Of a stretch of DNA of 64,000 bases, positions 1-64,000 are shown in pieces (positions within the stretch are counted from its first letter, which is position 1; each line of letters starts with the position of its first letter). The stretch spans positions 33,109 through 97,108 of the forward strand of contig JACPRZ010000012.1 of NCBI GenBank assembly GCA_016193485.1. Reading direction: 5' to 3'. The DNA is from Bacteroidota bacterium. Lineage in GTDB: Bacteria; Bacteroidota; Bacteroidia; JACPRZ01. Made by a program: the position numbers and the translations under genes. The notes beneath the pieces were generated by a model, which was not told the origin of the DNA, did no database searches, and saw nothing but the letters and a program-made list of their open reading frames with translations.

Positions 1-1156
1 ATAGTGAATCGGGATAATCGCTGGAACAAAATTTCATACTATTATACGCTGACTTTTCAACTAATTCAAGCAGCAAGCCATTATTTGAAAGTGGATATGC
101 ATACCACCCAGAAACAAAGTCAGTGATGTCAATATCTGGATAATCCTGATCCGGATAATCAGATTGTTCCAGATAAACAGCATTTGAATATGTATATGAT
201 GGTAGGTTATTCCATGTTACCGTATTTTCATTCCATGAAGTAATGACCTTTGACAATAAACAAGCATTGTTACCCGCTTGTCCGGCAGAAGTTGATATAG
301 GGTTATAAAAAAGGGATAGTTTAGCTTCAACTATTACCACATCGGCTGGTAATGAAGATAAATCAAATTGCATTAGGGAATAACCCAATCCTTCAACGCT
401 TGAAAAAGTCCAGTCATAAGAAATGAAATCTTCATGAGTTCCATAATTTACATCCGGATTTAATTCGTTTATAAATGCATCTTTTCCGGTAACAGGACCG
501 GGTTGAAAAATACTACAGGTATCAACATTTGATACTTCATAGTAAGTAATAACTAATTTTGGCCATTTCAATGAGTCAGGATAATCGCTTGAACAGAATT
601 TTAAACTATTATATGGCGATTTATCAATCAATTCCAACAGTAAACCGTAATTGGTTAAAGGTGCTGCATACCAGTCCGTGACGATATCAATAATATCAAT
701 TCCTAAATAATCCTGGTCACTTGAAGAGGATTTTTCAAGGTAAATTGCCCCTGAATATGTTGAAGATGGCATTGAATTCCATGTTACCGCATTTTCAGTC
801 CATGAAGAAGCAACTTTTTTCAATAAACAGGCGTTGTTACCAGTTTGTCCTCCGGAAGTTGAAGTGGGATTATAAAAAAGGGAAAGTTTTGCTTCAGTAA
901 TTACCACACCTGCAGGTAATGAAGATAAGTCAAATTGAAGTAAAGAATAACCCAATCCTTCAACGCTTGAAAAAGTCCAATCGTAAGAGATGAAATCTTC
1001 GTGTGTTGCATAATTAACATTTGGACTTAATGCATTTATAAATGCATCCTTTCCGGTTGCAGGACCCGGTTGAATGGTTAAAGTTTGTTGAGAGAAAGAA
1101 TAAAAATAATAAGAAGAAAAAAGTGCTGCAAAAAAAAGAAAGAAAAGGTTTTTCAT
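1..1156 (-). CDS. Secreted protein, partial (3' end beyond window start), with two tandem ~190-aa repeated beta-sandwich-like domains (possibly DNRLRE/CBM-like)
   Basis: Minus-strand frame open from the window edge to ATG at ~1156..1154. N-terminus MKNLFFLFFAALFSS is signal-peptide-like. Two ~570-bp DNA copies (about 170-560 and 740-1100) encode near-identical segments (TGKDAFIN..NYxTHEDFISYDWTFSSVEGLGYSL.QFDLSSLP). Not in the ORF track because it has no in-window stop. Confidence 0.6.
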   Translation of the reverse strand, partial: MKNLFFLFFAALFSSYYFYSFSQQTLTIQPGPATGKDAFINALSPNVNYATHEDFISYDWTFSSVEGLGYSLLQFDLSSLPAGVVITEAKLSLFYNPTSTSGGQTGNNACLLKKVASSWTENAVTWNSMPSSTYSGAIYLEKSSSSDQDYLGIDIIDIVTDWYAAPLTNYGLLLELIDKSPYNSLKFCSSDYPDSLKWPKLVITYYEVSNVDTCSIFQPGPVTGKDAFINELNPDVNYGTHEDFISYDWTFSSVEGLGYSLMQFDLSSLPADVVIVEAKLSLFYNPISTSAGQAGNNACLLSKVITSWNENTVTWNNLPSYTYSNAVYLEQSDYPDQDYPDIDITDFVSGWYAYPLSNNGLLLELVEKSAYNSMKFCSSDYPDSL

Positions 1157-1196
1157 AAAATAAATAGTTAAGGGGTAAAAAATACAAAAAAAACCC

Positions 1197-2588
1197 TCAT
1201 AACACCCTCACTAATTCCTCAAGGCGCATGGCGCGTGAACCTTTAAGTAAAATTACAGTGTGGTCAAGGGGTTTCTTCCTGAAATAGGCGATAACTTCCG
1301 CTGTAGTAGCGAACAGAACAAGCCGGTTATCTTTTATTTCGCTTTCTGCCATGGCCGATTGAAAAATTTTACCTGTAAGATAAATCTTCCGGAAACCGGA
1401 TTGGAGACATAATTTTATTATTTTGATATGCTCATCTATTTCATATTCCCCCAACTCCCTCATCTCTCCCAATATGGCTGTCTTATTGGTCATGCCTCTC
1501 TTCTGGAATGAAAAAAAACTCTCAAGCATTGATTTCATGCTGTCGGGGTTTGCATTGTATGCGTCAAGTATCAGCGTGTTTTTTCTTTTTGTTTTCCTTA
1601 TTTCTGAACGGTTATCATCCGGAATAAAGGACTCAACCGCTTCCCTTATCTGTTCCGGCTGAATACCGAAATATTTACCGATACATATTGCCGCAAGAAT
1701 ATTTTGGAAATTATGTTTCCCGAAAAAATGAGTTGTGATTCCGATCCCCGTATATTTTAGTTTGACAAATGGAAAATTATCTGCAAATTCAGCAATGCAA
1801 AAAATATTTTTTTTATACCAATACTTTGATTTAGGAAATTTGCCTGAACCGTCAACCGCATGTATATCCCGGCTAAATTCATTTTTATCAGGTTTCTTCG
1901 GGATAAAACCATAGGTTATTTTATCCATACCTTTCGCCATATCGTTCAGAACGGGATCGTAATAGTCGATAAAAATTTTTCCACTTTTTTTGCGGATGAA
2001 TTCATATAAAGCCCCCTTTTCGGTTTTTACTCCTTCATGTCCCCCAAGTAAACCTGCATGAGCCGTGCCGATATTGGTTATGAGTCCGTAGTTTGGTTCT
2101 GCAATTTTACAGAGTTTGCGTATTTCGCCCTGATGATTGGTTCCCATTTCAATAACGGCAATCTCATGTCTTTTTTTCAGGGATAAAAGGGTAAGCGGCA
2201 CACCAATATGATTGTTCAGGTTACCACGCGTGCTTAGTGTCCGGAATTGTTTTGATAATACCCGTGCCGCAAGTTCTTTGGTCGTTGTTTTTCCGTTTGA
2301 ACCGGTAATGGCGATTACAGGGATATTAAATCTCCTTCGGTGAAACCGGGCAAGTTCCTGGAGAGTGTGAAGAGCGTTTTCGACAAGGATATAACGGTCA
2401 TCTTTTTTACAGAGTGGGTTGTCAATTACGGCATAGGTGCATCCTTTTTCAAGCGCACCGGATGCAAATTGATTACCGTCCTGTTTATCTCTGAGTGCAA
2501 AAAAAATGTCGCCTCCCTTCACGACCCTTGAATCAGTAGTTACGCCAGTTGATTTGAGAAAAAGATCGTAAAGTTCAATTATGTTCAT
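1197..2588 (-). CDS. murF: UDP-N-acetylmuramoyl-tripeptide--D-alanyl-D-alanine ligase
   Basis: 463-aa ORF with Mur ligase architecture and the GSNGKTTTKE P-loop. Overall similarity to the MurF family. Confidence 0.9.
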   Translation of the reverse strand: MNIIELYDLFLKSTGVTTDSRVVKGGDIFFALRDKQDGNQFASGALEKGCTYAVIDNPLCKKDDRYILVENALHTLQELARFHRRRFNIPVIAITGSNGKTTTKELAARVLSKQFRTLSTRGNLNNHIGVPLTLLSLKKRHEIAVIEMGTNHQGEIRKLCKIAEPNYGLITNIGTAHAGLLGGHEGVKTEKGALYEFIRKKSGKIFIDYYDPVLNDMAKGMDKITYGFIPKKPDKNEFSRDIHAVDGSGKFPKSKYWYKKNIFCIAEFADNFPFVKLKYTGIGITTHFFGKHNFQNILAAICIGKYFGIQPEQIREAVESFIPDDNRSEIRKTKRKNTLILDAYNANPDSMKSMLESFFSFQKRGMTNKTAILGEMRELGEYEIDEHIKIIKLCLQSGFRKIYLTGKIFQSAMAESEIKDNRLVLFATTAEVIAYFRKKPLDHTVILLKGSRAMRLEELVRVL

Positions 2589-2613
2589 TGTCTTAATTCG
2601 TTCACCGGTTCCA

Positions 2614-2657
2614 AAAATAAAAAATCCCCATCCGCAACGGGCGAATGGGGATTTTTC
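2614..2657 (-). terminator. Rho-independent terminator-like hairpin (aatccccat..atggggatt) flanked by A/T runs on both sides; likely terminates gldJ
   Basis: 9-bp perfect stem with ~13-nt loop followed by a T-run when read on the minus strand. Located 15-60 bp downstream of the gldJ stop. Confidence 0.55.
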
Positions 2658-2671
2658 GGCATATGCTTATT

Positions 2672-4159
2672 TTACTTTGACAATCCGGTCGGGCTTCCTA
2701 CCCGCGCCATAGCGCACCTGAATCCAATCCATGCCGTCTCCTGGTCTTCATCAAGGAACCGCCTGGTGCCGGGACCCATCCAGTAAGCCCTGTCCTTCCA
2801 TGAGCCGCCTTTATATACCCTTGACCTGTTATCGATCATGGAAGTAATGCTGGCCGCTTCACCTTTGTTCTGGTACATCATTTTTGATTGCACATCCAGT
2901 TCGTTTGTGGTATCGGCAGGACTCATAAAATCGACAGTTGACATCTGGTCACCGTCAAGGAAATTTATATTGTCGGCTTTTTTATAGTTGCGCCTGTCGA
3001 GATTTTCTTCTTCGGTAACATCCCTCCATCGTATCCGGCCGAGAGAGTCCTTTTCGGCAATGGCTCCTTCCTCATCACGTACCTGGGTCTGGTAAACATT
3101 TCCTCTGAAAGGCCGGAATCCGCTTTGATCTTCAAAACTCAAAGGCCTGTAAATATCCATCACCCATTCACTCACATTGCCGGCCATATTGTAAAGGCCG
3201 TAATCGTTAGGCCAGTAAGCGAAAATAGGAGCCGTAACATCGGCATTATCGTTCAGCCGTCCCGCCACACCCATCATATCTCCCCTGCCGCGTTGGAAAT
3301 TAGCCATCATATTACCCATGTATTTTGGATCAGGATTCCTTACAAAGTGTCCATTCCATGGAAAAATCCTTCGTTCCACTACCCTTTCAAAAAAAGTGTT
3401 TCCAATCAGCCCAAGTGCGGAAAATTCCCACTCTGCTTCGGTAGGCAGCCGGTATCTCGGCAGGAGAATCCCGTCTTCCATCCTTACTTTACGGGTATCC
3501 TTATTGGGATCAAGATCAGGAAGATCCTGTATCAATGCTCCTTCATACTGCCCCGACAGATAAGCATCGGTCTGGTAGTTGTCATCGGCTGTCTGGTTCG
3601 GATTAACTGCCAGAATGCCTTCCCGGATCAGAATAAATTCATTCACCCTGTCGGTGCGCCATACACAAAAGTCCCTCGCCTGTATCCAGTTAACACCTAC
3701 AACAGGATAGTATGCATAAGCAGGGTGGCGGAGATAGTGTTCAACATAGGGTTCATTCCATGCCAGTTTGGTTCTCCAGACAAGGGTATCGGGCAATGCT
3801 TTTTTATAAACTTCGGGATAATCGGTACCGTAAACACGGCTGAGCCAGTAGAGATATTCCCGGTAGTGCAGGTTTGCAACTTCGGTTTCATCCATATAAA
3901 AGGAAGAGACGGTAACCTGCCGCGGTATATTCGCCCAATCATAGGTGACATCCTGTTCAACTCGTCCCATCATAAAGGTACCGCCTTCAATCAGCACAAG
4001 TCCCGGACCGGTTTCCTGCTCTTCATAAGGAGTGACCTCGAAACCGCCATTGGCTTCATTATTATATTCCCAGCCGGTGGTCTGCGAAACTTCCTTGCCA
4101 CAGGAAAATAAGAGCACTCCGGCAAGAACCGGAAGATAAGCGCGAAAATTATTCTTCAT
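2672..4159 (-). CDS. gldJ: Gliding motility lipoprotein GldJ (SUMF1/FGE-domain protein)
   Basis: ORF 2672..4225. Probable start at the internal MKNNFRAYLPVLAGVLLFSCGK (lipoprotein signal plus Cys), 4159 by codon arithmetic. Formylglycine-generating-enzyme-like domain throughout (LIEGGTFMMGR, NVSEWV). Confidence 0.8.
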   Translation of the reverse strand: MKNNFRAYLPVLAGVLLFSCGKEVSQTTGWEYNNEANGGFEVTPYEEQETGPGLVLIEGGTFMMGRVEQDVTYDWANIPRQVTVSSFYMDETEVANLHYREYLYWLSRVYGTDYPEVYKKALPDTLVWRTKLAWNEPYVEHYLRHPAYAYYPVVGVNWIQARDFCVWRTDRVNEFILIREGILAVNPNQTADDNYQTDAYLSGQYEGALIQDLPDLDPNKDTRKVRMEDGILLPRYRLPTEAEWEFSALGLIGNTFFERVVERRIFPWNGHFVRNPDPKYMGNMMANFQRGRGDMMGVAGRLNDNADVTAPIFAYWPNDYGLYNMAGNVSEWVMDIYRPLSFEDQSGFRPFRGNVYQTQVRDEEGAIAEKDSLGRIRWRDVTEEENLDRRNYKKADNINFLDGDQMSTVDFMSPADTTNELDVQSKMMYQNKGEAASITSMIDNRSRVYKGGSWKDRAYWMGPGTRRFLDEDQETAWIGFRCAMARVGSPTGLSK

Positions 4160-4330
4160 CTGTATAAAATTTAATTCGGACAGTGTTAAACGGATTATTT
4201 TAAAAAAGGTTACAAAGTTCCGCACATAAGTTTTAATTTACATAACTTAGCTCACATGAATACCGAATAAATTATGTGCGGTGCAAAGGTAACCATATTT
4301 CCCCACAGGTTGCCATCGGCCGGTTGCACA

Positions 4331-5296
4331 TCAGAACGAAGGGCAGCTTATCGGCCTGAATTTCCGTGTTTTGGGTTTACATTCAAACTGTATCTGGAAC
4401 GATATTTCATGTGAGCCGGAAGTGGCGTTAGCAAGTTTTGAGAGGGTCACATCATAACTGTAGCCGATTTTTACCATTTCATATTGGAATCCCAGGAGGG
4501 CGATAAACGAATCGGATGTCTTTTGCGCCTGCCGGAACCACACCCCGCCCACTATTGGACCGCGTGAGACGTATAACCCAAGGAGTGTTTGCCAGAAATC
4601 CTGTTGCCTCTTGAAAAGGATATTGGGTGAAATTTTTGTTTCGCCCGATTCATCAATGGGAAAAACCCCTCCGAAGTGGCCGGTCATTTTTAATGGTAAG
4701 CGGTAGGTTGTACTTGTCACAAATCCCTCATAGGGTTGGGTAATGTGATGTGCGGCAAAACCACCGAATAATGTTTTACTGAAGCCGAGGATACCGGCAG
4801 AAAAGTCAACAGAACCCCTTGAATCAATCCCCTTTGTTTCTTTCGTATCATAAATAAATCCGTATCTCTTATCTATCATATCGCCAAAAGTGAGTTTATT
4901 CCAGTCGAGTGTTTTATAAATATAGGATGCCTGTAATGCCGCCTGGATTGAAAATGCGCGGCTCACATTTAACCGGTAGGAATAAATTCCACCCAGGTAT
5001 GTAGTGTTAATGGTTCCTTCACCGGCATTATCATGAGTTACAATTAAACCAAGTCCACCAGATAATACGTCTACATACTGGTCGAATGAACCGTTATAGG
5101 TCACGAATGTACCTGATATTGCAGGCCATTCATCGCGCCAATTGACGATCATCCGCGGGCAACGCGGGGTTCCCGTAAAAGCAGGATTCAGATAGAGCGG
5201 GTTGGCGTAAAACTGGGTGAATTGCGGATCCTGCCCGAATGAATTCAAAGCAGGCATCGCCATTATAGCGGTAATGAAACAGAGTTTGCTATTCAT
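4331..5296 (-). CDS. PorP/SprF family type IX secretion system membrane protein
   Basis: N-terminal signature QDPQFTQFYANPLYLNPAFTG is typical of PorP/SprF. Start taken at the internal MNSKLCFITAIMAMPALNSFGQ (signal peptide). Confidence 0.8.
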   Translation of the reverse strand: MNSKLCFITAIMAMPALNSFGQDPQFTQFYANPLYLNPAFTGTPRCPRMIVNWRDEWPAISGTFVTYNGSFDQYVDVLSGGLGLIVTHDNAGEGTINTTYLGGIYSYRLNVSRAFSIQAALQASYIYKTLDWNKLTFGDMIDKRYGFIYDTKETKGIDSRGSVDFSAGILGFSKTLFGGFAAHHITQPYEGFVTSTTYRLPLKMTGHFGGVFPIDESGETKISPNILFKRQQDFWQTLLGLYVSRGPIVGGVWFRQAQKTSDSFIALLGFQYEMVKIGYSYDVTLSKLANATSGSHEISFQIQFECKPKTRKFRPISCPSF

Positions 5297-5428
5297 AAGA
5301 ACGGAATTTTTGGGTTTCGTGCTTACGTTAATTGAAAATAAAGATTTCAAATTTTCAGTAAATATACGAAATATTTCCTAATGCACAACCGGATGTAAGT
5401 TTTTTCGTTATTTTGTGCCTTCTTTACC

Positions 5429-7267
5429 ATGTGCGGAATTATCGGATATATAGGACCAAGGCAGGCATATCCTGTCCTGCTTAAAGGATTGAAGCGGCTT
5501 GAATACAGGGGTTACGACAGTGCCGGAATTGCGGTATTGGACAGGGAACTCAGGATATTCAAATGCAGGGGAAAGGTGTCGGATCTTGAGAACCACATAA
5601 ATGGTGTGCCGGTGACGGGCACCATTGGCATAGGTCATACGCGGTGGGCCACTCATGGTGAACCCAATGATGTTAACGCCCATCCTCATTTTTCAGGATC
5701 AGGAAATATTGCTATTATTCATAACGGCATTTTTGAAAATTATAATTCACTGAAAAAGGAACTTCTGAAGCGCAATCATTCTTTTACAAGCGATACCGAC
5801 ACTGAAGTTCTTGCCCATCTTATTGAAGATATACGCCAGCATGAAAAAACCGATCTTTTTGAAGCGGTAAGAATAGCCCTTAATGAAATCATTGGCGCTT
5901 ATGCTATCGTGGTTTTGTCAAAAGACCATCCGGATACCCTTATCGCGGCAAAAAAAAGCAGCCCTCTTGTAATAGGTATAGGCAAGGATGAATTTTTCCT
6001 GGCATCCGATCCAACTCCGATCGTTGAATATACCCGCAATGTGGTTTACCTCGAAGATGATGAAATTGCCATTCTGCAGCGGAACCAGGAAATTAAAATC
6101 AGGACCATAAAGAACCGGGAAAAAACCCCGTACATTCAGGAACTTGAACTTAACCTTGAATTGCTTGAAAAAGGGGGGTTCCAGCACTTCATGCTCAAGG
6201 AGATTTATGAGCAGCCGCGCTCCATACGCGACAGCATGAGAGGGCGCATTGACGCATCAAAAGGAATTGTATCACTGGGCGGTATCAAGGAATATGAACG
6301 GAAACTGATTAATGCAAAGCGCATCATTATTGCCGCATGCGGGACATCATGGCATGCCGGGTTGGTTGGAGAGTACCTTTTTGAAGACCTTGCCCGGATA
6401 CCTGTTGAAGTTGAATATGCTTCCGAATTCCGCTACCGTAATCCGGTGCTTTCCGAGACCGACATTGTAATTGCCATTTCACAATCAGGTGAAACGGCCG
6501 ATACGCTTGCCGCGGTGGAACTGGCAAAAGCAAAAGGCGCCACTATTATCGGTATATGCAACGTAGTCGGATCTTCAATTGCCCGCGCAACGAATGCCGG
6601 TTCCTATACTCATGCCGGACCTGAAATTGGCGTAGCATCTACAAAAGCATTTACCGCCCAGATCACGGTGCTGACTTTGATGGCATTGCTGGCTGCAAAT
6701 AAGCGGGGCACTCTTCCGCAATCTAGATTCAGACAATTGCTTGTTGAACTTGAATCAATACCCGATAAGGTAAATGAAGTTCTGGGAACCGACAAACAGG
6801 TGAAAAAAATCGCCCGGATTTTTCAAAATACAAAAAATTTTCTCTACCTGGGCAGAGGGTACAACTTCCCGGTGGCTCTTGAAGGAGCGCTCAAACTGAA
6901 AGAAATTTCATACATTCATGCAGAAGGTTATCCGGCAGCAGAAATGAAGCATGGTCCGATTGCACTTATTGATGATGAAATGCCTGTGGTTTTTATTGCC
7001 ACTAAGAAGGGTGCGTATGAAAAAATTATCAGCAACATTGAAGAGGTTAAGGCGCGGAAAGGTAAAGTAATATCCATTATTACGGCAGGAGATACCGATG
7101 TAAAAAAACTATCCGATTATAGTATTGAGATACCCGATGTGGATGAAGCCCTCGTGCCGATATTATCTGTCATCCCGCTTCAACTTCTTTCATACCATAT
7201 TGCCGTGATGAGGGGCTGCGATGTTGATCAGCCGAGGAATCTTGCCAAGAGCGTTACGGTGGAATGA
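5429..7267 (+). CDS. glmS: Glutamine--fructose-6-phosphate aminotransferase (isomerising)
   Basis: 612 aa starting MCGIIGYIG (Ntn Cys2 amidotransferase), followed by two SIS domains. Confidence 0.95.
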   Translation: MCGIIGYIGPRQAYPVLLKGLKRLEYRGYDSAGIAVLDRELRIFKCRGKVSDLENHINGVPVTGTIGIGHTRWATHGEPNDVNAHPHFSGSGNIAIIHNGIFENYNSLKKELLKRNHSFTSDTDTEVLAHLIEDIRQHEKTDLFEAVRIALNEIIGAYAIVVLSKDHPDTLIAAKKSSPLVIGIGKDEFFLASDPTPIVEYTRNVVYLEDDEIAILQRNQEIKIRTIKNREKTPYIQELELNLELLEKGGFQHFMLKEIYEQPRSIRDSMRGRIDASKGIVSLGGIKEYERKLINAKRIIIAACGTSWHAGLVGEYLFEDLARIPVEVEYASEFRYRNPVLSETDIVIAISQSGETADTLAAVELAKAKGATIIGICNVVGSSIARATNAGSYTHAGPEIGVASTKAFTAQITVLTLMALLAANKRGTLPQSRFRQLLVELESIPDKVNEVLGTDKQVKKIARIFQNTKNFLYLGRGYNFPVALEGALKLKEISYIHAEGYPAAEMKHGPIALIDDEMPVVFIATKKGAYEKIISNIEEVKARKGKVISIITAGDTDVKKLSDYSIEIPDVDEALVPILSVIPLQLLSYHIAVMRGCDVDQPRNLAKSVTVE

Positions 7268-7283
7268 TAACCCGTGGGATCGC

Positions 7284-8279
7284 TTACCTATCATGTTCAT
7301 CCTCAATTTCCCCGAAAATCTCTTCCATAATATCTTCCATAGTTACAATCCCGCTAACTTCCCCCTGTTCTTTTTTTACGAGGGCAATGGATTTTCTCTC
7401 TCTTATGAGGGCAGTAAGCGCATCTTTGGCAGGCATATTTTCACCGAATTCCGGCAACGGCAGAAGCACCGATCTGACTGTTTCGGGATTCCGGAACATT
7501 TCATAAGAATGAATATAGCCGATAATATCGGATTGATTTTTTTCATATACAGGAATGCGCGAATATCCCGTATCGGTGAAGGTACCCAACAGATTTTCAA
7601 CCGGTTCATCGGCTTCAACAGAGGCAATACCGGTTACAGGGACCATGCACTTTTTTAACCTGACATCTGAAAATGCAAGTGCATTGTGAAGAATCCGCAC
7701 TTCGGAATCAATTTCTTTATCTTTTCTTTTTTCGAGGAATTCCTTTAAATAATGGTCAAGGTCAATTCTCCCGATTACGGGCTTTGCTTCCTCAAACTTC
7801 AGGTTCAGAAGCGATTTCAGAATAAACCGGCTCAGGAATAATATCGAATAAACCACCGGATAAAGAGCAATATATATCATGATTGCCGGAAATACGAGAG
7901 CGCTCAGTATCCGGTCAGGGTTAATCAGGAAAAGGGCTTTTGGAATAAATTCTGCCGCCAGGAGTACAAAAATTGTAGAGATAATGGTTTTTACAGTCAG
8001 AAGAACAAATGGTGAATCAAAGTAACTGCCGATGAAACCGTCCAGCAGTTCAGCCATTGCAATACCATAAGCGACAAGGGTGATATTATTGCCGACAAGA
8101 ACAGTGCCTATAAAATAAGAGGGGTTTCGGAAAAACAGCATTACGATTTTGGCTGAAATTCTTCCCTGCCTTGATTGCAGTTCAAAGCGAATTTTATTAG
8201 CGGACAGGTAGGCGATTTCAAGTCCGGAAAAAAATGCCGAAAATATCAGTGAGATAATTATGACAAGGGTAATTATCAT
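7284..8279 (-). CDS. CNNM/DUF21 transmembrane + tandem CBS domain protein (GldE/hemolysin-family-like, lacks CorC_HlyC C-terminal domain)
   Basis: N-terminal polytopic membrane region (MIITLVIIISLIFSAFFSGLEIAYLS) then CBS-pair region. Conserved neighbour of the LptC-like gene in Bacteroidota. Confidence 0.7.
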   Translation of the reverse strand: MIITLVIIISLIFSAFFSGLEIAYLSANKIRFELQSRQGRISAKIVMLFFRNPSYFIGTVLVGNNITLVAYGIAMAELLDGFIGSYFDSPFVLLTVKTIISTIFVLLAAEFIPKALFLINPDRILSALVFPAIMIYIALYPVVYSILFLSRFILKSLLNLKFEEAKPVIGRIDLDHYLKEFLEKRKDKEIDSEVRILHNALAFSDVRLKKCMVPVTGIASVEADEPVENLLGTFTDTGYSRIPVYEKNQSDIIGYIHSYEMFRNPETVRSVLLPLPEFGENMPAKDALTALIRERKSIALVKKEQGEVSGIVTMEDIMEEIFGEIEDEHDR

Positions 8280-8298
8280 TAAAAATGAGAATTAACTT

Positions 8299-8859
8299 TT
8301 ATTTAATGCCGTTATCCGGATCTTCCAACCGAATCGTGCCTTTAATATTTTTTACTTTGAACCTGGTGAAATCCTCATTCGCTTCCATGCCGTATCCCAT
8401 AATGATTTCATCGGCAGTGGTGATTTTTACAAATTCATTCGTGTAAATGATCTTTTTTGCTTCATCCCATAAAAGGTGTTCGGTATTGAGTTTCTCACCT
8501 TTGCGGTTGATAACAATAACATTACCTCTTACCTCCATCAGGTTTTTTTTCTCAAAGCGGATGGCATAATTAGCCGAAAGCCAGGAATCCACCGTCAGCC
8601 GGTCGTTGTAAAAAATCAGATGAACACCCTTGGGTAATTCATTATAAGGTTCTTCACCCGCAAAGCGTAATAATTCGGGTGCGGTAAGTTTAATGCGTAA
8701 GATCCCTGAATCGGTATAAAGAAATTCGACATCGGTTGCGGTTTCTGAAGGAAATTTTTGTTGTTCCGTTACCGCAGTAACCTTCTGCAGATCATTTTTA
8801 CAGGAGAATAATAATAAGACATTACAATAACAAAATAGGAGAGGAATATTCAGATACAT
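8299..8859 (-). CDS. LptC-family / GldD-like periplasmic lipoprotein
   Basis: 186 aa with lipoprotein signal (LLLFSC). Size and neighbourhood (TPR protein upstream, CBS/DUF21 protein downstream) match the Bacteroidota LptC/GldD locus. The family assignment is tentative. Confidence 0.5.
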   Translation of the reverse strand: MYLNIPLLFCYCNVLLLFSCKNDLQKVTAVTEQQKFPSETATDVEFLYTDSGILRIKLTAPELLRFAGEEPYNELPKGVHLIFYNDRLTVDSWLSANYAIRFEKKNLMEVRGNVIVINRKGEKLNTEHLLWDEAKKIIYTNEFVKITTADEIIMGYGMEANEDFTRFKVKNIKGTIRLEDPDNGIK

Positions 8860-8946
8860 CTGGCTTAAACAATGAATTGAAATTTAAGGGAATTTTTTTG
8901 TTACTATTCACCCCAAATTACAAATTATTATTGGTCATTGCAATTT

Positions 8947-9034
8947 AACTCTGTGTAACTCAGTGTACTCTGTGCTCTCTGTGTTGAAGAATTTTTAACA
9001 CAGAGTTCACTGAGATAACAGAGTTTCACAGAGG
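8947..9034. repeat. Large imperfect inverted repeat (~36-nt arms built from ctctgtg/cacagag words, ~13-nt loop) in the intergenic region
   Basis: Left arm ctctgtgtaactcagtgtactctgtgctctctgtgtt. Right arm aacacagagttcactgagataacagagtttcacagag. Sits between the TPR gene stop (9050) and the LptC-like gene start (8859). Confidence 0.6.
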
Positions 9035-9049
9035 GGGTTTTCCGGATGA

Positions 9050-10354
9050 TCACTGCACCCTGACTTTGGTTGTTTCGTTCATCCAGCATCCCACGGTATA
9101 ATCCTGTCCTTCTGCAAGGGACCGGAAAAAAGCGTCCTGCTTTTTCGGGAAATATTGCTGGTATGTGGCTATTTTCCGGTTGGCTTCTTCAGCCACAGAA
9201 CCTTCTGCATTTTTGGCTTGTTGGTACTTGTCCACCGCAATCCAATATACGGTAAGGAGTTCAAATTCATCGGTAAAACAACTTTTTGCGCTGCTGATAT
9301 AAATATCCCCGATGAGCAGGTATGCTTTTCCGCTCACGGAGGAAAAAGTGGCCGTTCTTCTTGCGATATTCCTCGCCTGTTCATTCTGTCCGAGATTTTT
9401 AAAATAATGAAGCGCGAGTTCAAAAAAATATTCACCCTTTTTCGATTGGTCATCTTCATTATCGGCTGCCTGTTGAAGGTAAGTGGTAGCTTTACCGTGC
9501 TGGCCTTTTTCAATAAACAGTTGCCCCAGGTTAAATGCTGCAAAAGCGGATGGTTCCAGCGCATACAACGCTTCACTCACCTCGGAAAACAGCGGCAGCG
9601 ATTTACAGTTTTTTGCGGTTAACATTTTTGCCGCTTTTTTCAACAGCAATGTATCTTTCGGATTTTGTTTTACTTTCGGTTCATAAATAGCGACAATGTC
9701 TTTACAGTCGGCAAACGGGGAAATTATACCGTCAACATTGGTTTTGGCCGATTCATAATATTGCCTGATTTCACCATTGGCGCTGATATTAAAATCAATC
9801 ACAGAACCAGCAAGGTCATACTGTTCGAATAACTTTTCTTTTGTCATTTTACCCGCATTCACCAGTTCGGCAGAAGTTTGAATCCAGGCAACAAGAACCC
9901 CCGCTTCTGGTTTCCTCCCCTGAAGTTCCACTGATTTCTGAAGTACCTGATTGATCTCTTCAAGTTTCGTTTTACGATACTGATACATGTCAACACCTTT
10001 CTTACCGAGTACCAGCCCTTCTTCACCGAAATATTTAATGCGGTTGTCATATATTAACAGGAGGGTATCAATGAGCATTTCTTTTCTTGCCGCATTTTTT
10101 TCATTTTTCAATAAATATTCAACTATTTTTATACCGTCCACGTATGCTTTTTTGCTTGCGCGCGGGCAAATTTCAAAAGCGCTTTTCCAATAAATATACG
10201 CTTCGGTAAAGTTTTTTTCTTTGAGCCGGTCACCATACAGTGAAAGATTACGCAGACACAACTGACTGTCAGCGCCCCATTTGTTTATGTTATCCTGCGA
10301 AAAAACCGGTGACAGCAGGAACTGAAGCGCAAAAATTAATCCTGATATTTTCAT
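9050..10354 (-). CDS. TPR-like repeat protein (secreted/periplasmic)
   Basis: ORF 9050..10399. Likely start at the internal MKISGLIFALQFLLSPVFSQ (signal peptide). Alpha-helical, repeat-like composition. Conserved partner of the LptC-like gene in Bacteroidota. Confidence 0.6.
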   Translation of the reverse strand: MKISGLIFALQFLLSPVFSQDNINKWGADSQLCLRNLSLYGDRLKEKNFTEAYIYWKSAFEICPRASKKAYVDGIKIVEYLLKNEKNAARKEMLIDTLLLIYDNRIKYFGEEGLVLGKKGVDMYQYRKTKLEEINQVLQKSVELQGRKPEAGVLVAWIQTSAELVNAGKMTKEKLFEQYDLAGSVIDFNISANGEIRQYYESAKTNVDGIISPFADCKDIVAIYEPKVKQNPKDTLLLKKAAKMLTAKNCKSLPLFSEVSEALYALEPSAFAAFNLGQLFIEKGQHGKATTYLQQAADNEDDQSKKGEYFFELALHYFKNLGQNEQARNIARRTATFSSVSGKAYLLIGDIYISSAKSCFTDEFELLTVYWIAVDKYQQAKNAEGSVAEEANRKIATYQQYFPKKQDAFFRSLAEGQDYTVGCWMNETTKVRVQ

Positions 10355-10364
10355 ATATGATAGA

Positions 10365-11654
10365 TTAATCAATTTTTTCCCTGATAAACCATTTGTCATT
10401 CATAGATAATATGAAATTCAGCCGAATATAATCATCCCGGTACAGGTTTTTACGGAAGGTACCCGTTCTGCCGAGTTCCAGTGCAAAATTAATTCTTGAA
10501 CGGGATCGCCTTACCGGAAAACCCATTCCAAATGTCATGCCGTTATTCATGATCCTGATACCATGGAGCGAGTATGGAGTTTCATTAAGAAAAATCCCGA
10601 AACGGTATTGGGTCGCCTTCCAGAAACCGTATTCCGATCCGGATGTACCGGGGCTATACTGGACACCGGTTGAATATTGACGGGAATCGCGGTAGGGATA
10701 TGACATAACCGGGGTATAAAACCCGGACCACCGTACAAAAGCGAAGTCACCTTTAAAAATCCAGCGGTTATCTTTCTCAAAAGATAGTCCTGCCCCGAAA
10801 CGTTCCGGCAGCAAAATGCGGGAAATATTATCGGAGTAATATACCGTATCTTTAATATATGAGGTTTGCTGGTCATCAAAATACCGGCTATCCACGCTAT
10901 AAATTATTTTTATGTATTCGTTGCGGATGAGAGTCCTTGGTTCGTAAAAAACACCGGCAGATGATGTCCCTCCCCCTAATGTACCGGTAATGGAACCGCC
11001 AAAAGTAAACATCACATCGCTGAAATTCTGCATGTCGAAACGCAATAACCCGAATGTGTTTCCATAGCCGGATGATTCAAACCGGGTTTTAAGGATTCGG
11101 TAATAATCGCCAAAAAGATAGGATGTGGTGAAACCTGCCGATAATCCTTTGTGGGTAAAAGCGTTCACAAGCGATACCCTGTCCATTTCACCGCTGCCTG
11201 TAGAACTGAAGTTTACAATGCCGGTATTTGGAAAAGACCCTGATGTCCTGATGTTGTAGCCCATCCTGGAATATGGGAAAAAACCGATTCCCGCTTTCCA
11301 CCATCTAAAAACGGGAAACCCGAAAGCAAGGTGAGATAACCACACATGATTGTAGCGGACAGCAGTATCGGATGAATGTTGCAGAAAAGTTTGCCTGCCC
11401 GAAATGCCGGTTTCAAAAATTACCGACTGGGGATTAATGGCTCCCGCAAGGGCGGGATTGGAAAAGTTAATATGTCCGGATGAATAAAGACCGTATGCTT
11501 CACCTCCCATTCCCGATACCTGGCTGCCGGCAGAAAGGTTCATTTCTCCCAATGCATATTGTGAATAAGGAGAAAAAGTGGATTTCTGGGCTACGCAATT
11601 TAGCACCTGAAAAAATATAAAGAGAACTATAGGGATAAAATTTTTTTTATTCAT
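10365..11654 (-). CDS. Putative outer-membrane beta-barrel protein (uncharacterised family)
   Basis: Signal peptide MNKKNFIPIVLFIFFQVLNCVAQ. Gly/Tyr/Phe-rich alternating pattern. C-terminal aromatic residue typical of OM beta-barrels. Confidence 0.5.
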   Translation of the reverse strand: MNKKNFIPIVLFIFFQVLNCVAQKSTFSPYSQYALGEMNLSAGSQVSGMGGEAYGLYSSGHINFSNPALAGAINPQSVIFETGISGRQTFLQHSSDTAVRYNHVWLSHLAFGFPVFRWWKAGIGFFPYSRMGYNIRTSGSFPNTGIVNFSSTGSGEMDRVSLVNAFTHKGLSAGFTTSYLFGDYYRILKTRFESSGYGNTFGLLRFDMQNFSDVMFTFGGSITGTLGGGTSSAGVFYEPRTLIRNEYIKIIYSVDSRYFDDQQTSYIKDTVYYSDNISRILLPERFGAGLSFEKDNRWIFKGDFAFVRWSGFYTPVMSYPYRDSRQYSTGVQYSPGTSGSEYGFWKATQYRFGIFLNETPYSLHGIRIMNNGMTFGMGFPVRRSRSRINFALELGRTGTFRKNLYRDDYIRLNFILSMNDKWFIREKID

Positions 11655-12421
11655 CAGAATTTACCGGGAAAATTACAATTCAGAATAATATTCAACCCGT
11701 TGAGCACTAATCCGGGCCGCGCAAAGATGGGTATTTTTGACGAAAATGCTTTTTTCACCCCTTTAAACAGAAATGGCAGATCACCTCCGGTCATCACAAT
11801 AATCAGTCCGGGATGGTTTTTCAGATAGTTAACGATTATTCCGCTGATTTCTGATATGGCGCCATGGAATATACCTGCCCGGATGGAACCTTTAGTCGAT
11901 CGGCCTGTAAGCGGAACAGGTTCCTGAATGGATTCAATCAACGGTAATTTTTCAGTAAAAACGTAAAGGGATGCCGTTCTCATGGCAAGCCCGGGATGTA
12001 TGCTTCCGCCAAAATATTTTTGATCATCTGAAACGAAATCAAACGTGATACAGGTGCCGGCATTAATAACCAGCAGGGATTTCCCGGGAAAATGCGCTGA
12101 AGCCCCGACAACAGCTGCAATCCGGTCAGTGCCCAGGGTATGGGGTGTTTGATATTTTATTTTGACAGGAACCCGTGTTAATCCTGTCATGCGGATAAAG
12201 TGACAACGGGAGGCAAATATTTTTTCAAGGTTACGGGGATGATGAGCCACAGATGAAAGGATGACATTACGGATTGGCTTGTTCCTGCGCAAAAGGGAAC
12301 GCCACCCTTCAAGGGAAACTTTTTTCTTCACGCTCATTTTAATGAGCCGGGAACCTTTGAATATGCCAAATTTGGTCCGGGAATTACCTATATCGATGCA
12401 GAGATTAAGGGCAGATGGCAT
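11654..12421 (-). CDS. coaX: Type III pantothenate kinase
   Basis: 255 aa starting with LCIDIGNSRTKFGIF (ASKHA fold; CoaX motif DxGNT/S). Confidence 0.9.
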   Translation of the reverse strand: MPSALNLCIDIGNSRTKFGIFKGSRLIKMSVKKKVSLEGWRSLLRRNKPIRNVILSSVAHHPRNLEKIFASRCHFIRMTGLTRVPVKIKYQTPHTLGTDRIAAVVGASAHFPGKSLLVINAGTCITFDFVSDDQKYFGGSIHPGLAMRTASLYVFTEKLPLIESIQEPVPLTGRSTKGSIRAGIFHGAISEISGIIVNYLKNHPGLIIVMTGGDLPFLFKGVKKAFSSKIPIFARPGLVLNGLNIILNCNFPGKF

Positions 12422-12558
12422 GGATTTTAAATATCAATTCATTTGGAGTCAATCAAAGATACGATGATTTTTTACCGGGTGTAACAGGAATTTTTCAAAA
12501 TCACACCACAATCGCACTTCCCTGAAAATTTCTACCTTCGCAACCCTAAACCGAAGTT

Positions 12559-12726
12559 ATGAAACGTACTTTTCAGCCGTCACGCATCAAACGAAGGCAC
12601 AAACACGGCTTCCGCAAACGCATGTCCTCGCACTGGGGAAAGAGGGTGCTCAAAGCCCGGAGAAAACGGGGACGCTGGAAACTCACGGTCTCCGATGAAA
12701 AACCGCATAAACGGATCAGGAAGTAA
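12559..12726 (+). CDS. rpmH: 50S ribosomal protein L34
   Basis: Translation [55 protein letters not shown] (55 aa) matches the L34 signature [13 protein letters not shown]....GR.VL..RR.KGR..L. Absent from the ORF track because it is under 60 aa. Confidence 0.85.
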
Positions 12727-12751
12727 GCAGTGCCTTCGCAAAAACCTTCCG

Positions 12752-14680
12752 GTGAAGCGGAGCGTAACTATCTTTGTCTTTTTTCTCTGTTCATACTATT
12801 ATGCGCAAAGTGGGTCTGTGGACTCTCTATTGCATCGTTTGACGGATGCCAAAGGAACTGAAAAAGTTAAAATTCTCAGCGACCTGTGCTGGGAATACCG
12901 CTATTCATCCGTTGATTCTTCCCTGCTTTTCGGTCATAAAGCACTGAAACTTGCCGAGACGCTCAACTACCCTGCAGGAATTGCTCAGACCTGCAATGAC
13001 CTTGGTGTTGTTTATATGATGAAAGGCGATTATGATCTTGCCGTCAAATTATTTTACCGCGCACTGATGTGGCGTAAGGAACTTAACGATTCAACAGGCA
13101 TTGCTGCGGTGTTAAATAAAATCGGAATGATACATAAAGAGAGGGGCAGGTTGGATTCTGCGCTGGCTTGTTTTATCAGCGCCCTTGATATTTATGAAAA
13201 GATAAGGCATACACAGGGTATCGCTCACATGTTGAATAACGTTGCCGTGGTGTACATGCTCCAGCAGAATTACGATTCCGCCCTTGAATATTTTTTTAAG
13301 TCGCTGAAGATAAAGGAAAAACAAAAAGATGATTACGGCATTTCAGGAACACTGCTGAATATCGGGAATATATTTTATTACAAGCGAAGTTACCGGAATG
13401 CGATACCCTATCTTCTATCCGGAATTGAATATGCCAAAAAGGTAAACGAACTCTTATACATCGGACAGGGACTGAATAACATCGGTTCATGTTACCTTGA
13501 ATTACAAGTGTACGATACCGCTTTACAATACCTGACCGAAGCCCTTCCCATCCGTTTGCAATTACAGGATAAAAAAGGTGAGGCATCGACCCTTATAAAT
13601 CTGGCAAATTGCTATCTGCATCTGAAACATTTTTTAAAGGCGGAGCAGTATATGTCGGATGCCCTGAAAATGGCGCAGGAAATAGGGGCAAAACAGGAAA
13701 TCATGAACGCCCATCTGAATCTTTCTCTTTTGTATAATACCACCGGTGAGCAAGAGAAGGCATATGAAGAACATATCGAATATTCAGCAATGCGCGACTC
13801 AATTCTGAATGAAGAACGAAATAACCAGATAGCATCCATGCAGGTTCGTTATGAAACAGAAAAGAAGGAAAAAGAGATTGCCGTCCAGAAGTTGCAGATC
13901 AGCCACCAGCAACTGGCGCTGAACCGCAGAAAAGTAGAAGTGATTTTTCTGTCGGGTATAATTTTGCTGTTGTTTTTTTCGGGATTCTTATTTTACCGCC
14001 AGCAACGGTTAAAGCGCAGGCACCTCCGGGAGGTGGCTCTTATGGAACAAAAGGATATTCACATGAGGGCAATGGTAGAGGGGGAAGAACATGAACGCAG
14101 ACGGCTTGCAGGGGATTTGCATGACGGCCTCGGGCAAATGCTTTCCACCCTTAAAATGAATGTCTCATCCGTTCTGCCGGATAACGGTGCCGTTCCTCCG
14201 GAGGAAAAAGAAAAAACGCTGAACCTGATTGATGAAGCGTGTAATGAACTCCGCTCCGTTTCACACAACCTGATGCCTGCTACTCTCATCAAAGCGGGAT
14301 TGATTCCCGCCCTGCATGAGATCATTGAAAAGATCAATCATACCGGCAACCTGCAGGTTATTCTCATTACCCATGGACTGGAGAAAAGAATGGATAATTC
14401 AAAAGAGATAAATATCTACAGGATCATACAGGAATTGCTCAACAACGGCCTTAAACATTCCGGGGCAACGGAAATCATTGTACAACTGACCCGTGATGAA
14501 AGGGAATTAACCGTCACGGTTGAAGATAATGGAAAGGGATTCGATGTACCCGCTGCCGGTGAAGCCTCGGGTATCGGATGGAAGAATATCCTGTCGCGGA
14601 TTGCTTTTCTGAAAGGCGCTGTTAATGTGGATTCTCAACCCGGTAAAGGAACTACCGTTGCAATGGATGTTCCTTTGTGA
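12752..14680 (+). CDS. TPR-repeat sensor histidine kinase (HisKA_3/NarX-type + HATPase_c)
   Basis: ORF 12695..14680 overlaps rpmH. An in-frame GTG at ~12752 gives MKRSVTIFVFFLCSYYYAQS (signal/TM). TPR repeats, one TM segment (IFLSGIILLLFFSGFLFY), HisKA_3 (ERRRLAGDLHDGLGQ) and a GHKL ATPase C-terminus. Confidence 0.8.
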   Translation: MKRSVTIFVFFLCSYYYAQSGSVDSLLHRLTDAKGTEKVKILSDLCWEYRYSSVDSSLLFGHKALKLAETLNYPAGIAQTCNDLGVVYMMKGDYDLAVKLFYRALMWRKELNDSTGIAAVLNKIGMIHKERGRLDSALACFISALDIYEKIRHTQGIAHMLNNVAVVYMLQQNYDSALEYFFKSLKIKEKQKDDYGISGTLLNIGNIFYYKRSYRNAIPYLLSGIEYAKKVNELLYIGQGLNNIGSCYLELQVYDTALQYLTEALPIRLQLQDKKGEASTLINLANCYLHLKHFLKAEQYMSDALKMAQEIGAKQEIMNAHLNLSLLYNTTGEQEKAYEEHIEYSAMRDSILNEERNNQIASMQVRYETEKKEKEIAVQKLQISHQQLALNRRKVEVIFLSGIILLLFFSGFLFYRQQRLKRRHLREVALMEQKDIHMRAMVEGEEHERRRLAGDLHDGLGQMLSTLKMNVSSVLPDNGAVPPEEKEKTLNLIDEACNELRSVSHNLMPATLIKAGLIPALHEIIEKINHTGNLQVILITHGLEKRMDNSKEINIYRIIQELLNNGLKHSGATEIIVQLTRDERELTVTVEDNGKGFDVPAAGEASGIGWKNILSRIAFLKGAVNVDSQPGKGTTVAMDVPL

Positions 14681-14718
14681 AAAGGAAATACCCGCATAAT
14701 TCTTACCTTTGCACCTTC

Positions 14719-15438
14719 ATGACGCGATTAAGCGTAAACATAAACAAAATTGCCCTCATCCGGAATGCTAGGGGGGGGAATGTTCCTGATATCATTAAGG
14801 CGGCAGGCGCCTGCGAACGGTATGGAGCCCAGGGGATCACCGTACATCCGCGCCCTGATGAAAGACATATCAGGTACCATGATGTTCAGGTCCTTAAACC
14901 CGCCATAAAAACCGAACTTAACGTTGAGGGTTTTCCGTCAAAAAAATTCCTGAACCTTGTAAAAAAGATAAAGCCACATCAGGTTACTCTTGTTCCTGAC
15001 CCGCCCGATGCGCTTACGTCCAATGCCGGCTGGGATACCGTGAAAAACGCTTCATTACTGCGCGATACGGTTCAGCAGTTAAAGAGTTGTGGAATACGGA
15101 CTTCCATCTTTATCGGTACTGACCTTAAAATGATAGAACATGCGCGGCATACCGGTACACAGCGGGTAGAGTTATATACAGAACCGTATTCGCGGAATTT
15201 TCATCTCAACAGGAAGAAAGCCATTGCGCCTTTTATCAGGGCGGCAAATCTCGCCAACCAACTTGGCCTCGGGATAAATGCCGGTCATGATCTGAATCTT
15301 GAAAACCTGAACTTCTTTGTCAAAAATATTCCCTTCCTTCATGAGGTCTCCATCGGACATGCCCTTGTTTCGGACGCTCTCTATTACGGGCTCGAAAGAA
15401 CTATCGGGATGTATCTGAAAGAATTGTCTGGCGGATGA
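14719..15438 (+). CDS. pdxJ: Pyridoxine 5'-phosphate synthase
   Basis: Start at the internal MTRLSVNINKIALIRNARGG (canonical PdxJ N-terminus). TIM-barrel family similarity throughout. Confidence 0.9.
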   Translation: MTRLSVNINKIALIRNARGGNVPDIIKAAGACERYGAQGITVHPRPDERHIRYHDVQVLKPAIKTELNVEGFPSKKFLNLVKKIKPHQVTLVPDPPDALTSNAGWDTVKNASLLRDTVQQLKSCGIRTSIFIGTDLKMIEHARHTGTQRVELYTEPYSRNFHLNRKKAIAPFIRAANLANQLGLGINAGHDLNLENLNFFVKNIPFLHEVSIGHALVSDALYYGLERTIGMYLKELSGG

Positions 15439-15484
15439 ATGAATTCCGCTTCACCGGAGGGATAAAATACCGTCTTCCTTACCT

Positions 15485-17485
15485 ATGTACTCCCATTCAG
15501 TCCTGAAATTTCTTTCCACCCTGTTCTCCGCTCTTGTTTTTTTGACCGCTCTTCTTGTTCTCCTGGGCTGGCACTTTGATATTGAAATTTTAAAAAGGCC
15601 TCTGCCCGGAACAGTAGCGATGAACCCTGCAACAGCCATCGCTTTTATTACTTCGGCTCTTTCATTTCTGCTTCTAAAGAGAAACAATATTTCATCCGTT
15701 TCAGGGATTACAGGAATTCTATTTGCTGTTATTACGTTTTTAATCGGATCGGTTAAATTGACCGGTATTATATCCGGTACTGATGTTCTAATTGACAGTA
15801 CCCTCTACCATGATAAACTTCTCATAGAATTCAGTAACCAGCCGGCTAACCGCATGGCGCCCAACACTGCTTTTTGTTTTGTACTGGTTGCGGTTGGATT
15901 ACTGACGTTTAAAACAAGTTCACATCGGAAAATTCTACTCCCGCAATACTTTGCTCTCACGGTTGCCCTGGTTGCCTGGTTATCGGTTCTCGGATATTTA
16001 TATGATGTAAAAGAATTTTATGGCGTGCTGCACTATATACCAATGGCAATTCATACCGCTTTGTGCTTTCTGTTCATGGCGCTGTCTCTCCTGATTTGCT
16101 ATCCGGACAAAGGTTTCGTCAGTGAATTCAATACACCGTTCGCGGGGTCTCTTATTGCCCGTATGCTTATCCCTGCGGCTGTACTGGTACCCGTTCTTCT
16201 CGGTTTTATTCGTCTTTATGGATACCGCACCGGATTATTTTCCACCGAACTTGGCGTTGCCCTCCTTGTACTTTTCATCACCATTATTTTTCTGGTACTT
16301 ATATGGTATAATACCCGCCTGCTTAACAGGCGTGATGCCGCGAAACTTTCCTTTGAACAGCGGCTCAGCGAATCAAATGAAAAATTCCTTAAACTTTTTT
16401 ACAATAGCCCGGCAGCAATGGCTATTACCGAATTGCTCAGCGGTAAGTTCCTTGAAGTCAATGAAGCGTATATGCACCTGACAGGATATACCCAAAGGGA
16501 AATTATCGGGAAAACATCCATTGACCTTGGATTGATCTCAGTTGAATACCGGGAACAGATCAGGACAAAAGTACTGGAAATGAAATCGGTGAGAAATATC
16601 GAGATTGTAATCATTAATTCAAAAAAGGAACCGGTACCTGTTCTCCTTGCTGTAGATATCATCCGTATCGGGAAAAATGACTGCATGTTATCCTCATTGC
16701 TCGACATAACCGGCATAAAAAGAGCGGAAAGGGAGATAAAGGAATTGAACAGGGAACTCGAAAAAAATATCCGGAATCTTGAAGAAGCAAACAAGGAACT
16801 TGATTCCTTCTCCTATTCTGTATCACACGACCTGAGGGCGCCACTGCGCGCCATATACGGTTATTGCGGGATATTACTCGGTGATTTCGGAGCGAAAGTT
16901 GATTCGGAAATGAAGCGGCTGCTGGAAATCGTTTCGGAGAACGCGAAAAAAATGGGTCGCCTGATTGACGATCTCCTTGCTTTTTCACGCCTGTCAAAAA
17001 AAGAAATTGTCCGGAAAGATATTGATATGAATGAAATTGTTAAAAATGTAATTGATGAAATCAGGTCCCAATACCGGGAAAGTAATGCAGAATGGAAAAT
17101 CAGTGACCTTACTCCTGCCTTAGCCGATCCATCCCTGATAAAACAGGTATGGCTGAATCTGGTATCCAACGCTGTAAAATATTCACGGCATCGGTCAAAC
17201 CCGGAAATTGAAATCGGATGCAGACGGCAAAATGACGAAATAATCTATTTCATCAGGGATAACGGGGTGGGTTTTGACATGCGTTATGCCGGTAAATTAT
17301 TCGGTGTGTTTCAACGTCTGCATGGCGCTGATGAATTTGAAGGAACCGGTGTGGGACTTGCCATTGTAAAACGGATAATAACCCGGCATAAGGGTACGGT
17401 TTGGGCCGAGGCAAAAGAAGGGGAAGGATCATCATTTTATTTTTCCCTTAACGCAGAATCTCCAGCCGGACAGAATCAAATTTAA
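15485..17485 (+). CDS. Membrane sensor histidine kinase (multi-TM N-domain, PAS, HisKA, HATPase_c)
   Basis: About 8 predicted TM helices, PAS region (FYNSPAAMAITE), HisKA (SYSVSHDLRAPLR) and the HATPase_c G-boxes (DNGVGF, GTGVGLAIV). Confidence 0.85.
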   Translation: MYSHSVLKFLSTLFSALVFLTALLVLLGWHFDIEILKRPLPGTVAMNPATAIAFITSALSFLLLKRNNISSVSGITGILFAVITFLIGSVKLTGIISGTDVLIDSTLYHDKLLIEFSNQPANRMAPNTAFCFVLVAVGLLTFKTSSHRKILLPQYFALTVALVAWLSVLGYLYDVKEFYGVLHYIPMAIHTALCFLFMALSLLICYPDKGFVSEFNTPFAGSLIARMLIPAAVLVPVLLGFIRLYGYRTGLFSTELGVALLVLFITIIFLVLIWYNTRLLNRRDAAKLSFEQRLSESNEKFLKLFYNSPAAMAITELLSGKFLEVNEAYMHLTGYTQREIIGKTSIDLGLISVEYREQIRTKVLEMKSVRNIEIVIINSKKEPVPVLLAVDIIRIGKNDCMLSSLLDITGIKRAEREIKELNRELEKNIRNLEEANKELDSFSYSVSHDLRAPLRAIYGYCGILLGDFGAKVDSEMKRLLEIVSENAKKMGRLIDDLLAFSRLSKKEIVRKDIDMNEIVKNVIDEIRSQYRESNAEWKISDLTPALADPSLIKQVWLNLVSNAVKYSRHRSNPEIEIGCRRQNDEIIYFIRDNGVGFDMRYAGKLFGVFQRLHGADEFEGTGVGLAIVKRIITRHKGTVWAEAKEGEGSSFYFSLNAESPAGQNQI

Positions 17486-18719
17486 TGAATAGAAAAAGCA
17501 GGATGGTAAATCCCCATAGAGAAGATCCTCCATAACTGATAAAAGGCAATGGAATCCCAATTACCGGTGCAAGCCCCATGGTCATTCCCATATTGACCGC
17601 AAAATGGAAAAAGAGAACGGATGCAACACAATATCCGTAAATACGGCTGAATTTTGACCGTTGCCTCTCTGCAATAAAAATGATGCGTGCAAGAAGCGCC
17701 ACAAACAATCCAATGGTGAGCAATGAACCGAGGAAGCCCCACTCTTCCCCAATGGTGCAGAAAATAAAATCGGTGCTTTGCTCCGGCACAAAATCATATT
17801 TGGTTTGCGTTCCCTGCAAAAATCCCTTTCCTGTAAATCCGCCCGAACCGATGGCAATAAGCGACTGATTTACATTATAACCGACCCCTTTTATATCTCT
17901 TTCCGTTCCGAGCAACACATTGATACGCGAACGCTGGTGCGGTTCAAGGATGTTGTTGAAAGCATAATCCACCGAATAAATTAATCCTGAAGAAATGGCT
18001 AATGCTAAAAGAATAACCACTACACTCTGCCTGCTCCTGCGAAAGAAGAAAATACCGGAAAGGGCAAAAAAGCCAAGTACTCCAATCAGAATAAATTTAT
18101 TGAACAGCAATGCTAAAAGAAAAAGCATAATGATAAAAACCCCAGTCCATAAATAACGGCTTGATAATCCTTCCCGGTAAAGTACGAGCAGAAGGGACGA
18201 ATAAATCAAAGCCGAACCGGCATCCGGCTGCAGCAATATGAGTAAAGGCGGAATTGCAATGATTGCAGATGAGGTGATTTTTGTCCGGTTTTCCTCAATT
18301 TTCACCCGGAGCCCGCTGAGGTATTTTGCCAGGGCGAGGCAGGTGGCGAACTTTGCAAATTCAGAGGGCTGAAGGCGGAAAGGACCTATTTCGAACCATG
18401 ATTTGGAACCGGCAATCTCTTTTCCGAAAATAACCACTGCAATCAGCAGAAGACAGACAATGCCGTAAACGAGGTATGGAAAAGTAAGGTAAAATCGGAA
18501 ATCAATCAGCATTACTGTCAGGGCGAGAATAAACCCGGTCACGATCCACAGTGCCTGCTTTCCGTAATTCTGTGAAATATCGAATATGCTGCCGTGATCT
18601 TCATTATATACAGCGGCATAGATGTTCATCCAGCCGAAAAAGACAAGGACAAGATAGAGCCAGATCATTATCCAGTCGGCATTACCGAATATGCCTCTGT
18701 TGGGACGCATGGGAAACAA
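17448..18719 (-). CDS. rodA: Rod shape-determining protein RodA (SEDS family peptidoglycan polymerase)
   Basis: 423 aa. N-terminus MRPNRGIFGNADW and polytopic SEDS topology. Directly downstream of mrdA. Confidence 0.9.
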   Translation of the reverse strand: MFPMRPNRGIFGNADWIMIWLYLVLVFFGWMNIYAAVYNEDHGSIFDISQNYGKQALWIVTGFILALTVMLIDFRFYLTFPYLVYGIVCLLLIAVVIFGKEIAGSKSWFEIGPFRLQPSEFAKFATCLALAKYLSGLRVKIEENRTKITSSAIIAIPPLLILLQPDAGSALIYSSLLLVLYREGLSSRYLWTGVFIIMLFLLALLFNKFILIGVLGFFALSGIFFFRRSRQSVVVILLALAISSGLIYSVDYAFNNILEPHQRSRINVLLGTERDIKGVGYNVNQSLIAIGSGGFTGKGFLQGTQTKYDFVPEQSTDFIFCTIGEEWGFLGSLLTIGLFVALLARIIFIAERQRSKFSRIYGYCVASVLFFHFAVNMGMTMGLAPVIGIPLPFISYGGSSLWGFTILLFLFIKFDSVRLEILR

Positions 18720-18725
18720 GGGTTT

Positions 18726-20585
18726 TTAATCCACTCTCTCAGGTTTATTAACCTCTTTTTTTTCTGCTTTCGGATGAATAAAATCTTCATCCAGAATATA
18801 CTTTTCCAGTTCCGGTCGCGATATGGTGTCATTCAGGTATTTTTCGATCATTAAACTTGCTATGGGAGCCGCCCATGTGCCACCGAAGCCGGAATTTTCA
18901 ACAACAACCGAAATCGCTATCTGCGGGGTATCCTTGGGAGCAAAGGCGATAAACACCGAATGATCTTCGCCATGCGGATTTTGTGCAGTGCCTGTTTTGC
19001 CGCAAATGGAAACATCTTTCAGTTTTGCTCTTGTTGCCGTACCGCTCTGAACCACTTTTTCCATTGCATCAACCAGCGGCTCAAAGTGCTCCGGGTTGAT
19101 GGTGGTAAGATTTCGGACGGTAAAATGGGGAAGGACCATTTTATGTTCGCCAAAACCTTTGATCAGGTGAGGAAGGTAATAAAATCCGCGGTTGGCAATG
19201 ATAGCGGTAATATTCGCCATTTGCAGCGGTACGATCATGATTTCACCCTGGCCGATGCCCAGTGAATAGATGGTATAGAAATTCCATCTGTTTTTTCCGT
19301 ATACCTTGTTGTAGTAGATTGAAGTGGGAATATACCCCCCCTTTTCGTTGGGGATATCTATTCCAAGACGGCTGCCAAGCCCGAAACTTATTACATGCCT
19401 GCGCCACGCGTTCAAACCCTGTTCTGAAGTACCCCCCTCTCCTTTTGCCAATTCTAGGGTTGCGCCACCGTAAAGAATTTTTTTGAAGACCATATAATAA
19501 AACGGATTGCAGGAATGTTGTACGGAACCATCCAGGTCAAGAGGAGAAGGATGATTGTGGCAATTTACCAGCGATTTGTTACAAGGCAGAACGGTATTCC
19601 AGGTAAGAACTTCATCCTGCAGCCCCACCAGACATTCCACTATTTTGAAAATAGAACCGGGCGGATACATTGCCATAAGCGCGCGGTTAAATAGCGGGTT
19701 AAGCGAATCGGTAAGCAGTTTTTTGTAATTGGCCGACCTCACCCGTCCCACCAGCAGGTTGGGATCGTATGTCGGGCTTGTGACCAGCGCCAGCACTTCA
19801 CCGGTTGCCGGTTCAATTGCCGCAATACTCCCGATTTTATTCTGCATCAGTTTTTCACCGTATTCCTGCAGGGATGACGATAGGGTACTCACCACATTTA
19901 AACCGGGAACCGGAAGAGTATCGTACAATCCGTTCAGGTAACTTCCGACAATACGGTTATGGACATCCACGACAAAAATTTTTACTCCCCGTTTGCCTCT
20001 GAGTATATCCTCGTACGACTGTTCCAACCCCCCCATGCCGATGTAGTCACCTGACCTGTAATACGAATTTTTTTTGATGGTATTTTCATCCACTTCACTG
20101 ATATATCCCACTGCATTAGCAGCAATATTTTTCGGATATTTCCTCATGGTGCGCACCTGCACGAAAAAACCCGGGAACTGGTACATGCGCTCCAGGAAGG
20201 CACCGTAAATTTCAGCCGACAGTTGTTTCAGAAAAACCGATGCCTTTAAGGATGAATATTTTCTCGCTTCTTTTATTTTTGAGATGAATTCTTCTTTTGA
20301 AATGGCGAGCAGGGTGCAGAGGTCTGCCGTGTCAATATTCTTCACCTGCCGGGGAATGACCATTAGGTCATAAGCCGGCTGGTTATAGACGAGAAGTTCA
20401 CCGTTGCGGTCATAAATCAGTCCGCGGGAAGGATATGCGGTCACATAGCGCAACACATTATTGCTTGCCGAGATGCGGTAACTGCGGTCTATTATCTGGA
20501 TGTAAAACAACCTGCCGAGGAAAATCATCGCCACGAAAGCGAAGAGAATGAGAAAAACATACCTGCGGTCGGCAAAAGGATTCAT
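18726..20585 (-). CDS. mrdA: Penicillin-binding protein 2 (peptidoglycan D,D-transpeptidase)
   Basis: 619 aa. PBP dimerisation domain plus transpeptidase motifs (STYDPN region, SxN, KTGT). Confidence 0.9.
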   Translation of the reverse strand: MNPFADRRYVFLILFAFVAMIFLGRLFYIQIIDRSYRISASNNVLRYVTAYPSRGLIYDRNGELLVYNQPAYDLMVIPRQVKNIDTADLCTLLAISKEEFISKIKEARKYSSLKASVFLKQLSAEIYGAFLERMYQFPGFFVQVRTMRKYPKNIAANAVGYISEVDENTIKKNSYYRSGDYIGMGGLEQSYEDILRGKRGVKIFVVDVHNRIVGSYLNGLYDTLPVPGLNVVSTLSSSLQEYGEKLMQNKIGSIAAIEPATGEVLALVTSPTYDPNLLVGRVRSANYKKLLTDSLNPLFNRALMAMYPPGSIFKIVECLVGLQDEVLTWNTVLPCNKSLVNCHNHPSPLDLDGSVQHSCNPFYYMVFKKILYGGATLELAKGEGGTSEQGLNAWRRHVISFGLGSRLGIDIPNEKGGYIPTSIYYNKVYGKNRWNFYTIYSLGIGQGEIMIVPLQMANITAIIANRGFYYLPHLIKGFGEHKMVLPHFTVRNLTTINPEHFEPLVDAMEKVVQSGTATRAKLKDVSICGKTGTAQNPHGEDHSVFIAFAPKDTPQIAISVVVENSGFGGTWAAPIASLMIEKYLNDTISRPELEKYILDEDFIHPKAEKKEVNKPERVD

Positions 20586-20595
20586 GGAAAGAGCC

Positions 20596-20630
20596 GGAAA
20601 AAAGATTCAGCCAGGCGGATTCGCCTGGCG
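20596..20630 (-). terminator. Hairpin (gccaggcg/cgcctggc, 4-nt loop) followed by T-run on minus strand; probable terminator of the DUF4270 gene
   Basis: 8-bp GC-rich stem then TCTTTTTTCC on the minus strand. About 135 bp downstream of the DUF4270 gene stop. Confidence 0.5.
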
Positions 20631-20765
20631 ATTCAACAACTACAAACCTATATTTTGTAAGCAAAGGTAGAAAGATTAAGAAGGAGATTGTTTTTTAAGA
20701 AATGTGTGAAGAATGAAATTGAAAATTGTCCTACAGGAAATCCCTCCGGAAAGTAAAAATTACAG

Positions 20766-21995
20766 TCACAAATCACTATACACCATCGTCAGTTTCATCT
20801 TCTTGCCGTCCATCACCCCCCTGCTGGCATTATTCATGCTGCCGCTTGCCTCATTGCTGCTGGCTACAAAGAGGTAAAGCCCGGAGTCGGAGATATCACC
20901 GTTGAGTTTCTGCTGGAGGTATCGGGTGATTGAGAAAGTATAGGTGCGGACTGAGGAATTGTACTGCCCGCCAAAATATGCCTCACCTTCAAGGACATCG
21001 GCAAGGAGTTGTGTCGTGCCGTCTTCTTTTACCGATGCAAGAAAAAGTTTTGCAGGGGGGGGATATTGGAGGGATCCGCTGTTTGCATCAATGGTTACCG
21101 AGAGTTCGGCTTTTGCCAACGCCAGCGGGTTTTTGTTTTTCCACTGGTCAAAATACGGGAACGAAAGCTTTGCTTTTACGCCAGCCATTGACTGAATGTA
21201 CAATAGTTGTTGTGACGGTGAGGTATCGGCAAGAGATGAAGCAACAGGTGTACCCGAATAATCATTAGAAAAATGATTAACCCTTGCACAAGCGGTGTTA
21301 ATGATGAAATCATAACTTGATGCTGCGGATGAAGAAGTATGATAATAAAGAGTTAATTTAACTGTCGGTGAAAGAAGATCAAAATAGAGGATGGAATTAT
21401 TTCCTGATAATGAAAAAACGCGGATTCCTTTCAGAAAAGCAAGAAAACCGGCATCATCGGCAAAACCTCCGGAACCGTTTGCCTGGAACTTCGCAATAAA
21501 CCCGGATGTTGCCGGAATACGGATATCAGCATCTGCCGATGTCAGTGAAAGTTTGGTAAAACCGATGGAATCCGGTTTAAAAGCGAAGTTCCTGTCTGAA
21601 TAATAGGATGAATCAGCGTAAATATCTTCATCAAGTTCGCTGATAATAATATTATGTGTTCCCAATGTATTTCCGTAATAACCTTTCAACGTAAAATTAA
21701 AAACAACCGAATCGGCAACAAAACCGTCACCAAAATTCACACCGGCAGTGGAGAGCCGGAACTGAGTTGAGAAATCAGCAAAAGAAAGCCCGAAAACAGG
21801 ATCATTGTAACTTCCGCTCAGGGAGTAAAGTTTTTCATCAGATTGTAATGGTTCTTCCTGAACAGTCCTGGCGAAAACGGTCGTTGTGTCGGAAACGGAA
21901 TATTGTATTTGATTTTCGCTTCCTGACGGAAGACCAATTTCAAGGGGACCGGGTTCTTTGCAGGTTTGGAGGAAGAAAAAAAATAAGCAAGACAT
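20766..21995 (-). CDS. DUF4270-family lipoprotein (Bacteroidota-specific, glycogen-synthase-associated)
   Basis: ORF 20766..22169. Start assigned to the internal MSCLFFFFLQTCKEPG (lipoprotein-like). Ser/Gly/Tyr-rich sequence with the neighbourhood conserved across Bacteroidota. Confidence 0.55.
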   Translation of the reverse strand: MSCLFFFFLQTCKEPGPLEIGLPSGSENQIQYSVSDTTTVFARTVQEEPLQSDEKLYSLSGSYNDPVFGLSFADFSTQFRLSTAGVNFGDGFVADSVVFNFTLKGYYGNTLGTHNIIISELDEDIYADSSYYSDRNFAFKPDSIGFTKLSLTSADADIRIPATSGFIAKFQANGSGGFADDAGFLAFLKGIRVFSLSGNNSILYFDLLSPTVKLTLYYHTSSSAASSYDFIINTACARVNHFSNDYSGTPVASSLADTSPSQQLLYIQSMAGVKAKLSFPYFDQWKNKNPLALAKAELSVTIDANSGSLQYPPPAKLFLASVKEDGTTQLLADVLEGEAYFGGQYNSSVRTYTFSITRYLQQKLNGDISDSGLYLFVASSNEASGSMNNASRGVMDGKKMKLTMVYSDL

Positions 21996-22044
21996 CAGAA
22001 GTTTTAAAGACTTCTGATGTCTTATAACGGCACTTGCAAAAATT

Positions 22045-22890
22045 TCATTCACCAAGCACCGCCTCGCCTTCAAGCACCTCATTGTAAAAGGTATAATAGG
22101 CATCAATAAATCCGTCTGCGGTCGGGTTTTCAAGCAGCGGTTTGTTGGTACCGGAAGAAAAACGGACAATATCCCGGTTTATTTTATCACTGACAAGGAT
22201 GATTCCATCTGACCAATTGATCGCCTCCTTGATTATGCGGGAATAAGTCGGATTCCGGTACGGTTTGATATCTTCGCCATCAAGCCCGTCCATTTTCAGT
22301 TTCAGCGGGAGATCCCTGTTCAGGGTTTCGGAAAATTCATCATTGTATACCGAATAAATAATTTTTGTTTCGGCAAACTGGGGTTCATGTACAAACGCTT
22401 TTCTTATCATTACAGGCAGCAGCGAGGTAAACCATCCGTGGCAGTGAATAATGTCGGGGATCCATTTGAGGTTTTTTACCGTTTCAACAACGCTGCGCGC
22501 ATAAAAAACCATCCGTTCATCGTTATCCGGACAAAAATTGCCGGCTTCATCATGGTACAGCGTTTTTCGCGAAAAAAATTCTTCATTGTCGGTAAAATAA
22601 ACCTGCATCCGCGTGTTGGGAATAGAGGCGACTTTAACAAACAACGGGTGGTCACCGTCATTGATAATAATATTTACCCCCGACAGGCGGATGACATCAT
22701 GTAAATTGTACTTTCGCTCGTTTATCATTCCGTACCTGGGCATAAACGCCCTGATTTCCATGTTACATTCATAGAGGAATTGTATCAACTGGCGGCTGGT
22801 TATGGAGATCTCAGATTCGGATACAAATGGAAAGATTTCCTGCGAAACGAATAATACACAGGGTTTTTGAAAATTCCGGTTCATAAGCAT
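22045..22890 (-). CDS. Short glycogen/starch synthase-like protein (GT5 N-terminal domain only)
   Basis: 281 aa. KPCVLFVSQEIFPF resembles the GT5 Glyco_transf_5 N-terminus. Divergent from panC, as in many Bacteroidota genomes. Confidence 0.7.
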   Translation of the reverse strand: MLMNRNFQKPCVLFVSQEIFPFVSESEISITSRQLIQFLYECNMEIRAFMPRYGMINERKYNLHDVIRLSGVNIIINDGDHPLFVKVASIPNTRMQVYFTDNEEFFSRKTLYHDEAGNFCPDNDERMVFYARSVVETVKNLKWIPDIIHCHGWFTSLLPVMIRKAFVHEPQFAETKIIYSVYNDEFSETLNRDLPLKLKMDGLDGEDIKPYRNPTYSRIIKEAINWSDGIILVSDKINRDIVRFSSGTNKPLLENPTADGFIDAYYTFYNEVLEGEAVLGE

Positions 22891-22942
22891 GACAGTATTG
22901 GGTTATCAAATGGGGCGCAAATGTACGGAAAAATATTGACTT

Positions 22943-23794
22943 ATGCAATACTTCAGATTTGCCGGGGAGTGCCGGGAATATATTAAATCGCTGAAATACA
23001 GGGGAATAAAGATAGGATTTGTACCTACCATGGGAGCGCTCCATGCCGGGCACATCTCCCTTGTCAGCCAATCCAAAACGGACCACTTGGTTACCGGGTG
23101 CAGTTTATTCGTTAATCCTGATCAGTTTAATGACAAGCGGGATTTTGAAAAATATCCGCGGACGGAAAAAGAAGATGTAACCATGCTGGAGCAAAGCGGC
23201 TGCGATTTTGTTTTCATTCCGGGAGCGGATGAAATATACCCTCAGGGTACCCCGGAAAAAATTCCTTTTGATACCATACCTTTCAATAATGTTATGGAGG
23301 GTCTTTCCCGCCCCGGCCACTTCCGCGGAGTAATACGTGTGGTAAAACGGCTTTTTGAGATTGTGGAACCTGACTGCGCCTATTTCGGAGAAAAAGATTT
23401 TCAGCAACTGCTCGTAATAAAAGAAATGGTAAATAAATTAAAATTGGCGGTTCAGATTACCGGATGTCCCACGTTACGCGAACAGGACGGCATCGCCATG
23501 AGTTCCCGCAACGCAAACCTGTCTCCTGATGAGCGGAAAGCAGCGCCATTGATTTACAGGACGCTGCTGGATGCAAAGGCGAAAATTCCGGCACTTTCGG
23601 TTTTACAACTCAAAAAATGGGTCATCGGAAAAATTTCCTCCGACCCGAAATTCAGGATTGATTATTTTGAAATTGCCGGGGAAACAACCCTGGAACCGGT
23701 TGCCGGTTGGGATCATGCACAACCCTATCGTGCATTTATAGCAACATTCCTCGGCACAACACGGTTAATAGATAATTTACGATTCAGCAGTTGA
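22943..23794 (+). CDS. panC: Pantoate--beta-alanine ligase
   Basis: Motifs PTMGALHAGHISLV (HIGH-type) and FGEKDFQQ. 283 aa. Confidence 0.9.
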   Translation: MQYFRFAGECREYIKSLKYRGIKIGFVPTMGALHAGHISLVSQSKTDHLVTGCSLFVNPDQFNDKRDFEKYPRTEKEDVTMLEQSGCDFVFIPGADEIYPQGTPEKIPFDTIPFNNVMEGLSRPGHFRGVIRVVKRLFEIVEPDCAYFGEKDFQQLLVIKEMVNKLKLAVQITGCPTLREQDGIAMSSRNANLSPDERKAAPLIYRTLLDAKAKIPALSVLQLKKWVIGKISSDPKFRIDYFEIAGETTLEPVAGWDHAQPYRAFIATFLGTTRLIDNLRFSS

Positions 23795-23821
23795 AATGAA
23801 TAATCCGAAAACTATTTCTTC

Positions 23822-24826
23822 ATGCGTAAAATAGTTATATCAATAATCCAGTTTATAGTTTCAATTTCACTGGGAGTTTTCCTTATCTGGTATGTTTACA
23901 AGGATTTAACCGGGGAACAAAGAGAGGAGATTTACCGTTCTTTTTCAGGTGCCGACTATACCTGGGTAATCTTATCCGTTATTCTCGGAATAATCAGTCA
24001 TTTTTTAAGAGCATTGCGCTGGAATTTGCTTATTGAAACTATCGGTACAAAGCCAATTCTGTTGAAAAGCACAGCCGCAGTCATGGTGGGTTACCTCGCT
24101 AACTATGCACTGCCGCGTATAGGGGAGGTAGCAAGATGCGGTGTGCTGAGCCGGTATGAAAAACTTCCTTTTGACAAACTTGTGGGTACGGTGATCATTG
24201 AACGTGCCGTGGATTTATGCATTACCCTGATCCTTACCCTGATACTTTTTATTGCTGAACTGGATGTCATCGGTAATTTTATGGCAGGATTGCTGGGCCC
24301 TTTTATAGACAAAGTACCTTCTTCATCTGCGCTTTTTTTTCTGTTCTCCGGTACAATTTTATTTTTGATTGCACTTGGATATTTCATTCTGAAACGGACA
24401 TCAGCAGGGAAAAGGGGGATCCTTTTTTTAGAGGGAATCATCCAGGGAATCCGGTCCATTACGCGTCTGAATGATAAAGGCCGGTTCATCATCTACAGCA
24501 TTCTTATCTGGTTCCTCTATTATGCGATGTTCCATATTTGCTTATTTTGCCTGCCTGAAACATCGGTGGTCCCCTTCTGGGGTGCGGTAGCCGGTTTTAT
24601 TATGGGCGGTTATGGCATCATACTGGTACAGGGAGGCATTGGCGCTTTTCCTGCACTGGTGATGGCGACATTGTCCCTTTATGGTATCCCGGGAGAATAT
24701 GGTTTTGCTTTCGGCTGGATCCTCTGGACCGCACAGACAGCGATGATCCTCGTTGCAGGAACGATTTCCATAGGATACCTGATGCTGATTTCAAAAACAA
24801 AAATTAAACAAAATGAACCGCATTGA
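23822..24826 (+). CDS. Lysylphosphatidylglycerol-synthase-TM-domain (flippase-like, UPF0104) membrane protein
   Basis: 334-aa polytopic membrane protein carrying the conserved PxRxGExxR motif (LPRIGEVARC). Confidence 0.7.
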   Translation: MRKIVISIIQFIVSISLGVFLIWYVYKDLTGEQREEIYRSFSGADYTWVILSVILGIISHFLRALRWNLLIETIGTKPILLKSTAAVMVGYLANYALPRIGEVARCGVLSRYEKLPFDKLVGTVIIERAVDLCITLILTLILFIAELDVIGNFMAGLLGPFIDKVPSSSALFFLFSGTILFLIALGYFILKRTSAGKRGILFLEGIIQGIRSITRLNDKGRFIIYSILIWFLYYAMFHICLFCLPETSVVPFWGAVAGFIMGGYGIILVQGGIGAFPALVMATLSLYGIPGEYGFAFGWILWTAQTAMILVAGTISIGYLMLISKTKIKQNEPH

Positions 24827-25304
24827 ACCGGTAATGGCAAAAATTGCCCCTTTGGATATAGTGGAAAGGTGGGTTTCGGGCTGGAAAAAGTTCCGGTTGA
24901 AAGTTGTCTTTACCAACGGATGTTTTGACATTCTGCATGCAGGGCATATCCACCTTCTTGCAGAAGCGGCTTCTTTTGGTGATAAACTTGTTGTCGGAAT
25001 CAATTCCGATCTTTCGGTACGGAAAATAAAAGGTCCCGGCCGGCCGGTAAATGATGAACGATCGCGCGGGATGGTCATCGCTTCAGTGCAGGTTACCGAT
25101 GCCCTTCTTTTCTTTGATGACGAAACACCGTATGAAATCATAAAAAGGATTCAACCCGATGTGCTTGTAAAGGGCGGTGATTATGCCGAAAATGCAATTG
25201 TGGGCGCGGATCTGGTAAGATCATGGGGGGGGGAAGTCAGAATTGTAAAATTGCTGGACGGATTTTCAACAACAGGCATGATCGGAAAGATGAAAACTCT
25301 GTAA
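24813..25304 (+). CDS. rfaE2: D-glycero-beta-D-manno-heptose 1-phosphate adenylyltransferase (RfaE domain II-type cytidylyltransferase)
   Basis: KVVFTNGCFDILHAGHIHLL nucleotidyltransferase motif. 163 aa. Confidence 0.8.
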   Translation: MNRIEPVMAKIAPLDIVERWVSGWKKFRLKVVFTNGCFDILHAGHIHLLAEAASFGDKLVVGINSDLSVRKIKGPGRPVNDERSRGMVIASVQVTDALLFFDDETPYEIIKRIQPDVLVKGGDYAENAIVGADLVRSWGGEVRIVKLLDGFSTTGMIGKMKTL

Positions 25305-25313
25305 ACGTTACCA

Positions 25314-26645
25314 ATGTTCTTAACTTTGGAAAAGTTTACAGGAACTGCTGCAGCGATGTTCAATACCGGCAATCCTTTGACCTTTATTTTCGTTGCCGGG
25401 GTTTTTATTGCCGGTTGTTACGGATCTTCCAAAATCAGCAATCGTAATCTTGCCTATTTATACCGCAAGGAAATTAACCCGATTCATCCGAAAGCGGTTA
25501 TCTATCATCTCTCCGACTCTGCCAGCCGTATCTTTCTTTCCATTGAATCAAAAGAACTGCTGTTCAGAAGGGAATATTCCGCTGAGGAATTCACAGCGGA
25601 GTTCAATGTTACGTATAAAGCATACCCATCACCCGAAGCACAGGTGATCATCGACAGCGGCACAATCAGGGTGGTGCATGCTTCAGAATTGAACATGAAT
25701 TCACGTGAACTCAGGCAGGAAAAAATTATCGCAATGGCCGATCTTAAACTGCGCAGGCCCGTAAAGTGCGTACTTGAAATTTCAGTGACCGACCTGAACC
25801 GGAATCAGGAATCTTCCGTGTATATGACGGTGGATAAAGAGAGTGCCTTTTCAAGGGAAAATTTCAGAGTAAACTCGGCCGTGAGCGGGGAACCGCTTTT
25901 CAGAAATCAGATTACTCCCGGTGAAGCAATAGCGGTAAAGTTTCCCGCAATGAAACAGGGTAAAGGAATAGTTTATTATTACAGCCGGAAGTTTCAACTT
26001 CCACACCCCCCTTTTTCCGTACACGGTTCACCTCCTTTTGAATATCGGCCCGATTCGGTTTTTTCTCTTGATCCCGACAGCCAGAACATGGTTTACCCCA
26101 GGTTAGTCCGCCCTGGTTTTTACCATTTTATAGCCGATACGACCCAAAGGGAAGGGCTTACCCTTTACCGCTTCAGCGATGAGTTCCCGCAATGCACATC
26201 ACCGGAACAACTCCTTGAAGCGATACGTTATTTCACCACGCGCCAGGAGTATAATGAACTGATGCTTGAAGCGGGAAAAAAAAAGGCGCTCGATAATTTC
26301 TGGTTGAAAATTGGCGGAAGCCAGGAACGGGCGAGGTCCCTTATCAAAAGTTATTATTCTCGCGTCCAGGATGCCAATGAATTATTTACCGCACATGCGG
26401 AAGGATGGAAAACCGACCGGGGAATGATTTACATTATTTTCGGACCGCCCGATGCCGTATACCGCTCCCTTAACACCGAGAGTTGGGTGTACGGTGAAGA
26501 GGGCTCTTTCCTCTCTTTTAATTTTCTTTTTGTAAAAGTTAAGAATCCTTTTTCCGCTAATGATTACCAGTTGCAACGAAGCCCGGTGTATAAAAATACG
26601 TGGTACAGAGCGGTGGAAGCGTGGAGGCAGGGAGTAGTGTATTAA
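25314..26645 (+). CDS. GWxTD-domain protein
   Basis: Contains GWKTDRGMIYIIFGPPD (GWxTD signature). Possible lipoprotein start at the internal MFNTGNPLTFIFVAGVFIAGC (25356). Confidence 0.65.
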   Translation: MFLTLEKFTGTAAAMFNTGNPLTFIFVAGVFIAGCYGSSKISNRNLAYLYRKEINPIHPKAVIYHLSDSASRIFLSIESKELLFRREYSAEEFTAEFNVTYKAYPSPEAQVIIDSGTIRVVHASELNMNSRELRQEKIIAMADLKLRRPVKCVLEISVTDLNRNQESSVYMTVDKESAFSRENFRVNSAVSGEPLFRNQITPGEAIAVKFPAMKQGKGIVYYYSRKFQLPHPPFSVHGSPPFEYRPDSVFSLDPDSQNMVYPRLVRPGFYHFIADTTQREGLTLYRFSDEFPQCTSPEQLLEAIRYFTTRQEYNELMLEAGKKKALDNFWLKIGGSQERARSLIKSYYSRVQDANELFTAHAEGWKTDRGMIYIIFGPPDAVYRSLNTESWVYGEEGSFLSFNFLFVKVKNPFSANDYQLQRSPVYKNTWYRAVEAWRQGVVY

Positions 26646-26656
26646 AGAAAAGAAAT

Positions 26657-27406
26657 ATGGATGACCTGCAATATATTTACGGTATCCGCCCGGTTCTTGA
26701 ATCGGTTCAGGGCGGAATGGATATTCAGAAAATTTATCTTTCACGGAAAGTGAAAGGAGAGTTGATCACCGAGATTAAGAAACTGGCGCGGGAGAGGGAA
26801 ATAGGGGTACAGGAGGTTCCGGAAGAAGTGTTCCGGAAGTTCAGGGGCAAAATCCACCAGGGGGTCGTTGCGTTGATTTCACCGGTAATATACCAGGATA
26901 TTGGAAAATATCTGCCCCAGTTATTTGAAAAGGGAATTATCCCCCTTGTGGTTGTTCTTGACCGCATCACCGATGTCCGGAATTTCGGAGCCATCATCCG
27001 CACGGCAGAATGTATGGGCGCTCATGCCGTTGTGGTTCCGTCAAAAGAAACGGCACAGATCAATGCCGATGCGGTTAAGGCCTCTGCTGGCGCCCTTTTC
27101 AGGATACCGGTTTGCAGGGCATCCGATTTATTTATAGCCACGCGGATACTTAAAGACAGCGGATTACAGATTGTTTCCTGTTCCGAAAAGGCCGGTAAAA
27201 CTTTTTATGATGTCGATTTCGGATTACCCACCGCAATTCTTTTTGGTTCGGAAGAATCGGGATTACTGCCGGCACTGGTTAAAATTTCCGATCACCACGT
27301 GAAAATCCCCATGGCAGGCCATATCGCATCGCTGAATGTATCGGTTGCGGCCGGAATCGTTTTGTTTGAAGCGATGAGGCAGCGGGAAGCAATGGGCGAG
27401 AAGTGA
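26657..27406 (+). CDS. rlmB: 23S rRNA (guanosine-2'-O)-methyltransferase RlmB (SpoU/TrmH family)
   Basis: Start at the internal MDDLQYIYGIRPV. SPOUT-class motifs (NFGAIIRTAE, LFGSEESGL). Confidence 0.85.
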   Translation: MDDLQYIYGIRPVLESVQGGMDIQKIYLSRKVKGELITEIKKLAREREIGVQEVPEEVFRKFRGKIHQGVVALISPVIYQDIGKYLPQLFEKGIIPLVVVLDRITDVRNFGAIIRTAECMGAHAVVVPSKETAQINADAVKASAGALFRIPVCRASDLFIATRILKDSGLQIVSCSEKAGKTFYDVDFGLPTAILFGSEESGLLPALVKISDHHVKIPMAGHIASLNVSVAAGIVLFEAMRQREAMGEK

Positions 27407-27416
27407 AAATGATACG

Positions 27417-27436
27417 AATCCCGATAACTATCGGAT
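27417..27436. promoter_or_regulatory. Degenerate copy of the palindromic motif ATCCCGATAA-TTATCGGGAT (ccgata.ac.tatcgg)
   Basis: Partial palindrome about 170 bp upstream of the perfect copy. Both lie in the rlmB / GT-C intergenic region. Confidence 0.4.
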
Positions 27437-27541
27437 TTATGTTGCTACCTATAAAATCAATAGTCCGGTACTTTTTTATCTCTCCCCGCAATAGCGGGGC
27501 AAAGTTCGCAAGGTTTTAAAATTTAATTCTTTGCGTGCTTG

Positions 27542-27571
27542 GCGACCCTGCCTGCCGGCAGGCAGGGTCGC
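27542..27571. other. Perfect 30-bp GC-rich palindrome gcgaccctgcctgcc|ggcaggcagggtcgc (strong hairpin; terminator or protein-binding site)
   Basis: The reverse complement equals the sequence itself over 30 nt. Located between rlmB (stop 27406) and the first GT-C gene (start 27654). Confidence 0.7.
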
Positions 27572-27586
27572 GAGAAATGAATTTTT

Positions 27587-27606
27587 ATCCCGATAATTAT
27601 CGGGAT
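27587..27606. promoter_or_regulatory. Perfect 20-bp palindrome atcccgataa|ttatcgggat, operator-like, 48 bp upstream of GT-C paralog 1
   Basis: Exact dyad symmetry, as expected for a dimeric transcription-factor binding site. A degenerate second copy lies at 27417. Confidence 0.5.
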
Positions 27607-27653
27607 TGATTTTTAAATACATAAAAATTTTTACCGGAGTATTGTAAAATGCA

Positions 27654-29615
27654 ATGATTAAAATCTCTTCAAATACGCTCACCGGTATTTTGTTGGGATG
27701 CATCCTGATTACCGGAGCAATTTTTCGGTTCTGCGGTTACTCGGATTTTCCGCTGAACGGTGATGAACTTGGCGCATTGAGCCGGCTCCGGTTTTCTTCA
27801 TTTGCGGATCTGATTGAACAGGGCGTGAAAACTGACGGGCACCCTCCTCTGGTGCTGGTTTTTCTTTTTTACTGGACGAAAATATTTGAATTATCAGAAG
27901 CGGCAATACGTTTCCCTTTTGCTTTGTGCGGTATTTTCAGCATTTATTTCCTGTACCTCATTGGCGCCTTCTGGTTTAACCGCACTACAGGTCTTCTTGC
28001 AGCAGCCGCTCTCGCCACACTGGAATTTCCTTTGATATATACGCAGATTGCGCGGCCTTATGCACCGGGTTTGCTCTTTACGCTGATGAACACCTGGTTC
28101 TGGACCAAACTTCTTTTTGATGATAAATCACAAAAAAAAAGCAGCGCTATTTTATACGGAATAACCGCTTCCCTTTGCATGCTCACTCATTACTTCAGTT
28201 TTCTTTCGGTCGTGATTGCCGGATTATCCGGGCTTCTGTTTGTTAAACGAGAAACAATAAAATATTATCTCATAGGGGGGGGAATCGCTTTTCTTCTTTT
28301 TATTCCCGCGCTGGATGTATTTTATTACCAGTTTTTTGTTGTAGGGGGATGGGGATGGCTCAGCAAACCAGAACCCGGTTTTTTTTGGAAATACCTTTTT
28401 ATTTTCTTTAACAACTCCGTTTTCCTTGCATATTTTGTCGGTACTGTTTCTCTCTCCTCCCTAGTAATAAACTCTACACGGATAAAATTTTCCCGGTTTC
28501 ATGCCATTTCCCTGCTTTGGTTCCTCCTGCCCTGTTTTATTGGTTATTATTATTCAATTTACCGGAATCCCGTACTTCAGGATAAACTCCTGTTATTCTC
28601 TTTTCCGTTTCTTCTTCTTTTTCTGTTCTCTTTTTTCCGCATTGAGGAAAACAGGTTTATTTATTCAGGAATCGTTTTAGGAGTTCTTGCTGTGTTTTCA
28701 TACAATACAGCAGGTATCAATAGTTTTTTTTCAAAACGGCATTTTGACGAGTTCACCGATGTAGCCCATAAAACCATTGAATATATTGACAAATATGGCG
28801 AACAAAACATCACGCGTACCATAAATGTTTTCGACCCATACTATATAAATTATTACTTCGACCGCCTCGGTCGCAAGGTTACATATTCCAATTATCAGAT
28901 TGGCGGTCCGGAAAATTTTCTGCGCTTTGATTCTCTATGCCGGAAAAGTTCCACTCCTTATTTTCTTTTTTCGTGGTGGGGTACATTGACTCCCTGCGAA
29001 ATTCTGCAAATAATCCGGCAATATTTTCCTTATACGGTTCATAAAGAATTTTTCGAACGTACGGAAATATATCTTTTTGCGAAGGAAAAATCCAACTCCT
29101 CGCTGCCCGATAAAATTGTATTCCGCACTCTGAATAATTTTGAGGCAAACCCTCCTATGTGGAGTACGAATGATTCTGCACAGGCCAGTTCCTTATCATG
29201 GAGTGGAACAAAAGCGGCAAAAGTCAATGCAACGTATCCTTATAGCCCAACTTTTTCGGCACAAGCAACGCAGGTACTTAAATCGGTGGATGATATTATT
29301 TATGCCGGAGTGCGGGTGCGGATGAACCGTCCGGGCAATTCCGATATAAAACTGTGCATTTCTTTTGAGGAAAAGAATGGAATATATGGGTGGCACGATA
29401 TTGCATTGAGTAACTTTGTTGATTCTGGCGATGTCTGGAGAAAGGCATTTATTCATAGCAGGGTTCCTAAACTAAAATCAAAAAACGATATTATTAAAAT
29501 ATTTGTCTGGAGTGCGGGTGGTAATGAATGTGTCCTGGATGATTTTGAAGTTTGGATTGAAGAAGGAAATCCGGTTTTGTGGGGAAAGCGCTCCGATCAT
29601 GGTATGCTTGATTAA
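27654..29615 (+). CDS. GT-C fold membrane glycosyltransferase, PMT/ArnT (GT39/GT83)-like, paralog 1, with ~250-aa C-terminal soluble domain
   Basis: 653 aa with ~11 TM helices. Loop-1 DE motif (NGDELGAL) and HPPL motif as in Dol-P-Man/undecaprenyl-P-sugar GT-C enzymes. Conserved C-terminal domain (YPYSPTFSAQA...IKIFVWS). Confidence 0.7.
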   Translation: MIKISSNTLTGILLGCILITGAIFRFCGYSDFPLNGDELGALSRLRFSSFADLIEQGVKTDGHPPLVLVFLFYWTKIFELSEAAIRFPFALCGIFSIYFLYLIGAFWFNRTTGLLAAAALATLEFPLIYTQIARPYAPGLLFTLMNTWFWTKLLFDDKSQKKSSAILYGITASLCMLTHYFSFLSVVIAGLSGLLFVKRETIKYYLIGGGIAFLLFIPALDVFYYQFFVVGGWGWLSKPEPGFFWKYLFIFFNNSVFLAYFVGTVSLSSLVINSTRIKFSRFHAISLLWFLLPCFIGYYYSIYRNPVLQDKLLLFSFPFLLLFLFSFFRIEENRFIYSGIVLGVLAVFSYNTAGINSFFSKRHFDEFTDVAHKTIEYIDKYGEQNITRTINVFDPYYINYYFDRLGRKVTYSNYQIGGPENFLRFDSLCRKSSTPYFLFSWWGTLTPCEILQIIRQYFPYTVHKEFFERTEIYLFAKEKSNSSLPDKIVFRTLNNFEANPPMWSTNDSAQASSLSWSGTKAAKVNATYPYSPTFSAQATQVLKSVDDIIYAGVRVRMNRPGNSDIKLCISFEEKNGIYGWHDIALSNFVDSGDVWRKAFIHSRVPKLKSKNDIIKIFVWSAGGNECVLDDFEVWIEEGNPVLWGKRSDHGMLD

Positions 29616-29628
29616 TCGCTGTCTGACC

Positions 29629-31596
29629 ATGAAACAATCTGTTGGAAAATCAGATAATATTATTTTATTTCTTATCCTGCTCCTGGGTGCTGGTTTGCGA
29701 TTTTACGGATTTGCCGATTTTTCCCTCAGCAATGATGAACTGAGTGCGCTTAACCGCCTTCAGTATGATACGTTCGGAGAACTGATTGAAAAGGGAGTGA
29801 AAATTGACGGACACCCGCCTCTCGTACAGGTATTTCTTTATTACTGGACAAAAATTTTCGGTTTTTCGGAAGTATCCGTACGGCTTCCGTTTATTGTGTG
29901 CGGTATTATCAGCATTTATTTCCTTTACTGCATAGGATCGTTCTGGTTCAATCCTGCAACCGGACTTCTTGCGGCTGCCGCTCTCGCATCACTTGAATAC
30001 CCGCTTATGTATACCCAGATAGCAAGACCGTATAGCCCCGGTTTGTTGTTTACCCTGATGAATACATGGTTCTGGACTAAACTCCTTTTTGATAAAGATT
30101 CACCGAAATTCAGAACGGCAGTTTTTTATGGAATTACTGGTTCCTTATGCATGGCGACCCATTATTTCAGTTTTTTATCTGCTCTGATTACGGGTCTAAC
30201 CGGCTTATTTTTCCTGAGACGAAGCATTTTTAAATATTACATGATAGGGGGGGGTATCTCATTCCTTCTTTTTATTCCTGCCCTGGGAGTATTTTACCAC
30301 CAGTTTTTCGAAATAGGCGGTTTGGGTGGACCAACGGGCTGGCTTGGAAAACCCAAACCCGATTTTTTCCGGAAGTTCCTGTTTGAATGTTTTAATAACT
30401 CAAAATTACTCACTTTTCTTGTTACTTTTGCTTCCCTGACGTCTCTTGCGGTTTATCTTAAAGAGATCAGGTTTTCAAGATTTCACTTTCTGTGTATACT
30501 TTGGTTCCTCCTGCCTTATTTTATCGGATACTATTATTCCATTTACCGAAGCGCTGTGCTGCAGGATAAACTTCTGCTTTTTTCCTTTCCTTTTCTCCTG
30601 CTCTTTTTATTTTCTTTTTTCAGAGACGGGAAAAAACGCATTGTTAAAACAGGGATCATAATATGTGCGATGGGTGTTTTTGTAATTTCAACAGTAGTCA
30701 TAAACCGGTATTTTTCCACCCAGCATTTCGACCAGTTTAATACTGTTGCCCGGAAAACAGTTGAGTACATTGACCGGTATGGCGAACAGAACATTGTTAA
30801 GACCGTTAATGTCCACGGGCCCTATTACATCAACTATTACCTGAACCGGTTGGGCCGGAAAGTTGATTATATCAGTTACCGCAATGATGCGCAGGAAAGT
30901 TTTCTGAGATTTGATTCAATATGCAGAAATAGTTCCGCTGCCTATTTCCTCTATTCCTGGGCAAGTACTTTCAGTCCATGTGAAATCATCCAGGTCATAA
31001 AGGAATATTATCCTTTTACGGTTCACAAAGAACTTTATAACCGCTCTGAAATTTACCTTTTTGGCAGAAAAGAACCGCCCGGATATGTTACTGACACCCC
31101 GTTTTTTGTATCGCTGAATGATTTTGAAAGCGGTCCTGAAAACTGGAGCCGGGATGATTCCGCTCTGACCGGAAGATATTTTTGGAGCGGGGTTAAATCT
31201 GCCAAAGTAAATTCGAAATACCCTTACAGCCCTACATTTTCAGCGCAGGCGCATAAGATTCTTCATTCGGTGGATGATATTATTTATGCCGGAGTGCGGT
31301 TCCGAATGGAGAATATCCGGGCGGATGTAAAAATCTGCATTGCTTTTGAAGAGAACAACAAAGTTTATGAATGGCACGACATGGCCTTGAACCGGTTTTC
31401 CGATTCAGCAGGAGTTTGGAAAAATGCATATATTCATTCCCGGGTTCCTGAATTAAAATCAAAAAACGACATTATTAAAATATTTGTATGGAGCATTGAC
31501 GGCAGCGAAGTTTTCCTTGATGACTTTAAAGTGTGGGTTGAAAAGGGAAATACTATCCTCTATGGCAGACGGTTGGATCACGATATTTTAGAATGA
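29629..31596 (+). CDS. GT-C fold membrane glycosyltransferase, paralog 2 (~75% identical to paralog 1)
   Basis: ORF 29503..31596. Start assigned to the internal MKQSVGKSDNIILFLILLLGAG, immediately after the paralog 1 stop. Same motif set (SNDELSAL, DGHPPL). Confidence 0.7.
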   Translation: MKQSVGKSDNIILFLILLLGAGLRFYGFADFSLSNDELSALNRLQYDTFGELIEKGVKIDGHPPLVQVFLYYWTKIFGFSEVSVRLPFIVCGIISIYFLYCIGSFWFNPATGLLAAAALASLEYPLMYTQIARPYSPGLLFTLMNTWFWTKLLFDKDSPKFRTAVFYGITGSLCMATHYFSFLSALITGLTGLFFLRRSIFKYYMIGGGISFLLFIPALGVFYHQFFEIGGLGGPTGWLGKPKPDFFRKFLFECFNNSKLLTFLVTFASLTSLAVYLKEIRFSRFHFLCILWFLLPYFIGYYYSIYRSAVLQDKLLLFSFPFLLLFLFSFFRDGKKRIVKTGIIICAMGVFVISTVVINRYFSTQHFDQFNTVARKTVEYIDRYGEQNIVKTVNVHGPYYINYYLNRLGRKVDYISYRNDAQESFLRFDSICRNSSAAYFLYSWASTFSPCEIIQVIKEYYPFTVHKELYNRSEIYLFGRKEPPGYVTDTPFFVSLNDFESGPENWSRDDSALTGRYFWSGVKSAKVNSKYPYSPTFSAQAHKILHSVDDIIYAGVRFRMENIRADVKICIAFEENNKVYEWHDMALNRFSDSAGVWKNAYIHSRVPELKSKNDIIKIFVWSIDGSEVFLDDFKVWVEKGNTILYGRRLDHDILE

Positions 31597-31629
31597 TGGC
31601 TGGAATCCGATGGATTCCGTTTCTCCAGA

Positions 31630-33690
31630 ATGTTCAGGAAAACTATAGAATATTATTCACTACAGGCAAGCATCTATTATGTTTTGTTTGCAATCATCCT
31701 TGTGGCGGGTGCGTTTATGCGTTTTTATGCAAGTTACAATTTCAGTTTTTCAAATGATGAACTCGGGTCGTTGATGCGGCTGAATTTTGCCTCGCTCCCG
31801 GAAGTGATTGAACAGGGCATTAAAAAAGGGGATACTCATCCCCCCCTTTTATTGGTTTTTTTATTCTTCTGGACGAAAATATCCGGGACTTCCGAATTCA
31901 TGGTAAGGTTGCCCTTTGCGGTTGCAGGTACTTTGGCAATTTTTTATGCATGGAGGATCGGTTTAAAATGGTTTCATCCCGCAACAGCCCTTCTTTCAGC
32001 GGCAGGAATCGCTTTTCTTGAATTTCCGCTGCATGTTTCCTATCTTATCCGTCCCTATAGCCCCGGTTTACTCTTTTTTTTAATGAATGTATATTATTGG
32101 ACCAATCTGCTTTTTGAAGAAGGCCTGCAAAAAAGGAAAACAGCAATTCTCTACGGGGTCACCGCTGCGCTATGTATGTATTCCCATTATTTCAGTTTTT
32201 TGTCCGCTTTAATTACCGGTTTAACGGGATTTATTTTCTTAAATCGGAAGAACATTAAATATTATCTATTAGGGGGATTACTGGCAATTATTCTTTACCT
32301 TCCGTCCTTTACCATCTTCTGGCATCATTTTTTTATTGCGAAAGGACTTGAAACAACAATTCCGGGCGGTGATGAATACATGGCGCTGATGTCTTCCGGT
32401 GAAACAATGTCAATCAGGTTACATTCATGGCTTCAAAAACCCACCCCCTCTTTTTTTCCTAAATTTATCTTTTATGCTTTTAATTCCTCTGTCACGGTTC
32501 TCTCGGTTACCGGAATAATTTGCCTTGTGCTCCTGTTGTTTAACCGGCAGATCATGAGGATATCAAAATTTCAAATGATCTCCCTGGCATGGTTCCTGCT
32601 TCCCTTTATTACCGGTTATTTCTATTCGGTTTACCGCAGCGCCATTCTACAGGAAAAGGTCCTGGTTTTTTCGTTTCCATTTCTTCTTTTATTCCTCTTT
32701 TCTTTTTTTAAGGATATCCGGATTAAGAATTTCACTCCGGGAATTTCATTGCTGATCAGTGGAGTTTTTTTTTGCAGTACCATTCTTGAAAAGGAATATT
32801 TTATTCCGCTCAATTTTGACCAGTTTCGCAATGCCGCCAGCCGGATAATAAAACACCTTGATGAAAGGGGTGAAAAAAATGTGACACGGACGGTAAATGT
32901 CTCGCACCGGTTTTATATTGAGCACTATCTTAAACGATTCGGAAGCGCAGTATCTTTCGCAAGTTACCGGAATGAGAGGGAGGAGAGTTTTTTACCATAT
33001 AAAGCAATTCTGCGGCAAAGTACTACCCCGTTTTTTCTTCATGCATGGACTAATTTCCAGAATCGCTGGGAAGTAATACCCATGATCCGGGAATTTTATC
33101 CCTATACAATTTCAAAGAACTTATTCTTTTGCTCTGAAGTTTATTTGTTTTCCCGTGAAAAACCCGCAAATTACGTCTCCGAGCCGTTTGTATTTTTCAG
33201 TTGTAATACGTTTGATTCGTTACCGGCTTTCTGGAGTCCTGCCGATTCGGTACGTTCCGATTCAGTTGCTTTTAATGGAAAATTCTCTGCATCGGTAGAT
33301 CCGCGGTTTCCTTTCAGCCCCACTTTTTCCTGCCATGCTGAAACTATTTTTAATTCCGTTGATGATATTCTGTACGCACGTGTAACTGCGCGGATGACAT
33401 CTGTCCGGGAAGAAGTGAAACTTTGTATTTCATTTGAGGATACAAATGGAATATATTCCTGGCATGATATACTGTTATATCACTTTATTGATTCAGCCGG
33501 TAAATGGGATAATGTCTACCTCAGTACCTTTGTTCCCCGGCTGCATTCAAAAAGCGATCACATAAGAATTTTTGTCTGGAACCTGGGCAAAGTACCGGTT
33601 CATATTGACAATTTTACCGTATGGGTTGAAAAAGGAAATCCTGTTGTTTATGGGAAACGAAAAGACCGGAACATTCTCAGTGAACAATAG
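31630..33690 (+). CDS. GT-C fold membrane glycosyltransferase, paralog 3 (more divergent)
   Basis: 686 aa with the same architecture and motifs (SNDELGSL, THPPL). The C-terminal domain is conserved. Confidence 0.7.
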   Translation: MFRKTIEYYSLQASIYYVLFAIILVAGAFMRFYASYNFSFSNDELGSLMRLNFASLPEVIEQGIKKGDTHPPLLLVFLFFWTKISGTSEFMVRLPFAVAGTLAIFYAWRIGLKWFHPATALLSAAGIAFLEFPLHVSYLIRPYSPGLLFFLMNVYYWTNLLFEEGLQKRKTAILYGVTAALCMYSHYFSFLSALITGLTGFIFLNRKNIKYYLLGGLLAIILYLPSFTIFWHHFFIAKGLETTIPGGDEYMALMSSGETMSIRLHSWLQKPTPSFFPKFIFYAFNSSVTVLSVTGIICLVLLLFNRQIMRISKFQMISLAWFLLPFITGYFYSVYRSAILQEKVLVFSFPFLLLFLFSFFKDIRIKNFTPGISLLISGVFFCSTILEKEYFIPLNFDQFRNAASRIIKHLDERGEKNVTRTVNVSHRFYIEHYLKRFGSAVSFASYRNEREESFLPYKAILRQSTTPFFLHAWTNFQNRWEVIPMIREFYPYTISKNLFFCSEVYLFSREKPANYVSEPFVFFSCNTFDSLPAFWSPADSVRSDSVAFNGKFSASVDPRFPFSPTFSCHAETIFNSVDDILYARVTARMTSVREEVKLCISFEDTNGIYSWHDILLYHFIDSAGKWDNVYLSTFVPRLHSKSDHIRIFVWNLGKVPVHIDNFTVWVEKGNPVVYGKRKDRNILSEQ

Positions 33691-33714
33691 TTTACCGTAA
33701 ATTTGCAATGTTCA

Positions 33715-33789
33715 GGGCAATTAGCTCAGTTGGTTCAGAGCACTGCTTTCACACGGCAGGGGTCGCAGGTTCAACTCCTGCATTGCCCA
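33715..33789 (+). tRNA. tRNA-Val (anticodon CAC)
   Basis: Cloverleaf by manual folding. Acceptor stem GGGCAAT/ATTGCCC, D-arm GCTC..GAGC, anticodon stem CTGCT/GGCAG with loop TTCACAC (U33, A37), T-arm GCAGG-TTCAACT-CCTGC, discriminator A. No encoded CCA. Confidence 0.8.
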
Positions 33790-33842
33790 CCTTTAAAAAA
33801 ATAAAAATCCCAAAATTTATAAATCCTCAATCTCCATTTTAT

Positions 33843-36023
33843 ATGAAAAACACATTCTATTTACCACTTATTCCGTTTATCTTATCGGGATTCTTTTGCA
33901 AAGCCCAGATATCAATAACAGGGATAAATGACACCGTAACCATTGACTTTACCGGGTTTACCGCAGCCGGGTTCGCTCCGGCACCTGCTGCAGGGCAACT
34001 CAGTTCAAATGACTGGGCTGTACGCGGATTTAGCCAGGATACCCTTCTTGATTTCGGTGAAACGGCAACTACCGGTGATTTTGCCCGCGGCATTTCAACC
34101 GGCAGTGTGAACACCGGTGGCATTTATGCTTTTGACGTTGGGGGGGGGAATGCAATTTTCGGTGTTCAGCCAACCGATAATGATTTCACACCTGGCAGTG
34201 TAACCCTGAAAATTCAGAACAATACGGGTGTACCTGTCACGGATTTTGAAATTGAATATGCAATATGGTGTTACAATGACCAGAACCGGTCAAACTCCCT
34301 CAACTTTTCGTGGTCATCGGATAACATTACGTACTCGCTGGTGCCGCCACTTAATTTTGCTACCCCTCAACCGCTTGACAGCCCCGCTTCGTGGGTTTCG
34401 ACTTATATGGCGACTCTCATCACCGGATTAAATCTTGCAAACGGTTCATATTTTTATCTGCGGTGGAGCGGCAATGATGCAGGCGGCTCCGGTTCAAGGG
34501 ATGAGTATGGGGTTGATAATATTAAGATTATTGCAGGGGCTCCTTTAGTCAACGCTGACTTCTCTGCAACAGATATTTGTATTGGAGATTTCGTTTATTT
34601 CACCGATAATTCCACAACTGTCACCGGTTCTATTATTTCATGGCAATGGTATTTCGGCAACGGTGACTCATCTTATCTTGCAAATCCTTTTTATTATTAT
34701 TCAACTTATGGTACTTATTATGTTACACTTATTGTAACTAATAATTCGGGCGATACGGACAGTGTAACAAAACCGGTAACGGTTTTCCCGGTACCTATTG
34801 CTGATTTCACCGCTGCAAATTTCTGCCAGGGTAGTCCGACTCAGTTTAACAACCTTTCCACTATCGCAAGCGGAACTATTGCCTTGTGGTCCTGGAATTT
34901 TGGCGACAGCACTTTTTCCACTACGTTGAATCCCTCGCATATTTATTCAGATACCGGGACTTTCACAGTCACCCTGACTGCAATTTCAGATAACGGATGT
35001 GCAGATTCCGTTTCATATTCCATAATTATCTACCCGGGACCAATTATAAATACTTCTGCGATGGTTATCCAGCACTCTGTGTGCAGCGGCAATAACGGTT
35101 CAATTTCAGGAATCACGGTATCCGGTACCGGACCTTTTTCTTATGAATGGGAGGACAGCAGCGGTAATGTTGCCGGAAATTCACTTGATATTGACAGTTT
35201 GAATCCGGGTATTTATTATCTTTCAGTAATGTCTTTATCATGTACATCGGGTGTTGTTACAGTCAATATCGGGGATTCCATTCCTGCACCTGCAGTGACC
35301 TTGACATCATCGGGTAATATCATCTGCGAAAACGACACAGTATTTTTTAATGCAGCGCCCGCGGGTTATGATAATTATGAATTTTTCCTGAACAGCAATT
35401 CGGTTCAATCCGGTGCAGGTAATTCATATTTCTCTTCTTCTCTTGCGGATGGGGATGAAATAGCAGTGGTATGTACTGACAACGGGTGTACTGCTCAGAG
35501 TTCACCGGTAGTTATTATGGTCAATCCGAATCCTGTTGCTGGTTTTACTTTTACAATTAGCGGTTCAACAGGCACTTTCACCAATACAACTTCAGGAGGA
35601 ACTCCCCCCCCGGTATATTCATGGGATTTCGGGGATGCTATGGGAACTTCCAATCTGTTCAACCCGGTTTATACCTATTCTTCAACCGGTTCGTATTTCG
35701 TTTGCCTGTCGGTGGATGACGGAGCAGGATGCTCCGGTATTTTCTGCGATACTGTGGATATTTCGGTCGGCATTAAAGAAAATGATTTTACGGATACCCG
35801 GTTCATTATTAAACCGGCAATGCAGGGGATTGTTATATTCTCACAAAAGGATAAAATAATCAAGGCCGAAGTAATAAACAGTGCAGGTATGAAAATTCAC
35901 ACTGCACAGGGAACTTCCGCCAATAACCTGTCCGTTCCGCTACCGGGTGCCGGTACCGGAATATATTATGTGAGGATATGGAGTCACGATGGCGAAATAA
36001 GAGCGCTGAAATTTATCCGGTGA
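33843..36023 (+). CDS. T9SS type A sorting-domain protein with PKD repeats
   Basis: ORF 33708 overlaps the tRNA. Real start at the internal MKNTFYLPLIPFILSGFFCKAQ. PKD-like repeats (WxFGDG..S.....H.Y...G.Y.V.L). C-terminal Por_Secre_tail (GIYYVRIWSHDGEIRALKFIR). Confidence 0.8.
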   Translation: MKNTFYLPLIPFILSGFFCKAQISITGINDTVTIDFTGFTAAGFAPAPAAGQLSSNDWAVRGFSQDTLLDFGETATTGDFARGISTGSVNTGGIYAFDVGGGNAIFGVQPTDNDFTPGSVTLKIQNNTGVPVTDFEIEYAIWCYNDQNRSNSLNFSWSSDNITYSLVPPLNFATPQPLDSPASWVSTYMATLITGLNLANGSYFYLRWSGNDAGGSGSRDEYGVDNIKIIAGAPLVNADFSATDICIGDFVYFTDNSTTVTGSIISWQWYFGNGDSSYLANPFYYYSTYGTYYVTLIVTNNSGDTDSVTKPVTVFPVPIADFTAANFCQGSPTQFNNLSTIASGTIALWSWNFGDSTFSTTLNPSHIYSDTGTFTVTLTAISDNGCADSVSYSIIIYPGPIINTSAMVIQHSVCSGNNGSISGITVSGTGPFSYEWEDSSGNVAGNSLDIDSLNPGIYYLSVMSLSCTSGVVTVNIGDSIPAPAVTLTSSGNIICENDTVFFNAAPAGYDNYEFFLNSNSVQSGAGNSYFSSSLADGDEIAVVCTDNGCTAQSSPVVIMVNPNPVAGFTFTISGSTGTFTNTTSGGTPPPVYSWDFGDAMGTSNLFNPVYTYSSTGSYFVCLSVDDGAGCSGIFCDTVDISVGIKENDFTDTRFIIKPAMQGIVIFSQKDKIIKAEVINSAGMKIHTAQGTSANNLSVPLPGAGTGIYYVRIWSHDGEIRALKFIR

Positions 36024-36026
36024 CTC

Positions 36027-37076
36027 TTACTGAACGATAAAAGGAATTTTTCTTATCGTTCCGTTCAATTCAACGAAGAGGATATAGGTTCCCTCCGCAT
36101 AACCCGAAACATCAAAAACGGTTGAGTAATTTCCCGTTCCCGGATGGACTCCGGTCATCTCAAGTAAACGTTGCCCCGCTGAGTTGATGCAGTTAAATTG
36201 CACCGATGATTGTCCCGTAACGTTATAATCAACCCGCACAAAGTCAATTACCGGGTTGGGAAAAAGAAGGAAAACGGGTAATTCTTTCTGTAGTTCATCG
36301 GCTCCTGCCACCGCCTTAGTATTCAGAAGGATTTTTGGAAATAAGGCCGTTCCGTTTACAGACACTAATTCAACATAAAAAACCGGAAATTTCATAGAGT
36401 CCTCATACCAGGAATAAACGGTTCGCGTTATGTTCGTAATAGAATCATCAGGCGGATTAAGGGATGTATCTGTTATGGTTTCAATCCATTTTACCCGGAG
36501 TAAACTGTCAAAAATATTACCCCCTACTTTAAGCGTGCCCCATCCGTCTGCATTGACTGCAACGGTTCCCTTCCTGTCCCAAATATAACCGTTTCCGTCA
36601 TCATAAACACAGTCAAAATTATCCGAATTAGTATAATTGAAGTTTACCGGGTAATTGAATAACCTTTCATTATTGGTGATGGAATAATTTATCTTGATAC
36701 TGCCCGATAATACCTCGCCATCAATACTGAGATTTCCACCGCTTGTTTTGTAATAAATATAATTATTGAAGGTTTTATTATATCCGGCAATCGATGACGT
36801 TGAAAAATCGTTTGCGTATGGCGTTGATGCCACCGTTTTAAATGTATATTGGGTGTCTGCTGCAGGGTTAAAAATAATTTTATTGCTGAAATCCCATACA
36901 TAACCGGTTCCGGTATTGCTGTAAACAGGTGGTGATCCTGATTCATAGCCCTGTTTGACAATCCAGATATCGCCTGTATCCGGATTATGAATAGCGGAAG
37001 TCAGTGATGGCGCCTGTGCGGAGACATTACCGGCAAGCATGACCGCTGATAAGAGGATATAGTACTTTTGTAACAT
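36027..37076 (-). CDS. T9SS C-terminal-domain secreted protein (function unknown)
   Basis: Start at the internal MLQKYYILLSAVMLAGNVSAQA (signal peptide). C-terminus EGTYILFVELNGTIRKIPFIVQ is typical of T9SS CTDs. Confidence 0.7.
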   Translation of the reverse strand: MLQKYYILLSAVMLAGNVSAQAPSLTSAIHNPDTGDIWIVKQGYESGSPPVYSNTGTGYVWDFSNKIIFNPAADTQYTFKTVASTPYANDFSTSSIAGYNKTFNNYIYYKTSGGNLSIDGEVLSGSIKINYSITNNERLFNYPVNFNYTNSDNFDCVYDDGNGYIWDRKGTVAVNADGWGTLKVGGNIFDSLLRVKWIETITDTSLNPPDDSITNITRTVYSWYEDSMKFPVFYVELVSVNGTALFPKILLNTKAVAGADELQKELPVFLLFPNPVIDFVRVDYNVTGQSSVQFNCINSAGQRLLEMTGVHPGTGNYSTVFDVSGYAEGTYILFVELNGTIRKIPFIVQ

Positions 37077-37172
37077 GGGAGTGAGATAAATAGTGAAAAA
37101 TTTTTTACAAATATAGCAATCTGAACCATATCGCTGATGAATGCTAAAGCATTTTCTGTTGATCTGGCTGCA

Positions 37173-38198
37173 ATGGCAGATACGATCACTCTCCAACGGG
37201 TCGTAAATTTCCTGAAATTGCTTTTTTCGTTCTATTTTTCGCGGCTGGCGGGTAAATCATTTGCGGCAGGAACTCCTTTTGCCGTTTCCATTGAGCCGAC
37301 AACCTCCTGCAATTTAAGATGCCCGGAATGTGTAAGCGGGTTGCGTTCTTTTACACGTCCGACCGGCATGATGAATATGGAAATGTACAGGAAAATAATG
37401 GATGAACTATCTCCTCATTTATTTTATCTTATTCTCTATTTCCAGGGCGAACCCTATCTTAACCTGAATTTTTTTGAGATGGTGAAATATGCAGGAAAGA
37501 AAAAGATTTACGTAGCAACTTCTACTAATGCTCATTATCTTGATGATGAGTATGCGCGGTTGACTGTTGAATCGGGATTGAACAGGATAATTATTTCGCT
37601 GGATGGCGCATCACAGGAATCGTACGAAAAATACCGCATCGGTGGTGACTTTGAAAAAGTGATTGCGGGAATTAAAAACTTAGTTGTGTGGAAAAACAAA
37701 CTCAAAAAACACACACCGAGGATCATTCTTCAATTTCTTGTTTTCAGGCATAATGAGGAAGAAGTTCCGGTCATTAAATCGCTCGGTAAGGAACTTGGAG
37801 TTGATGATGTATGGATAAAAACGGCACAGGTGTATGATTATGAAAACGGGAATCCATTGATTCCTTCCAATGAAAAAAATTCACGGTACAAAAGAAAAAA
37901 GGACGGAACTTATGATCTGAAGTATTCATCTCCCCCCTTTGGCGGATCCCGATATCTATCGGGGGGGGGCCATTGCTGGAAGATGTGGCATTCCTGCGTG
38001 ATTACCTGGGACGGAAGGGTAGTACCATGTTGCTTTGACAAGGATGCACGTCATCAACTCGGAACTTTGAAAGAAAAATATTTTAGGGAGATTTGGCGAA
38101 GTCCGGAGTACAATAACTTTCGCAGCCGGATTCTTCAAAAAAGAAGGGAAATAGATATATGTAAAAATTGTTCCGAAGGGACTAAGGTGTGGATATGA
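37173..38198 (+). CDS. Radical SAM / SPASM-domain enzyme (maturase-like)
   Basis: CNLRCPEC (CxxxCxxC) radical SAM cluster motif. C-terminal Cys-rich region (CW..HSCVITWDGRVVPCCFD...CKNC) is typical of SPASM/twitch auxiliary clusters. Start assumed at the internal MADTITLQ. Confidence 0.75.
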   Translation: MADTITLQRVVNFLKLLFSFYFSRLAGKSFAAGTPFAVSIEPTTSCNLRCPECVSGLRSFTRPTGMMNMEMYRKIMDELSPHLFYLILYFQGEPYLNLNFFEMVKYAGKKKIYVATSTNAHYLDDEYARLTVESGLNRIIISLDGASQESYEKYRIGGDFEKVIAGIKNLVVWKNKLKKHTPRIILQFLVFRHNEEEVPVIKSLGKELGVDDVWIKTAQVYDYENGNPLIPSNEKNSRYKRKKDGTYDLKYSSPPFGGSRYLSGGGHCWKMWHSCVITWDGRVVPCCFDKDARHQLGTLKEKYFREIWRSPEYNNFRSRILQKRREIDICKNCSEGTKVWI

Positions 38199-38280
38199 AA
38201 AGAACCAAGTCCCAAGTCGCAAGTCCAAAGTTCCAAGTCCAAAGAAGCGGAAAGTATCGGCTGTTCACGTGTAATCCGCT

Positions 38281-41200
38281 CTACCGGCAAATAACCAGTT
38301 TCGTATATTTCCCTGAAGCGCCATCATCAATTTTCAGGTAATATATTCCTTCATCCCACCCTTTTACATTGATCTCAAAAATTTTTCCGGATTCATGAAA
38401 CGTTTTAGAAACGCCTAAATTGGGCGTCTCAATATTTCTTCCCATCATATCAAATATTGCAAAGGATATTCCACCCGGTAATCCGGAAAATTCAATTGAA
38501 ATTTTATCATTTGCAGGGTTCGGATAAACCTGAATACCGGTTCCTGTTTCCGATAATTCTCCACTTCCCATAGCACAATCTATATTTACGCTCCCGGTAA
38601 TCGTGCACCCGTTTGCATCGGTAACGGTAACTGAATATAGTCCAACGAATAATCCGGTAGCGGTTGCGGTGGTTTGTGAAAATAAATCATTCCAAATATA
38701 AGTGTATGCGCCAGTGCCACCGGATGGAGAAGCAATTGCCTGCCCGTCAGCGCAACCATTTGGAAAGGTCGCAGATATACTGTCAAGAGCCAATGTGAGG
38801 ACAGTTGGTTCAGTAATCTGTGCGGAATCAGTTGCCGTACAGCCGCCTGCATCGGTAACGGTAACATAATACGCTCCAGGGCATAAACTGTCAATTAAAA
38901 ATGCGGATGCTCCGGTATTCCATAGGTAAATTATCGGTGGCGGACCACTAACCGATGCTGCCACACTTCCGTTGCAGGTACCGTAACAGGTAACATCAAT
39001 GCTGTTCGTTACAAGGTTTACGGGAATAGGTTCGCTGATGATAACAGAGTCGCTTGCAACGCATCCATTTGCATCGGTTAAAGTGACTGCATAATTCCCG
39101 GCACAATATCCGGCTGTTGTTCCGTCACCGGAATAGGGGGGGGTACCACCGTTTGCTACTACCGTAATAGTTCCATCACAGTTGCCGAAGCAGTATGCGG
39201 GAGCAGAAGTTGCAGCGGCAGTCAGGAGTGCCGGTTCATTGATGGTAAATGATGCCGAATCGGTACATCCATTGGCATCGGTAGCGGTTACGCTGTAGGA
39301 ACCGGGACATAATCCCATGATGAGAGTATCGGTTGCTGAGTTGTTCCAGACAACAGCGTAAGGCGGGATGCCGCCATAAGGACTGATGACAATGAATCCA
39401 TCGCACAATCCGTAGCATGACACATCAAATGATGCCTGCAGCATGTCTAACACCGTTGGTTCAGTAATAACAACGGAAGCAAATGCAGAGTCGTTGCATG
39501 AAACATCTGTAACGGTAACGGAATATGTTCCGGCAGGAATATTAACCAGGTCTTCCGAAACATCACCGGTTGACCAATAAATGGAATAGGAACCGGTGCT
39601 CCCCATTGGCAAAAGATCCGCAATACCGGTAGCGTCTCCATTACAGGAAATGTTGGTTGCATTAATTGTTGCCGTCAGTGAATCGGGTTGCATAAGCGTA
39701 AACGCATCATAGTAAATACATCCGGAAGAATCGGTCACCGTAAAAGAATAAATGCCGGCAGTGAGGCCGCTGCTCAATTCACTTGTTTCCCCATTTGACC
39801 AGGAATAAGTGAAAGGCGCAGTACCCATATCGGTTATCACTTCTATGGATCCGTCATTCCCTCCATAACAGGAAACATTATAAAAATTCAGGTAGGCGGA
39901 AAGATTGCAGGTGCAGGAATTGACAGTAAATGAAAAATTGAAAGTTGAACCGCAACTGTCGCTTACGGTAACCAGGTAAATACCCGGAGAAAGCCCTGTA
40001 ATAGTGTCAGTCGTAGCGCCCGTAGACCAGAGGTAAGTGTAGGGCAGTGAACCGTTCATGAGCGTGACGCTGGCCGCACCGTCATTGCCGGAGTTTACAC
40101 AAACCACATTAGTGGAAGCGGAAAGAGGATTGGCATCATTTATTATCACATAGGTAATATTCTGAACAGGAAATGGCGGAGTGGTGCAGCCATTGGCATC
40201 CGCAACATTTACGCCATAATCACCCGGAGCCAATCCTGAAAGGTCTTCTGTCGTGGCAATAGGAATGGTCGGAGGCCAGGTATCATACCAAGCAATGGTA
40301 AAAGGACCCGTGCCGCCTGAAATGGTCAGGTCAGCGCTACCGTCATTATTGCCATAACATACTACATCGTAGCCGGTAATTGAAGTTGCCAGTTCAGGGG
40401 GTTCGGTAATATTTACAGAACTATCGAAATAACAGTTGGAAGAATCGGTGACGGTCACATAATAGGTTCCGGCAGGCAAACCGGTGATACTATCGGTATT
40501 CATAGAATTCGACCATGAATAAACATAGGGGGGGGTACCTCCTGTAACAGCAGCATAGGCATTGCCGTCATTATTGCCGTAACAGGTAATATCCGATGAA
40601 GAAAGAGAAACCATGAAATCAAAGCAGGCGATTGAATCATTGACAATAAAACTTTCTTCATTGGTGCACCCGTTTACATCGGTTACGGTAACGGTGTACT
40701 GGCCGGCACTCAAACCTGAAATATCTTCACCGGTTGCCGAATTTGACCAGAGAAATGAGTAGGGTGAGGTACCATCGCTGACTGAAATGTCAACCGAGCC
40801 GTTACTCCCTGATGATGGAGCCGTCATGCCTGTAACAGAGATTTGCGGTGGATCTGGCAGATCAGCAGATGTCCATGCCTGGCTGCATCCCAAACTGTCA
40901 ATAACCTGCACATCATACCAGCCCGCACTTAAACTGTCAATATCTTCGGATGAATCACCGGTTGACCATAAGTAAGAATAGGGGGGGGTTCCACCGGTAA
41001 CCGTAAGATCACCGCTTCCGTCCGAACCGCCATAACAAGTTATAGGCGTTACGGTAATTGAAGCAAAGGGCCATGTGGGTTCCGTAATGGTAACCTGGTC
41101 AACCGCAGAGCATCCCAAAGTATCCGTTACGGTTACCGTATAAGTATTGGCATAGAGGGAAGATGCAATTGAATCTGTTTGCCCGTTGCTCCATTGAAAT

Positions 41201-42825
41201 GAATAGGGTATTACGCCATTTGATGCTGATACAGTCGCCTCCCCGTCATTGTACCCGTTGCATGAAGGATTTCTCCATGATGAAATCACTGCCGTTAAAG
41301 AGCATAACGGTTCACTTACCGTGAATGTATCGGTCAGAGTGCAATTATTGCCATCGGTTATGGTAACGGTATAAGTACCGGCAGTTAACGAGTAAATATC
41401 CTCAACCATGTACCCGTTCGACCAGTTAAAACTGTACGAAGGAGTTCCTCCGGTTACAGTTATATCAACATAGCCGTCATTGTTACCCACAGTTGATGCA
41501 TTAGTGACAATACCCGAAATAGCGAGATTCACCGGTGCGATGACAAATGCGGAGTCCGCTATAGCGCATCCGTTAAAATCGGTTACCGTAACGGAATATG
41601 CTCCCGGAGGGACGCCATTAATGGTGTCTGTAGTAGCCCCGGCACTCCACAAATAAGAATAGGGGGGGGTACCTCCGCCTGCTGTTACCGATGCCGAACC
41701 GTTATTATTTCCGCAAGTTGCATCCGTGCTATTCATAGTCAACGTTGCCACGGTATTAATAGTCACACCCATAGTATCATTGTTGCTGCAACCATTGGAA
41801 TCGGTTACTTCTACTGAGTAAATTCCTGATGAGGAAACAGTCAGTGTTTGATTGGTTGAAGAATCGGACCAGAGGAAAGTTGAACCGCCATTTCCGGCAT
41901 CAAGAACCACATTACCACCGCATTGATTGGTATCAGTGCCCAAATTAACTACCGGAAGAGGATTGACTGTTAAAACAGCGACACTGCTTGTATCAGTGCC
42001 TCCTGCATTGGTAACAACACATAAATAATTTCCGGCAGAAGATAAAGAAACGGGAGCAATTACCATTGAATCGGCAGTAGCGCCCGGAACATCCGTTCCG
42101 TCTTTTTGCCATTGGTAAGCGAGAGGAGCATCACCGGTTGCCGTAATGGTGAATATAGCGGATTCTGCTTCGCACCTGATTAAATTTCCGGGTTGTGATG
42201 TTAATGAAGGCGCAATAACATAATTAACGATCAACCTTGGCGCCTGTGACTGAACTGAAAATTCCCTTGGTGCGAAAATGATAAAATCATTGAAAATATT
42301 TCCGGCCATCAAACTGTCATTTGAATCGTAAGCCGGATTGCTTCCTCCCGGGAAACCGGTCGGATCATCGGGGTCTTTCATCATGATGGAACAAAAGTTG
42401 TTTGCTGCATTGTAATCTTTTAAAAAAATGTTTTTAAGATTTTCCGATGCTGTCCATCCGGGAGCCGTTCCAAAGTTTAAAAGTTGAAAAACCGTATCGG
42501 TTTTTATATAATTCCAGAGTGTTGTTTCGGTATCCCCTTCCATCCAGGTTTGATTATTTACATTCATAAATTTAATATCGCCATCCCAGTTCAGCGCTTT
42601 CTCAAGGACAAAAACCTCCAGCCTTACATCGATGACAACGCTGTTTGGCGGTATGGAGGTAATGTCAAATTTTATGAAACTATTTTTGCCCTCACCGCCA
42701 CCATAGGTTTTTACATACACATCCTCTGCAGGGTACAGGGTGTCGCTATGCTGAGCGTAAGCGCAAAAAACACCCGATAAGGCAATTCCTGCGGCAATTA
42801 AAATTTTAACCATTGTTTTTTTCAT
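38281..42825 (-). CDS. Giant T9SS-sorted cell-surface protein with N-terminal DNRLRE/CBM-like domain and ~14 SprB repeats (adhesin-like)
   Basis: 1514 aa with signal peptide. Repeats of ~75 aa with C..G..DG...V...GGTPPYSY.WS.G........L.AG.Y.VTVTD.NGC (SprB-repeat pattern). C-terminal T9SS CTD (GIYYLKIDDGASGKYTKLVICR). Confidence 0.85.
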   Translation of the reverse strand: MKKTMVKILIAAGIALSGVFCAYAQHSDTLYPAEDVYVKTYGGGEGKNSFIKFDITSIPPNSVVIDVRLEVFVLEKALNWDGDIKFMNVNNQTWMEGDTETTLWNYIKTDTVFQLLNFGTAPGWTASENLKNIFLKDYNAANNFCSIMMKDPDDPTGFPGGSNPAYDSNDSLMAGNIFNDFIIFAPREFSVQSQAPRLIVNYVIAPSLTSQPGNLIRCEAESAIFTITATGDAPLAYQWQKDGTDVPGATADSMVIAPVSLSSAGNYLCVVTNAGGTDTSSVAVLTVNPLPVVNLGTDTNQCGGNVVLDAGNGGSTFLWSDSSTNQTLTVSSSGIYSVEVTDSNGCSNNDTMGVTINTVATLTMNSTDATCGNNNGSASVTAGGGTPPYSYLWSAGATTDTINGVPPGAYSVTVTDFNGCAIADSAFVIAPVNLAISGIVTNASTVGNNDGYVDITVTGGTPSYSFNWSNGYMVEDIYSLTAGTYTVTITDGNNCTLTDTFTVSEPLCSLTAVISSWRNPSCNGYNDGEATVSASNGVIPYSFQWSNGQTDSIASSLYANTYTVTVTDTLGCSAVDQVTITEPTWPFASITVTPITCYGGSDGSGDLTVTGGTPPYSYLWSTGDSSEDIDSLSAGWYDVQVIDSLGCSQAWTSADLPDPPQISVTGMTAPSSGSNGSVDISVSDGTSPYSFLWSNSATGEDISGLSAGQYTVTVTDVNGCTNEESFIVNDSIACFDFMVSLSSSDITCYGNNDGNAYAAVTGGTPPYVYSWSNSMNTDSITGLPAGTYYVTVTDSSNCYFDSSVNITEPPELATSITGYDVVCYGNNDGSADLTISGGTGPFTIAWYDTWPPTIPIATTEDLSGLAPGDYGVNVADANGCTTPPFPVQNITYVIINDANPLSASTNVVCVNSGNDGAASVTLMNGSLPYTYLWSTGATTDTITGLSPGIYLVTVSDSCGSTFNFSFTVNSCTCNLSAYLNFYNVSCYGGNDGSIEVITDMGTAPFTYSWSNGETSELSSGLTAGIYSFTVTDSSGCIYYDAFTLMQPDSLTATINATNISCNGDATGIADLLPMGSTGSYSIYWSTGDVSEDLVNIPAGTYSVTVTDVSCNDSAFASVVITEPTVLDMLQASFDVSCYGLCDGFIVISPYGGIPPYAVVWNNSATDTLIMGLCPGSYSVTATDANGCTDSASFTINEPALLTAAATSAPAYCFGNCDGTITVVANGGTPPYSGDGTTAGYCAGNYAVTLTDANGCVASDSVIISEPIPVNLVTNSIDVTCYGTCNGSVAASVSGPPPIIYLWNTGASAFLIDSLCPGAYYVTVTDAGGCTATDSAQITEPTVLTLALDSISATFPNGCADGQAIASPSGGTGAYTYIWNDLFSQTTATATGLFVGLYSVTVTDANGCTITGSVNIDCAMGSGELSETGTGIQVYPNPANDKISIEFSGLPGGISFAIFDMMGRNIETPNLGVSKTFHESGKIFEINVKGWDEGIYYLKIDDGASGKYTKLVICR

Positions 42826-42978
42826 AAAGCAATAAGCATTTAGTCAGCCAAAATAATCAAAAAACCAATACCTGTACCGGTCAAAACAGGTTGGGTGTAC
42901 ATTTATGAGATTTATATCCATGCTGAACGGGATTAAGGAATTATTCAGGTATCTGCCCGGTGCAGGGTTACCGGTTCT

Positions 42979-43012
42979 TTTGTATATTTGCATTCAAAAT
43001 GCAAATATACAA
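42979..43012. promoter_or_regulatory. AT-rich perfect inverted repeat tttgtatatttgcat-tcaaa-atgcaaatatacaa just upstream of the AAA/DUF4143 gene
   Basis: 14-bp perfect arms with a 5-nt spacer. Overlaps the TTG-initiated 5' extension of ORF 42988; the true ATG is at 43024. Confidence 0.4.
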
Positions 43013-43023
43013 GTATTAATAGC

Positions 43024-44220
43024 ATGGGCAAATATATTCATCGCGAAATAGAGAGTGTAGTATTATCAGCCGCCAGGCAATTTCCATGTGTAATTGTAAC
43101 CGGACCCAGGCAATCCGGAAAAACCACGCTTTTAAAGCATCTTTTTGCCGGTAAATACCGCTATGTAACAATGGATGATCCTGACAAGCGGCTTATGGCG
43201 ACAAACGAGCCGCAAATTTTTTTTGAAAACAATCCTCCGCCATTAATCCTTGATGAAATACAATATGTACCGGGCATATTACCGTATTTAAAAATGATTA
43301 TTGATAATGACCGGTCCAGGATGGGACAGTTCATATTAACCGGCTCGCAAAATTTTTCTTTAATGGCCGGTGTTACGGAATCGCTTGCGGGAAGAATATC
43401 TGTTTTGAATTTACTCTCCTTCTCTTTAACCGAAAAGGTAAAAAAATTATCCGGTCTTTCGTACAGAAAATTACAGGAGCATGTGATAAAAGGCGGTTTT
43501 CCGGAAATTTATGTGAATAAAAAAGCCGATATCCGCATGTGGTACAACAGTTATCTGAACACGTATCTTGAAAGAGATGTCCGTAATATCAGGCAGGTGG
43601 GTGATTTACTGGAATTTCAGCGTTTCATGGCGCTTCTTGCGGCAAATAACGGCAATCTGATTAACTTATCAACATTTTCAAGAGACCTTGGCGTTGCTGT
43701 CAATACAATAAAACAATGGGAATCCGTGCTGGAAACAAGCCAGCAGGTATTTCATCTTAAACCCTATTTCAACAATGAGGGCAAGAGGATTATTCAGAAT
43801 CCCAAAATATATTTCCTTGATACCGGGCTTGTTTGCCATATAAACCATCTTACCCTCGCGGAACAGGTTTTTTCAGGACCGGGAGGCGGACAATTATTTG
43901 AGACCCTCTTTTTAACCGAAATTATCCGGCATTATTATAATAAAGGCGAACCGCCAGGGATATACTTCTGGCGGACATCCTATGGAGAAGAAGTTGATTT
44001 CATCATTGAGGAGAAGGGAAAATTAATACCGGTGGAATTAAAACTGACTTCCCGCATAAAACCCGAACTTGCAAAAAACCTTAAATCATTTCAGCGGATA
44101 TTTAATAAAAAGATCAGGAAATCCGTTCTGGTTTATCTCGGCAGGGAACGCATAAAACTGAATGACAATATTGAATTTATACCGTTTCAGGAATTTTTCA
44201 GCAAATTTCCGGAGATTTAG
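43024..44220 (+). CDS. AAA-family ATP-binding protein with DUF4143 C-terminal domain
   Basis: Walker A (GPRQSGKTTL). Start at the internal MGKYIHREIE. A widespread Bacteroidota family of unknown function. Confidence 0.7.
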   Translation: MGKYIHREIESVVLSAARQFPCVIVTGPRQSGKTTLLKHLFAGKYRYVTMDDPDKRLMATNEPQIFFENNPPPLILDEIQYVPGILPYLKMIIDNDRSRMGQFILTGSQNFSLMAGVTESLAGRISVLNLLSFSLTEKVKKLSGLSYRKLQEHVIKGGFPEIYVNKKADIRMWYNSYLNTYLERDVRNIRQVGDLLEFQRFMALLAANNGNLINLSTFSRDLGVAVNTIKQWESVLETSQQVFHLKPYFNNEGKRIIQNPKIYFLDTGLVCHINHLTLAEQVFSGPGGGQLFETLFLTEIIRHYYNKGEPPGIYFWRTSYGEEVDFIIEEKGKLIPVELKLTSRIKPELAKNLKSFQRIFNKKIRKSVLVYLGRERIKLNDNIEFIPFQEFFSKFPEI

Positions 44221-44353
44221 CAGGGATTGCGTTTTTGTTGATATTTTATCTCATTTATTTGACTACTTTTGACGGACAATAATGATTTTTTTAGCGGAAC
44301 AGCAAAAGTAAAAGTGCCAAATCTTCATACCCTTTTTTATTAACCTTGTTTCA

Positions 44354-44785
44354 ATGGCGGATGTTCACGACAGGGAAACGAGAAGTTACAATATGAGCCA
44401 AATCAAAGGCAAAAATACAAAGCCGGAGATTTTGGTAAGAAAATTTCTTTTTGCAAGGGGATTCCGTTATAAATTGCATGATAAAAAACTTCCGGGTAAA
44501 CCGGACCTGGTTTTTCCAAAGCTTAAAACGGTATTATTCATTCATGGGTGTTTTTGGCACGGACATGAAAATTGTAAATACTTTATTATTCCAAAAACCA
44601 GAACTGACTGGTGGTTGAAGAAAATCCGGAGTAATAAACAACGAGATGTGGATAACTATTTAAAAATAAGTAAAGAAAAATGGAGGGTTTTAACTATCTT
44701 TGAATGCGAATTGAAAAGTGACAAACGTCAAACAACTCTCAATAGGATATTAAAACGTCTGAAAAGAATACATGAAGCAGTTTAA
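44354..44785 (+). CDS. vsr: Very-short-patch-repair endonuclease (T/G mismatch-specific)
   Basis: TKPEILVRKFLFARGFRY...LPGKPDLVFPKLKTVLFIHGCFWHGH...WRVLTIFECEL matches the Vsr family. Overlaps dcm by 14 nt. Confidence 0.85.
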   Translation: MADVHDRETRSYNMSQIKGKNTKPEILVRKFLFARGFRYKLHDKKLPGKPDLVFPKLKTVLFIHGCFWHGHENCKYFIIPKTRTDWWLKKIRSNKQRDVDNYLKISKEKWRVLTIFECELKSDKRQTTLNRILKRLKRIHEAV

Positions 44786-46010
44786 TTTTATTGACCTTTT
44801 TGCCGGTGCCGGGGGACTTTCCGAAGGGTTTATTCGTGCAGGTTTTAATCCAATAGCCCATGTTGAAATGAGCAAAGAAGCTTGCTGTACCTTACAAACA
44901 AGGCTGGCTTTTCATTATCTCAGGCAAAATAGAAAATCAGAAACCTATTTTTCTTATCTGAAAAATGAAATATCGAGAAATGGTCTTTGGAATACAATTC
45001 CAGATGAATTATTAAAGTCAGTAATTAATGAAGAAATATCTGACAAGAGTATGCAGAATATTTTTGACCGGATTGATGACCAACTTTATTCCAAAAAGGT
45101 TGATGTAATAATAGGTGGACCTCCTTGTCAGGCATATTCACTTGTTGGAAGAAGCCGTGACCCTGATAGAATGCAGGGAGATAAGAGAAATTATTTATTC
45201 AGGGACTATGCACAATTTCTGATTCGTTACAAGCCAAAGTATTTTGTCTTTGAAAACGTGTTGGGTTTACTTACCGCTGGAAATCAAAAATATCTCAATG
45301 AGATGATTCAGCTTTTTGAATCAATCGGCTATTCGGTTGGTACCCCTACTGTGTTAAATGCACAGGAATACGGGGTTCTTCAAAAAAGAAGAAGGGTAAT
45401 CATAATTGGAAAACGCGGAAAAAAGAAATTTGAATTTCCACATGTTAGTACAAAAGAGAACAAATGGCAAATAAAAAAGGACTTATTTTTTGATTTACCG
45501 AAATTAAACCCCGGAGATGAATTACCATTAACCAATTATACCAAACCAATAAACGAGTATTTGAAACTAACTGAAATCAGAAATGGAATAGATTTCATTA
45601 CTCAACATATCGCCAGGCAGCACAATGAGAGAGACATAGAAATATATTCTATTGCTATTGACAAATGGATTAATTATAAAACAAGATTAAAATATACCGA
45701 TATTCCGAAAAGGTTACAGACACATAAAAATACCAATGTATTTCTTGACAGGTTTAAAGTGATTGATCCTTTCGGCTGTTCGCATACAATGGTTGCTCAC
45801 ATCGCGAAAGATGGACATTACTACATTTATCCAGACCTTAATCAAGTCCGTTCAATATCAGTTCGTGAGGCAGCCAGAATTCAATCATTCCCTGATGATT
45901 ATTATTTTGAAGGAGGACGGACTGCTGCATTTAAACAAATTGGAAATGCGGTGCCACCGCTGATGGCAAGTGCTATTGCCAGAGGAATTAAGAAGCAGTT
46001 GACGAAATAG
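44772..46010 (+). CDS. dcm: DNA (cytosine-5)-methyltransferase
   Basis: Motif I FIDLFAGAGGLSEGF, motif IV GGPPCQAYS, motif VI FVFENV, motif X QIGNAVPP. Confidence 0.9.
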   Translation: MKQFNFIDLFAGAGGLSEGFIRAGFNPIAHVEMSKEACCTLQTRLAFHYLRQNRKSETYFSYLKNEISRNGLWNTIPDELLKSVINEEISDKSMQNIFDRIDDQLYSKKVDVIIGGPPCQAYSLVGRSRDPDRMQGDKRNYLFRDYAQFLIRYKPKYFVFENVLGLLTAGNQKYLNEMIQLFESIGYSVGTPTVLNAQEYGVLQKRRRVIIIGKRGKKKFEFPHVSTKENKWQIKKDLFFDLPKLNPGDELPLTNYTKPINEYLKLTEIRNGIDFITQHIARQHNERDIEIYSIAIDKWINYKTRLKYTDIPKRLQTHKNTNVFLDRFKVIDPFGCSHTMVAHIAKDGHYYIYPDLNQVRSISVREAARIQSFPDDYYFEGGRTAAFKQIGNAVPPLMASAIARGIKKQLTK

Positions 46011-46728
46011 AAATTTTTACTTGCTCTAAAACTTCTTTCAACTCAGCGACATCCAAAAATGGAAGATTGCGGACACCACCAACAAGATTTAATCCTTTGA
46101 AAATTTCTCTTGTTTTATCTTCATTGGAAGAAATTTCCGGATTATTTTTTAAAAATTCCAATAAGGCAATTCTGATATTTTTATTGCTACCAAAACCTCG
46201 TTCAACAATTCCGGTGCTCAAATCTGCTCTGCTCAATAAAATTTCTGTGAGTTCATGTGGATTATTCCTCTTCTCATCATAAGTAAGATGAGAAAACCAC
46301 CACAATCTTGAGATGCCATTTCGTGTTAATGATTCAATATTTATATTTCTCAGAAAATATCGGTCTTTTAATCTTCCTATTTCCTTTCCTTCAGATGCTT
46401 TTTCCATAGGCCACCTTGCCCTCATGTATTTCCAAAATGTAAAATGGGTGAGATAAGTCCAAAGGCGTTCATCTGATGCTTGTGTTTCGTTCAAAGTTTT
46501 CAATGCCTCATAAAGTATTTTACTATTTTCCAAATCACCTTTGTCAGCTTCAAGAATTAAATCATCACTAATAAAAATTCCGGTATTCCCTCTTGGAAAC
46601 TTTTCTTCATAAGGAAACCTGTCCAATTTGTAGTTATCAAAATTGTTAGTAGCAACTGTATCTCTGAAAAGTTTATCGATGTAACTTTGCTGAAAAACTT
46701 TTAACTCAATTTGATTTTTATTTTTCAT
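45988..46728 (-). CDS. Hypothetical protein, third gene of the GHKL-ATPase operon (candidate restriction/defence component)
   Basis: 246-aa ORF with no recognisable motif. Its start overlaps the upstream gene's stop by 1 nt. Its 3' end overlaps the dcm 3' end by 23 bp. AT-rich codon usage. Confidence 0.5.
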   Translation of the reverse strand: MKNKNQIELKVFQQSYIDKLFRDTVATNNFDNYKLDRFPYEEKFPRGNTGIFISDDLILEADKGDLENSKILYEALKTLNETQASDERLWTYLTHFTFWKYMRARWPMEKASEGKEIGRLKDRYFLRNINIESLTRNGISRLWWFSHLTYDEKRNNPHELTEILLSRADLSTGIVERGFGSNKNIRIALLEFLKNNPEISSNEDKTREIFKGLNLVGGVRNLPFLDVAELKEVLEQVKISISSTAS

Positions 46729-47546
46729 TATTCTTCCATTAATTGTTTAAGGGTATTGAATGACCGATTATTCGGGTGGTCTAATATTCTTTGCGCTCTT
46801 TCAATGTCTGTTCTGTCCTTTGATTTGTCTTTAATATCCGAAAGAACCTTATACCATCTTTTGTCTGCATAATCTTTTGCTTCATCTGATGAAATAAAAT
46901 GAAGCGCTTCGATCAACGCTGGCAGAACGATACTGCTTAAAAGTAAATTCACCCATATTCCTTTTTTTACAATCTGATAATTTTCATAATCTTCCTGACA
47001 AAGCATTATGGTTATTTTTTCACCTGAATATTCATTATACATCGGATGATTATTTTTTCCAGTAGTATCAATATTCATTAATGCAGAAATTGACTTTAAT
47101 TCTTCCGGTGATTTATTCGCGTAAAATCTTCCTTTGCCTGCATATGCAAGAATATCTCCCCTATCAACGGAAAATGAATAGCCGGAATAATCAGAATTGA
47201 AATCTTTGTTACTGTAACGGGTAATGTTTTCATTGGCACAAATGAAAAAATCAATTTCAACTTCACCGTTTAACTTATAGGAGTTGATTTTAATTGCATC
47301 AGTAATATTCTTTTCGGACTTGAAAACTTCTCTATACATTGTGCCTCTACAATATAGATGTGAAACAAGCATCGCTTGCTTTTTCTCAACCAAATTTTGC
47401 AACACATCATTTACTATTTTAAATGTCGGAGAAATTTCAATTTCTTTACCGGAAGAAGAAACCCGGAGTTCAATTTCTATTAAACCGCTAACATCATCTC
47501 CGATTCCCAAAACTGGGTGCGGATATAATCTGTTATTGTAAAGCAT
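46728..47546 (-). CDS. Hypothetical protein, second gene of the GHKL-ATPase operon
   Basis: 272-aa ORF. Its start overlaps the GHKL gene end by 14 nt (translational coupling). No recognisable motif by eye. Confidence 0.5.
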   Translation of the reverse strand: MLYNNRLYPHPVLGIGDDVSGLIEIELRVSSSGKEIEISPTFKIVNDVLQNLVEKKQAMLVSHLYCRGTMYREVFKSEKNITDAIKINSYKLNGEVEIDFFICANENITRYSNKDFNSDYSGYSFSVDRGDILAYAGKGRFYANKSPEELKSISALMNIDTTGKNNHPMYNEYSGEKITIMLCQEDYENYQIVKKGIWVNLLLSSIVLPALIEALHFISSDEAKDYADKRWYKVLSDIKDKSKDRTDIERAQRILDHPNNRSFNTLKQLMEE

Positions 47547-49362
47547 AAGCGTCTATTTTGAGTGAAAATTTTATTGGAGAATCAATCGTCACATTGAGTT
47601 TCATTTCTTTTCCTTCTTCCAGATTAATACTATGAATGTTATTGCCCGTGAAATGCGGAGTGTGACCGCCCGCACTAACTACTTTTGAGATTTTTAATTT
47701 TTCAGACCCTTCTTCACCGACAGCGGTAAGTTTTAAATTACACCTCTCGCTAATTTCTGCTTTGAGAATTATCATATATTCAAGTAAATTTTTTGTTCGC
47801 TTCATGAGAAATGACCTTGATTGAAATTCATCTTCATCAAATTTTCTTTTTGATTTTGTCCGCTTCTTTTTCTCTCTTCTTTTTCTTTCTCTTTCTCTTT
47901 CTTTTTTTCCTTCTATATTGGTTGTGTTCACAACAGTAACTTTGAAAGGACTTATGACAACGGGTTCTTCAAAAATTTCCTTCTTCTGAATTTTTTTTGA
48001 AGATTCTTCTTCTGCTTCTTCACCTGTATATTGGGAAACACCATCTCCCTCCCCCGTATTTTCGCCATCATCATAAGGCAAGTATTTATGGAGTTCGGGA
48101 ATATCAAGAACGCCTGATGATTTTGTGATTTTCATTTTATCAAGGCAATCCCTGATAAAAACAATTATTTCTTCCATTGCTTTCGCACCTTTTTCAGTAT
48201 TGCGTTCAGGAATCCATTTGTCATGAGCCGGTGGCTCCATTCTTCTCAATTCCTTATTCCCTTTGTCATCATCACAAATAAAAACTCCCGCATAATTTCC
48301 AGGGAAGGTGAATCTACGAGAATAAATCACCATATGTGACTTACGAATCATGGAAACATAATTCAGTTGCTCTTCTGTTTGGTAAAAATAAAATTTCACA
48401 TTGCCAAGCGTATGAAGTTTTCCTTCAAATGGTGTCCCGTTCTTAATAGCAAGGTAATATTGCAATGGATTTCCTGTTGGCTCTACATAAGCTTTGAATG
48501 GTTCTCCAAGAAAATGTTCAGTCAATAATTTTTCAAGGTTATCCTGATTGATTTGAATATTTTCAACTTTAACAATTAAGTCATTATTGCTGATAGCGTA
48601 CCAAAAATTACGAAGAATTGATTTTATCAGATTTTTTTGCCACCCTTTTTCATTCTTATAACTGGCAATGAAAATATCAGTTCCCGTTTCTTTTCGCCAA
48701 AAATTTTCAGGAATGTCTCTTGGATTTTGAAGTGAACCTTGTCCGATACCAAACGATCCGACACCTCTTTTTATATCTTTGTCAACTTCGTGGCTTACTA
48801 ATTCAGCAATGCCTTGAAATTTTGTAAATCCTTTTTCAGTTTTAGTAGAATAAAAAACTACCCTTAGGTTAGAAGCAGCAAAAGGAGCACCTTTACCGAT
48901 ACCGAACGAACCACCCTCACCCTGATCTTTTGAACTTGCTCCTGTTGATTTTACTAAATTATACCAACCACCTTTTTTATCATTATCAAGTCCCAATAAA
49001 CCTTTTGTATTGAAATCAGATATTCTTAAAAATGGAATAGTTTCACCCTTTATACATGCGAGAGCATCATCCATAAAATTTTGAGTATCTTTATCTGATT
49101 TGTAATATTTTTTGCAAGCATTCAAAACTTCAAGTAATTCACTTTGCCCTGGAAATTCTTTTCGTGTGAACTCCTCAAGTTTAAAGGTAACCAATACAGG
49201 ATCATCGCTTCCGTCCTTCTTCGCATCAAGAGAGTTTTGAATAATTTCTCTTGCAAGGTGGTAATTGTAATTTCCCGTAAAATGTTCAATCATTGAATTG
49301 TGAATACCGTCCTCTCGGCCTCCACCCGTAGTAACAAATTCCCATGTTGGTTCTTTTGTCAT
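47533..49362 (-). CDS. GHKL-superfamily ATPase (MORC/MutL-like HATPase_c_3-type) with Lys/Arg/Glu-rich C-terminal segment
   Basis: Bergerat N-box LAREIIQNSLDA (ExxxNxxDA), G1-like DFNTKGL, G2/G3 GGSFGIGKGAPF. Charged low-complexity stretch KKERERERKRREKKKRTKSKRK. First gene of a 3-gene operon. Confidence 0.7.
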   Translation of the reverse strand: MTKEPTWEFVTTGGGREDGIHNSMIEHFTGNYNYHLAREIIQNSLDAKKDGSDDPVLVTFKLEEFTRKEFPGQSELLEVLNACKKYYKSDKDTQNFMDDALACIKGETIPFLRISDFNTKGLLGLDNDKKGGWYNLVKSTGASSKDQGEGGSFGIGKGAPFAASNLRVVFYSTKTEKGFTKFQGIAELVSHEVDKDIKRGVGSFGIGQGSLQNPRDIPENFWRKETGTDIFIASYKNEKGWQKNLIKSILRNFWYAISNNDLIVKVENIQINQDNLEKLLTEHFLGEPFKAYVEPTGNPLQYYLAIKNGTPFEGKLHTLGNVKFYFYQTEEQLNYVSMIRKSHMVIYSRRFTFPGNYAGVFICDDDKGNKELRRMEPPAHDKWIPERNTEKGAKAMEEIIVFIRDCLDKMKITKSSGVLDIPELHKYLPYDDGENTGEGDGVSQYTGEEAEEESSKKIQKKEIFEEPVVISPFKVTVVNTTNIEGKKERERERKRREKKKRTKSKRKFDEDEFQSRSFLMKRTKNLLEYMIILKAEISERCNLKLTAVGEEGSEKLKISKVVSAGGHTPHFTGNNIHSINLEEGKEMKLNVTIDSPIKFSLKIDAYALQ

Positions 49363-49538
49363 AATATTAAAATTTGAATTTATATTTTACTGCACGCAAC
49401 ATCTCATTATCAATTGTATTTATATAAAAGGGAAATTTATATTCATCCAAGCGTTTTATATATTCCCGCAACAAGATTTAATAATTCGTGCTGATTTTGA
49501 ATTGTAATTGGTATTTTCATGGAAAATAATTTTTGGTT

Positions 49539-49943
49539 TCAAATCAACTCCACCTTAAACCCCTTCTCCGCTTCCAGATTTTTAAACTCACTGTCCCCGG
49601 TGATCAGCGTTGCTTTTTTCTTTATGGTTAATGCTACAGCGAAGGCATCGGCATAGGAAATCTTGTGCCGGGATTTGAGCTGCGCAGCAGCATAGGTTAA
49701 ATTAAAGTCCGCATCTACAATTTCTATCGGGAAATGCAATACGGAACTTAATGCCAGTTCTGCTTTTTCCGGACCTCTCTTTCTATAAGACATATAATAT
49801 ACTTCTCCCAAATTTACCACTGACATTGAGCCGTACTTCTCTCCATTGGAAATATCAGAGAGCAACTGCGATACTGTTTCGTGTCCCTTTTCTTTTTCCA
49901 GCAGGGCAATGATGGCAAAAGTGTCAAAGACAATATTTCTCAT
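49539..49943 (-). CDS. vapC: PIN-domain toxin (VapC-like) of a type II toxin-antitoxin pair
   Basis: 134 aa with N-terminal D (FDTFAIIAL) and the later acidic residues of the PIN fold. Overlaps the upstream antitoxin by 4 nt. Confidence 0.7.
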   Translation of the reverse strand: MRNIVFDTFAIIALLEKEKGHETVSQLLSDISNGEKYGSMSVVNLGEVYYMSYRKRGPEKAELALSSVLHFPIEIVDADFNLTYAAAQLKSRHKISYADAFAVALTIKKKATLITGDSEFKNLEAEKGFKVELI

Positions 49944-50170
49944 AATTCTCTTTCTATGGCTTTTTCTTTCATTAATTCTTCCAGGATGCTTCCTTCGCCT
50001 TTGAGTATTCCGGCAAACGATTCAAAATACTCCTTCGTCATGGCTTTCAGAATTATTTCACCGTTTTTTTCAATGATGGCGATTTTTGTCCCGGGTTTTA
50101 TGCCATATTTCCTTCGGATCCTCTTTGGAATTACAATCTGCCCTTTATTAGTTGTTATTGATGTTTCCAT
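49940..50170 (-). CDS. AbrB/MazE/SpoVT-family antitoxin (VapB-like)
   Basis: Start at the internal METSITTNKGQIVIPKRIRRKYGIKPGTKIAII (swapped-hairpin DNA-binding motif). 76 aa. Confidence 0.65.
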   Translation of the reverse strand: METSITTNKGQIVIPKRIRRKYGIKPGTKIAIIEKNGEIILKAMTKEYFESFAGILKGEGSILEELMKEKAIEREL

Positions 50171-50295
50171 ACGATAATATTTGGTAATACACATTAGGTT
50201 AATGGGTACAAAGATATATAATATTAACGAATTGACAATGGGTGTACGAAAATTATTTTTCTGCAATGAGTAATCATTATAAGCCGCCATAGTAT

Positions 50296-50400
50296 TAGGT
50301 TCCCGCAGATTTCGCTGATTTTCGCAAAAAAAAACCTATGTATCATAATTAAAATCAATAATAAAAAAATCTGCGTGTATCTGCGATATCAGCGGGAAAT
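50296..50400. repeat. ~105-bp intergenic element with terminal inverted repeats (ttcccgcagatttcgctgat ... atctgcgatatcagcgggaa); copy A
   Basis: Shares a 20-bp exact 5' word and a 3' word (aaatctgcgtNtatctgcg) with copy B at 53911. Lies in the divergent promoter region between the antitoxin gene and padR. Confidence 0.6.
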
Positions 50401-50529
50401 GTTATTACAGATTTGAAATCAGCCTTATTTTGTTAATAACTTGTTAATAACTTTTTAATATATGCAATACAAGGTACTAATTTAAATACTTATCTTTGCA
50501 GTGTCAATTACCTTATTAACGAATGTACT

Positions 50530-50874
50530 ATGGAACAAACAATAAACATTGAAAACACAAAAGCACAGATGAGAAAAGGGGTGCTGGAACTGTGCGCCCT
50601 TGCAGCGCTTACTGCCGGAGAAGCATACCCTTCCGATATAATTGAGAAATTGAAAAAATCAAAACTAATTGTCGTTGAAGGAACCATATACCCGATGTTA
50701 ACCCGGTTAAAAAATGCCGGGCTGCTTACCTACCGTTGGGAAGAATCCAGGCAAGGACCACCCCGAAAATATTACCGGTTAACTCCTATTGGGGAGAAAG
50801 TGCTGAAGGAACTTGAAGATTGCTGGGATGAACTTGCCGGTACTGTTGATACAATAAGGAAAAACAAAATTTAA
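50530..50874 (+). CDS. PadR-family transcriptional regulator
   Basis: Winged-helix motif YPSDIIEKL...GTIYPMLTRLKNAGLLTYRWEES...RKYYRLT. Confidence 0.85.
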   Translation: MEQTINIENTKAQMRKGVLELCALAALTAGEAYPSDIIEKLKKSKLIVVEGTIYPMLTRLKNAGLLTYRWEESRQGPPRKYYRLTPIGEKVLKELEDCWDELAGTVDTIRKNKI

Positions 50875-51034
50875 CTATCATCTAACCATCTAACCATCTA
50901 ACCATCTAACCATCTAACCATTTAACCATTTAACCATTTAACCATCTAACCATCTAACCATTTAACCATTTAACCATTTAACCATCTAACCATTTAACCA
51001 TTTAACCATTTAACCATCTAACCATTTAACCATC
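50873..51034. repeat. Tandem octanucleotide microsatellite (AACCATCT / AACCATTT) x ~20, ending 5 bp before the PspC-domain gene start codon
   Basis: Read directly from sequence: aaccatct x5, aaccattt x3, aaccatct x2, aaccattt x3, aaccatct, aaccattt x3, aaccatct, aaccattt, aaccatcc. Confidence 0.9.
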
Positions 51035-51039
51035 CAATT

Positions 51040-52659
51040 ATGAAAAAAACAGTATCAGCCAACATCAGCGGTATCATCTTTAATATGGATGAGGACGCGT
51101 ATGAAAAATTCCATAATTACCTCAGCGCAGTCCGGGGCCATTTCAGCGCTTCGGAAGGCAGGGATGAAATCATGGCAGACATAGAAGCACGCGTTGCCGA
51201 AATGTTCCAGCAGAGGGTAGGGGACCGCAAGCAGGTTGTAACCCTTAAAGATGTGGAAGAAGTTATCACCCAGATGGGTAAGCCGGAGGATTTTGCGGGT
51301 GATGGCGCTGGAGCAGGCGCTTCTGCAGAAGAGGCGGCAGCAGGAACCGGCTCCGGCCGTAAATACAGGCGTTTATATCGCGATTCGGATGACCGTGTTC
51401 TGGGGGGGGTATGTTCAGGAATCGCTCATTACTTCGGCTTTGATCCGTTATGGCTGCGGCTTGCCTTTGCCGTAGCATTATTTTTCTTCGGAACCGGTGT
51501 TCTCCTTTATATACTGCTTTGGATAATTGTTCCCCAGGCGCGCACGGCAGCCGAAAAACTTGAGATGAAAGGCGAGAAGGTGAACATCAGCAACATCAGC
51601 AAATCCATTGAAGAAGAGATGGACTATTTAAAAAAAAAGTTGAACGATTTAAAAGATGATGCAAAAAACATTAAAACAAAACCGATAGTTGACAAAGCGG
51701 AAAATATTTTTTCACGCTTCTTCAGTTTCCTTGGTGAACTTTTTACCGCACTGATGAAAGGGTTCCTCCGTTTCATTGGTTTTATTCTTCTTGCAATCGG
51801 TATCATTTTTCTTATCTGGATAATAATCGCTGCTGTCGGTGGCTATACCATCACTACCATTGCCGAAGGCGATTTCAGCGCCATACCCTTTCCGGGGATT
51901 TTAAATTACTTTTTTGACAGCCCGTTCCAGGTGACGCTGCTTAAAGGTGGGCTTTTGCTTCTTATCGGCATTCCTGTTTTCATGTTTATCTATGAAGGAA
52001 TAAAACTCCTTTTCCGCGTAAAAACAAAAACCCACATCATCGGCTTTACTGCATTTGCATTGTGGATTGCCGGCTGGATGATTTGCGCTATTGTTGCAGC
52101 CGGAATGGTAAAAGATTATTCGGTGAAGTCAGTTGTAAAAAAGGAAATCCCCTTACTGCAGCCGGCCGGTTCAACCATTTACCTGTCAGTAAAAAATGAC
52201 GGACTGGGCGGTGATGAGGATGAAGACACGAACCAGATAAGTATCAAAATAAATAATCACCGTTTGTTGTACCGTAATGATGGGAAAGTGTATCTCGGGT
52301 ATGTTCAGTTGGATGTTCAGAAGAGTGAGAACGACAGTTTTAAACTTGTGATACGAAAAATTTCCCGCGGTGAAACCAGAAAAGAAGCGCAGCAGAGGGC
52401 TGATGAAGTACAATATAATTTCAGCCAGAGCGATTCGGCAATCACCTTTTCACCCTATTTTACCATTGGCGAAAAAAGCAAGTGGCGTGCGCAGCAGTTG
52501 AAACTTACGCTGAAAGTGCCTCCGGGAAAATCAATCTACCTGGATGGCTCAATGGAAGAAATCATTTATGACATTGAAAATGTTACAAATACCGTTGACG
52601 AGGAAATGCCCGGGAAAAAGTGGATCATGACGGAAAAGGGATTGGAGAGTGAGGAGTAA
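51040..52659 (+). CDS. PspC-domain membrane protein
   Basis: PspC domain (RLYRDSDDRVLGGVCSGIAHYFGFDPLWLRLAFAV) followed by TM helices and a long C-terminal region. PadR–PspC gene pairing is common. Confidence 0.8.
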   Translation: MKKTVSANISGIIFNMDEDAYEKFHNYLSAVRGHFSASEGRDEIMADIEARVAEMFQQRVGDRKQVVTLKDVEEVITQMGKPEDFAGDGAGAGASAEEAAAGTGSGRKYRRLYRDSDDRVLGGVCSGIAHYFGFDPLWLRLAFAVALFFFGTGVLLYILLWIIVPQARTAAEKLEMKGEKVNISNISKSIEEEMDYLKKKLNDLKDDAKNIKTKPIVDKAENIFSRFFSFLGELFTALMKGFLRFIGFILLAIGIIFLIWIIIAAVGGYTITTIAEGDFSAIPFPGILNYFFDSPFQVTLLKGGLLLLIGIPVFMFIYEGIKLLFRVKTKTHIIGFTAFALWIAGWMICAIVAAGMVKDYSVKSVVKKEIPLLQPAGSTIYLSVKNDGLGGDEDEDTNQISIKINNHRLLYRNDGKVYLGYVQLDVQKSENDSFKLVIRKISRGETRKEAQQRADEVQYNFSQSDSAITFSPYFTIGEKSKWRAQQLKLTLKVPPGKSIYLDGSMEEIIYDIENVTNTVDEEMPGKKWIMTEKGLESEE

Positions 52660-52809
52660 TGAACTTAATTAACTCATATCTGTACAATTACCTGAGGATT
52701 TTTTATAAATATATTTGTAGAAATTTTTTGAAATTAATGGAAATTGGTGGATATTTTTCCTGTTTTTGTAATTTCAGACCTCCTGGTCTTTCGTAATTTG
52801 TGATAGGTA

Positions 52810-53823
52810 CTAATGCCCGTAATCCCTATCATCCGTCAGTATTTCAAAAGCCGCTCTGTTTGCAGTTTCTAAAATAGTTTCGTTAAAACCTCCATTTTTA
52901 TTTTTGTACCTGATTTTTATTTTGCATGAAGCGATTTTTGTATTGAAACAGTATTTGATTCCGCCAGGGGGGTTGTAATACTGCAATGTCACAAAATTGC
53001 TCTTACCGGCATTGATTTCACCTTCAATGGATACCCCTTTTCCTGCCGAAGAAAATTTCCAGTTAAACCGGTTGAATTTACCTTTTGCCAATATTGCCCG
53101 GAAAAGCGAGTTTAACCGGAATTCGCGTCCATCGTGCCGCAACACCATCAGCGTCATAAAGGGAGTCCAGACGGGACCATATTTCAACCGGGCAGTGGAT
53201 ATTTCAAAAAAACTTTCAGGGGAGTTGTCAAATCCCGCAACCTGGCCCCATGCATAATTATCCGTATGCTTTATTCCCCAGTTATGATTCTGGCTCCCAA
53301 TCCAGTTTTCAATATCAATGATGGTGTCATTAACGTTCAGTTTTCCGTTAAAAACCGCCAGGGGTAATCCCACAAGCAGTTTCGCTTTTGGAAATTTTCC
53401 CATGTAAAAACTTTCGGGAAGGACGAGTAAGGGTTTTGAATTCCCGCGGTATTTAAGATCCCATTCAATCCTGTTTTTTCCGGAATCTGCGCAACCGCAA
53501 AGTTTTTCATGATTAAGGACGGCATCTTCAATTTTGATGTTGAATATTGTATTATCAAAAATACATTTTTCAATGGGAATTTCCTTTTTCACTGTAGTAT
53601 GCTTTACGGTCGTCCCATCAAAATAAATCGCCCATAATTCACCGAGCGCTTTATCGGGGTGGTTATGAGGAGAAAAAACGGTATAGCGGATCCAGAATGC
53701 GAGAGGAAGTGAAGGATGGTTGGCGCGCAGGAAAAAACTTTCGTAATGCCCTTGTTTTTGCCCGCGGACATAACGGCTGAAGTTATAATTTAAAGATAAG
53801 TTAGAAATTGATTGATTTGACAT
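52810..53823 (-). CDS. Hypothetical protein (337 aa, no signal peptide, no recognised motif)
   Basis: Long uninterrupted ORF with codon usage similar to its neighbours. Confidence 0.5.
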   Translation of the reverse strand: MSNQSISNLSLNYNFSRYVRGQKQGHYESFFLRANHPSLPLAFWIRYTVFSPHNHPDKALGELWAIYFDGTTVKHTTVKKEIPIEKCIFDNTIFNIKIEDAVLNHEKLCGCADSGKNRIEWDLKYRGNSKPLLVLPESFYMGKFPKAKLLVGLPLAVFNGKLNVNDTIIDIENWIGSQNHNWGIKHTDNYAWGQVAGFDNSPESFFEISTARLKYGPVWTPFMTLMVLRHDGREFRLNSLFRAILAKGKFNRFNWKFSSAGKGVSIEGEINAGKSNFVTLQYYNPPGGIKYCFNTKIASCKIKIRYKNKNGGFNETILETANRAAFEILTDDRDYGH

Positions 53824-53910
53824 TTGTTCCGAATAGGATAGTTTATTTACATATGGTAAGTAAAAATAGGTAATTGTAAAATTTATAAGTCAATAAGTTT
53901 GAAAATGGCC

Positions 53911-53990
53911 TTTTTTCCCGCAGATTTCGCTGATAAACGCAGATTATTATTGAATATCCGCGAAAATCTGCGTTATCTGCGGGAGATAAA
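53911..53990. repeat. Copy B of the ~100-bp inverted-repeat element (ttcccgcagatttcgctgat ... atctgcgttatctgcgggag)
   Basis: 20-bp exact match to copy A at the 5' end and similar 3' words. Lies between the hypothetical gene start (53823) and the GMC oxidoreductase stop (54042). Confidence 0.6.
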
Positions 53991-54041
53991 AAGTTATAGG
54001 CAAGTAGGTGTTATAAAAATCAAAAAATTGCATAAAATGAA

Positions 54042-55541
54042 TTATTTCTTAATAATATTTTCCGCGCACCACAGCGAAAGCGCCATAATGGTCACCTGCG
54101 GGTTAACACCCAAACTTGAGGGGAATACGGATGCATCGGCAATATAAAGCCCCTTTACATCATGTGTTTCAAGGTAAGAATTAACAACGCTTTGCTTAGG
54201 ATTATCGCCCATGCGGCATGTGCCCATCGGGTGAAAGGCGCTCAGTTCAAGTTGTGACGGTTTAATTTCCGCCTCATGTAAAATTTTAAGTTCTTCCGGG
54301 CTGGTTATTTCATCGAAACCGAGCAGGGGAACTAAAATTTTTTCGGCTCCTGCCGCGAAATAAACGCGGGAAGCGATTTCAATTCCTTTTTTAATTTTTT
54401 CAGTGTCGGCCCGGTTTACGCTGTAAAAGACCATGGGTGCATTGTCAATTCCAACGGTTACTTTACCGCGAGAAGTATCGGTAACCATAATTCCGAACCC
54501 GGCCATTTTGCAATAACCGGCCATGTATTTTTTTAGGTCCATTCCGAAGGCGGGCAGTGCAAATGAAAGAAAAGTGGGGGGAAGAAAAAACCCCTCAAAC
54601 ATGATCCCTTCATGAGCGTAATCATCAACATAATATCCCTGTGGAATTCCGCTCCATGAATTTATTTTATCCTTAAAAAGCCCTACCACTTTTGCTGCCG
54701 GGTGAATGTGCAGGTTTTTCCCGGCCTGACCGGAACTGTTTGCAAGTTTATTTTTCAGAAGCAGATAGGGCGTATAAATTGCGCCACAACTCAGAATTAT
54801 CACCGGGGCATCAATTCTGAAAATTCCCCTCTTATTTTTGTTTCCATCCCGGAATGAACCCGATACACTTTTCGCTTTTTTATTTTCAATCAAAATTTTT
54901 TCAACTCTTGCTGAGGTGATGACTGCAGCGCCTTTTTGCGAAGCAGCGGGAATAAAACTTTTTTCCATGCTTTGTTTAGCGCCATTAGGGCAGCCGAAAA
55001 CGCATAATCCTGCGCCTTTGCACCCGGGTGCGTTGCGGGGAAGGGGTTTCGGATGCAATCCTAATTTTTTCGCTCCTTCCGCAAAAAGAATATTATTCGC
55101 TCCAACGGTTTCTTCGGTTGCATCGGAAATGCCTAACATTTTTTCAACCGTCTCAAAATGCGGAATGAGGCGGGAATATTCCAACCCGGTTAAACCGGAT
55201 TGTTTTTTCCATTGCGATAAAACATTTTCAGGAGTCCGGAAGCATGTTCCGGAATTTATTATGGTGGTTCCTCCAAGTGCATTTCCGAGAGGTAAAGGTA
55301 TAGATGGGACTCCGAGGGTCAGAACAGTACCGCTGTCGCGATACATATCGCGCATTACTTTCCAACTGTTTCTTTTAAAACCTGAAATATCATATTGCTT
55401 TCCTTCCTCAATCAAATACACTTTCATCCCGGCCGAAGCAAGGGCGAAAGCCATGGGTGCGCCTCCGGCACCGCTGCCGACCACCACGGCATCGGCTGTC
55501 TCATGGAAATCAGTAGCGAGGGCAGATGAGTCAACAATCAT
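54042..55541 (-). CDS. GMC-family FAD-dependent oxidoreductase
   Basis: N-terminal Rossmann dinucleotide-binding motif DAVVVGSGAGGAPMAFALASAG. GMC N/C architecture. 499 aa. Confidence 0.8.
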   Translation of the reverse strand: MIVDSSALATDFHETADAVVVGSGAGGAPMAFALASAGMKVYLIEEGKQYDISGFKRNSWKVMRDMYRDSGTVLTLGVPSIPLPLGNALGGTTIINSGTCFRTPENVLSQWKKQSGLTGLEYSRLIPHFETVEKMLGISDATEETVGANNILFAEGAKKLGLHPKPLPRNAPGCKGAGLCVFGCPNGAKQSMEKSFIPAASQKGAAVITSARVEKILIENKKAKSVSGSFRDGNKNKRGIFRIDAPVIILSCGAIYTPYLLLKNKLANSSGQAGKNLHIHPAAKVVGLFKDKINSWSGIPQGYYVDDYAHEGIMFEGFFLPPTFLSFALPAFGMDLKKYMAGYCKMAGFGIMVTDTSRGKVTVGIDNAPMVFYSVNRADTEKIKKGIEIASRVYFAAGAEKILVPLLGFDEITSPEELKILHEAEIKPSQLELSAFHPMGTCRMGDNPKQSVVNSYLETHDVKGLYIADASVFPSSLGVNPQVTIMALSLWCAENIIKK

Positions 55542-55544
55542 TTG

Positions 55545-55955
55545 CTATTTAATTTTATTTACTCCGTCCTTATACCCGTAATATCCGATCGAGTCCATCA
55601 CCTTTTCATCATTGTAAAATGCCATAAGCAGGACGATGGATGTGAACAGATAAATTCCCCGTATGGCAAAGTATTTGTTTTTCCTGAACGCCAGGATTAT
55701 TTTTTTGCGCTTTTCAAATTTCATTCTTGAAAATATTCCCGGAGACATCAATGCAATCCATGAAAAATATTCAAAAATCCACAGGTTAAGATATACAAAC
55801 CATTTTACCCTAAAAGGAGTGTGGGAAAGGAAATCTTCAATGAATCCGGTGATGTCAACGTCTTTGTAACCATAAGGAAAGGGGCCATCCTGCGGGACGA
55901 GCACTTCGGCAATAGCGGTGATTGTGCGGACTTCGCGATCAGAGAGGTTTCTCAT
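55545..55955 (-). CDS. Gluconate 2-dehydrogenase subunit 3-family protein (small partner subunit of GMC oxidoreductase)
   Basis: N-terminus LSDREVRTITAIAEVLVPQD resembles Gluconate_2-dh3-family proteins. Immediately upstream of the GMC gene with a 3-nt gap. Confidence 0.55.
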   Translation of the reverse strand: MRNLSDREVRTITAIAEVLVPQDGPFPYGYKDVDITGFIEDFLSHTPFRVKWFVYLNLWIFEYFSWIALMSPGIFSRMKFEKRKKIILAFRKNKYFAIRGIYLFTSIVLLMAFYNDEKVMDSIGYYGYKDGVNKIK

Positions 55956-56364
55956 TATGAAATTGCAAATACGATTTTATCAGGATAATTCCGAAAAATA
56001 AATTTGCCGGAGGTGAAATCAATAATCCGAAATACCCGAACCAGGTGAGATTTTCGGCAAAGTACCAGTACACCCAGTCGGAAAAAATTTCGGTAAAACG
56101 GATACCGGCAACCAGCACAAGCCACCATGCCTGCTTTTTCCAAAGGAACAACGCTGCTGATTGAAAGACCAGGAAAGCAAACCAGACAGCGCCAAGCCGC
56201 CTGATAATTCCGAGTGAGTCGGCATATCCGGTGCCGTGCATGATTTTAAACCACAGTTCAGGAGAGTAAAGGCAGATAGTTGAAAGTGCAAGGTCTAAAA
56301 TTACCAGGAACAGCAACAGTAATGTGATGAAATTCTTATTATACATAATTTGATAACTTTTCAA
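55939..56364 (-). CDS. Small integral membrane protein (4 predicted TM helices), unknown function
   Basis: 141 aa, hydrophobic. Overlaps the downstream gene's start by 17 nt. Lies between the two GMC oxidoreductase genes. Confidence 0.5.
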   Translation of the reverse strand: MKSYQIMYNKNFITLLLLFLVILDLALSTICLYSPELWFKIMHGTGYADSLGIIRRLGAVWFAFLVFQSAALFLWKKQAWWLVLVAGIRFTEIFSDWVYWYFAENLTWFGYFGLLISPPANLFFGIILIKSYLQFHNEKPL

Positions 56365-56371
56365 TATATTT

Positions 56372-57988
56372 TTAATGCTTAACTCTCCTCATCTGCTCCT
56401 CAAGTGAAATTATTGTATTACCTTTTTTTTCAGGAACCAGCGACATGGCATATTCCGACAACGCTGTAATGGTCAAACTTGGATTTACTCCGAGATTACA
56501 GGGAATTACCGAACCGTCAAGGATGTACATGCCCGGATAATTAAAGGCCTCAAATTTTTCGTTTATCATTCCTTCATCAGCATTTTTTCCCATCGGACAG
56601 CCGCCTATAATATGCGCTGTTGATGACATGTTGAACAGGATTTCAGTGGTTGCATTCTGAGGAATTCCATCAACTTTTTTTGCATACCTGAACATTGTTT
56701 TTTGTCCGATGTCAATATAAGAAGGAACACGGTTTTCTTTTTTGTTCTGAATGGAAATACGGAAAAACGGGAACTTTTTATATACCATTTTCATTGAACT
56801 ATCAAGGGATTGCATTACCAGAAAAATGACCGAGCGCGTTGCCCAGTTTTTTCCGAAAATATGTTTTGCAAAGCGGACGGGATGGAGAAAAATGTTTCCA
56901 AGTAATTTCAGGGGGCGCACCAACAGATTGCCGGGACCGGTGGCGATCATGGCAAATGCTTTCATGGAGTTTGAATCATCGGGATATTTAACGATTTCAA
57001 TATGGGTGGAATCGTCAGGGTTAAATACCGATGAAATGGATACACCCTGATTCAGTTTTTCCGATGCCGCGGTTACACCGCAAAGCATTTCGGAATTGGT
57101 GCGAAGATTTTCGCCAAGTTTTTTTGAAAGATGAGGCAGGGTTTTATATTTATATTTTTGTTTCAAAAGCAAGTCCATTGTTCCAAGTACGCCACCTGCA
57201 ATGACTAATCCCCTGCTGCGGAAGATATTTTTTTTCGTACTAAAAGATGAAGTTCCTGAACGTGTGTGGACGGAATATATTCCTTCGTGGAATACAATTT
57301 TTTCCGCTTTTGTTTCGGCTATAACCTGCGCACCGGATTTCTGAGCGAAGTAAAGGTAATTTTTATCCAGCGTATTTTTTGCATTATGTCTGCAGCCGAC
57401 CATACACCCCGCACATTCGGTGCATCCTTTGCGCATTGGACCGAGTCCGTTAAAATAGGGATCGGTTTCCTTATCGCAGTCACCAAAATATACACCGATG
57501 TCCACACCGTTAAAAGTTGAGGAGCGGTTCATTTCACCTGCAACTTCCCGTAAAACTTCATCAGCCCGGTAAAATGCTTTGTTACGCGTTGTGCCGAGCA
57601 TCCTGCGCGCTTTTTCGTAAAACGGGATAAGGGTTTTTTTCCACCCCGATTTATCCGGACAAAGGTGCGACCATGCGGGATTGCCGAAAAATTCATCCGG
57701 TGGAAACATGTGGGTGTTGGCGTAGCCCAAACTACCCCCCCCAACTCCGACACCGCTCAAAATCATCGTATTCTTAAAAAAGGTTATCTTCTGAAATCCA
57801 TGCCATCCGAATAAAGGAGCCCAGAAATATTTTTTAAAATTCCAGTTGGTTTTCGGGAAATCTTCATTCCGGTAATGTTTTCCTTTTTCAATAACGAGGA
57901 CTGAATAACCTTTTTCGGAAAGGCGCATAGCCGAAACCGAGCCGCCAAAGCCGGAGCCGATGATGATGTAGTCAAGTACTTCTGCCAT
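56372..57988 (-). CDS. GMC-family FAD-dependent oxidoreductase (cholesterol-oxidase/choline-dehydrogenase-like)
   Basis: DYIIIGSGFGGSVSAMRLSEKGYSVLVIEKG Rossmann motif. 538 aa. Confidence 0.8.
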   Translation of the reverse strand: MAEVLDYIIIGSGFGGSVSAMRLSEKGYSVLVIEKGKHYRNEDFPKTNWNFKKYFWAPLFGWHGFQKITFFKNTMILSGVGVGGGSLGYANTHMFPPDEFFGNPAWSHLCPDKSGWKKTLIPFYEKARRMLGTTRNKAFYRADEVLREVAGEMNRSSTFNGVDIGVYFGDCDKETDPYFNGLGPMRKGCTECAGCMVGCRHNAKNTLDKNYLYFAQKSGAQVIAETKAEKIVFHEGIYSVHTRSGTSSFSTKKNIFRSRGLVIAGGVLGTMDLLLKQKYKYKTLPHLSKKLGENLRTNSEMLCGVTAASEKLNQGVSISSVFNPDDSTHIEIVKYPDDSNSMKAFAMIATGPGNLLVRPLKLLGNIFLHPVRFAKHIFGKNWATRSVIFLVMQSLDSSMKMVYKKFPFFRISIQNKKENRVPSYIDIGQKTMFRYAKKVDGIPQNATTEILFNMSSTAHIIGGCPMGKNADEGMINEKFEAFNYPGMYILDGSVIPCNLGVNPSLTITALSEYAMSLVPEKKGNTIISLEEQMRRVKH

Positions 57989-58003
57989 GATAAATTCTTT
58001 GAT

Positions 58004-59179
58004 TTACTGACGTTTTTGAAGGTTATTCTGATAATTAACTTCATCTAAAATCAGTTTCCCCAGGATTTCGTGCATGATTTGGGTTGTGCCGGCTCCCACT
58101 GTCAACAACCGGGCATCTCTCCATGCCCTTGCTAATCCGTAATCTTCCATGTAGCCCACACCGCCATGCAGTTGCAATGCATCATTGATTACTTTCATAC
58201 ATTCTTCAGATGTAAACGCCTTTGCCATAGTAACGATCTCTACTGCATTGCTTCCCTTTTCAATAAATTCGGCTACTGCGCGGTATGAAATTGAACGGCA
58301 CGCTTCCACCGTAACAGCCATTTGCGCCAATTTATGCCGTATCACCTGGAACTTGCTTATGGGCCGTCCGAATGCCTGCCGCTCCATGGTATATTGCTTT
58401 GCCTTCTTTAATGCCCAATCGGCAATAAAAGTACCAGTCACCGCTGCCAATAATCGCTCTTCCTGAAAATTATTCATAATGTAATAAAAACCATGCCCTT
58501 CTTCTCCTATCAGGCATGATTTGGGCGCCTTGCAATTTTCAAAAAACAACTGGGCGGTATCTGAAGTATGCATGCCGAGTTTATTATGGATAGGTATTGC
58601 AGAAAATCCCTTTGTTTCTTTATCAAGGATTAACAGGGATAAATTATCCTCACCTGTACGAACGGCTAAAACTACAAAATCGGCCATTGTGCCATTAGTG
58701 ATAAACGTTTTTGACCCGTTGATTAAATAGTGGTCCCCCATATTTTTGGCTGTTGTTATGATTCCCGCTACATCCGAGCCGGCTCCCGGCTCAGTGATTC
58801 CCAGTGCAGCTATTTTTTCACCTTTAAGAGCAGGCGCGAGATATTTATTTTTTTGTTCTTCTGTTCCAAGTGCGTTTATCAGGGGAAGCGGTAAATAAGT
58901 ATGTGCATATAAAGACATCGCCAGCCCGGCAATATTGGCATGAGCCATTTCTTCCGTAATGACTACGGCAGACCAGAAATCCATACCGCTTCCGGCATAT
59001 TTTTCGGGGAATGTTACGCCAAAAAATCCATGCTCTCCCATTTTCCTGAAAACATCTCTGCTGCAGATGTTGTTTTTTTCCCATTCTTCTACATAGGGAG
59101 TTATTTCTTTTTCAATGAACTTTCTGACGGATTGCCGCAATAATTCGTGTTCTTCGGTGAAAGGATTTGTGGTGAGCAT
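58004..59179 (-). CDS. Acyl-CoA dehydrogenase (isovaleryl/short-branched-chain type plausible)
   Basis: ACAD family, 391 aa. Motif ALGITEPGAGSDVAGI and the catalytic Glu region near the C-terminus. Confidence 0.85.
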   Translation of the reverse strand: MLTTNPFTEEHELLRQSVRKFIEKEITPYVEEWEKNNICSRDVFRKMGEHGFFGVTFPEKYAGSGMDFWSAVVITEEMAHANIAGLAMSLYAHTYLPLPLINALGTEEQKNKYLAPALKGEKIAALGITEPGAGSDVAGIITTAKNMGDHYLINGSKTFITNGTMADFVVLAVRTGEDNLSLLILDKETKGFSAIPIHNKLGMHTSDTAQLFFENCKAPKSCLIGEEGHGFYYIMNNFQEERLLAAVTGTFIADWALKKAKQYTMERQAFGRPISKFQVIRHKLAQMAVTVEACRSISYRAVAEFIEKGSNAVEIVTMAKAFTSEECMKVINDALQLHGGVGYMEDYGLARAWRDARLLTVGAGTTQIMHEILGKLILDEVNYQNNLQKRQ

Positions 59180-59335
59180 TTTTTTTTGCGTAATTTTATA
59201 GTGGACTAATAATTAGCTTTTTTATTACTGTTCAGATCTCCGGTATAATATTATCTTTATAATGCGAATAATGCAAATATTTACTAATGATACGAATGTC
59301 CTTTGTGAAAATGGTATTTTTATTCGTATTATTAG

Positions 59336-59352
59336 TCCCGCCAAAGGCGGGA
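59336..59352. other. Short hairpin tcccgcc-aaa-ggcggga in the AT-rich intergenic region between the acyl-CoA dehydrogenase and BKACE genes
   Basis: 7-bp GC stem with a 3-nt loop. No clear T-run in the orientation expected for the minus-strand genes. Confidence 0.3.
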
Positions 59353-59406
59353 TTCGTATATTTGTATTATTTTATTAATAAAACCAAATGATGCTGAGTA
59401 GTAACA

Positions 59407-60267
59407 CTATTTTTTAAAAGGCATATTGAGCATCGCCCGTGTTTCGTCAATGGAAGATACTTCTCTGCCAAGCATACGAACTAATTTAGATGTCGCTTCT
59501 ATCAGTTCTCCATTTGATTTTGCCATTTCTCCTTCGGGCAAATAAAAATTATCTTCTAATCCCGCACGAACATTGCCGTCAATAGTGATGGCGGCTGCAA
59601 TAAGTTGCCATTGTTTTCTTCCTATTCCAATCACTTGCCAGTGTGAACCCGGAGGCACGGATGCTGCCTGATGCAACAAATTCCGGGTTGAGATTTGCAT
59701 GCCGCCCAGGACACCCATCACAAAACTGAAAACAAACGGTTTTTGCAAAATCCCCATATCAATCAATGGCATAGCATTGTTGATGTGTCCATTGTCGAAT
59801 ACTTCCATCTCCGGCAGTGTCCCTGACTCTTTCATTTTCTCCAAATAAAATTTTATGTCGCTGAAAGAATTTTGAAAAACGAAATCGTGGTAAAACTGTT
59901 TATTCTTTGGCGAATAGATGGCATAGTTCATGGAACCCATGTTGAGCGCAGCCATATCCGGCTTGAGATCTGTGATATGATGGATACGTTCTTCTTTTGA
60001 AAGTGCGATTGCGCCTGTGCTGTAGTTAATAATAACGGCAGGACAAAGTTTGCGCACTTCTTCACCGATTCTTCTGTAAGTTTCAATATCATAAGCAGGC
60101 GAACCATCGTTGTTCCTTGCATGAATGTGCAGAATACTTGCGCCTGCATCTACTGCACGTTTGCCCTCTAAAGCAATTTCTTCGGGGGTGTAAGGAATGT
60201 ATGGACATTGCTCGCGCTTTGCCAGGACTCCGGTTAATGATGCGGTGATTACAATTTTATTTGCCAT
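59407..60267 (-). CDS. BKACE-family (DUF849) beta-keto acid cleavage enzyme, 3-keto-5-aminohexanoate cleavage enzyme-like
   Basis: 286-aa TIM-barrel family member with characteristic N-terminus IVITASLTG...PYIPYTPEEIA and a His/Glu metal-ligand pattern. Confidence 0.75.
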   Translation of the reverse strand: MANKIVITASLTGVLAKREQCPYIPYTPEEIALEGKRAVDAGASILHIHARNNDGSPAYDIETYRRIGEEVRKLCPAVIINYSTGAIALSKEERIHHITDLKPDMAALNMGSMNYAIYSPKNKQFYHDFVFQNSFSDIKFYLEKMKESGTLPEMEVFDNGHINNAMPLIDMGILQKPFVFSFVMGVLGGMQISTRNLLHQAASVPPGSHWQVIGIGRKQWQLIAAAITIDGNVRAGLEDNFYLPEGEMAKSNGELIEATSKLVRMLGREVSSIDETRAMLNMPFKK

Positions 60268-60290
60268 AATGCCTGATAATCAAATTTTCC

Positions 60291-61112
60291 TTATCTTCCT
60301 TTCCAAATTGGTTTTCTTTTTTCAATAAATGCCTTCATTCCTTCAGTTGCATCTTCGGTTTGAATTGTACGCTCAAGCATTTGTTTCAGATAGTGGTGGG
60401 ATTCGGATGCTGAAATATTTTTCAGGTTATCTAATGCTTCCAATCCTAACCGGATAGATGAAGGTGAATATTGAAAAATCTCATCCACCAGTGCCTGAAC
60501 TTCCGAATTGAGTTTTTCTTTCTCAACTACTTTACTCACTAATCCTATTTTTTCAGCTTCACTTGCATTGACTGCTTTTGCCCGCATGCAAAAATCAAAA
60601 GCGGCTCGTGGCGGCATAATTTGCAGCAAATTCTGCATAACCTGAAAAGGAAACAATCCACGTTTGACTTCCGGTAAACTGAATATTGTATTGGGCGTTG
60701 CAATAACGTGAGTACAACCGCAGATTATCAGAAATCCTCCTGCAAAAACGGGGGCATGAACTTTTGCGATGCATGGTTTGTGCAAACTGTTGAAAACATT
60801 TCCCAGAACAATTTCAGAAACCGGTTCAGGAACAGTAGAAATAGTTTCTTCCGTTTGCCCGGAAAATGACTTCAAATCAGCGCCTGAGCAGAACACATCA
60901 CCGTTAGCAGCAATAACCACCGCCCATAGAGCATTATTGTAATGAGCATAAGAAAGCGCGTAGGATATCTCTTTTAACATTACAGGGTTGAGCGCATTTT
61001 TTTTCTCCGGGCGGTTAAGGGTTATTGTCAGTACATGGTCATTCTCATCCACTAAAAGATGAGCAAATTTTTGATTGTTAAATTTGGCTGTTTGATCTGC
61101 CGGGTATAACAT
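60291..61112 (-). CDS. Enoyl-CoA hydratase/isomerase (crotonase-fold)
   Basis: 273 aa. Oxyanion-hole region AANGDVFCSGADLK and the crotonase fold. Confidence 0.8.
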   Translation of the reverse strand: MLYPADQTAKFNNQKFAHLLVDENDHVLTITLNRPEKKNALNPVMLKEISYALSYAHYNNALWAVVIAANGDVFCSGADLKSFSGQTEETISTVPEPVSEIVLGNVFNSLHKPCIAKVHAPVFAGGFLIICGCTHVIATPNTIFSLPEVKRGLFPFQVMQNLLQIMPPRAAFDFCMRAKAVNASEAEKIGLVSKVVEKEKLNSEVQALVDEIFQYSPSSIRLGLEALDNLKNISASESHHYLKQMLERTIQTEDATEGMKAFIEKRKPIWKGR

Positions 61113-61126
61113 GGTATAGACAATAA

Positions 61127-62710
61127 CTACATTCTGAAAATCCCAAACTCTTTAGTTCCTTCAAAGGGCGCATTATAGATTACCGACAGTCCCATTCCGA
61201 GGTAAAGCCGGGTCTTTCGGGGGTCTATAACGCCATCATCCCAAAGTTGCCCCGTTGCATAAAAAGCGCTGGATTGTTCATCAACCTGCTTTTCTAAAAC
61301 CGTAGCGCCTGCTTTTACATCTTCTTCTCTAACGAGTCCTGATTTTCGCTGCACCATCTGCATCACTCCGGCAAGTTGCTGCGCACCCATAACTGCTGTT
61401 TTTGAGTTGGGCCATGAAAACAGGAACCGCGGCTGAAAAGCCCTTCCGCACATAGCATAGTTTCCTGCACCATAAGAAGCGCCTATTATTACCGTCAGAG
61501 CCGGAACCGTACTGTTTGATACAGCATTTATCATCTTTGCCCCGTCTTTGATGATCCCCCCCTGCTCATATTTTTTACCTACCATAAACCCGGTTATGTT
61601 TTGAAGAAAGATCAGGGGGGTATTAGTCCTGTTGCACAACTGGATGAAGTGCGCGCCTTTATTGGCTGCCTCTGACACCAAAACGCCATTATTTGCAAGA
61701 ATTCCCACCTTGAAACCGTGAATGGAAGCATAGCCGGTGACTAAGGTAGGACCGTATTCCGGCTTGAATTCCAGAAATTTTGAGCCGTCTGTGATGCGGG
61801 CAATGATCTCACGCATATCAAAGGGGCGTTTTAGGTCAACGGCAACTATGCCCAATAATTCTTCAGCGTCATATACGGGCTCTTCGGCTTTTTGCGGGAA
61901 CTCTTCTGTTTGCTGACGAACATTTGTTATCTCCATCAGGTCGCGGGCGATGGCTATGGCTTCCTTTTCATCAGTGGCAAGAAAATCGGAAACACCTGAT
62001 ATGCGGCTGTGCATTTCAGCGCCACCGAGGGACTCATCATCCGACTCTTCCCCTGTAGCCATTTTTACCAGAGGCGGACCGGCAAGGAAAACCTTGGCGC
62101 CTTTTTTTACCATAATCACATAATCAGACATGCCCGGAATATAAGCCCCCCCCGCAGTGCTGTTACCAAAAACTACAGAGATTGTAGGTATTCCTTCTTT
62201 TGACCTGCGCGTTATTTCACGGAAGTTGGTACCGCCAAGGTTAAAAATTTTTGATTGTTCTTCCAGGTTGGCGCCTGCAGATTCCACTAAGTAAATTGTT
62301 GGGAGGCGGTTTTCCATGGCTATTTCGTTCAGCCGCATGGCTTTTTGCAGGGTAACATGGTCTATGGAGCCGCCTTTGATGGTTGCGATATTGGCAACGA
62401 TCATACAGAGTTTATTGCTCACCAACCCTATGCCTGCAGCCATGGTGCCGCCAAGTGTGAAACTATTTCTTCCAAACCCTGCTAATGGTAAAAGGTCCAG
62501 ATAAGGAGAATCCTTATCCACCAAAAGTTTAATTCTTTCGCGGGCTAAGAGTTTACCGGCTGTTCGTACGCGTTCAATATATTTTTCTTCTCCCTGCCAG
62601 ACGCTTTTCTTCATGAGGTCTTCCAACTCCAGCACTTTTTCATGCATTTTACCGTAGTTGGTTTTAAATGCTTCGGATTGCGTGTTTATCTTTGATATAA
62701 TTTTCCGCAT
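61127..62710 (-). CDS. Acyl-CoA carboxylase carboxyltransferase (beta) subunit (methylcrotonoyl-/propionyl-CoA carboxylase-type)
   Basis: 527 aa with tandem carboxyltransferase N/C domains. Family similarity (GGAYIPGMSDYV..). Confidence 0.8.
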   Translation of the reverse strand: MRKIISKINTQSEAFKTNYGKMHEKVLELEDLMKKSVWQGEEKYIERVRTAGKLLARERIKLLVDKDSPYLDLLPLAGFGRNSFTLGGTMAAGIGLVSNKLCMIVANIATIKGGSIDHVTLQKAMRLNEIAMENRLPTIYLVESAGANLEEQSKIFNLGGTNFREITRRSKEGIPTISVVFGNSTAGGAYIPGMSDYVIMVKKGAKVFLAGPPLVKMATGEESDDESLGGAEMHSRISGVSDFLATDEKEAIAIARDLMEITNVRQQTEEFPQKAEEPVYDAEELLGIVAVDLKRPFDMREIIARITDGSKFLEFKPEYGPTLVTGYASIHGFKVGILANNGVLVSEAANKGAHFIQLCNRTNTPLIFLQNITGFMVGKKYEQGGIIKDGAKMINAVSNSTVPALTVIIGASYGAGNYAMCGRAFQPRFLFSWPNSKTAVMGAQQLAGVMQMVQRKSGLVREEDVKAGATVLEKQVDEQSSAFYATGQLWDDGVIDPRKTRLYLGMGLSVIYNAPFEGTKEFGIFRM

Positions 62711-62894
62711 ATATACCTGTGTATGAATTACTGTTTATCAGTGTCGGTTACAAGTGCAGTTCTTATTTATTGAATTAATGGGATTCCCCAACACCAAAAT
62801 TGTTTTTTGGATTTATTTTGACTTTATTTTTTTCGGATTTCCCTGCCTGACGGCAGACAGGGGATTTAATTATTCGGATTTCATTAAATATCTT

Positions 62895-64000
62895 TTACAG
62901 TAACTTCTTCATCGCAAATTTAAGAAAACCGAGTTTGCCGGCTGAATATGGCGCATACCGTTGTTTTACATCAAAGAGAAACGACCGTTTCAGAACCGCC
63001 CTCTTATGAGAGAATGTTTCAAAACCGGTTTTCCCGTTGTATGCCCCCATGCCGCTGTTGCCTGTCCCGCCAAACGGAAGGTTCATATTGCCGAGGTGAA
63101 CAAATGCGTCATTGATGCAAACCCCACCGGATGATGTCTCATTCAGAATTTTATCAACGGTCTTTTTATTTTTTGAAAAAACATAAAGCGCAAGCGGCTT
63201 TTCACCCTTATTGATGAATGCAATGGCTTCTTCGGTTTTTTCATATTCAATAAGAGGCATAACGGGTCCGAATATTTCTTCCTGCATCACTTTGTCTCCC
63301 GGCTTCACATTATCAATTATGGTAGGTGCAATGTAACGTTGCGAAGCATCTGTCAGCCCTCCGGTAATGATATCCCCGGAAATAAGATTTTTTACCCGTT
63401 CAAAATGTTTTTGATTGATAATTCTTCCGAAATCAGGACTGGTTGAAGGGTCTTTTCCGAAAAATTCAGTTATGATCTCATTAACCCGGGTGATAAACCG
63501 GTTTTTTATTTCTTTATGTACGAGTATATAATCTGGCGCTACGCAGGTTTGCCCTGCATTGGTAAATTTTCCCCAAACGATACGCCTTGCCGTAACATCA
63601 AGGTTGATATCACGGTCAACAATTGCAGGACTTTTACCTCCGAGTTCAAGCGTAACGGGAGTGAGATGTTTTGCAGCGGCTTCATAGATAATTTTTCCTG
63701 TGGCGGTTCCTCCCGTAAAAAGGATGTAATCAAATTTCTCTTTAAGCAAGTCGGTTGTTTCGGGAATGCCTCCTTCAATAACGGCAAGGTATTCGGGCTT
63801 GAAGAATTCAGAAATCATTTTGGAGATGGCGGAAGAAGTTGCCGGTGCAAGTTCGGATGGCTTCAGCACACAGCAGTTACCGGCCGTCATGGCACCGAGG
63901 AGCGGACCGAAAAGGTTTTTTATAGGATAATTCCATGGGGAAATGATCAGGGCTACACCATAGGGTTCATAGCGGATATAACTTTTAGCAGGCAGGAAAA
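62895..64000 (-). CDS. NAD(P)-dependent aldehyde dehydrogenase family protein, partial (5' end beyond window)
   Basis: The frame stays open to the window edge. The ORF track shows only the internal-Met fragment (CVLKPSELAP, ELGGKSP, EIFGPV motifs of the ALDH superfamily). Confidence 0.8.
   Translation of the reverse strand, partial: FLPAKSYIRYEPYGVALIISPWNYPIKNLFGPLLGAMTAGNCCVLKPSELAPATSSAISKMISEFFKPEYLAVIEGGIPETTDLLKEKFDYILFTGGTATGKIIYEAAAKHLTPVTLELGGKSPAIVDRDINLDVTARRIVWGKFTNAGQTCVAPDYILVHKEIKNRFITRVNEIITEFFGKDPSTSPDFGRIINQKHFERVKNLISGDIITGGLTDASQRYIAPTIIDNVKPGDKVMQEEIFGPVMPLIEYEKTEEAIAFINKGEKPLALYVFSKNKKTVDKILNETSSGGVCINDAFVHLGNMNLPFGGTGNSGMGAYNGKTGFETFSHKRAVLKRSFLFDVKQRYAPYSAGKLGFLKFAMKKLL

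Follow-up and report, generated by a model that had tools for sequence, protein, structure and literature searches.

Three consecutive genes on the plus strand of the window, the whole 64-kb stretch of DNA (64,000 nucleotides) analyzed here, encode membrane proteins designated P1, P2 and P3. We propose, with a probability of roughly 0.55, that they are old, lineage-specific triplicates of a GT-C transferase that uses polyprenyl-phosphate sugars and decorates one envelope glycan in the periplasm. The proposal builds on the observed paralogy, fold, motifs, domain homology, synteny and conservation pattern. P1-P3 represent a variant of a known enzyme class and do not amount to a new kind of system. 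Most bacterial envelope glycans are built or decorated by GT-C enzymes, which in environmental Bacteroidota have received almost no study.

Three old tandem paralogues

P1 spans 27654..29615 (653 aa; NCBI MBI2966694.1), P2 spans 29629..31596 (655 aa; MBI2966695.1) and P3 spans 31630..33690 (686 aa; MBI2966696.1), all on the plus strand and with one architecture, as the first-pass annotation had described. Each was called from its open reading frame and a Pfam PMT_2 match, and P1 also from an AlphaFold (AF2) model and Foldseek. P2 starts at the ATG at 29629, in agreement with the NCBI protein length and the alignment of homologues; a length of 697 aa is reached only if an overlapping TTG at 29503 is taken as the start. 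The gaps of 13 nt (P1-P2) and 33 nt (P2-P3) fit a single transcription unit, in which the three genes would be co-transcribed. Ahead of P1 lies a 247-nt spacer (27407..27653, +) that holds the palindrome ATCCCGATAAnTATCGGGAT twice (27418-27437 and 27587-27606, the second copy followed by a T-run) as well as a 30-nt perfect palindrome at 27542-27571. Its probable role is to terminate rlmB transcription and to control the three-gene unit. A tRNA-Val gene (CAC; 33715..33791, +), 24 nt past the P3 stop, forms the downstream boundary.

P1 and P2 are 62% identical as proteins and 67% as DNA, lower than the ~75% first reported, and P3 is indeed the most diverged paralogue, with 45-48% identity to the other two. 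P3 also has a 25-aa insertion in the loop following the invariant G232, which is presumably periplasmic. The long near-identical DNA stretches attributed to P1 and P2 are absent: exact identity never runs beyond 33 nt, the strongest repeat covers 49 nt at 92%, and identity stays at or below 80% in every 99-nt window. At four-fold degenerate sites the paralogues are 0.29-0.34 identical, near the random value of 0.25, and because synonymous sites are thus saturated the triplication is judged old. Synonymous identity is slightly higher in the 3′ part of the P1-P2 pair (0.45, n=33), which leaves some room for old gene conversion, while pairs involving P3 gave no sign of conversion at synonymous sites. 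The G8 run in the G-G-G codons of P1 (28275..28282, +) does recur at the homologous I-G-G-G-I codons of P2 (30247-30254), but it is not specific to this locus, since such runs are in excess across the window: 15 G/C runs of at least 8 were counted where ~0.4 would be expected, alongside a ~5-fold over-use of the GGG-GGG codon pair.

Each of the 85 other Bacteroidota loci examined carries one copy of the family, so the triplication is lineage-specific. In a neighbor-joining tree P1 and P2 were monophyletic in 200/200 bootstraps, as was the trio of P1, P2 and P3, making them true paralogues. All of the ~240 homologues listed come from MAGs or metagenomes, and judging from these sequences the family has so far been seen only in uncultured Bacteroidota.

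A PMT_2-type GT-C membrane core

That these proteins resemble GT-C enzymes of the PMT/ArnT kind was borne out by both profile and structure searches. Pfam PMT_2 (PF13231) matches each at about residues 62-226 with E-values of 1e-10 to 2e-15, and the scores of 57.7 bits for P1 (E 2.2e-15), 56.3 for P2 and 42.3 for P3 all exceed the gathering cutoff of 26.1. NCBI labels the three as "glycosyltransferase family 39 protein". The AF2 model of P1 (pLDDT 91.5, pTM 0.89) consists of a membrane core (aa 1-360, nt 27654-28733, +) and two periplasmic domains. Foldseek matched the core, at probability 1.00, to ALG12 (E 1e-6), Pmt4, ArnT (5ezm/5f15), STT3/PglB, EmbA-C and AftD. The expected ~11 TM helices per protein agree with the AF2 helices and the hydropathy profile. 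We take P1-P3 to be glycosyltransferases of the PMT_2-type GT-C fold that presumably use polyprenyl-phosphate-sugar donors.

The two motifs named in the first-pass annotation are present in all three paralogues. The loop-1 DE motif is encoded in P1 at 27762..27767 (+; D37 and E38) and is invariant in 42/42 aligned family members, and the D-x-H-P-P-L motif occupies P1 residues 61-66. D37, E38, D61 and H63 (P1 numbering) are invariant across the 42 members, P2 and P3 included. By analogy with established GT-C enzymes, D37 and E38 would be catalytic.

Tandem duplicates in one apparent operon might also be redundant, with one active copy and two drifting toward loss, but we think this very improbable. 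The reading frames are intact in all three genes, and P1, P2 and P3 each keep 16/16 of the residues that are invariant in the family alignment. That the proteins remain 45-62% identical although synonymous sites are saturated indicates long purifying selection on each copy.

A family-wide C-terminal module with a lectin-like fold

A conserved soluble C-terminal region exists as proposed, although it measures ~290 aa rather than ~250 and comprises two domains instead of one. In P1 these are a periplasmic alpha/beta domain (aa 361-484, nt 28734-29105, +; from AF2) and a CBM-like beta-sandwich (aa 485-653, nt 29106-29612, +; from AF2 and Foldseek). Modeled alone, the C-terminal domain forms a beta-jelly-roll with a pLDDT of 93.6 and resembles solved carbohydrate-binding modules of families CBM16 (2zew/2zex, TMt 0.63-0.65) and CBM22 (4xup, 0.61) at E ~1e-5; the overall TM range of 0.59-0.65 for these families marks a moderate likeness (TM ~0.6, rmsd ~4.5 Å). 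Binary-toxin receptor-binding domains were also among the fold matches. CBM-like beta-sandwiches can bind proteins as well.

P1-P3 themselves have no match to Pfam CBM_4_9. The family member P0156 scores 25.6 bits, just under the cutoff of 25.9, and P0292 scores 38 bits over the very segment that the domain profile matches at E 4e-30; through these two proteins, sequence comparison suggests that the C-terminal domain is linked to CBM_4_9 by transitive homology. The beta-sandwich has three nearly invariant tryptophans (W580, W595 and W619 in P1), which appear compatible with carbohydrate binding while not being diagnostic of it.

The first-pass annotation treated the extra domain as a feature of the triplication and as a sign of diversified acceptor specificity. 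Neither idea was supported. Single-copy orthologues carry the module too, so it is family-wide and not tied to triplication. The beta-sandwich is also unusually conserved among the paralogues: pairwise identities are 0.62, 0.45 and 0.48, as compared with 0.38±0.11 and 0.25±0.05 for orthologue pairs of matching TM-core identity; in the TM-identity bin 0.45-0.52 the highest value among 98 pairs is 0.39. The paralogue domains are thus ~2-4 SD more identical than those of orthologues with equal core identity. This contrast points to a ligand shared by the three beta-sandwiches, as far as sequences can tell, and not to diversified acceptor domains. As the domain evolves quickly between species and is similar among paralogues, P1-P3 most likely dock on one glycan, and the contrast suggests a rule by which the surface glycan of the organism itself is what the module recognizes.

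The combined alpha/beta and CBM_4_9-like module has no Pfam model and is found in 4,589 cluster representatives, and it merits its own domain family definition. Four or more unrelated polytopic scaffolds carry it: the PMT_2 type; the YfhO type (P0290, and P0301, which scores 32.6 bits against Pfam YfhO, above its threshold); an LA_3751-like type (hhalign probability 97%); and a further type, a 708-aa protein in L007. It is also found in tandem within TM-anchored proteins that lack a polytopic domain. In 12 related loci (two of them the same contig) a second module-bearing membrane protein adjoins the family member. We speculate, with low expectation, that the module marks an unrecognized periplasmic glycan-tailoring toolkit of uncultured Bacteroidota, in which different GT-C cores would be addressed to one species-specific envelope glycan and P1-P3 would add three distinct branches. 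The target of such a toolkit could be a protein O-glycan or a glycolipid that anchors T9SS cargo.

Genomic context and candidate acceptors

In related loci the gene order is usually GWxTD, RlmB, GT-C, and the window follows it, with genes for a GWxTD-domain protein (25314-26645, +) and the 23S rRNA 2′-O-methyltransferase RlmB (26600-27406, +), both identified with Pfam/NCBIfam, as conserved upstream neighbors. Since the neighbors of family members are mostly housekeeping genes, synteny is uninformative on the substrate.

One alternative is that P1-P3 are protein O-glycosyltransferases in the sense of PMT that pass hexose from polyprenyl-phosphate-hexose straight to Ser/Thr residues of proteins located in the periplasm or secreted, which could include T9SS cargo or the substrates of the O-glycosylation system found across the Bacteroidota phylum. 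PMT_2 membership, a loop-1 DE motif as in PMTs and the presence of Pmt4 among the best fold matches speak for it. The transferase and ligase for the O-glycan of this phylum are key periplasmic steps that are still unassigned: a 2025 review describes the core-glycan transferase and the ligase as undiscovered and suggests PMT homologues as a place to look (PMC12871550). Against this, a July 2026 preprint proposes YfhO, from a different family, as that transferase (10.64898/2026.07.27.740950), and among the ~240 homologues listed there is no named one from the cultured species that define the system. P1-P3 lack, by Pfam, both MIR and PMT_4TMC, and their C-terminal domain resembles glycan-binding CBMs. 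The link to the T9SS cargo genes just downstream of P3, which the first-pass annotation offered as possible substrates, comes from their adjacency in this window. P3 is followed first by the tRNA-Val gene and then by the PKD/T9SS gene, which actually begins near 33843, and across 85 orthologous loci no T9SS cargo gene is a conserved neighbor. A PorZ gene lies directly 3′ of a family member in three loci of one clade, the only hint of a cargo link, and the link is weak. Together, this makes a PMT-like role unlikely.

A second alternative holds that P1-P3 are ArnT-like and transfer a sugar or amino sugar from undecaprenyl phosphate to lipid A phosphates or the LPS core, with triplication providing different substituents. 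ArnT is among the top fold matches (5ezm/5f15, TMt ~0.5), and it, too, carries an alpha/beta domain at its periplasmic C terminus. JGI annotates some of the homologues as "Ara4N transferase-like", and the window holds LPS-related genes, namely an rfaE domain II ADP-heptose gene (24813-25304) and LptC (8299-8859). In sequence searches, however, phmmer against PDB sequences gave nothing, a profile search reached E 0.81 over 45 residues, and the NCBIfam ArnT model was unmatched at E<=1. Clear ArnT orthology with arn genes alongside, named at the outset as the finding that would overturn the first view, was not seen within the window: arnBCADEF-type genes are absent from the 64 kb, and none is conserved in 85 related loci. 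Neither the rfaE gene nor the flippase-like genes recur as conserved neighbors, and ArnT lacks the CBM-like domain. On this balance an ArnT-like role seems doubtful to us.

A model for periplasmic glycan decoration

We return to the decoration of one envelope glycan as the preferred reading; its donor, acceptor and topology of catalysis are modeled on ArnT, PMT, YfhO and EmbC. In the cytoplasm, a GT2 enzyme with its gene elsewhere would place a sugar on undecaprenyl phosphate, and flipping would bring the lipid-linked sugar to the periplasmic face. On that side the GT-C core, with its putative catalytic D-E pair in the first periplasmic loop, would move the sugar to an acceptor held by the lectin-like C-terminal module. 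P1-P3 most likely dock on the same species-specific envelope glycan, whether LPS O-chain or core, capsule, or a protein-linked glycan, and would be distinguished by which sugar they add or which position they modify. If this is true, the family and its portable lectin-like module provide a handle on a periplasmic glycan-tailoring step.

Comparison with known systems

ArnT (GT83; Cupriavidus metallidurans 5EZM/5F15) shares with P1-P3 the GT-C fold, the PMT_2 Pfam family, an acidic residue in periplasmic loop 1 and, past the last TM helix, an alpha/beta domain on the periplasmic side, and both are presumed to use undecaprenyl-phosphate-monosaccharide donors. The two are not significantly similar in sequence (E 0.81), no arn genes lie near P1-P3, ArnT has 13 TM helices versus ~11, and only P1-P3 have the extra beta-sandwich. 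ArnT acts on lipid A, an acceptor that the window does not support for P1-P3.

Pmt1/2/4 (GT39) and actinobacterial Pmt have the same loop-1 DE motif, ~11 TM helices and GT-C fold. P1-P3 differ in lacking the loop-5 MIR domain and PMT_4TMC; their soluble module is C-terminal and CBM-like, and no protein acceptor is indicated. PMT_2 was the only Pfam match on P1-P3, without the PMT N-terminal domain PF02366, for which two distant family members carry a precomputed match.

YfhO-type GT-C proteins, which work with a CsbB/GtrB-like GT2 and a flippase, would decorate an existing polymer in the periplasm from undecaprenyl-phosphate sugars, as we propose for P1-P3, and some share the C-terminal module (P0290, P0301). 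Their membrane-domain family differs, and the P1-P3 family has no partner GT2 or flippase nearby. As for a three-component GtrA/GtrB/GT-C system, a co-located GtrB/ArnC-like GT2 and a small GtrA flippase were found neither in the 64-kb window nor as conserved neighbors of the orthologues (85 loci).

The mycobacterial GT-C arabinosyltransferases EmbC/EmbB and AftD have no detectable sequence homology to P1-P3 and belong to another phylum; an Emb protein, at ~1,100 aa, is far longer than any of the three, and nothing here implies the decaprenyl-phosphate-arabinose donor that Emb enzymes use. Like P1-P3, they combine a polytopic GT-C core with a lectin-like CBM domain. In these enzymes the periplasmic carbohydrate-binding domain holds the growing glycan acceptor, the same working logic as we propose here, and embCAB sets a precedent for tandem GT-C paralogues, in that case with distinct specificities.

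An old tandem array of PMT_2-type genes

The first-pass annotation described three tandem paralogous genes of ~650–700 aa, and three ORFs on the + strand fill positions 27654–33690. P1 (27654–29615, 653 aa) is followed after 13 nt by P2 (29629–31596, 655 aa from its ATG; mechanical ORF calling starts it at an overlapping TTG, 29503), and after a further 33 nt by P3 (31630–33690, 686 aa). On this 164-kb MAG contig, NCBI lists them as MBI2966694.1 (P1) to MBI2966696.1, each named 'glycosyltransferase family 39 protein [Bacteroidota bacterium]'. Aligned globally, the proteins are 62% (P1-P2), 45% (P1-P3) and 48% (P2-P3) identical (67%, 61% and 60% for DNA). The third paralogue is therefore more diverged, as first described, and the ~75% originally given for P1 and P2 was too high. 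Nor do P1 and P2 share the long near-identical DNA that was reported, as their longest exact match is 33 nt and no extended repeat betters one of 49 nt with 92% identity (29463–29511 against 31444–31492).

None of the 99-nt codon-aligned windows exceeds 80% identity between P1 and P2. At third positions of conserved four-fold codons in the membrane core, 0.29–0.34 are identical against 0.25 at random, so synonymous sites are saturated and the duplications are old. Together these measurements rule out recent duplication or gene conversion. A phylogeny across related genomes, proposed initially as a check, recovered P1 with P2 in 200/200 neighbour-joining bootstraps and all three copies as a clade in 200/200, with the nearest outside sequence farther away than every paralogue pair. 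Nothing closely related to the array turned up in a scan of the JGI metagenome collection, where the best match was partial and 47% identical. This monophyly, the distant nearest outsider and the result of the metagenome scan point to an old, lineage-specific triplication, with each copy kept under purifying selection.

GT-C core and C-terminal module

All three proteins matched Pfam PMT_2 above threshold at residues ~62–226, the outcome of an HMM search that had been suggested at the outset. Pfam returned no second family for P1, P2 or P3 above E = 0.01, leaving the tail unrecognised, and NCBIfam gave only a negligible match (18 bits against a cutoff of 900). In a 42-sequence family alignment, the invariant residues (P1 numbering) are R25, D37, E38, D61, H63, F89, R134, Y136, G139, H179, P218, G232, P239, Y300, S301 and F315. 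D37 and E38 form the loop-1 DE motif noted previously, and P1, P2 and P3 each retain every invariant residue; that they are decaying duplicates is very improbable. Divergence among the three is distributed evenly across domains. What most clearly sets one paralogue apart is an insertion of 25 aa in P3, in the loop after G232.

The AlphaFold2 model of P1 (pLDDT 91.5, pTM 0.89) has a helical membrane core to residue ~355, in which loop 1 contributes two juxtamembrane helices; model and hydropathy agree with the expected ~11 TM helices. The conserved C-terminal region described earlier is present, but it is not one domain: structure prediction resolves an alpha/beta domain (~361–480) and then a beta-sandwich (~485–640). 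Foldseek against the PDB matched the core to the GT-C enzymes ALG12, Pmt4, ArnT, STT3/AglB/PglB, EmbA-C, AftD and AftB. Sequence searches against PDB chains returned nothing significant, and neither these nor NCBIfam support orthology to ArnT. A related reading, that P1, P2 and P3 modify lipid A or core in the manner of ArnT, is supported by neither sequence nor context and we consider it unlikely.

Modelled alone (pLDDT 93.6), the beta-sandwich matched the folds of CBM16, CBM22, an alginate-binding CBM and a binary-toxin receptor-binding domain, with TM of ~0.55–0.65. The family member P0156 scored 25.6 bits on CBM_4_9 (cutoff 25.9). P0292, an unrelated protein, matched the tail profile at E 4e-30 and CBM_4_9 at 38 bits over the same stretch. 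Based on these scores, the tail is best described as a putative divergent CBM_4_9-type module.

A portable module on several membrane scaffolds

Querying a word index with the C-terminal domain alignment yielded a single fragment. At E≤1e-3, an exhaustive search with the beta-sandwich profile retrieved 4,589 cluster representatives, of which 2,255 reach E≤1e-10. The module lies at the C-terminus of YfhO-type proteins, including P0301 (Pfam YfhO 32.6 bits, threshold 28.5) and P0290, which scores below threshold (23.1 bits) and, judged by eye, has the complete module of alpha/beta domain and sandwich. An LA_3751-like polytopic scaffold carries one to three copies (three in P0199; L001 6841–8577 is a module-bearing example at 97% hhalign probability). 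Proteins of ~750 aa, such as P0202, combine tandem modules with just one hydrophobic segment, at the N-terminus, and a further C-terminal part of ~400 aa. In locus L007, the gene immediately upstream of the family member encodes a further polytopic protein, of 708 aa, that also carries the module (L007 5304–7430); other module-bearing genes in related loci include L080 8114–10903 and L082 3–1889. The beta-sandwich is a portable CBM-like module for which a Pfam model and a domain-family definition are still absent. As a second module-bearing membrane protein on another scaffold adjoins the PMT_2-type gene in 12 related loci (two of them, L001 and L002, being one contig), arrays of module-bearing GT-C-like enzymes are a recurring theme. 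The array in the window differs in that it arose through duplication of one scaffold.

Among interspecies pairs with 45–52% core identity (n = 98), beta-sandwich identity is 25 ± 5% with a maximum of 39%, whereas P1-P3 and P2-P3, at 48–49% core identity, reach 45–48%. At 60–70% core identity, the interspecies value is 38 ± 11%, against 62% for P1-P2. Synonymous identity in the beta-sandwich region is not raised for pairs involving P3, which argues that their similarity reflects selection and not gene conversion. Judged from these comparisons, the module evolves fast between species and is held similar within this genome. Such a pattern would be expected if all three proteins recognise one organism-specific ligand.

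Distribution and gene neighbourhood

Full-length homologues of ~640 aa with 30–42% identity are numerous. Among the matches listed (two lists of 120), every named homologue is of Bacteroidota MAG or metagenome origin, and none is from a cultured organism. When one genome per GTDB species was scanned, relatives turned up in 477 stretches, of which the best 80 are all Bacteroidota MAGs. We compared those 80 and five loci from protein look-ups with the window. The family is single copy in the compared loci (an ORF cluster of 88 members from 86 sources), with three only in the window. The paralogue array is real, and the family is an uncharacterised one of Bacteroidota-specific GT-C enzymes.

The conserved gene order is RmuC - GWxTD - RlmB - GT-C, kept across distant Bacteroidota MAGs (for example L004 7960–11944, L038 and L044) and sometimes preceded by an Omp85-family gene. 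RlmB, a 23S rRNA 2'-O-methyltransferase, is directly upstream of the GT-C gene in at least ~50 loci, and the GWxTD-domain gene adjoins RlmB in at least ~30; both counts are minima, as many of the contigs are truncated. Beyond these genes, the neighbours are housekeeping genes that differ between clades (YbeY, MnmG, RecO, L19, GdhA). Neither these nor the conserved genes are informative about substrate or function, and a literature search for GWxTD found no paper in the library covered. Neither the 64-kb window nor the set of conserved neighbours was found to include a polyprenyl-phosphate GT2, a GtrA-like flippase or an arn gene.

T9SS cargo was also put forward as a possible acceptor; cargo genes, however, are not conserved neighbours in related loci. 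A tRNA-Val (CAC) gene (33715–33791) begins 24 nt past the P3 stop codon. The mechanical PKD/T9SS ORF at 33708–36023 overlaps and reads through it, so this protein most likely starts at an ATG near 33843 (MKNTFYLPL..., a signal peptide). The intervening tRNA and the spurious N-terminal extension weaken the case for an operon with the PKD gene. The only hint of a T9SS connection comes from one clade of Flavobacteriales-like MAGs, where three loci (L006, L007 and L019) have a PorZ homologue immediately downstream of the GT-C gene (for example L007 10055–12367). PorZ is a component of the T9SS attachment complex and binds anchoring LPS in P. gingivalis. Farther downstream in the window, two T9SS cargo genes flank a radical SAM/SPASM gene (37137–38198), whose best NCBIfam matches are SPASM maturases, all far below cutoffs. 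Its start is overlapped by the ORF of a T9SS-tail protein (36027–37196, − strand, from a TTG), a protein that probably begins at a Met within this ORF, ahead of the signal peptide (MLQKYYILLSAV...).

Homopolymer runs, palindromes and a low-GC stretch

The G8 run shared by P1 (28275–28282) and P2 (30247–30254) at the same codons, ATA GGG GGG GGA/T ATC, is real and homologous, but it is not specific to the locus. The window holds 15 G or C runs of ≥8 nt against ~0.4 expected, a ~40-fold enrichment that extends to housekeeping genes and rules out phase variation through the shared G8 as a locus-specific feature. On the + strand, G runs start at 14771, 21055, 25225, 28275, 30247, 34140, 37961, 39136, 40528, 40981, 41662 and 51402, and C runs at 35604, 57735 and 62146. 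This 12 to 3 ratio holds whatever the gene orientation and roughly tracks the sign of cumulative GC skew. Run lengths are bimodal (25, 8, 4, 12 and 3 runs of 5, 6, 7, 8 and 9 nt), whereas in 1.35 Mb of other Bacteroidota loci they fall steadily (436, 73, 10, 6 and 1). The excess is of exactly 8–9 nt; every run falls within a reading frame that is intact, where it encodes Gly-Gly(-Gly) or Pro-Pro(-Pro), and GGG-GGG encodes Gly-Gly 14 times against ~3 expected. A strand-polar motif (KOPS-like), mutational bias or contingency tracts could account for it.

The spacer upstream of P1 contains two copies of the palindrome ATCCCGATAAnTATCGGGAT 169 bp apart (27418–27437 and 27587–27606), with the 30-nt perfect palindrome GCGACCCTGCCTGCCGGCAGGCAGGGTCGC (27542–27571) between them. 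A further copy of ATCCCGATAAnTATCGGGAT lies inside the radical SAM gene (37947–37964), and the window has six strand-matches against 0.2 expected. These palindromes may serve as operators or terminators, or may belong to a small repeat element.

Elsewhere, positions 44000–50000 have a GC content of 0.33–0.36, compared to ~0.43 in the rest of the window. This stretch encodes a C-5 cytosine DNA methylase (44772–46010), a DUF6339 protein (45988–46728) and two proteins without a Pfam match (46728–47546 and 47533–49362), is preceded by an AAA_14/DUF4143 ATPase (42988–44220) and looks like a restriction-modification or defence island.

Proposed function

What makes PMT-like protein O-glycosylation by P1, P2 and P3 attractive is that neither the transferase nor the ligase for the Bacteroidota O-glycan has yet been assigned (PMC12871550); YfhO was proposed as that transferase in a July 2026 preprint (10.64898/2026.07.27.740950). 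Against this, the family was not seen, among the matches listed, in the cultured species that define the O-glycosylation system, and we hold this role to be improbable.

We favor periplasmic decoration of an envelope glycan, at a probability of roughly 0.55, in which each paralogue would have its own sugar to add, or its own site of action, on a shared polymer. Going by what is known of GT-C enzymes such as ArnT, PMT, STT3, Emb and YfhO, the loop-1 DE pair of P1, P2 and P3 would act at the periplasmic face, on a sugar donor linked to polyprenyl phosphate, and the lectin-like C-terminal domain would present the glycan acceptor. Our preference for envelope glycan decoration draws on this knowledge of GT-C enzymes and on EmbC which, as cited in PMC11127046, is a precedent for a lectin-like C-terminal domain presenting a glycan acceptor.

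Follow-up and report, generated by a model that had tools for sequence, protein, structure and literature searches.

In predicted R-M systems, GHKL ATPases of the MORC and paraMORC type are encoded in laterally mobile operons that also include genes for Vsr and a cytosine methylase (Iyer, Abhiman and Aravind 2008, PMC2292703). At the core of the paraMORC operons are SF2 helicases and RE-fold or HNH nucleases, and for paraMORC2 a conserved ExxxH motif is described where its S5 domain ends (PMC2292703). In VcSduA (Shedu type I-D, or paraMORC3), a GHKL ATPase is fused to a DUF4263 PD-(D/E)xK nuclease; this single protein, which comes with no methylase, was found by experiment to act against phage, and its protection requires ATP hydrolysis (PMC12137116). 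An upstream C5 methylase, a GHKL protein with a small partner and a nearby Vsr also characterize the HEF_HK/Response_reg_2 pairs, whose distribution is wide and patchy (Bellieny-Rabelo et al. 2021, PMC8011034), and in CglI, NgoAVII and BceSIV a C5 methylase accompanies a multi-subunit, NTP-hydrolysing restriction arm (PMC4267653). BREX and DISARM combine a self-marking methylase with ATPases and no recognisable effector nuclease, and it is the methylase, not the effector, that sets their specificity. The closest relative of the genes studied here is PDC-M33, a three-gene computational candidate listed in PADLOC as CAS_00129 FAM_02818>>FAM_02838>>FAM_01881 (Payne et al. 2024, bioRxiv 10.1101/2024.01.29.577857, supplementary file 8), which was obtained from 98 cassettes through 'guilt by embedding', the host loci being those of BREX, DISARM and Type I R-M systems.

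Here we describe a copy of this triad in the window, a 64,000-nucleotide stretch of Bacteroidota DNA, where it converges with genes for Vsr and a C5 methylase, and we present evidence that triad and methylase form a conserved functional module. The features of the locus are as follows.

44354-44785, + strand: vsr, 143 aa (Pfam Vsr, TIGR00632, PADLOC Vsr)
44772-46010, + strand: dcm, C5-cytosine DNA methyltransferase, 412 aa (Pfam DNA_methylase, TIGR00675)
45988-46728, - strand: gene C (PDC-M33C, DUF6339), 246 aa
46728-47546, - strand: gene B (PDC-M33B), 272 aa
47533-49362, - strand: gene A (PDC-M33A), divergent GHKL-type ATPase, 609 aa
49363-49538, - strand: PIN-to-A gap of 176 nt, presumed promoter/leader of the A-B-C operon
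49539-49943, - strand: PIN-domain toxin, 134 aa (Pfam PIN, 7.9e-18)
49940-50290, - strand: MazE/AbrB-type antitoxin, 116-aa ORF (Pfam MazE_antitoxin, 2.3e-11, aa 46-86)

The five ORFs from vsr to gene A agree in coordinates, strand, length and overlap with the first-pass annotation. The overlaps are 14 nt between vsr and dcm, 14 nt between A and B and 1 nt between B and C (junction TAATG), and the convergent dcm and gene C share 23 nt at their 3' ends. The segment is an AT-rich island, as had been noted, with a GC content of 0.32-0.36 across about 44000-50500 vs 0.40-0.48 in the flanks. The toxin-antitoxin pair said to flank it was found on one side only, where it directly precedes A in the same orientation; the opposite side carries an AAA_14/DUF4143 ATPase.

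Both genes of the + strand passed the curated Pfam and NCBIfam cut-offs, with scores of 9.1e-34 (Pfam Vsr), 3.9e-40 (TIGR00632) and 6.1e-33 (PADLOC Vsr) for Vsr and of 8.3e-67 (Pfam DNA_methylase) and 5.2e-55 (TIGR00675) for Dcm. The canonical C5-methyltransferase motifs reported earlier can all be read in the Dcm translation: I (FAGAGG), IV (GPPCQ), VI (ENV) and X (GNAVPP). Vsr repairs the T:G mismatches that arise from deamination of 5-methylcytosine, and Dcm is presumed to be the self-marking arm of the system.

Genes A, B and C match the PADLOC models PDC-M33A, B and C over their full length (2.6e-142, 2.3e-63 and 1.4e-55), in the same three protein families and the same order, so that the triad, first taken to be undescribed, is already catalogued. 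In the text and supplements consulted, the PDC-M33 description states no association with Vsr or a C5 methylase, no GHKL assignment and no small gene S of the kind discussed below. Homologues of each gene number in the hundreds to thousands and, together with a gene order kept across phyla, place these genes far beyond chance.

Gene A is a GHKL-type ATPase as judged by its motifs. The N-box ExxxNxxDA (E39, N43, D46) and the G-box GGSFGIGKG (aa 150-158) are both present, and motifs I-IV (aa 38-47, 116-122, 150-159 and 227-229) are invariant across 51 diverse homologues. Alignments of 23 and 51 sequences also revealed invariant residues downstream of these motifs, R340 and E376xxxH380, in the middle of the protein. 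A variable, basic and glycine-rich linker of low complexity follows (about aa 430-525), containing the charged stretch picked out in the first reading, KKERERERKRREKKKRTKSKRK (aa 486-507), and a small conserved domain closes the C-terminus (about aa 525-609). The GHKL motifs had been called unambiguous, and their presence and invariance bear this out, but profile searches of Pfam, NCBIfam and PDB returned no significant match. The one recurrent weak Pfam match is the MORC-type HATPase_c_3, colinear in a few homologues, and hhalign comparison with E. coli MutL and HtpG aligned motif I only, without significance; the proposed MORC/MutL-like membership is thus a matter of motif resemblance.

The two smaller proteins had been described as free of recognisable motifs, which is true of B, for which a Pfam search gave no family, but not of C, which is DUF6339 (1.3e-58). 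AlphaFold2 gave confident models of both. Gene B is predicted to have a beta-sandwich in its N-terminal part (about aa 20-182) followed by a bundle of helices at the C-terminus (aa 184-271), and its invariant positions comprise an N-terminal YPHPVL motif, R72, W231 and Q252. Gene C is modelled as all-alpha and has many invariant polar and aromatic residues, among them the motif QAsDxRLWxYLtH (R88...H95) and Y101, R105-W106, R141-L-W-W144, D169, E176-R177 and N214. The suggestion that one of them is a nuclease found no support in the models, neither of which matches a PD-(D/E)xK, HNH, GIY-YIG, PLD or HEPN fold. The modelled fold of C is unmatched and could be a new catalytic one; C is a candidate for the subunit that performs catalysis or binds nucleic acid.

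A survey of related loci supports the view that operon and methylase belong together. The order and overlaps of A, B and C are kept in 80 genome loci that span Bacteroidota, Patescibacteria, Proteobacteria, Planctomycetota, Acidobacteriota, Chloroflexota, Bacillota, Deinococcota, Nitrospirota and others. Among the 67 related loci from more than 10 phyla that were informative for linkage, 62 have a Dcm-type gene no more than 2.5 kb away from A-B-C (53 on the same strand, 9 on the opposite one), so that homologues lacking a methylase are not the usual case, and 35 have a Vsr gene. Dcm abuts A in L057-L079, and three loci (L048, L053, L065) have the order S-Dcm-A-B-C with overlapping codons. The neighbours outside the module are heterogeneous, 124 of them falling into 114 Pfam families. 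They include only three NgoFVII-type and a few HNH nucleases, and A-B-C has no classical restriction nuclease as a constant companion.

The pairing of methylase and triad is itself changeable. One locus (L002) has A, B and C proteins 73, 75 and 79% identical to those of the window and a Dcm of 518 aa that is 30% identical, a level at which two methylases could still have the same target sequence; another (L012) shows the reverse, with 46, 46 and 54% for A, B and C and 74% for Dcm. No 30-aa block in A, B or C co-varies with the type of Dcm. Since methylases of quite different types are swapped beside a near-constant A-B-C, the triad itself probably has no recognition sequence that matches, and a simple model of a restriction enzyme matched to its methylase is unlikely.

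The window departs from typical loci upstream of A. A small conserved gene, S (about 75 aa), occupies this position in 56 of 85 related loci, and searches with tblastn and an HMM found no homologue of it anywhere in the window, where MazE-PIN stands in its place. For this reason the window copy could be defective. The MazE-PIN-A order recurs in two other loci, L005, with 10 nt between the end of PIN and A, and L027. In the window the MazE ORF overlaps the start of PIN by 4 nt, and its true start is probably an internal Met near 50170. The PIN-to-A gap contains a -35/-10-like sequence at 49413-49384, a consensus match only, and PIN may be co-transcribed with A.

Related cassettes are found in mobile, defence-rich contexts, among them AT-rich islands, plasmids and a temperate phage. 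Plasmids of Priestia and Deinococcus carry A-B-C, a conjugative L. lactis plasmid has it next to AlwI R-M and AbiG genes, and in a C. innocuum temperate phage it adjoins an integrase, together with HTH-Dcm. In five loci (L066, L075, L071, L048, L007) A or C is broken, or an IS lies between A and B, while Dcm is intact, the decay expected if the effector arm is dispensable and the methylase is not.

We consider it somewhat more likely than not that the cassette is a horizontally mobile, methylation-keyed defence system of the restriction-modification/BREX kind. In the mechanism that we infer, from its defence function to complex formation, methylation dependence and effector chemistry, Dcm would methylate host cytosines, Vsr would repair the resulting T:G damage, and a complex of ATPase A with B and C would act on DNA that lacks the Dcm mark, joined in most genomes by the small protein S, which MazE-PIN would replace in the window. 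The complex may sense methylation status jointly with the methylase or by way of it, as Type I/III, BREX and DISARM systems do. A would dimerise in an ATP-driven manner and thereby permit the effector step, for which either a cryptic nuclease (in C, or at E376xxxH380 in A) or a non-nucleolytic DNA clamp would be responsible. The operon had earlier been cast as the restriction/effector arm, a reading that is partly supported: methylase linkage and defence-rich contexts fit it, whereas the models of B and C give no support to a nuclease.

A self-contained sensor-effector or abortive-infection module, made of A-B-C with or without S and neighbouring an uninvolved Dcm through defence clustering, is rather unlikely. 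PDC-M33 is defined, in its published description, by embedding in other systems, and A-B-C does not co-vary with Dcm type. The minority without Dcm comes from Deinococcus, Clostridiales and plasmids of Lactococcus and Ligilactobacillus; intact A-B-C with no Dcm within 8-10 kb, as in L059, L063, L064 and the L. lactis plasmids, indicates that a C5 methylase next door is no obligatory companion of the effector. A few loci, moreover, pair Dcm with a classical nuclease of its own, Sau3AI/MutH-family on the Priestia plasmid and NgoFVII-like in L054, the outcome that mere co-location would produce. Against this stand the adjacency of Dcm across many phyla amid otherwise variable neighbours, its in-operon position between S and A in several lineages, and a partner that is nearly always a C5 methylase. 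Two Dcm-less loci adjoin N6-adenine methylase genes instead, and the Dcm-less copy on an L. salivarius megaplasmid directly follows hsdS-hsdM (hsdS-hsdM-small ORF-A-B-C, with no hsdR listed).

Vsr is known to act in cooperation with the GHKL protein MutL (Iyer et al. 2008, PMC2292703), which raises the prospect of a housekeeping-type repair or maintenance accessory for cytosine methylation. In it a MutL-like A and its partners would help Vsr to process T:G mismatches, much as MutL stimulates Vsr in E. coli. Vsr is the only recognisable nuclease in the module, yet it is missing from about half of the loci, and Dcm from a few; a cassette that is patchy, AT-rich, borne on plasmids and phage amid Abi and R-M genes and often pseudogenised behaves as a mobile defence element and not as a repair pathway, leaving this account improbable. 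It is very improbable that the cassette is a modification-dependent, Type IV-like weapon against foreign modified DNA with Dcm as unrelated baggage. The sole hint is that A-B-C seems to have no matched specificity, whereas an enzyme attacking methylated cytosine would be self-destructive beside an in-operon C5 methylase, and modified-base readers (SRA, PUA/EVE, DUF262-type) are absent from the fold matches of B and C. A two-component-like regulator of the methylase, with A as a histidine-kinase-type GHKL protein and B and C as signalling partners, would parallel the layout of C5 methylase, HEF_HK, response-regulator-like protein and Vsr (PMC8011034), but we regard it as extremely improbable: A, B and C match none of HisKA, HEF_HK, Response_reg and Response_reg_2, neither B nor C is modelled with a receiver (CheY-like) fold, the G2 box (GSFGIGKG) and N-box ((A)RExxQNxxDA) of A resemble the MutL/Hsp90/MORC type, and its one recurrent, weak Pfam match is likewise MORC-type.

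The favoured reading, a methylation-keyed defence cassette, also bears comparison with described systems. The cassette shares with VcSduA a GHKL ATPase, motifs I-IV and a proposed role in phage defence; it differs in having three separate proteins, a tightly linked methylase and no DUF4263 or other nuclease domain. It departs from the HEF_HK pairs in its partner folds and in lacking HEF_HK, HATPase_c and Response_reg_2 matches. The likeness to CglI, NgoAVII and BceSIV extends to NgoFVII-type nuclease genes, which adjoin three related A-B-C modules. Dcm finds its top PADLOC model in the DrmMII type of DISARM (3.8e-166), but the window system is much smaller than BREX or DISARM, has GHKL instead of an AAA+ or helicase motor, and yielded no match to PglZ, BrxC, BrxL, DrmA, DrmB or DrmC among the six proteins scanned with PADLOC. 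The invariant E376xxxH380 of A recalls the paraMORC2 motif, a likeness by description only. Compared with paraMORC operons, the cassette has neither SF2 helicases nor RE-fold/HNH nucleases conserved around A-B-C, A gives no significant HATPase_c_3 match and does not show the MORC-specific S5 motif, and B and C do not figure in the paraMORC descriptions (PMC2292703). By analogy, the cassette is best read as a new variant of the predicted paraMORC-type R-M systems.

The locus comprises a plus-strand pair encoding a very-short-patch repair endonuclease (Vsr) and a C5-cytosine DNA methyltransferase (Dcm), a minus-strand triad of which the first gene, A, encodes a putative GHKL-type ATPase and is followed by B and C, and a toxin-antitoxin pair upstream of A.

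Genes of the module and its toxin-antitoxin flank, in window coordinates
44354-44785, plus strand: vsr, from the ORF map (Pfam and NCBIfam curated thresholds passed)
44772-46010, plus strand: dcm, from the ORF map (DNA_methylase 8.3e-67, TIGR00675; curated thresholds passed)
45988-46728, minus strand: C, 246 aa (Pfam DUF6339, 1.3e-58)
46728-47546, minus strand: B, 272 aa
47533-49362, minus strand: A, 609 aa
49539-50290, minus strand: MazE/AbrB-PIN pair (MazE_antitoxin 2.3e-11, PIN 7.9e-18)

The coordinates, lengths and overlaps that the first-pass annotation gave for the five module ORFs were reproduced exactly, and the junction sequences show that vsr and dcm share 14 nt, A and B 14 nt, and B and C a single nucleotide within TAATG. 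The Vsr and Dcm identities it proposed hold in both Pfam and NCBIfam, C5-methylase motifs being visible in the translation, and so does the AT-rich segment it described, with a GC content of 0.32-0.36 across ~44.0-50.5 kb versus 0.40-0.48 outside. Around 44-50.5 kb no tRNA gene, no integrase and no pair of direct repeats was found that could mark the ends of an island. In the source Bacteroidetes MAG, A, B and C are annotated as hypothetical (HYY40_02690-02700). The toxin-antitoxin flank was partly borne out: the MazE/AbrB-PIN pair has the organization of a type II system, an AbrB/MazE antitoxin followed by a PIN toxin with a 4-nt gene overlap, but it lies upstream of A only, on the same strand, and the other flank is an AAA_14/DUF4143 ATPase.

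That ATPase gene (42988-44220, plus strand) is directly upstream of vsr and matches the PADLOC candidate PDC-S01 (1.9e-104); one related locus (L016) has a homologue 7 kb away from the module, and elsewhere the gene is not conserved with the module. The antitoxin ORF (49940-50290, minus strand) was called as 116 aa, and its true start is probably near 50170, because the Pfam match is confined to aa 46-86 and residue 41 is a Met. The dcm and C genes converge, with 3' ends overlapping by 23 nt (45988-46010) and no terminator between them; a convergent overlap of 14-27 nt recurs in three related loci (L001-L003), which hints at antisense or transcriptional-interference control of both arms. Farther out, the gap between a PadR-like ORF (50530-50874, plus strand) and the ATG at 51040 of a gene for a 539-aa membrane protein is taken up (50879-51037) by an 8-nt unit (CATCTAAC/CATTTAAC) repeated head to tail ~19-20 times, which could form a slipped-strand phase-variation tract. 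A 1,514-aa ORF at 38281-42825 (minus strand), with many ~80-aa Cys/Gly/Thr-rich repeats, a signal peptide and, by eye, a C-terminal sorting domain, probably encodes a secreted surface protein with no relation to the module.

The module had been presented as undescribed, yet its triad is already catalogued. Searches with the PADLOC-DB HMMs matched A to PDC-M33A (2.6e-142, aa 6-607), B to PDC-M33B (2.3e-63, aa 1-270) and C to PDC-M33C (1.4e-55, aa 60-236), and the genes overlap in the order A>>B>>C that defines the family; judged by these profiles, the window locus belongs to PDC-M33, a PADLOC candidate family. The source of this family is Payne et al. 2024 (bioRxiv 10.1101/2024.01.29.577857), whose supplement lists it as CAS_00129 (FAM_02818>>FAM_02838>>FAM_01881), with 98 instances and the decision 'Assign as candidate PDC-M33'. 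As published, it is a computational candidate of three genes, drawn by 'guilt by embedding' from BREX, DISARM and Type I restriction-modification (R-M) loci, and the accessible text and supplements of that paper state no GHKL or methylase link for it. A full-text literature search for 'PDC-M33' and 'DUF6339' found no paper.

Such a methylase link emerges from related loci. We collected 80 genome loci from the alignment of A homologues and searched their ORFs with HMMs, using an iterated profile for Dcm. These loci come from Bacteroidota, Patescibacteria, Alpha- and Gammaproteobacteria, Planctomycetota, Acidobacteriota, Chloroflexota, Bacillota, Deinococcota, Nitrospirota, Elusimicrobiota and others, and the tightly packed order A-B-C is kept wherever the contig permits. 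Conservation of a methylase beside the triad, which the first-pass annotation had proposed as a check, is clear: of 67 informative complete loci, 62 have a Dcm-type gene no more than 2.5 kb from A-B-C, which shares the strand of the triad in 53 of them and is on the other strand, as in the window, in nine. In L057-L079 the dcm and A genes abut or overlap. Dcm lies farther off, at 4.4-4.7 kb, in two loci (L047, L052) and is absent within 8-10 kb in three (L059, L063, L064). Just beyond the module, the 124 neighbouring genes represent 114 Pfam families, and only three of these genes encode NgoFVII-type nucleases and a few HNH nucleases; the module is thus clearly bounded and has no conserved classical restriction enzyme beside it. 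No helicase or restriction-fold nuclease is conserved among these flanking genes, although a classical restriction endonuclease adjoins Dcm in L054 (NgoFVII-like) and on a Priestia plasmid (Sau3AI/MutH family).

Clustered at 50% identity, the B family alone has 2,686 representatives. Some loci show a pattern of decay: A or C is broken, or an insertion sequence separates A from B, next to an intact Dcm (L066, L075, L071, L048, L007). The insertion in L066 (11782-13143) carries a DDE_5 transposase, and the A or C ORF is split in several other loci (L037, L075, L048, L007, L071), of which some could be MAG assembly errors.

The methylase itself is shuffled relative to A-B-C. One related locus (L002) has A, B and C proteins 73, 75 and 79% identical to those of the window beside a 518-aa Dcm that is only 30% identical, whereas another (L012) has 46, 46 and 54% identity in A, B and C and 74% in Dcm, a comparison to be read knowing that dissimilar methylases can share one target sequence. 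Scanning A, B and C in 30-aa blocks for a segment that tracks Dcm type, as a possible specificity module, revealed none, so the co-variation of restriction part and methylase specificity expected of classical Type II R-M is lacking in A-B-C. Since a specificity-matched restriction enzyme would not tolerate such swaps, we infer from these comparisons that A-B-C relies on the methylase to recognise its target or else acts independently of sequence, which argues against a simple Type II-like pairing.

The first-pass annotation had called the GHKL motifs of A unambiguous. The motifs themselves are firm, but window A has no significant profile match to any GHKL family in Pfam, NCBIfam or the PDB. 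In alignments of 23 and 51 sequences, R38, E39, Q42, N43 and D46 of motif I, D116 and G121 of an atypical motif II (DxNTxGL), G151, G154, G156 and K157 of motif III and G227 of motif IV are invariant, as are R340 and E376xxxH380 (E376-P-P-x-H380), and motifs I-IV occur in order throughout the 51 diverse homologues. HATPase_c_3, the sole Pfam family matched by more than one member in the 51-sequence scan, is reached at E 0.024-0.05 by 1 of 23, 2 of 51 and 2 of 10 A homologues, and its matches are colinear (aa 36-59 of the L042 protein with profile positions 9-28; aa 124-172 of the L083 protein with 38-88). Aligned by hhalign to E. coli MutL and HtpG, A places its N-box exactly on theirs at a probability of ~1%, which is not significant. 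We therefore regard A as a putative GHKL ATPase, a motif-level call with weak statistical support. A conserved region of ~160 aa containing R340 follows the GHKL motifs, and the MORC motif GhXhhpXXRhl was not seen by eye in the A-homologue alignment. The Lys/Arg-rich stretch at aa 486-507 corresponds in homologues to a variable basic or Gly-rich low-complexity linker; a near-match to colicin E7 over this linker (E 0.15), the sole one among PDB chains, was judged to be chance. No nuclease family matched A.

Neither sequence nor profile searches against PDB chains gave a useful match for A, B or C, and a BFVD structure search gave no matches. B and C have confident predicted folds without a PDB match, and no known nuclease fold was recognised in either model, so the suggestion that one of the small proteins is a nuclease found no support there; nor is C devoid of recognisable features, as had been thought, being a DUF6339 protein. 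The best 150 HMM-search hits of B, all full-length family members, include no annotated remote relative. Several specific readings were tried and dropped. For B, a PD-(D/E)xK nuclease built on D131...N144-K145 and an SRA/PUA-like reader of methylated bases were both rejected, because distant homologues are without the acidic-x-K and the fold is an Ig-like sandwich; HNH, GIY-YIG and PLD nucleases fail on fold and catalytic motif. For C, an invariant R-x6-H prompted a HEPN RNase reading, rejected since the fold is not the HEPN four-helix one.

A fourth gene commonly accompanies the triad. S, a conserved ORF of ~75 aa without a Pfam family (for example L001 9763-9996), immediately precedes A in 56 of 85 loci and carries the motif RFxxxAxxRxxKVLxxLxxLGNCxNxxxYEYTxxDVxKMF; in L048, L053 and L065 it is upstream of Dcm, giving the order S-Dcm-A-B-C. 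Neither tblastn nor HMM searches found S in the window, and it is absent from 49363-49538; MazE-PIN stands in its position there and in L005 and L027. In L005, A is 54% identical to window A and the PIN gene ends 10 nt before it. Because A-B-C stays intact at this divergence among MazE-PIN loci, S seems to be dispensable or functionally replaced in the window's sub-lineage.

A homologues also occur on 27 plasmids and in two phage records, two loci being all that were found on viral contigs, where the family is rare. In L. lactis, a conjugative plasmid has A-B-C flanked on one side by the AlwI R-M system, with its two D12-class N6A methylases, and on the other by a truncated HsdM, AbiGI/GII being close by; on a plasmid from Deinococcus, S-A-B-C has Dcm-Vsr in its vicinity; and in the C. 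innocuum temperate phage NatCom_9291, S-A-B-C adjoins the integrase, followed by an HTH-fused C5 methylase. On the L. salivarius megaplasmid pMP1046A (L088), an integrase gene is followed by hsdS, hsdM, a small ORF and A-B-C, and then by genes for an MmeI-like enzyme, a DEAD helicase and a GIY-YIG nuclease, in this order. Because hsdS and hsdM directly precede the small ORF and triad (10198-16146) and no hsdR is listed nearby in the plasmid gene table, which is incomplete and could omit one, A-B-C may in this lineage pair with a Type I N6-adenine methylase in place of Dcm.

Several known systems invite comparison. The invariant E376xxxH380 of A recalls, as a resemblance only, the ExxxH motif at the end of the S5 domain in paraMORC2 (Iyer et al. 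2008, PMC2292703), and the cassette resembles the paraMORC-type R-M systems predicted in the same study, although it is without their helicases and nucleases. It likewise resembles the C5-methylase/GHKL/Vsr operons of Bellieny-Rabelo et al. 2021 (PMC8011034), without their receiver-like partners. VcSduA (paraMORC3/Shedu), the one experimentally validated GHKL defence protein found in the literature, is unlike the cassette in having a fused PD-(D/E)xK nuclease and no methylase (PMC12137116). BceSIV was dropped as a GHKL R-M precedent, the literature describing a PLD nuclease with an SF2 ATPase. Classical Type II R-M shares with the cassette a methyltransferase of known type (DNA_methylase, TIGR00675); an endonuclease with a recognised fold was not found in A, B or C, nor is one conserved nearby. 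Closest in logic are BREX and DISARM, although PADLOC detected no BREX (PglZ, BrxC, BrxL) or DISARM (DrmA, DrmB, DrmC) signature in A, B, C or the upstream ATPase, and Dcm was the only scanned protein to match a DISARM model (DrmMII).

The restriction/defence reading of the first-pass annotation thus survives in part: the module is real, conserved and R-M-like, but it was already a candidate, the predicted nuclease was not found, and a simple Type II-like pairing is disfavoured. The best-supported interpretation is a methylation-keyed defence module. It draws on how often Dcm is linked to A-B-C, on its place inside the operon in several lineages and on the finding that no other partner is conserved. 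The settings, which are mobile elements and defence islands, also support it, as do the AT-rich segment of the window and the loci in which A or C is broken, or A is separated from B by an insertion, beside an intact Dcm. Dcm would mark self DNA, Vsr would limit the mutational cost of methylation, and the putative ATPase A with B, C and usually S would act on unmarked DNA, with specificity supplied by the methylase or with its help. The effector step could reside in C, whose fold is unmatched, or in the ExxxH site of A, or could be a MORC-like entrapment of DNA without cleavage.

Four rival readings have to be set beside this one. A-B-C could be an independent module merely nesting beside methylases; the loci without a nearby Dcm speak for this view, and the frequent linkage and the place of Dcm inside the operon in several lineages against it. 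Less probably, it could be a repair accessory assisting Vsr, which is present in 35 of the 67 informative loci, have a two-component-like signalling role, against which the missing receiver-like partners count, or be a Type IV-like enzyme, which an in-operon C5 methylase makes unlikely. A bolder version of the methylation-keyed interpretation, which we think improbable, dispenses with a nuclease altogether: A, as a MORC-like clamp with a long basic disordered linker, would be loaded, with the help of B, C and usually S, onto DNA that the methylase finds unmethylated, and would entrap or compact it so that replication or expression is blocked. MazE-PIN, replacing S in the window's sub-lineage, could then supply an RNase back-up, and the system would be a prokaryotic counterpart, and possible antecedent, of the methylation-coupled MORC silencing of eukaryotes.

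The cassette occurs in more than ten phyla, on plasmids and in a phage, its three core proteins are without any characterised relative, and it is among the tightest methylase-effector linkages without a recognisable nuclease. Methylase shuffling suggests a design rule in which specificity follows the methylase. How the cassette would discriminate self from non-self bears on a question also posed by BREX and DISARM, namely how a cell can convert methylation status into immunity when no classical restriction enzyme is involved. Functional data would be the first for a paraMORC-type system linked to a methylase, a kind that gene-neighbourhood analysis predicted in 2008.

Follow-up and report, generated by a model that had tools for sequence, protein, structure and literature searches.

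In a 64-kb stretch of Bacteroidota DNA (64,000 nucleotides, henceforth termed the window), a tandem array of octanucleotides separates padR, the gene for a PadR-family regulator, from pspC, the gene for a PspC-domain membrane protein. As a slippage-prone tandem repeat beside an envelope-related gene, the array recalls classical phase-variable contingency loci. Its position raises the question of whether the copy number of the unit switches or tunes the downstream gene, or whether the array is a product of replication slippage that the operon tolerates.

The core of the array consists of 19 successive, in-register 8-mers, 18 of which read exactly AACCAT[C/T]T, with AACCATCC as the final one (Table 1). 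It is preceded by the degenerate copy AACTATCATCT, which begins with the last two letters, AA, of the padR stop codon TAA (50872–50874), and it ends 4 nt before the ATG of pspC at 51040. Along the core, the two unit variants alternate as CCCC TTT CC TTT C TTT C T C'; the order proposed in the initial annotation (5C, 3T, 2C, 3T, 1C, 3T, 1C, 1T, 1C) is the same if the degenerate first copy is taken as a C unit. TRF describes the array with a period of 8 (50879–51034, 19.5 copies, 94% matches, score 242, no indels) and with a higher-order period of 32 (4.8 copies, 95% matches, score 275). To describe the array as a perfect 8-bp repeat is thus a slight overstatement: the longest tract of exact 8-periodicity is no more than 43 bp, that of exact 32-periodicity no more than 87 bp, and TRF finds 94% matches. 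Likewise, the stated distance of 5 bp to the pspC start is correct for an array end at 51034 and becomes 4 nt with the end at 51035. Such higher-order structure suggests that slippage or unequal exchange has taken place repeatedly.

Table 1. Features of the padR–pspC locus, in window coordinates.
Feature	Position	Strand	Remarks
Tandem TTGTTAATAAC, 2.8 copies (two exact 11-mers), 5' of the padR promoter	50430–50460	+	Candidate PadR operator
Bacteroidota-type -7 box TATCTTTG (TAnnTTTG), 32 nt 5' of the padR ATG	50491–50498	+	Kept in L223
padR, PadR-family winged-helix regulator, 114 aa	50530–50874	+	ORF; PF03551, 65 bits, E=5e-18
Degenerate left edge of the array, AACTATCATCT	50873–50883	+	Overlaps the padR stop codon
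Core array, 19 octamers AACCAT[C/T]T (last AACCATCC), 32-bp higher-order period	50884–51035	+	
AATT linker between array and pspC	51036–51039	+	A at -3 and -4 of the pspC start
pspC, HAAS-PspC-LiaI/LiaF-TM-Toastrack protein	51040–52659	+	Four Pfam domains

The complete padR–pspC spacer measures 165 nt and contains no G (A 61, C 51, T 53); on the mRNA strand, the 152-nt core is 0% G and 31.6% C. All six frames of the array are interrupted by 6–8 stop codons each, on both strands, and the array lies between two confirmed ORFs. Sequence, TRF and the Pfam assignments of the flanking genes therefore bear out what the initial annotation had proposed in this respect: the array is a genuine, non-coding octanucleotide tandem repeat that fits precisely into the gap from padR to the PspC-domain gene. 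The remaining tandem arrays of the window all have TRF scores of 72 or less, and single copies of the octamer occur six times elsewhere in the window, against about four estimated by chance. Insertion of a mobile element was ruled out, as the array is purely tandem and has neither terminal inverted repeats nor a target duplication.

Since arrays of 160 bp are badly handled by short-read assemblers, we considered whether the assembler had created the array or, failing that, its number of copies and the order of its variants. Logan assemblies of the runs SRR12113421 and SRR12113429 encode PadR and PspC proteins identical to those of the window, and their contigs break inside the array: they stop 34 nt past the padR stop codon (about 3 units) or start 36 nt before the pspC ATG (about 4 units). 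Against an artefact, the left edge is reproduced exactly in two of these contigs (L001 and L002) and the right edge is identical in a third (L003), so that the array exists in independent data; moreover, the aperiodic C/T pattern makes long k-mers unique. An assembly artefact is thus very improbable. The existence of the array is secure, and its exact copy number alone is uncertain. A metagenome pattern scan, PspC and PadR homologue searches, and exact-protein look-ups found no further same-species contigs with the array.

The two flanking genes form a known type of signalling unit. The padR product corresponds to NCBI entry MBI2966709.1, whose annotated start lies four codons further downstream, and the pspC product to MBI2966710.1, annotated as "PspC domain-containing protein", with Pfam matches to HAAS (28.6 bits), PspC (91 bits), LiaI-LiaF-TM_PspC (73 bits), and Toast-rack (105 bits). 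HAAS-PadR dyads with PspC/Toastrack architecture have been described (PMC11237479), and by its Pfam matches and synteny the locus is one of them. We compared 80 genome loci from Bacteroidota metagenome-assembled genomes (MAGs) for padR–pspC synteny; in 79 of them, padR lies directly 5' of pspC in the same orientation. From stop to start, the two genes of these relatives are separated by a median of 24 nt, with overlaps in ten pairs and gaps above 150 nt in only five. Subtracting 18 units from the 165-nt gap of the window leaves 21 nt, the norm of the family.

This compact arrangement, with a short median gap and occasional overlaps, argues against a separate promoter for pspC. Nearby, a single Bacteroidota-type -7 box, TATCTTTG, is present, which lies 5' of padR, and no further TAnnTTTG box occurs on the + strand from the padR start to pspC. 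The spacer itself yielded no terminator-like or sigma-70-like promoter sites and no match to an Rfam family, the only Rfam match in the whole window being a tRNA. With no -7 box, terminator or sigma-70-like site between the padR start and pspC, co-transcription of the two genes is the natural inference, and TATCTTTG is probably the single promoter of the operon. The promoter region also contains a putative regulatory motif, GTTAATAA, three of whose six sites in the 64 kb fall within 90 bp around the padR -7 box (50432–50520). Two direct copies lie inside the TTGTTAATAAC tandem and one inverted copy (50513–50520) between the -7 box and the ATG. The cluster is a candidate autoregulatory operator of PadR, a proposal drawn from motif distribution. 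GTTAATAA does not occur within the array. Given the location of both the sole nearby -7 box and the GTTAATAA motifs, the proposal that the array occupies the site of a PadR-responsive promoter is not supported.

Several features of the neighborhood lie outside the operon. A defense-type island directly 5' of padR (44772–50290) comprises a C5 cytosine methyltransferase (44772–46010; best PADLOC match DrmMII/MTase_II), a complete three-gene PDC-M33 candidate defense system on the minus strand (45988–49362; A 2.6e-142, B 2.3e-63, C 1.4e-55), and a PIN/MazE-type toxin-antitoxin pair, also on the minus strand (49539–50290). The region from the start of the toxin-antitoxin operon to the padR promoter also holds an imperfect 27-nt inverted repeat, TTCCCGCAGATTTCGCTGATTTTCGCA/TGCGTGTATCTGCGATATCAGCGGGAA (50300–50398), with 78% complementarity and an AT-rich loop of 45 nt; it may represent a small repeat element or an antitoxin operator. 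Further upstream, the tRNA gene at 33715–33789 (Rfam 68 bits) overlaps the 5' end of a 771-aa ORF (33708–36023), and the real start of this ORF, if it is a gene, must therefore lie further downstream.

To place the array in time, the most informative sequence is a 620-bp contig of GCA_040960315.1 (L223), found via the 90% PadR cluster. Its padR is 86.8% identical to that of the window at the nucleotide and 99% at the amino acid level, which makes it the sole close relative found: PspC and PadR homologues between about 76% and 99% identity were absent apart from L223, and the next PspC homologues beyond those of the same species are only 48% identical. The promoter region is conserved in L223: both the -7 box and the tandem copies of TTGTTAATAAC are kept, and the inverted GTTAATAA copy is altered. 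The conserved stretch ends just upstream of about position 50425, where the divergence between the two sequences suggests the boundary of the defense island. In pspC, the first 45 nt differ from the window by a single base. Between these conserved flanks, the L223 spacer comprises 72 non-repetitive nucleotides and contains no AACCATYT unit. The absence of the array from L223 indicates that it arose after the lineages split and that the operon does not require it; by this comparison, the array appears recent and lineage-specific, in an operon that would work without it. With zero copies in the closest related lineage, the locus does change over evolutionary time.

The two lineages also differ in the C-terminal tail of PadR (…RKNKI* in the window and …RKSNMATE* in L223; window 50872–50874, L223 480–503), and the window lacks about 50 nt that L223 has. 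Together, these differences indicate that the 3' end of padR and the spacer evolve by insertions and deletions, far faster than the rest of the gene. The left edge of the array shares 21 of 27 positions with the distal L223 spacer (score 24, against 18.6 +/- 3.4 for shuffled sequences), a similarity that is not significant alone. An origin in situ from the native leader is plausible. In the nearest PspC clade (L218–L222, 47–48% identity), padR–pspC spacers are unusually long, at 76–137 nt, and carry short direct repeats; the spacer of L222 holds a hairpin, CACGAATT/AATTCGTG, and in that of L221 a 20-nt sequence, TAATCAGTGTAATCTTT, is duplicated exactly, immediately ahead of the ATG. Long PadR homologues were also considered as products of read-through into repeats and rejected, their extra length stemming from N-terminal start calls or non-repetitive C-terminal tails.

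Bacteroidota initiate translation without Shine-Dalgarno (SD) pairing, in a manner tuned by low structure and upstream adenines, with an A at -3 as a positive determinant (PMC6847099). The padR–pspC spacers of 66 relatives contain 48% A and 12% G overall, with G falling to 5.7% in the last 20 nt, and 56 of the 66 have an A at -3 of the pspC start, a composition that fits SD-independent initiation (PMC6847099). SD-like motifs occur in the spacers of only 3 of the 66 relatives, and an SD sequence is impossible in the window spacer because it contains no G. The suggestion that the array takes the place of the ribosome-binding site is therefore not supported. RNA over the array is predicted to be unstructured, with a minimum free energy of -0.3 kcal/mol across 211 nt. 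Since the units are all alike, internal changes in copy number leave the last ca. 40 nt before the ATG unchanged, which speaks against the idea that such changes shift promoter or ribosome-binding-site spacing.

These properties set the array apart from phase-variable loci. In contingency loci, the simple-sequence repeat lies within an ORF or between promoter hexamers; the array of the window is in neither position, being intercistronic with no promoter found in or after it, and so cannot switch a gene. As it lies outside reading frame and promoter, a gain or loss of units can shift neither the frame nor the -33/-7 spacing. On this evidence, it would not work as an on/off switch, and the classical mechanisms of phase variation are not applicable to it.

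A graded effect is a separate matter. Slippage may vary the length of the intercistronic leader and thereby heritably tune the ratio of the PadR repressor to its membrane-bound HAAS-PspC partner, in the manner of an expression rheostat. We regard this as possible yet unlikely. It would accord with the length and higher-order structure of the array, a sign of repeated length changes, and with its location directly 5' of a start codon in a two-protein dyad in which stoichiometry should matter (PMC11237479). A precedent is Moraxella catarrhalis uspA2, whose 5' untranslated region (UTR) carries AGAT tetranucleotide repeats with strain-dependent, measured copy number and an expression that peaks at a particular copy number (Attia & Hansen 2006, as cited in PMC4679880). 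The uspA2 repeat resembles the array in lying in a transcribed leader directly 5' of the start and in that any effect would be graded and not on/off; in contrast to it, the array has a unit of 8 nt, lies between two cistrons, and belongs to an organism that makes no use of SD sequences. Against tuning by length, the constant last ca. 40 nt and the lack of structure at any length leave no strong-effect mechanism visible, the sister lineage L223 functions without the array, and the C/T interruptions, which cut perfect 8-bp periodicity to 43 bp, should damp slippage. Hypermutability and an influence on expression, both put forward in the initial annotation, are plausible, the mutability as a reading of the repeat structure.

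Tandem repeats in the spacers of distant lineages also bear on this question, because differing units recur at the same place. In L077, AAAGGAT is repeated 6.6 times from the padR stop codon on (2386–2431), and the spacers of other relatives carry units of the TAATAGG type (L018), AACAACT (L009), AAAGATAA (L056), or ACNGAAG (L219). Significant periodicity of 5–12 nt was detected in 10 of 34 padR–pspC spacers of at least 30 nt, compared to 8 of 97 other intergenic regions in the same loci (about 3.5-fold); on a custom periodicity score, the window spacer reaches 126, against at most 32 in the 34 spacers of the relatives. Counted by region, tandem repeats around the operon of the relatives came to 6/60, 5/65, and 5/53, versus 3/107. 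Both enrichments are suggestive, and that of periodicity in the spacers could mean selection instead of mere tolerance; they are confounded, since operon-internal spacers of about 20 nt grow long mainly by duplication, and such ascertainment can explain it, which weakens the case for tuning. A bolder reading of the same pattern holds that the padR–pspC spacer is a recurrent hot spot for lineage-specific arrays (AACCATYT, AAAGGAT, TAATAGG, AACAACT, AAAGATAA, ACNGAAG), the length of which acts as a heritable dial that uncouples translation of the sensor from that of its PadR partner and sets their ratio. We consider this a long shot.

In the loci of the relatives, arrays with 7–8-nt units and at least ten copies occur about once per 150 kb; one array in a 64-kb window is thus unremarkable for the group. 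Further arrays flank the operon closely, 5' of padR and 3' of pspC, and striking ones adjacent to padR–pspC in relatives include GATACTG repeated 14.6 times upstream of padR (L050 1777–1878), ACACTAA repeated 12 times with 100% matches downstream of pspC (L079 4660–4743), two ATTAGCTG octamer arrays in inverted orientation 110 bp apart (L012 4264–4313 and 4425–4470), and a 17-mer repeated 10.5 times (L056 4057–4237). Tandem arrays of 7–8-nt units seem to be common in these uncultured Bacteroidota.

Heptamer direct repeats of TAACTGA that precede start codons in Beggiatoaceae, Cyanobacteria, and some Bacteroidetes (MacGregor 2015, PMC4679880) have been proposed to bind S1, a cold-shock protein or a similar protein, and an analogous proposal for the array would make it a set of binding sites for such an RNA-binding protein or for a DNA-binding one, such as PadR itself. 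Like many TAACTGA sets, the array is forward-oriented, abuts a start codon at a few nucleotides, overlaps the upstream stop codon, has stops in all frames, and lacks both predicted RNA structure and an SD sequence (PMC4679880). In addition, long arrays in Bacteroidetes are absent from the closest relatives, whose spacers are shorter, as is the case here (PMC4679880), and single-stranded RNA rich in pyrimidines and A would suit S1. The differences concern the unit, AACCAT[C/T]T, which has another sequence and 8 nt, and its frequency, as TAACTGA forms a genome-wide set (PMC4679880) while the window contains one array in 64 kb and single octamers near chance level.

Metagenomic data point the same way. 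At least 120 contigs, with GC contents of 0.22–0.66, contain three or more copies of AACCATYT, up to 24 units; among the matches listed, none has PadR or PspC on the contig, none has the array inside an ORF, and none matches the flanks of the window. Unlike TAACTGA, the unit shows no orientation bias relative to neighboring genes (45 forward versus 47 reverse leader positions) and no strand preference after stop codons (46 versus 49 by orientation), again among the matches listed. In viral contigs, it is not above permuted controls, with five matches against one, five, and three for three composition-matched permuted units. A sequence-specific repeat family was rejected on these two grounds, orientation and permuted controls. 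The octamer is therefore a generic slippage-prone word and not a dedicated motif family like TAACTGA (PMC4679880). AACCATYT arrays of 24, 23, and 16 units (L105 600–791, L184 4597–4780, L208 3921–4048) lie on unrelated metagenome contigs and a 260-kb IMG/VR contig, and many matches sit at contig ends, a sign that such arrays routinely break assemblies. Binding of PadR was rejected separately: the GTTAATAA sites, its candidate operator, group around the padR promoter, and the array has none of them; moreover, a G-free strand forms only A/T palindromes, which are unsuited to a dimeric winged-helix–turn–helix (wHTH) protein. All in all, we give a protein-binding role very little credence.

The composition of the array invites one further mechanism. 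Rho utilization (rut) sites are generically untranslated, unstructured, C-rich, and G-poor stretches of RNA. The array, whose 152-nt core is free of G and 31.6% C, which is closed to translation by stops in every frame and for which no structure is predicted, might thus serve as a rut-like loading site that lowers transcription of pspC relative to padR, its length setting the strength of the polarity. Against this, the spacers of the relatives are A-rich and not C-rich, several repeat units in them contain more G than C (AAAGGAT, TAATAGG), and the sister lineage L223 has no array. Strong polarity on the sensor half of a signaling dyad also seems counter-productive. Rho-dependent polarity is hence quite improbable, though a C-rich, G-free, untranslated stretch of 165 nt is not necessarily inert.

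On balance, the array is probably a recent, slippage-generated long simple-sequence repeat, tolerated within the operon because the leader stays G-free and unstructured. It would have grown by replication slippage and unequal exchange in the short spacer of the conserved padR–pspC operon, and transcription starting at the padR promoter would carry it into a bicistronic mRNA. In this transcript, the 165-nt spacer, G-free, unstructured, and closed by stops in all frames, may act as a passive element: ribosomes would be released after padR and initiate pspC afresh on an open leader of the kind that the SD-independent ribosomes of Bacteroidota prefer, and translational coupling of the two genes is likely lost. 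The last units and the AATT linker would supply the start-site context, with A at -3 and -4, which stays constant under internal changes in copy number. Tolerance would be favored by the composition of the array, which matches the G-poor leaders usual for operons of this family. Slippage probably makes the copy number drift, which would alter the distance to padR only and have, at most, a small graded effect. Slippage origin and near-neutrality are what we infer for the array from these comparisons.

Long simple-sequence repeats with units of 5–11 nt are known from prokaryotic genomes (Mrazek et al. 2007, as summarised in PMC4679880), and the array adds a case to them, resembling the start-proximal heptamer arrays noted in Bacteroidetes. 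Like the repeats in that summary, it consists of head-to-tail copies of a short unit, exceeds the length expected by chance, and is non-coding, as its unit is not a multiple of 3; the repeats summarised there are, as here, attributed to polymerase slippage and distributed sporadically across phylogeny. According to the same summary, heptamers are the commonest class and the repeats lie in ordinary intergenic regions, whereas the unit of the window has 8 nt and its array sits inside an operon, between functionally coupled genes.

If the array is merely tolerated, it accounts for the breaks between padR and pspC in short-read assemblies of this organism, and it would mean that operon spacers of Bacteroidota with SD-independent initiation can grow harmlessly while they remain G-poor and unstructured. 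If, instead, copy number tunes the ratio of PadR to HAAS-PspC, the locus would be a rare instance of graded, heritable control of a stress-signaling pair by an intercistronic repeat, and would make the HAAS-PadR system, as yet uncharacterised, easily accessible to experiment. Should spacer length prove to be a heritable dial across lineages, it would provide evolvable gain control of an envelope-stress dyad in organisms without SD-based tuning.
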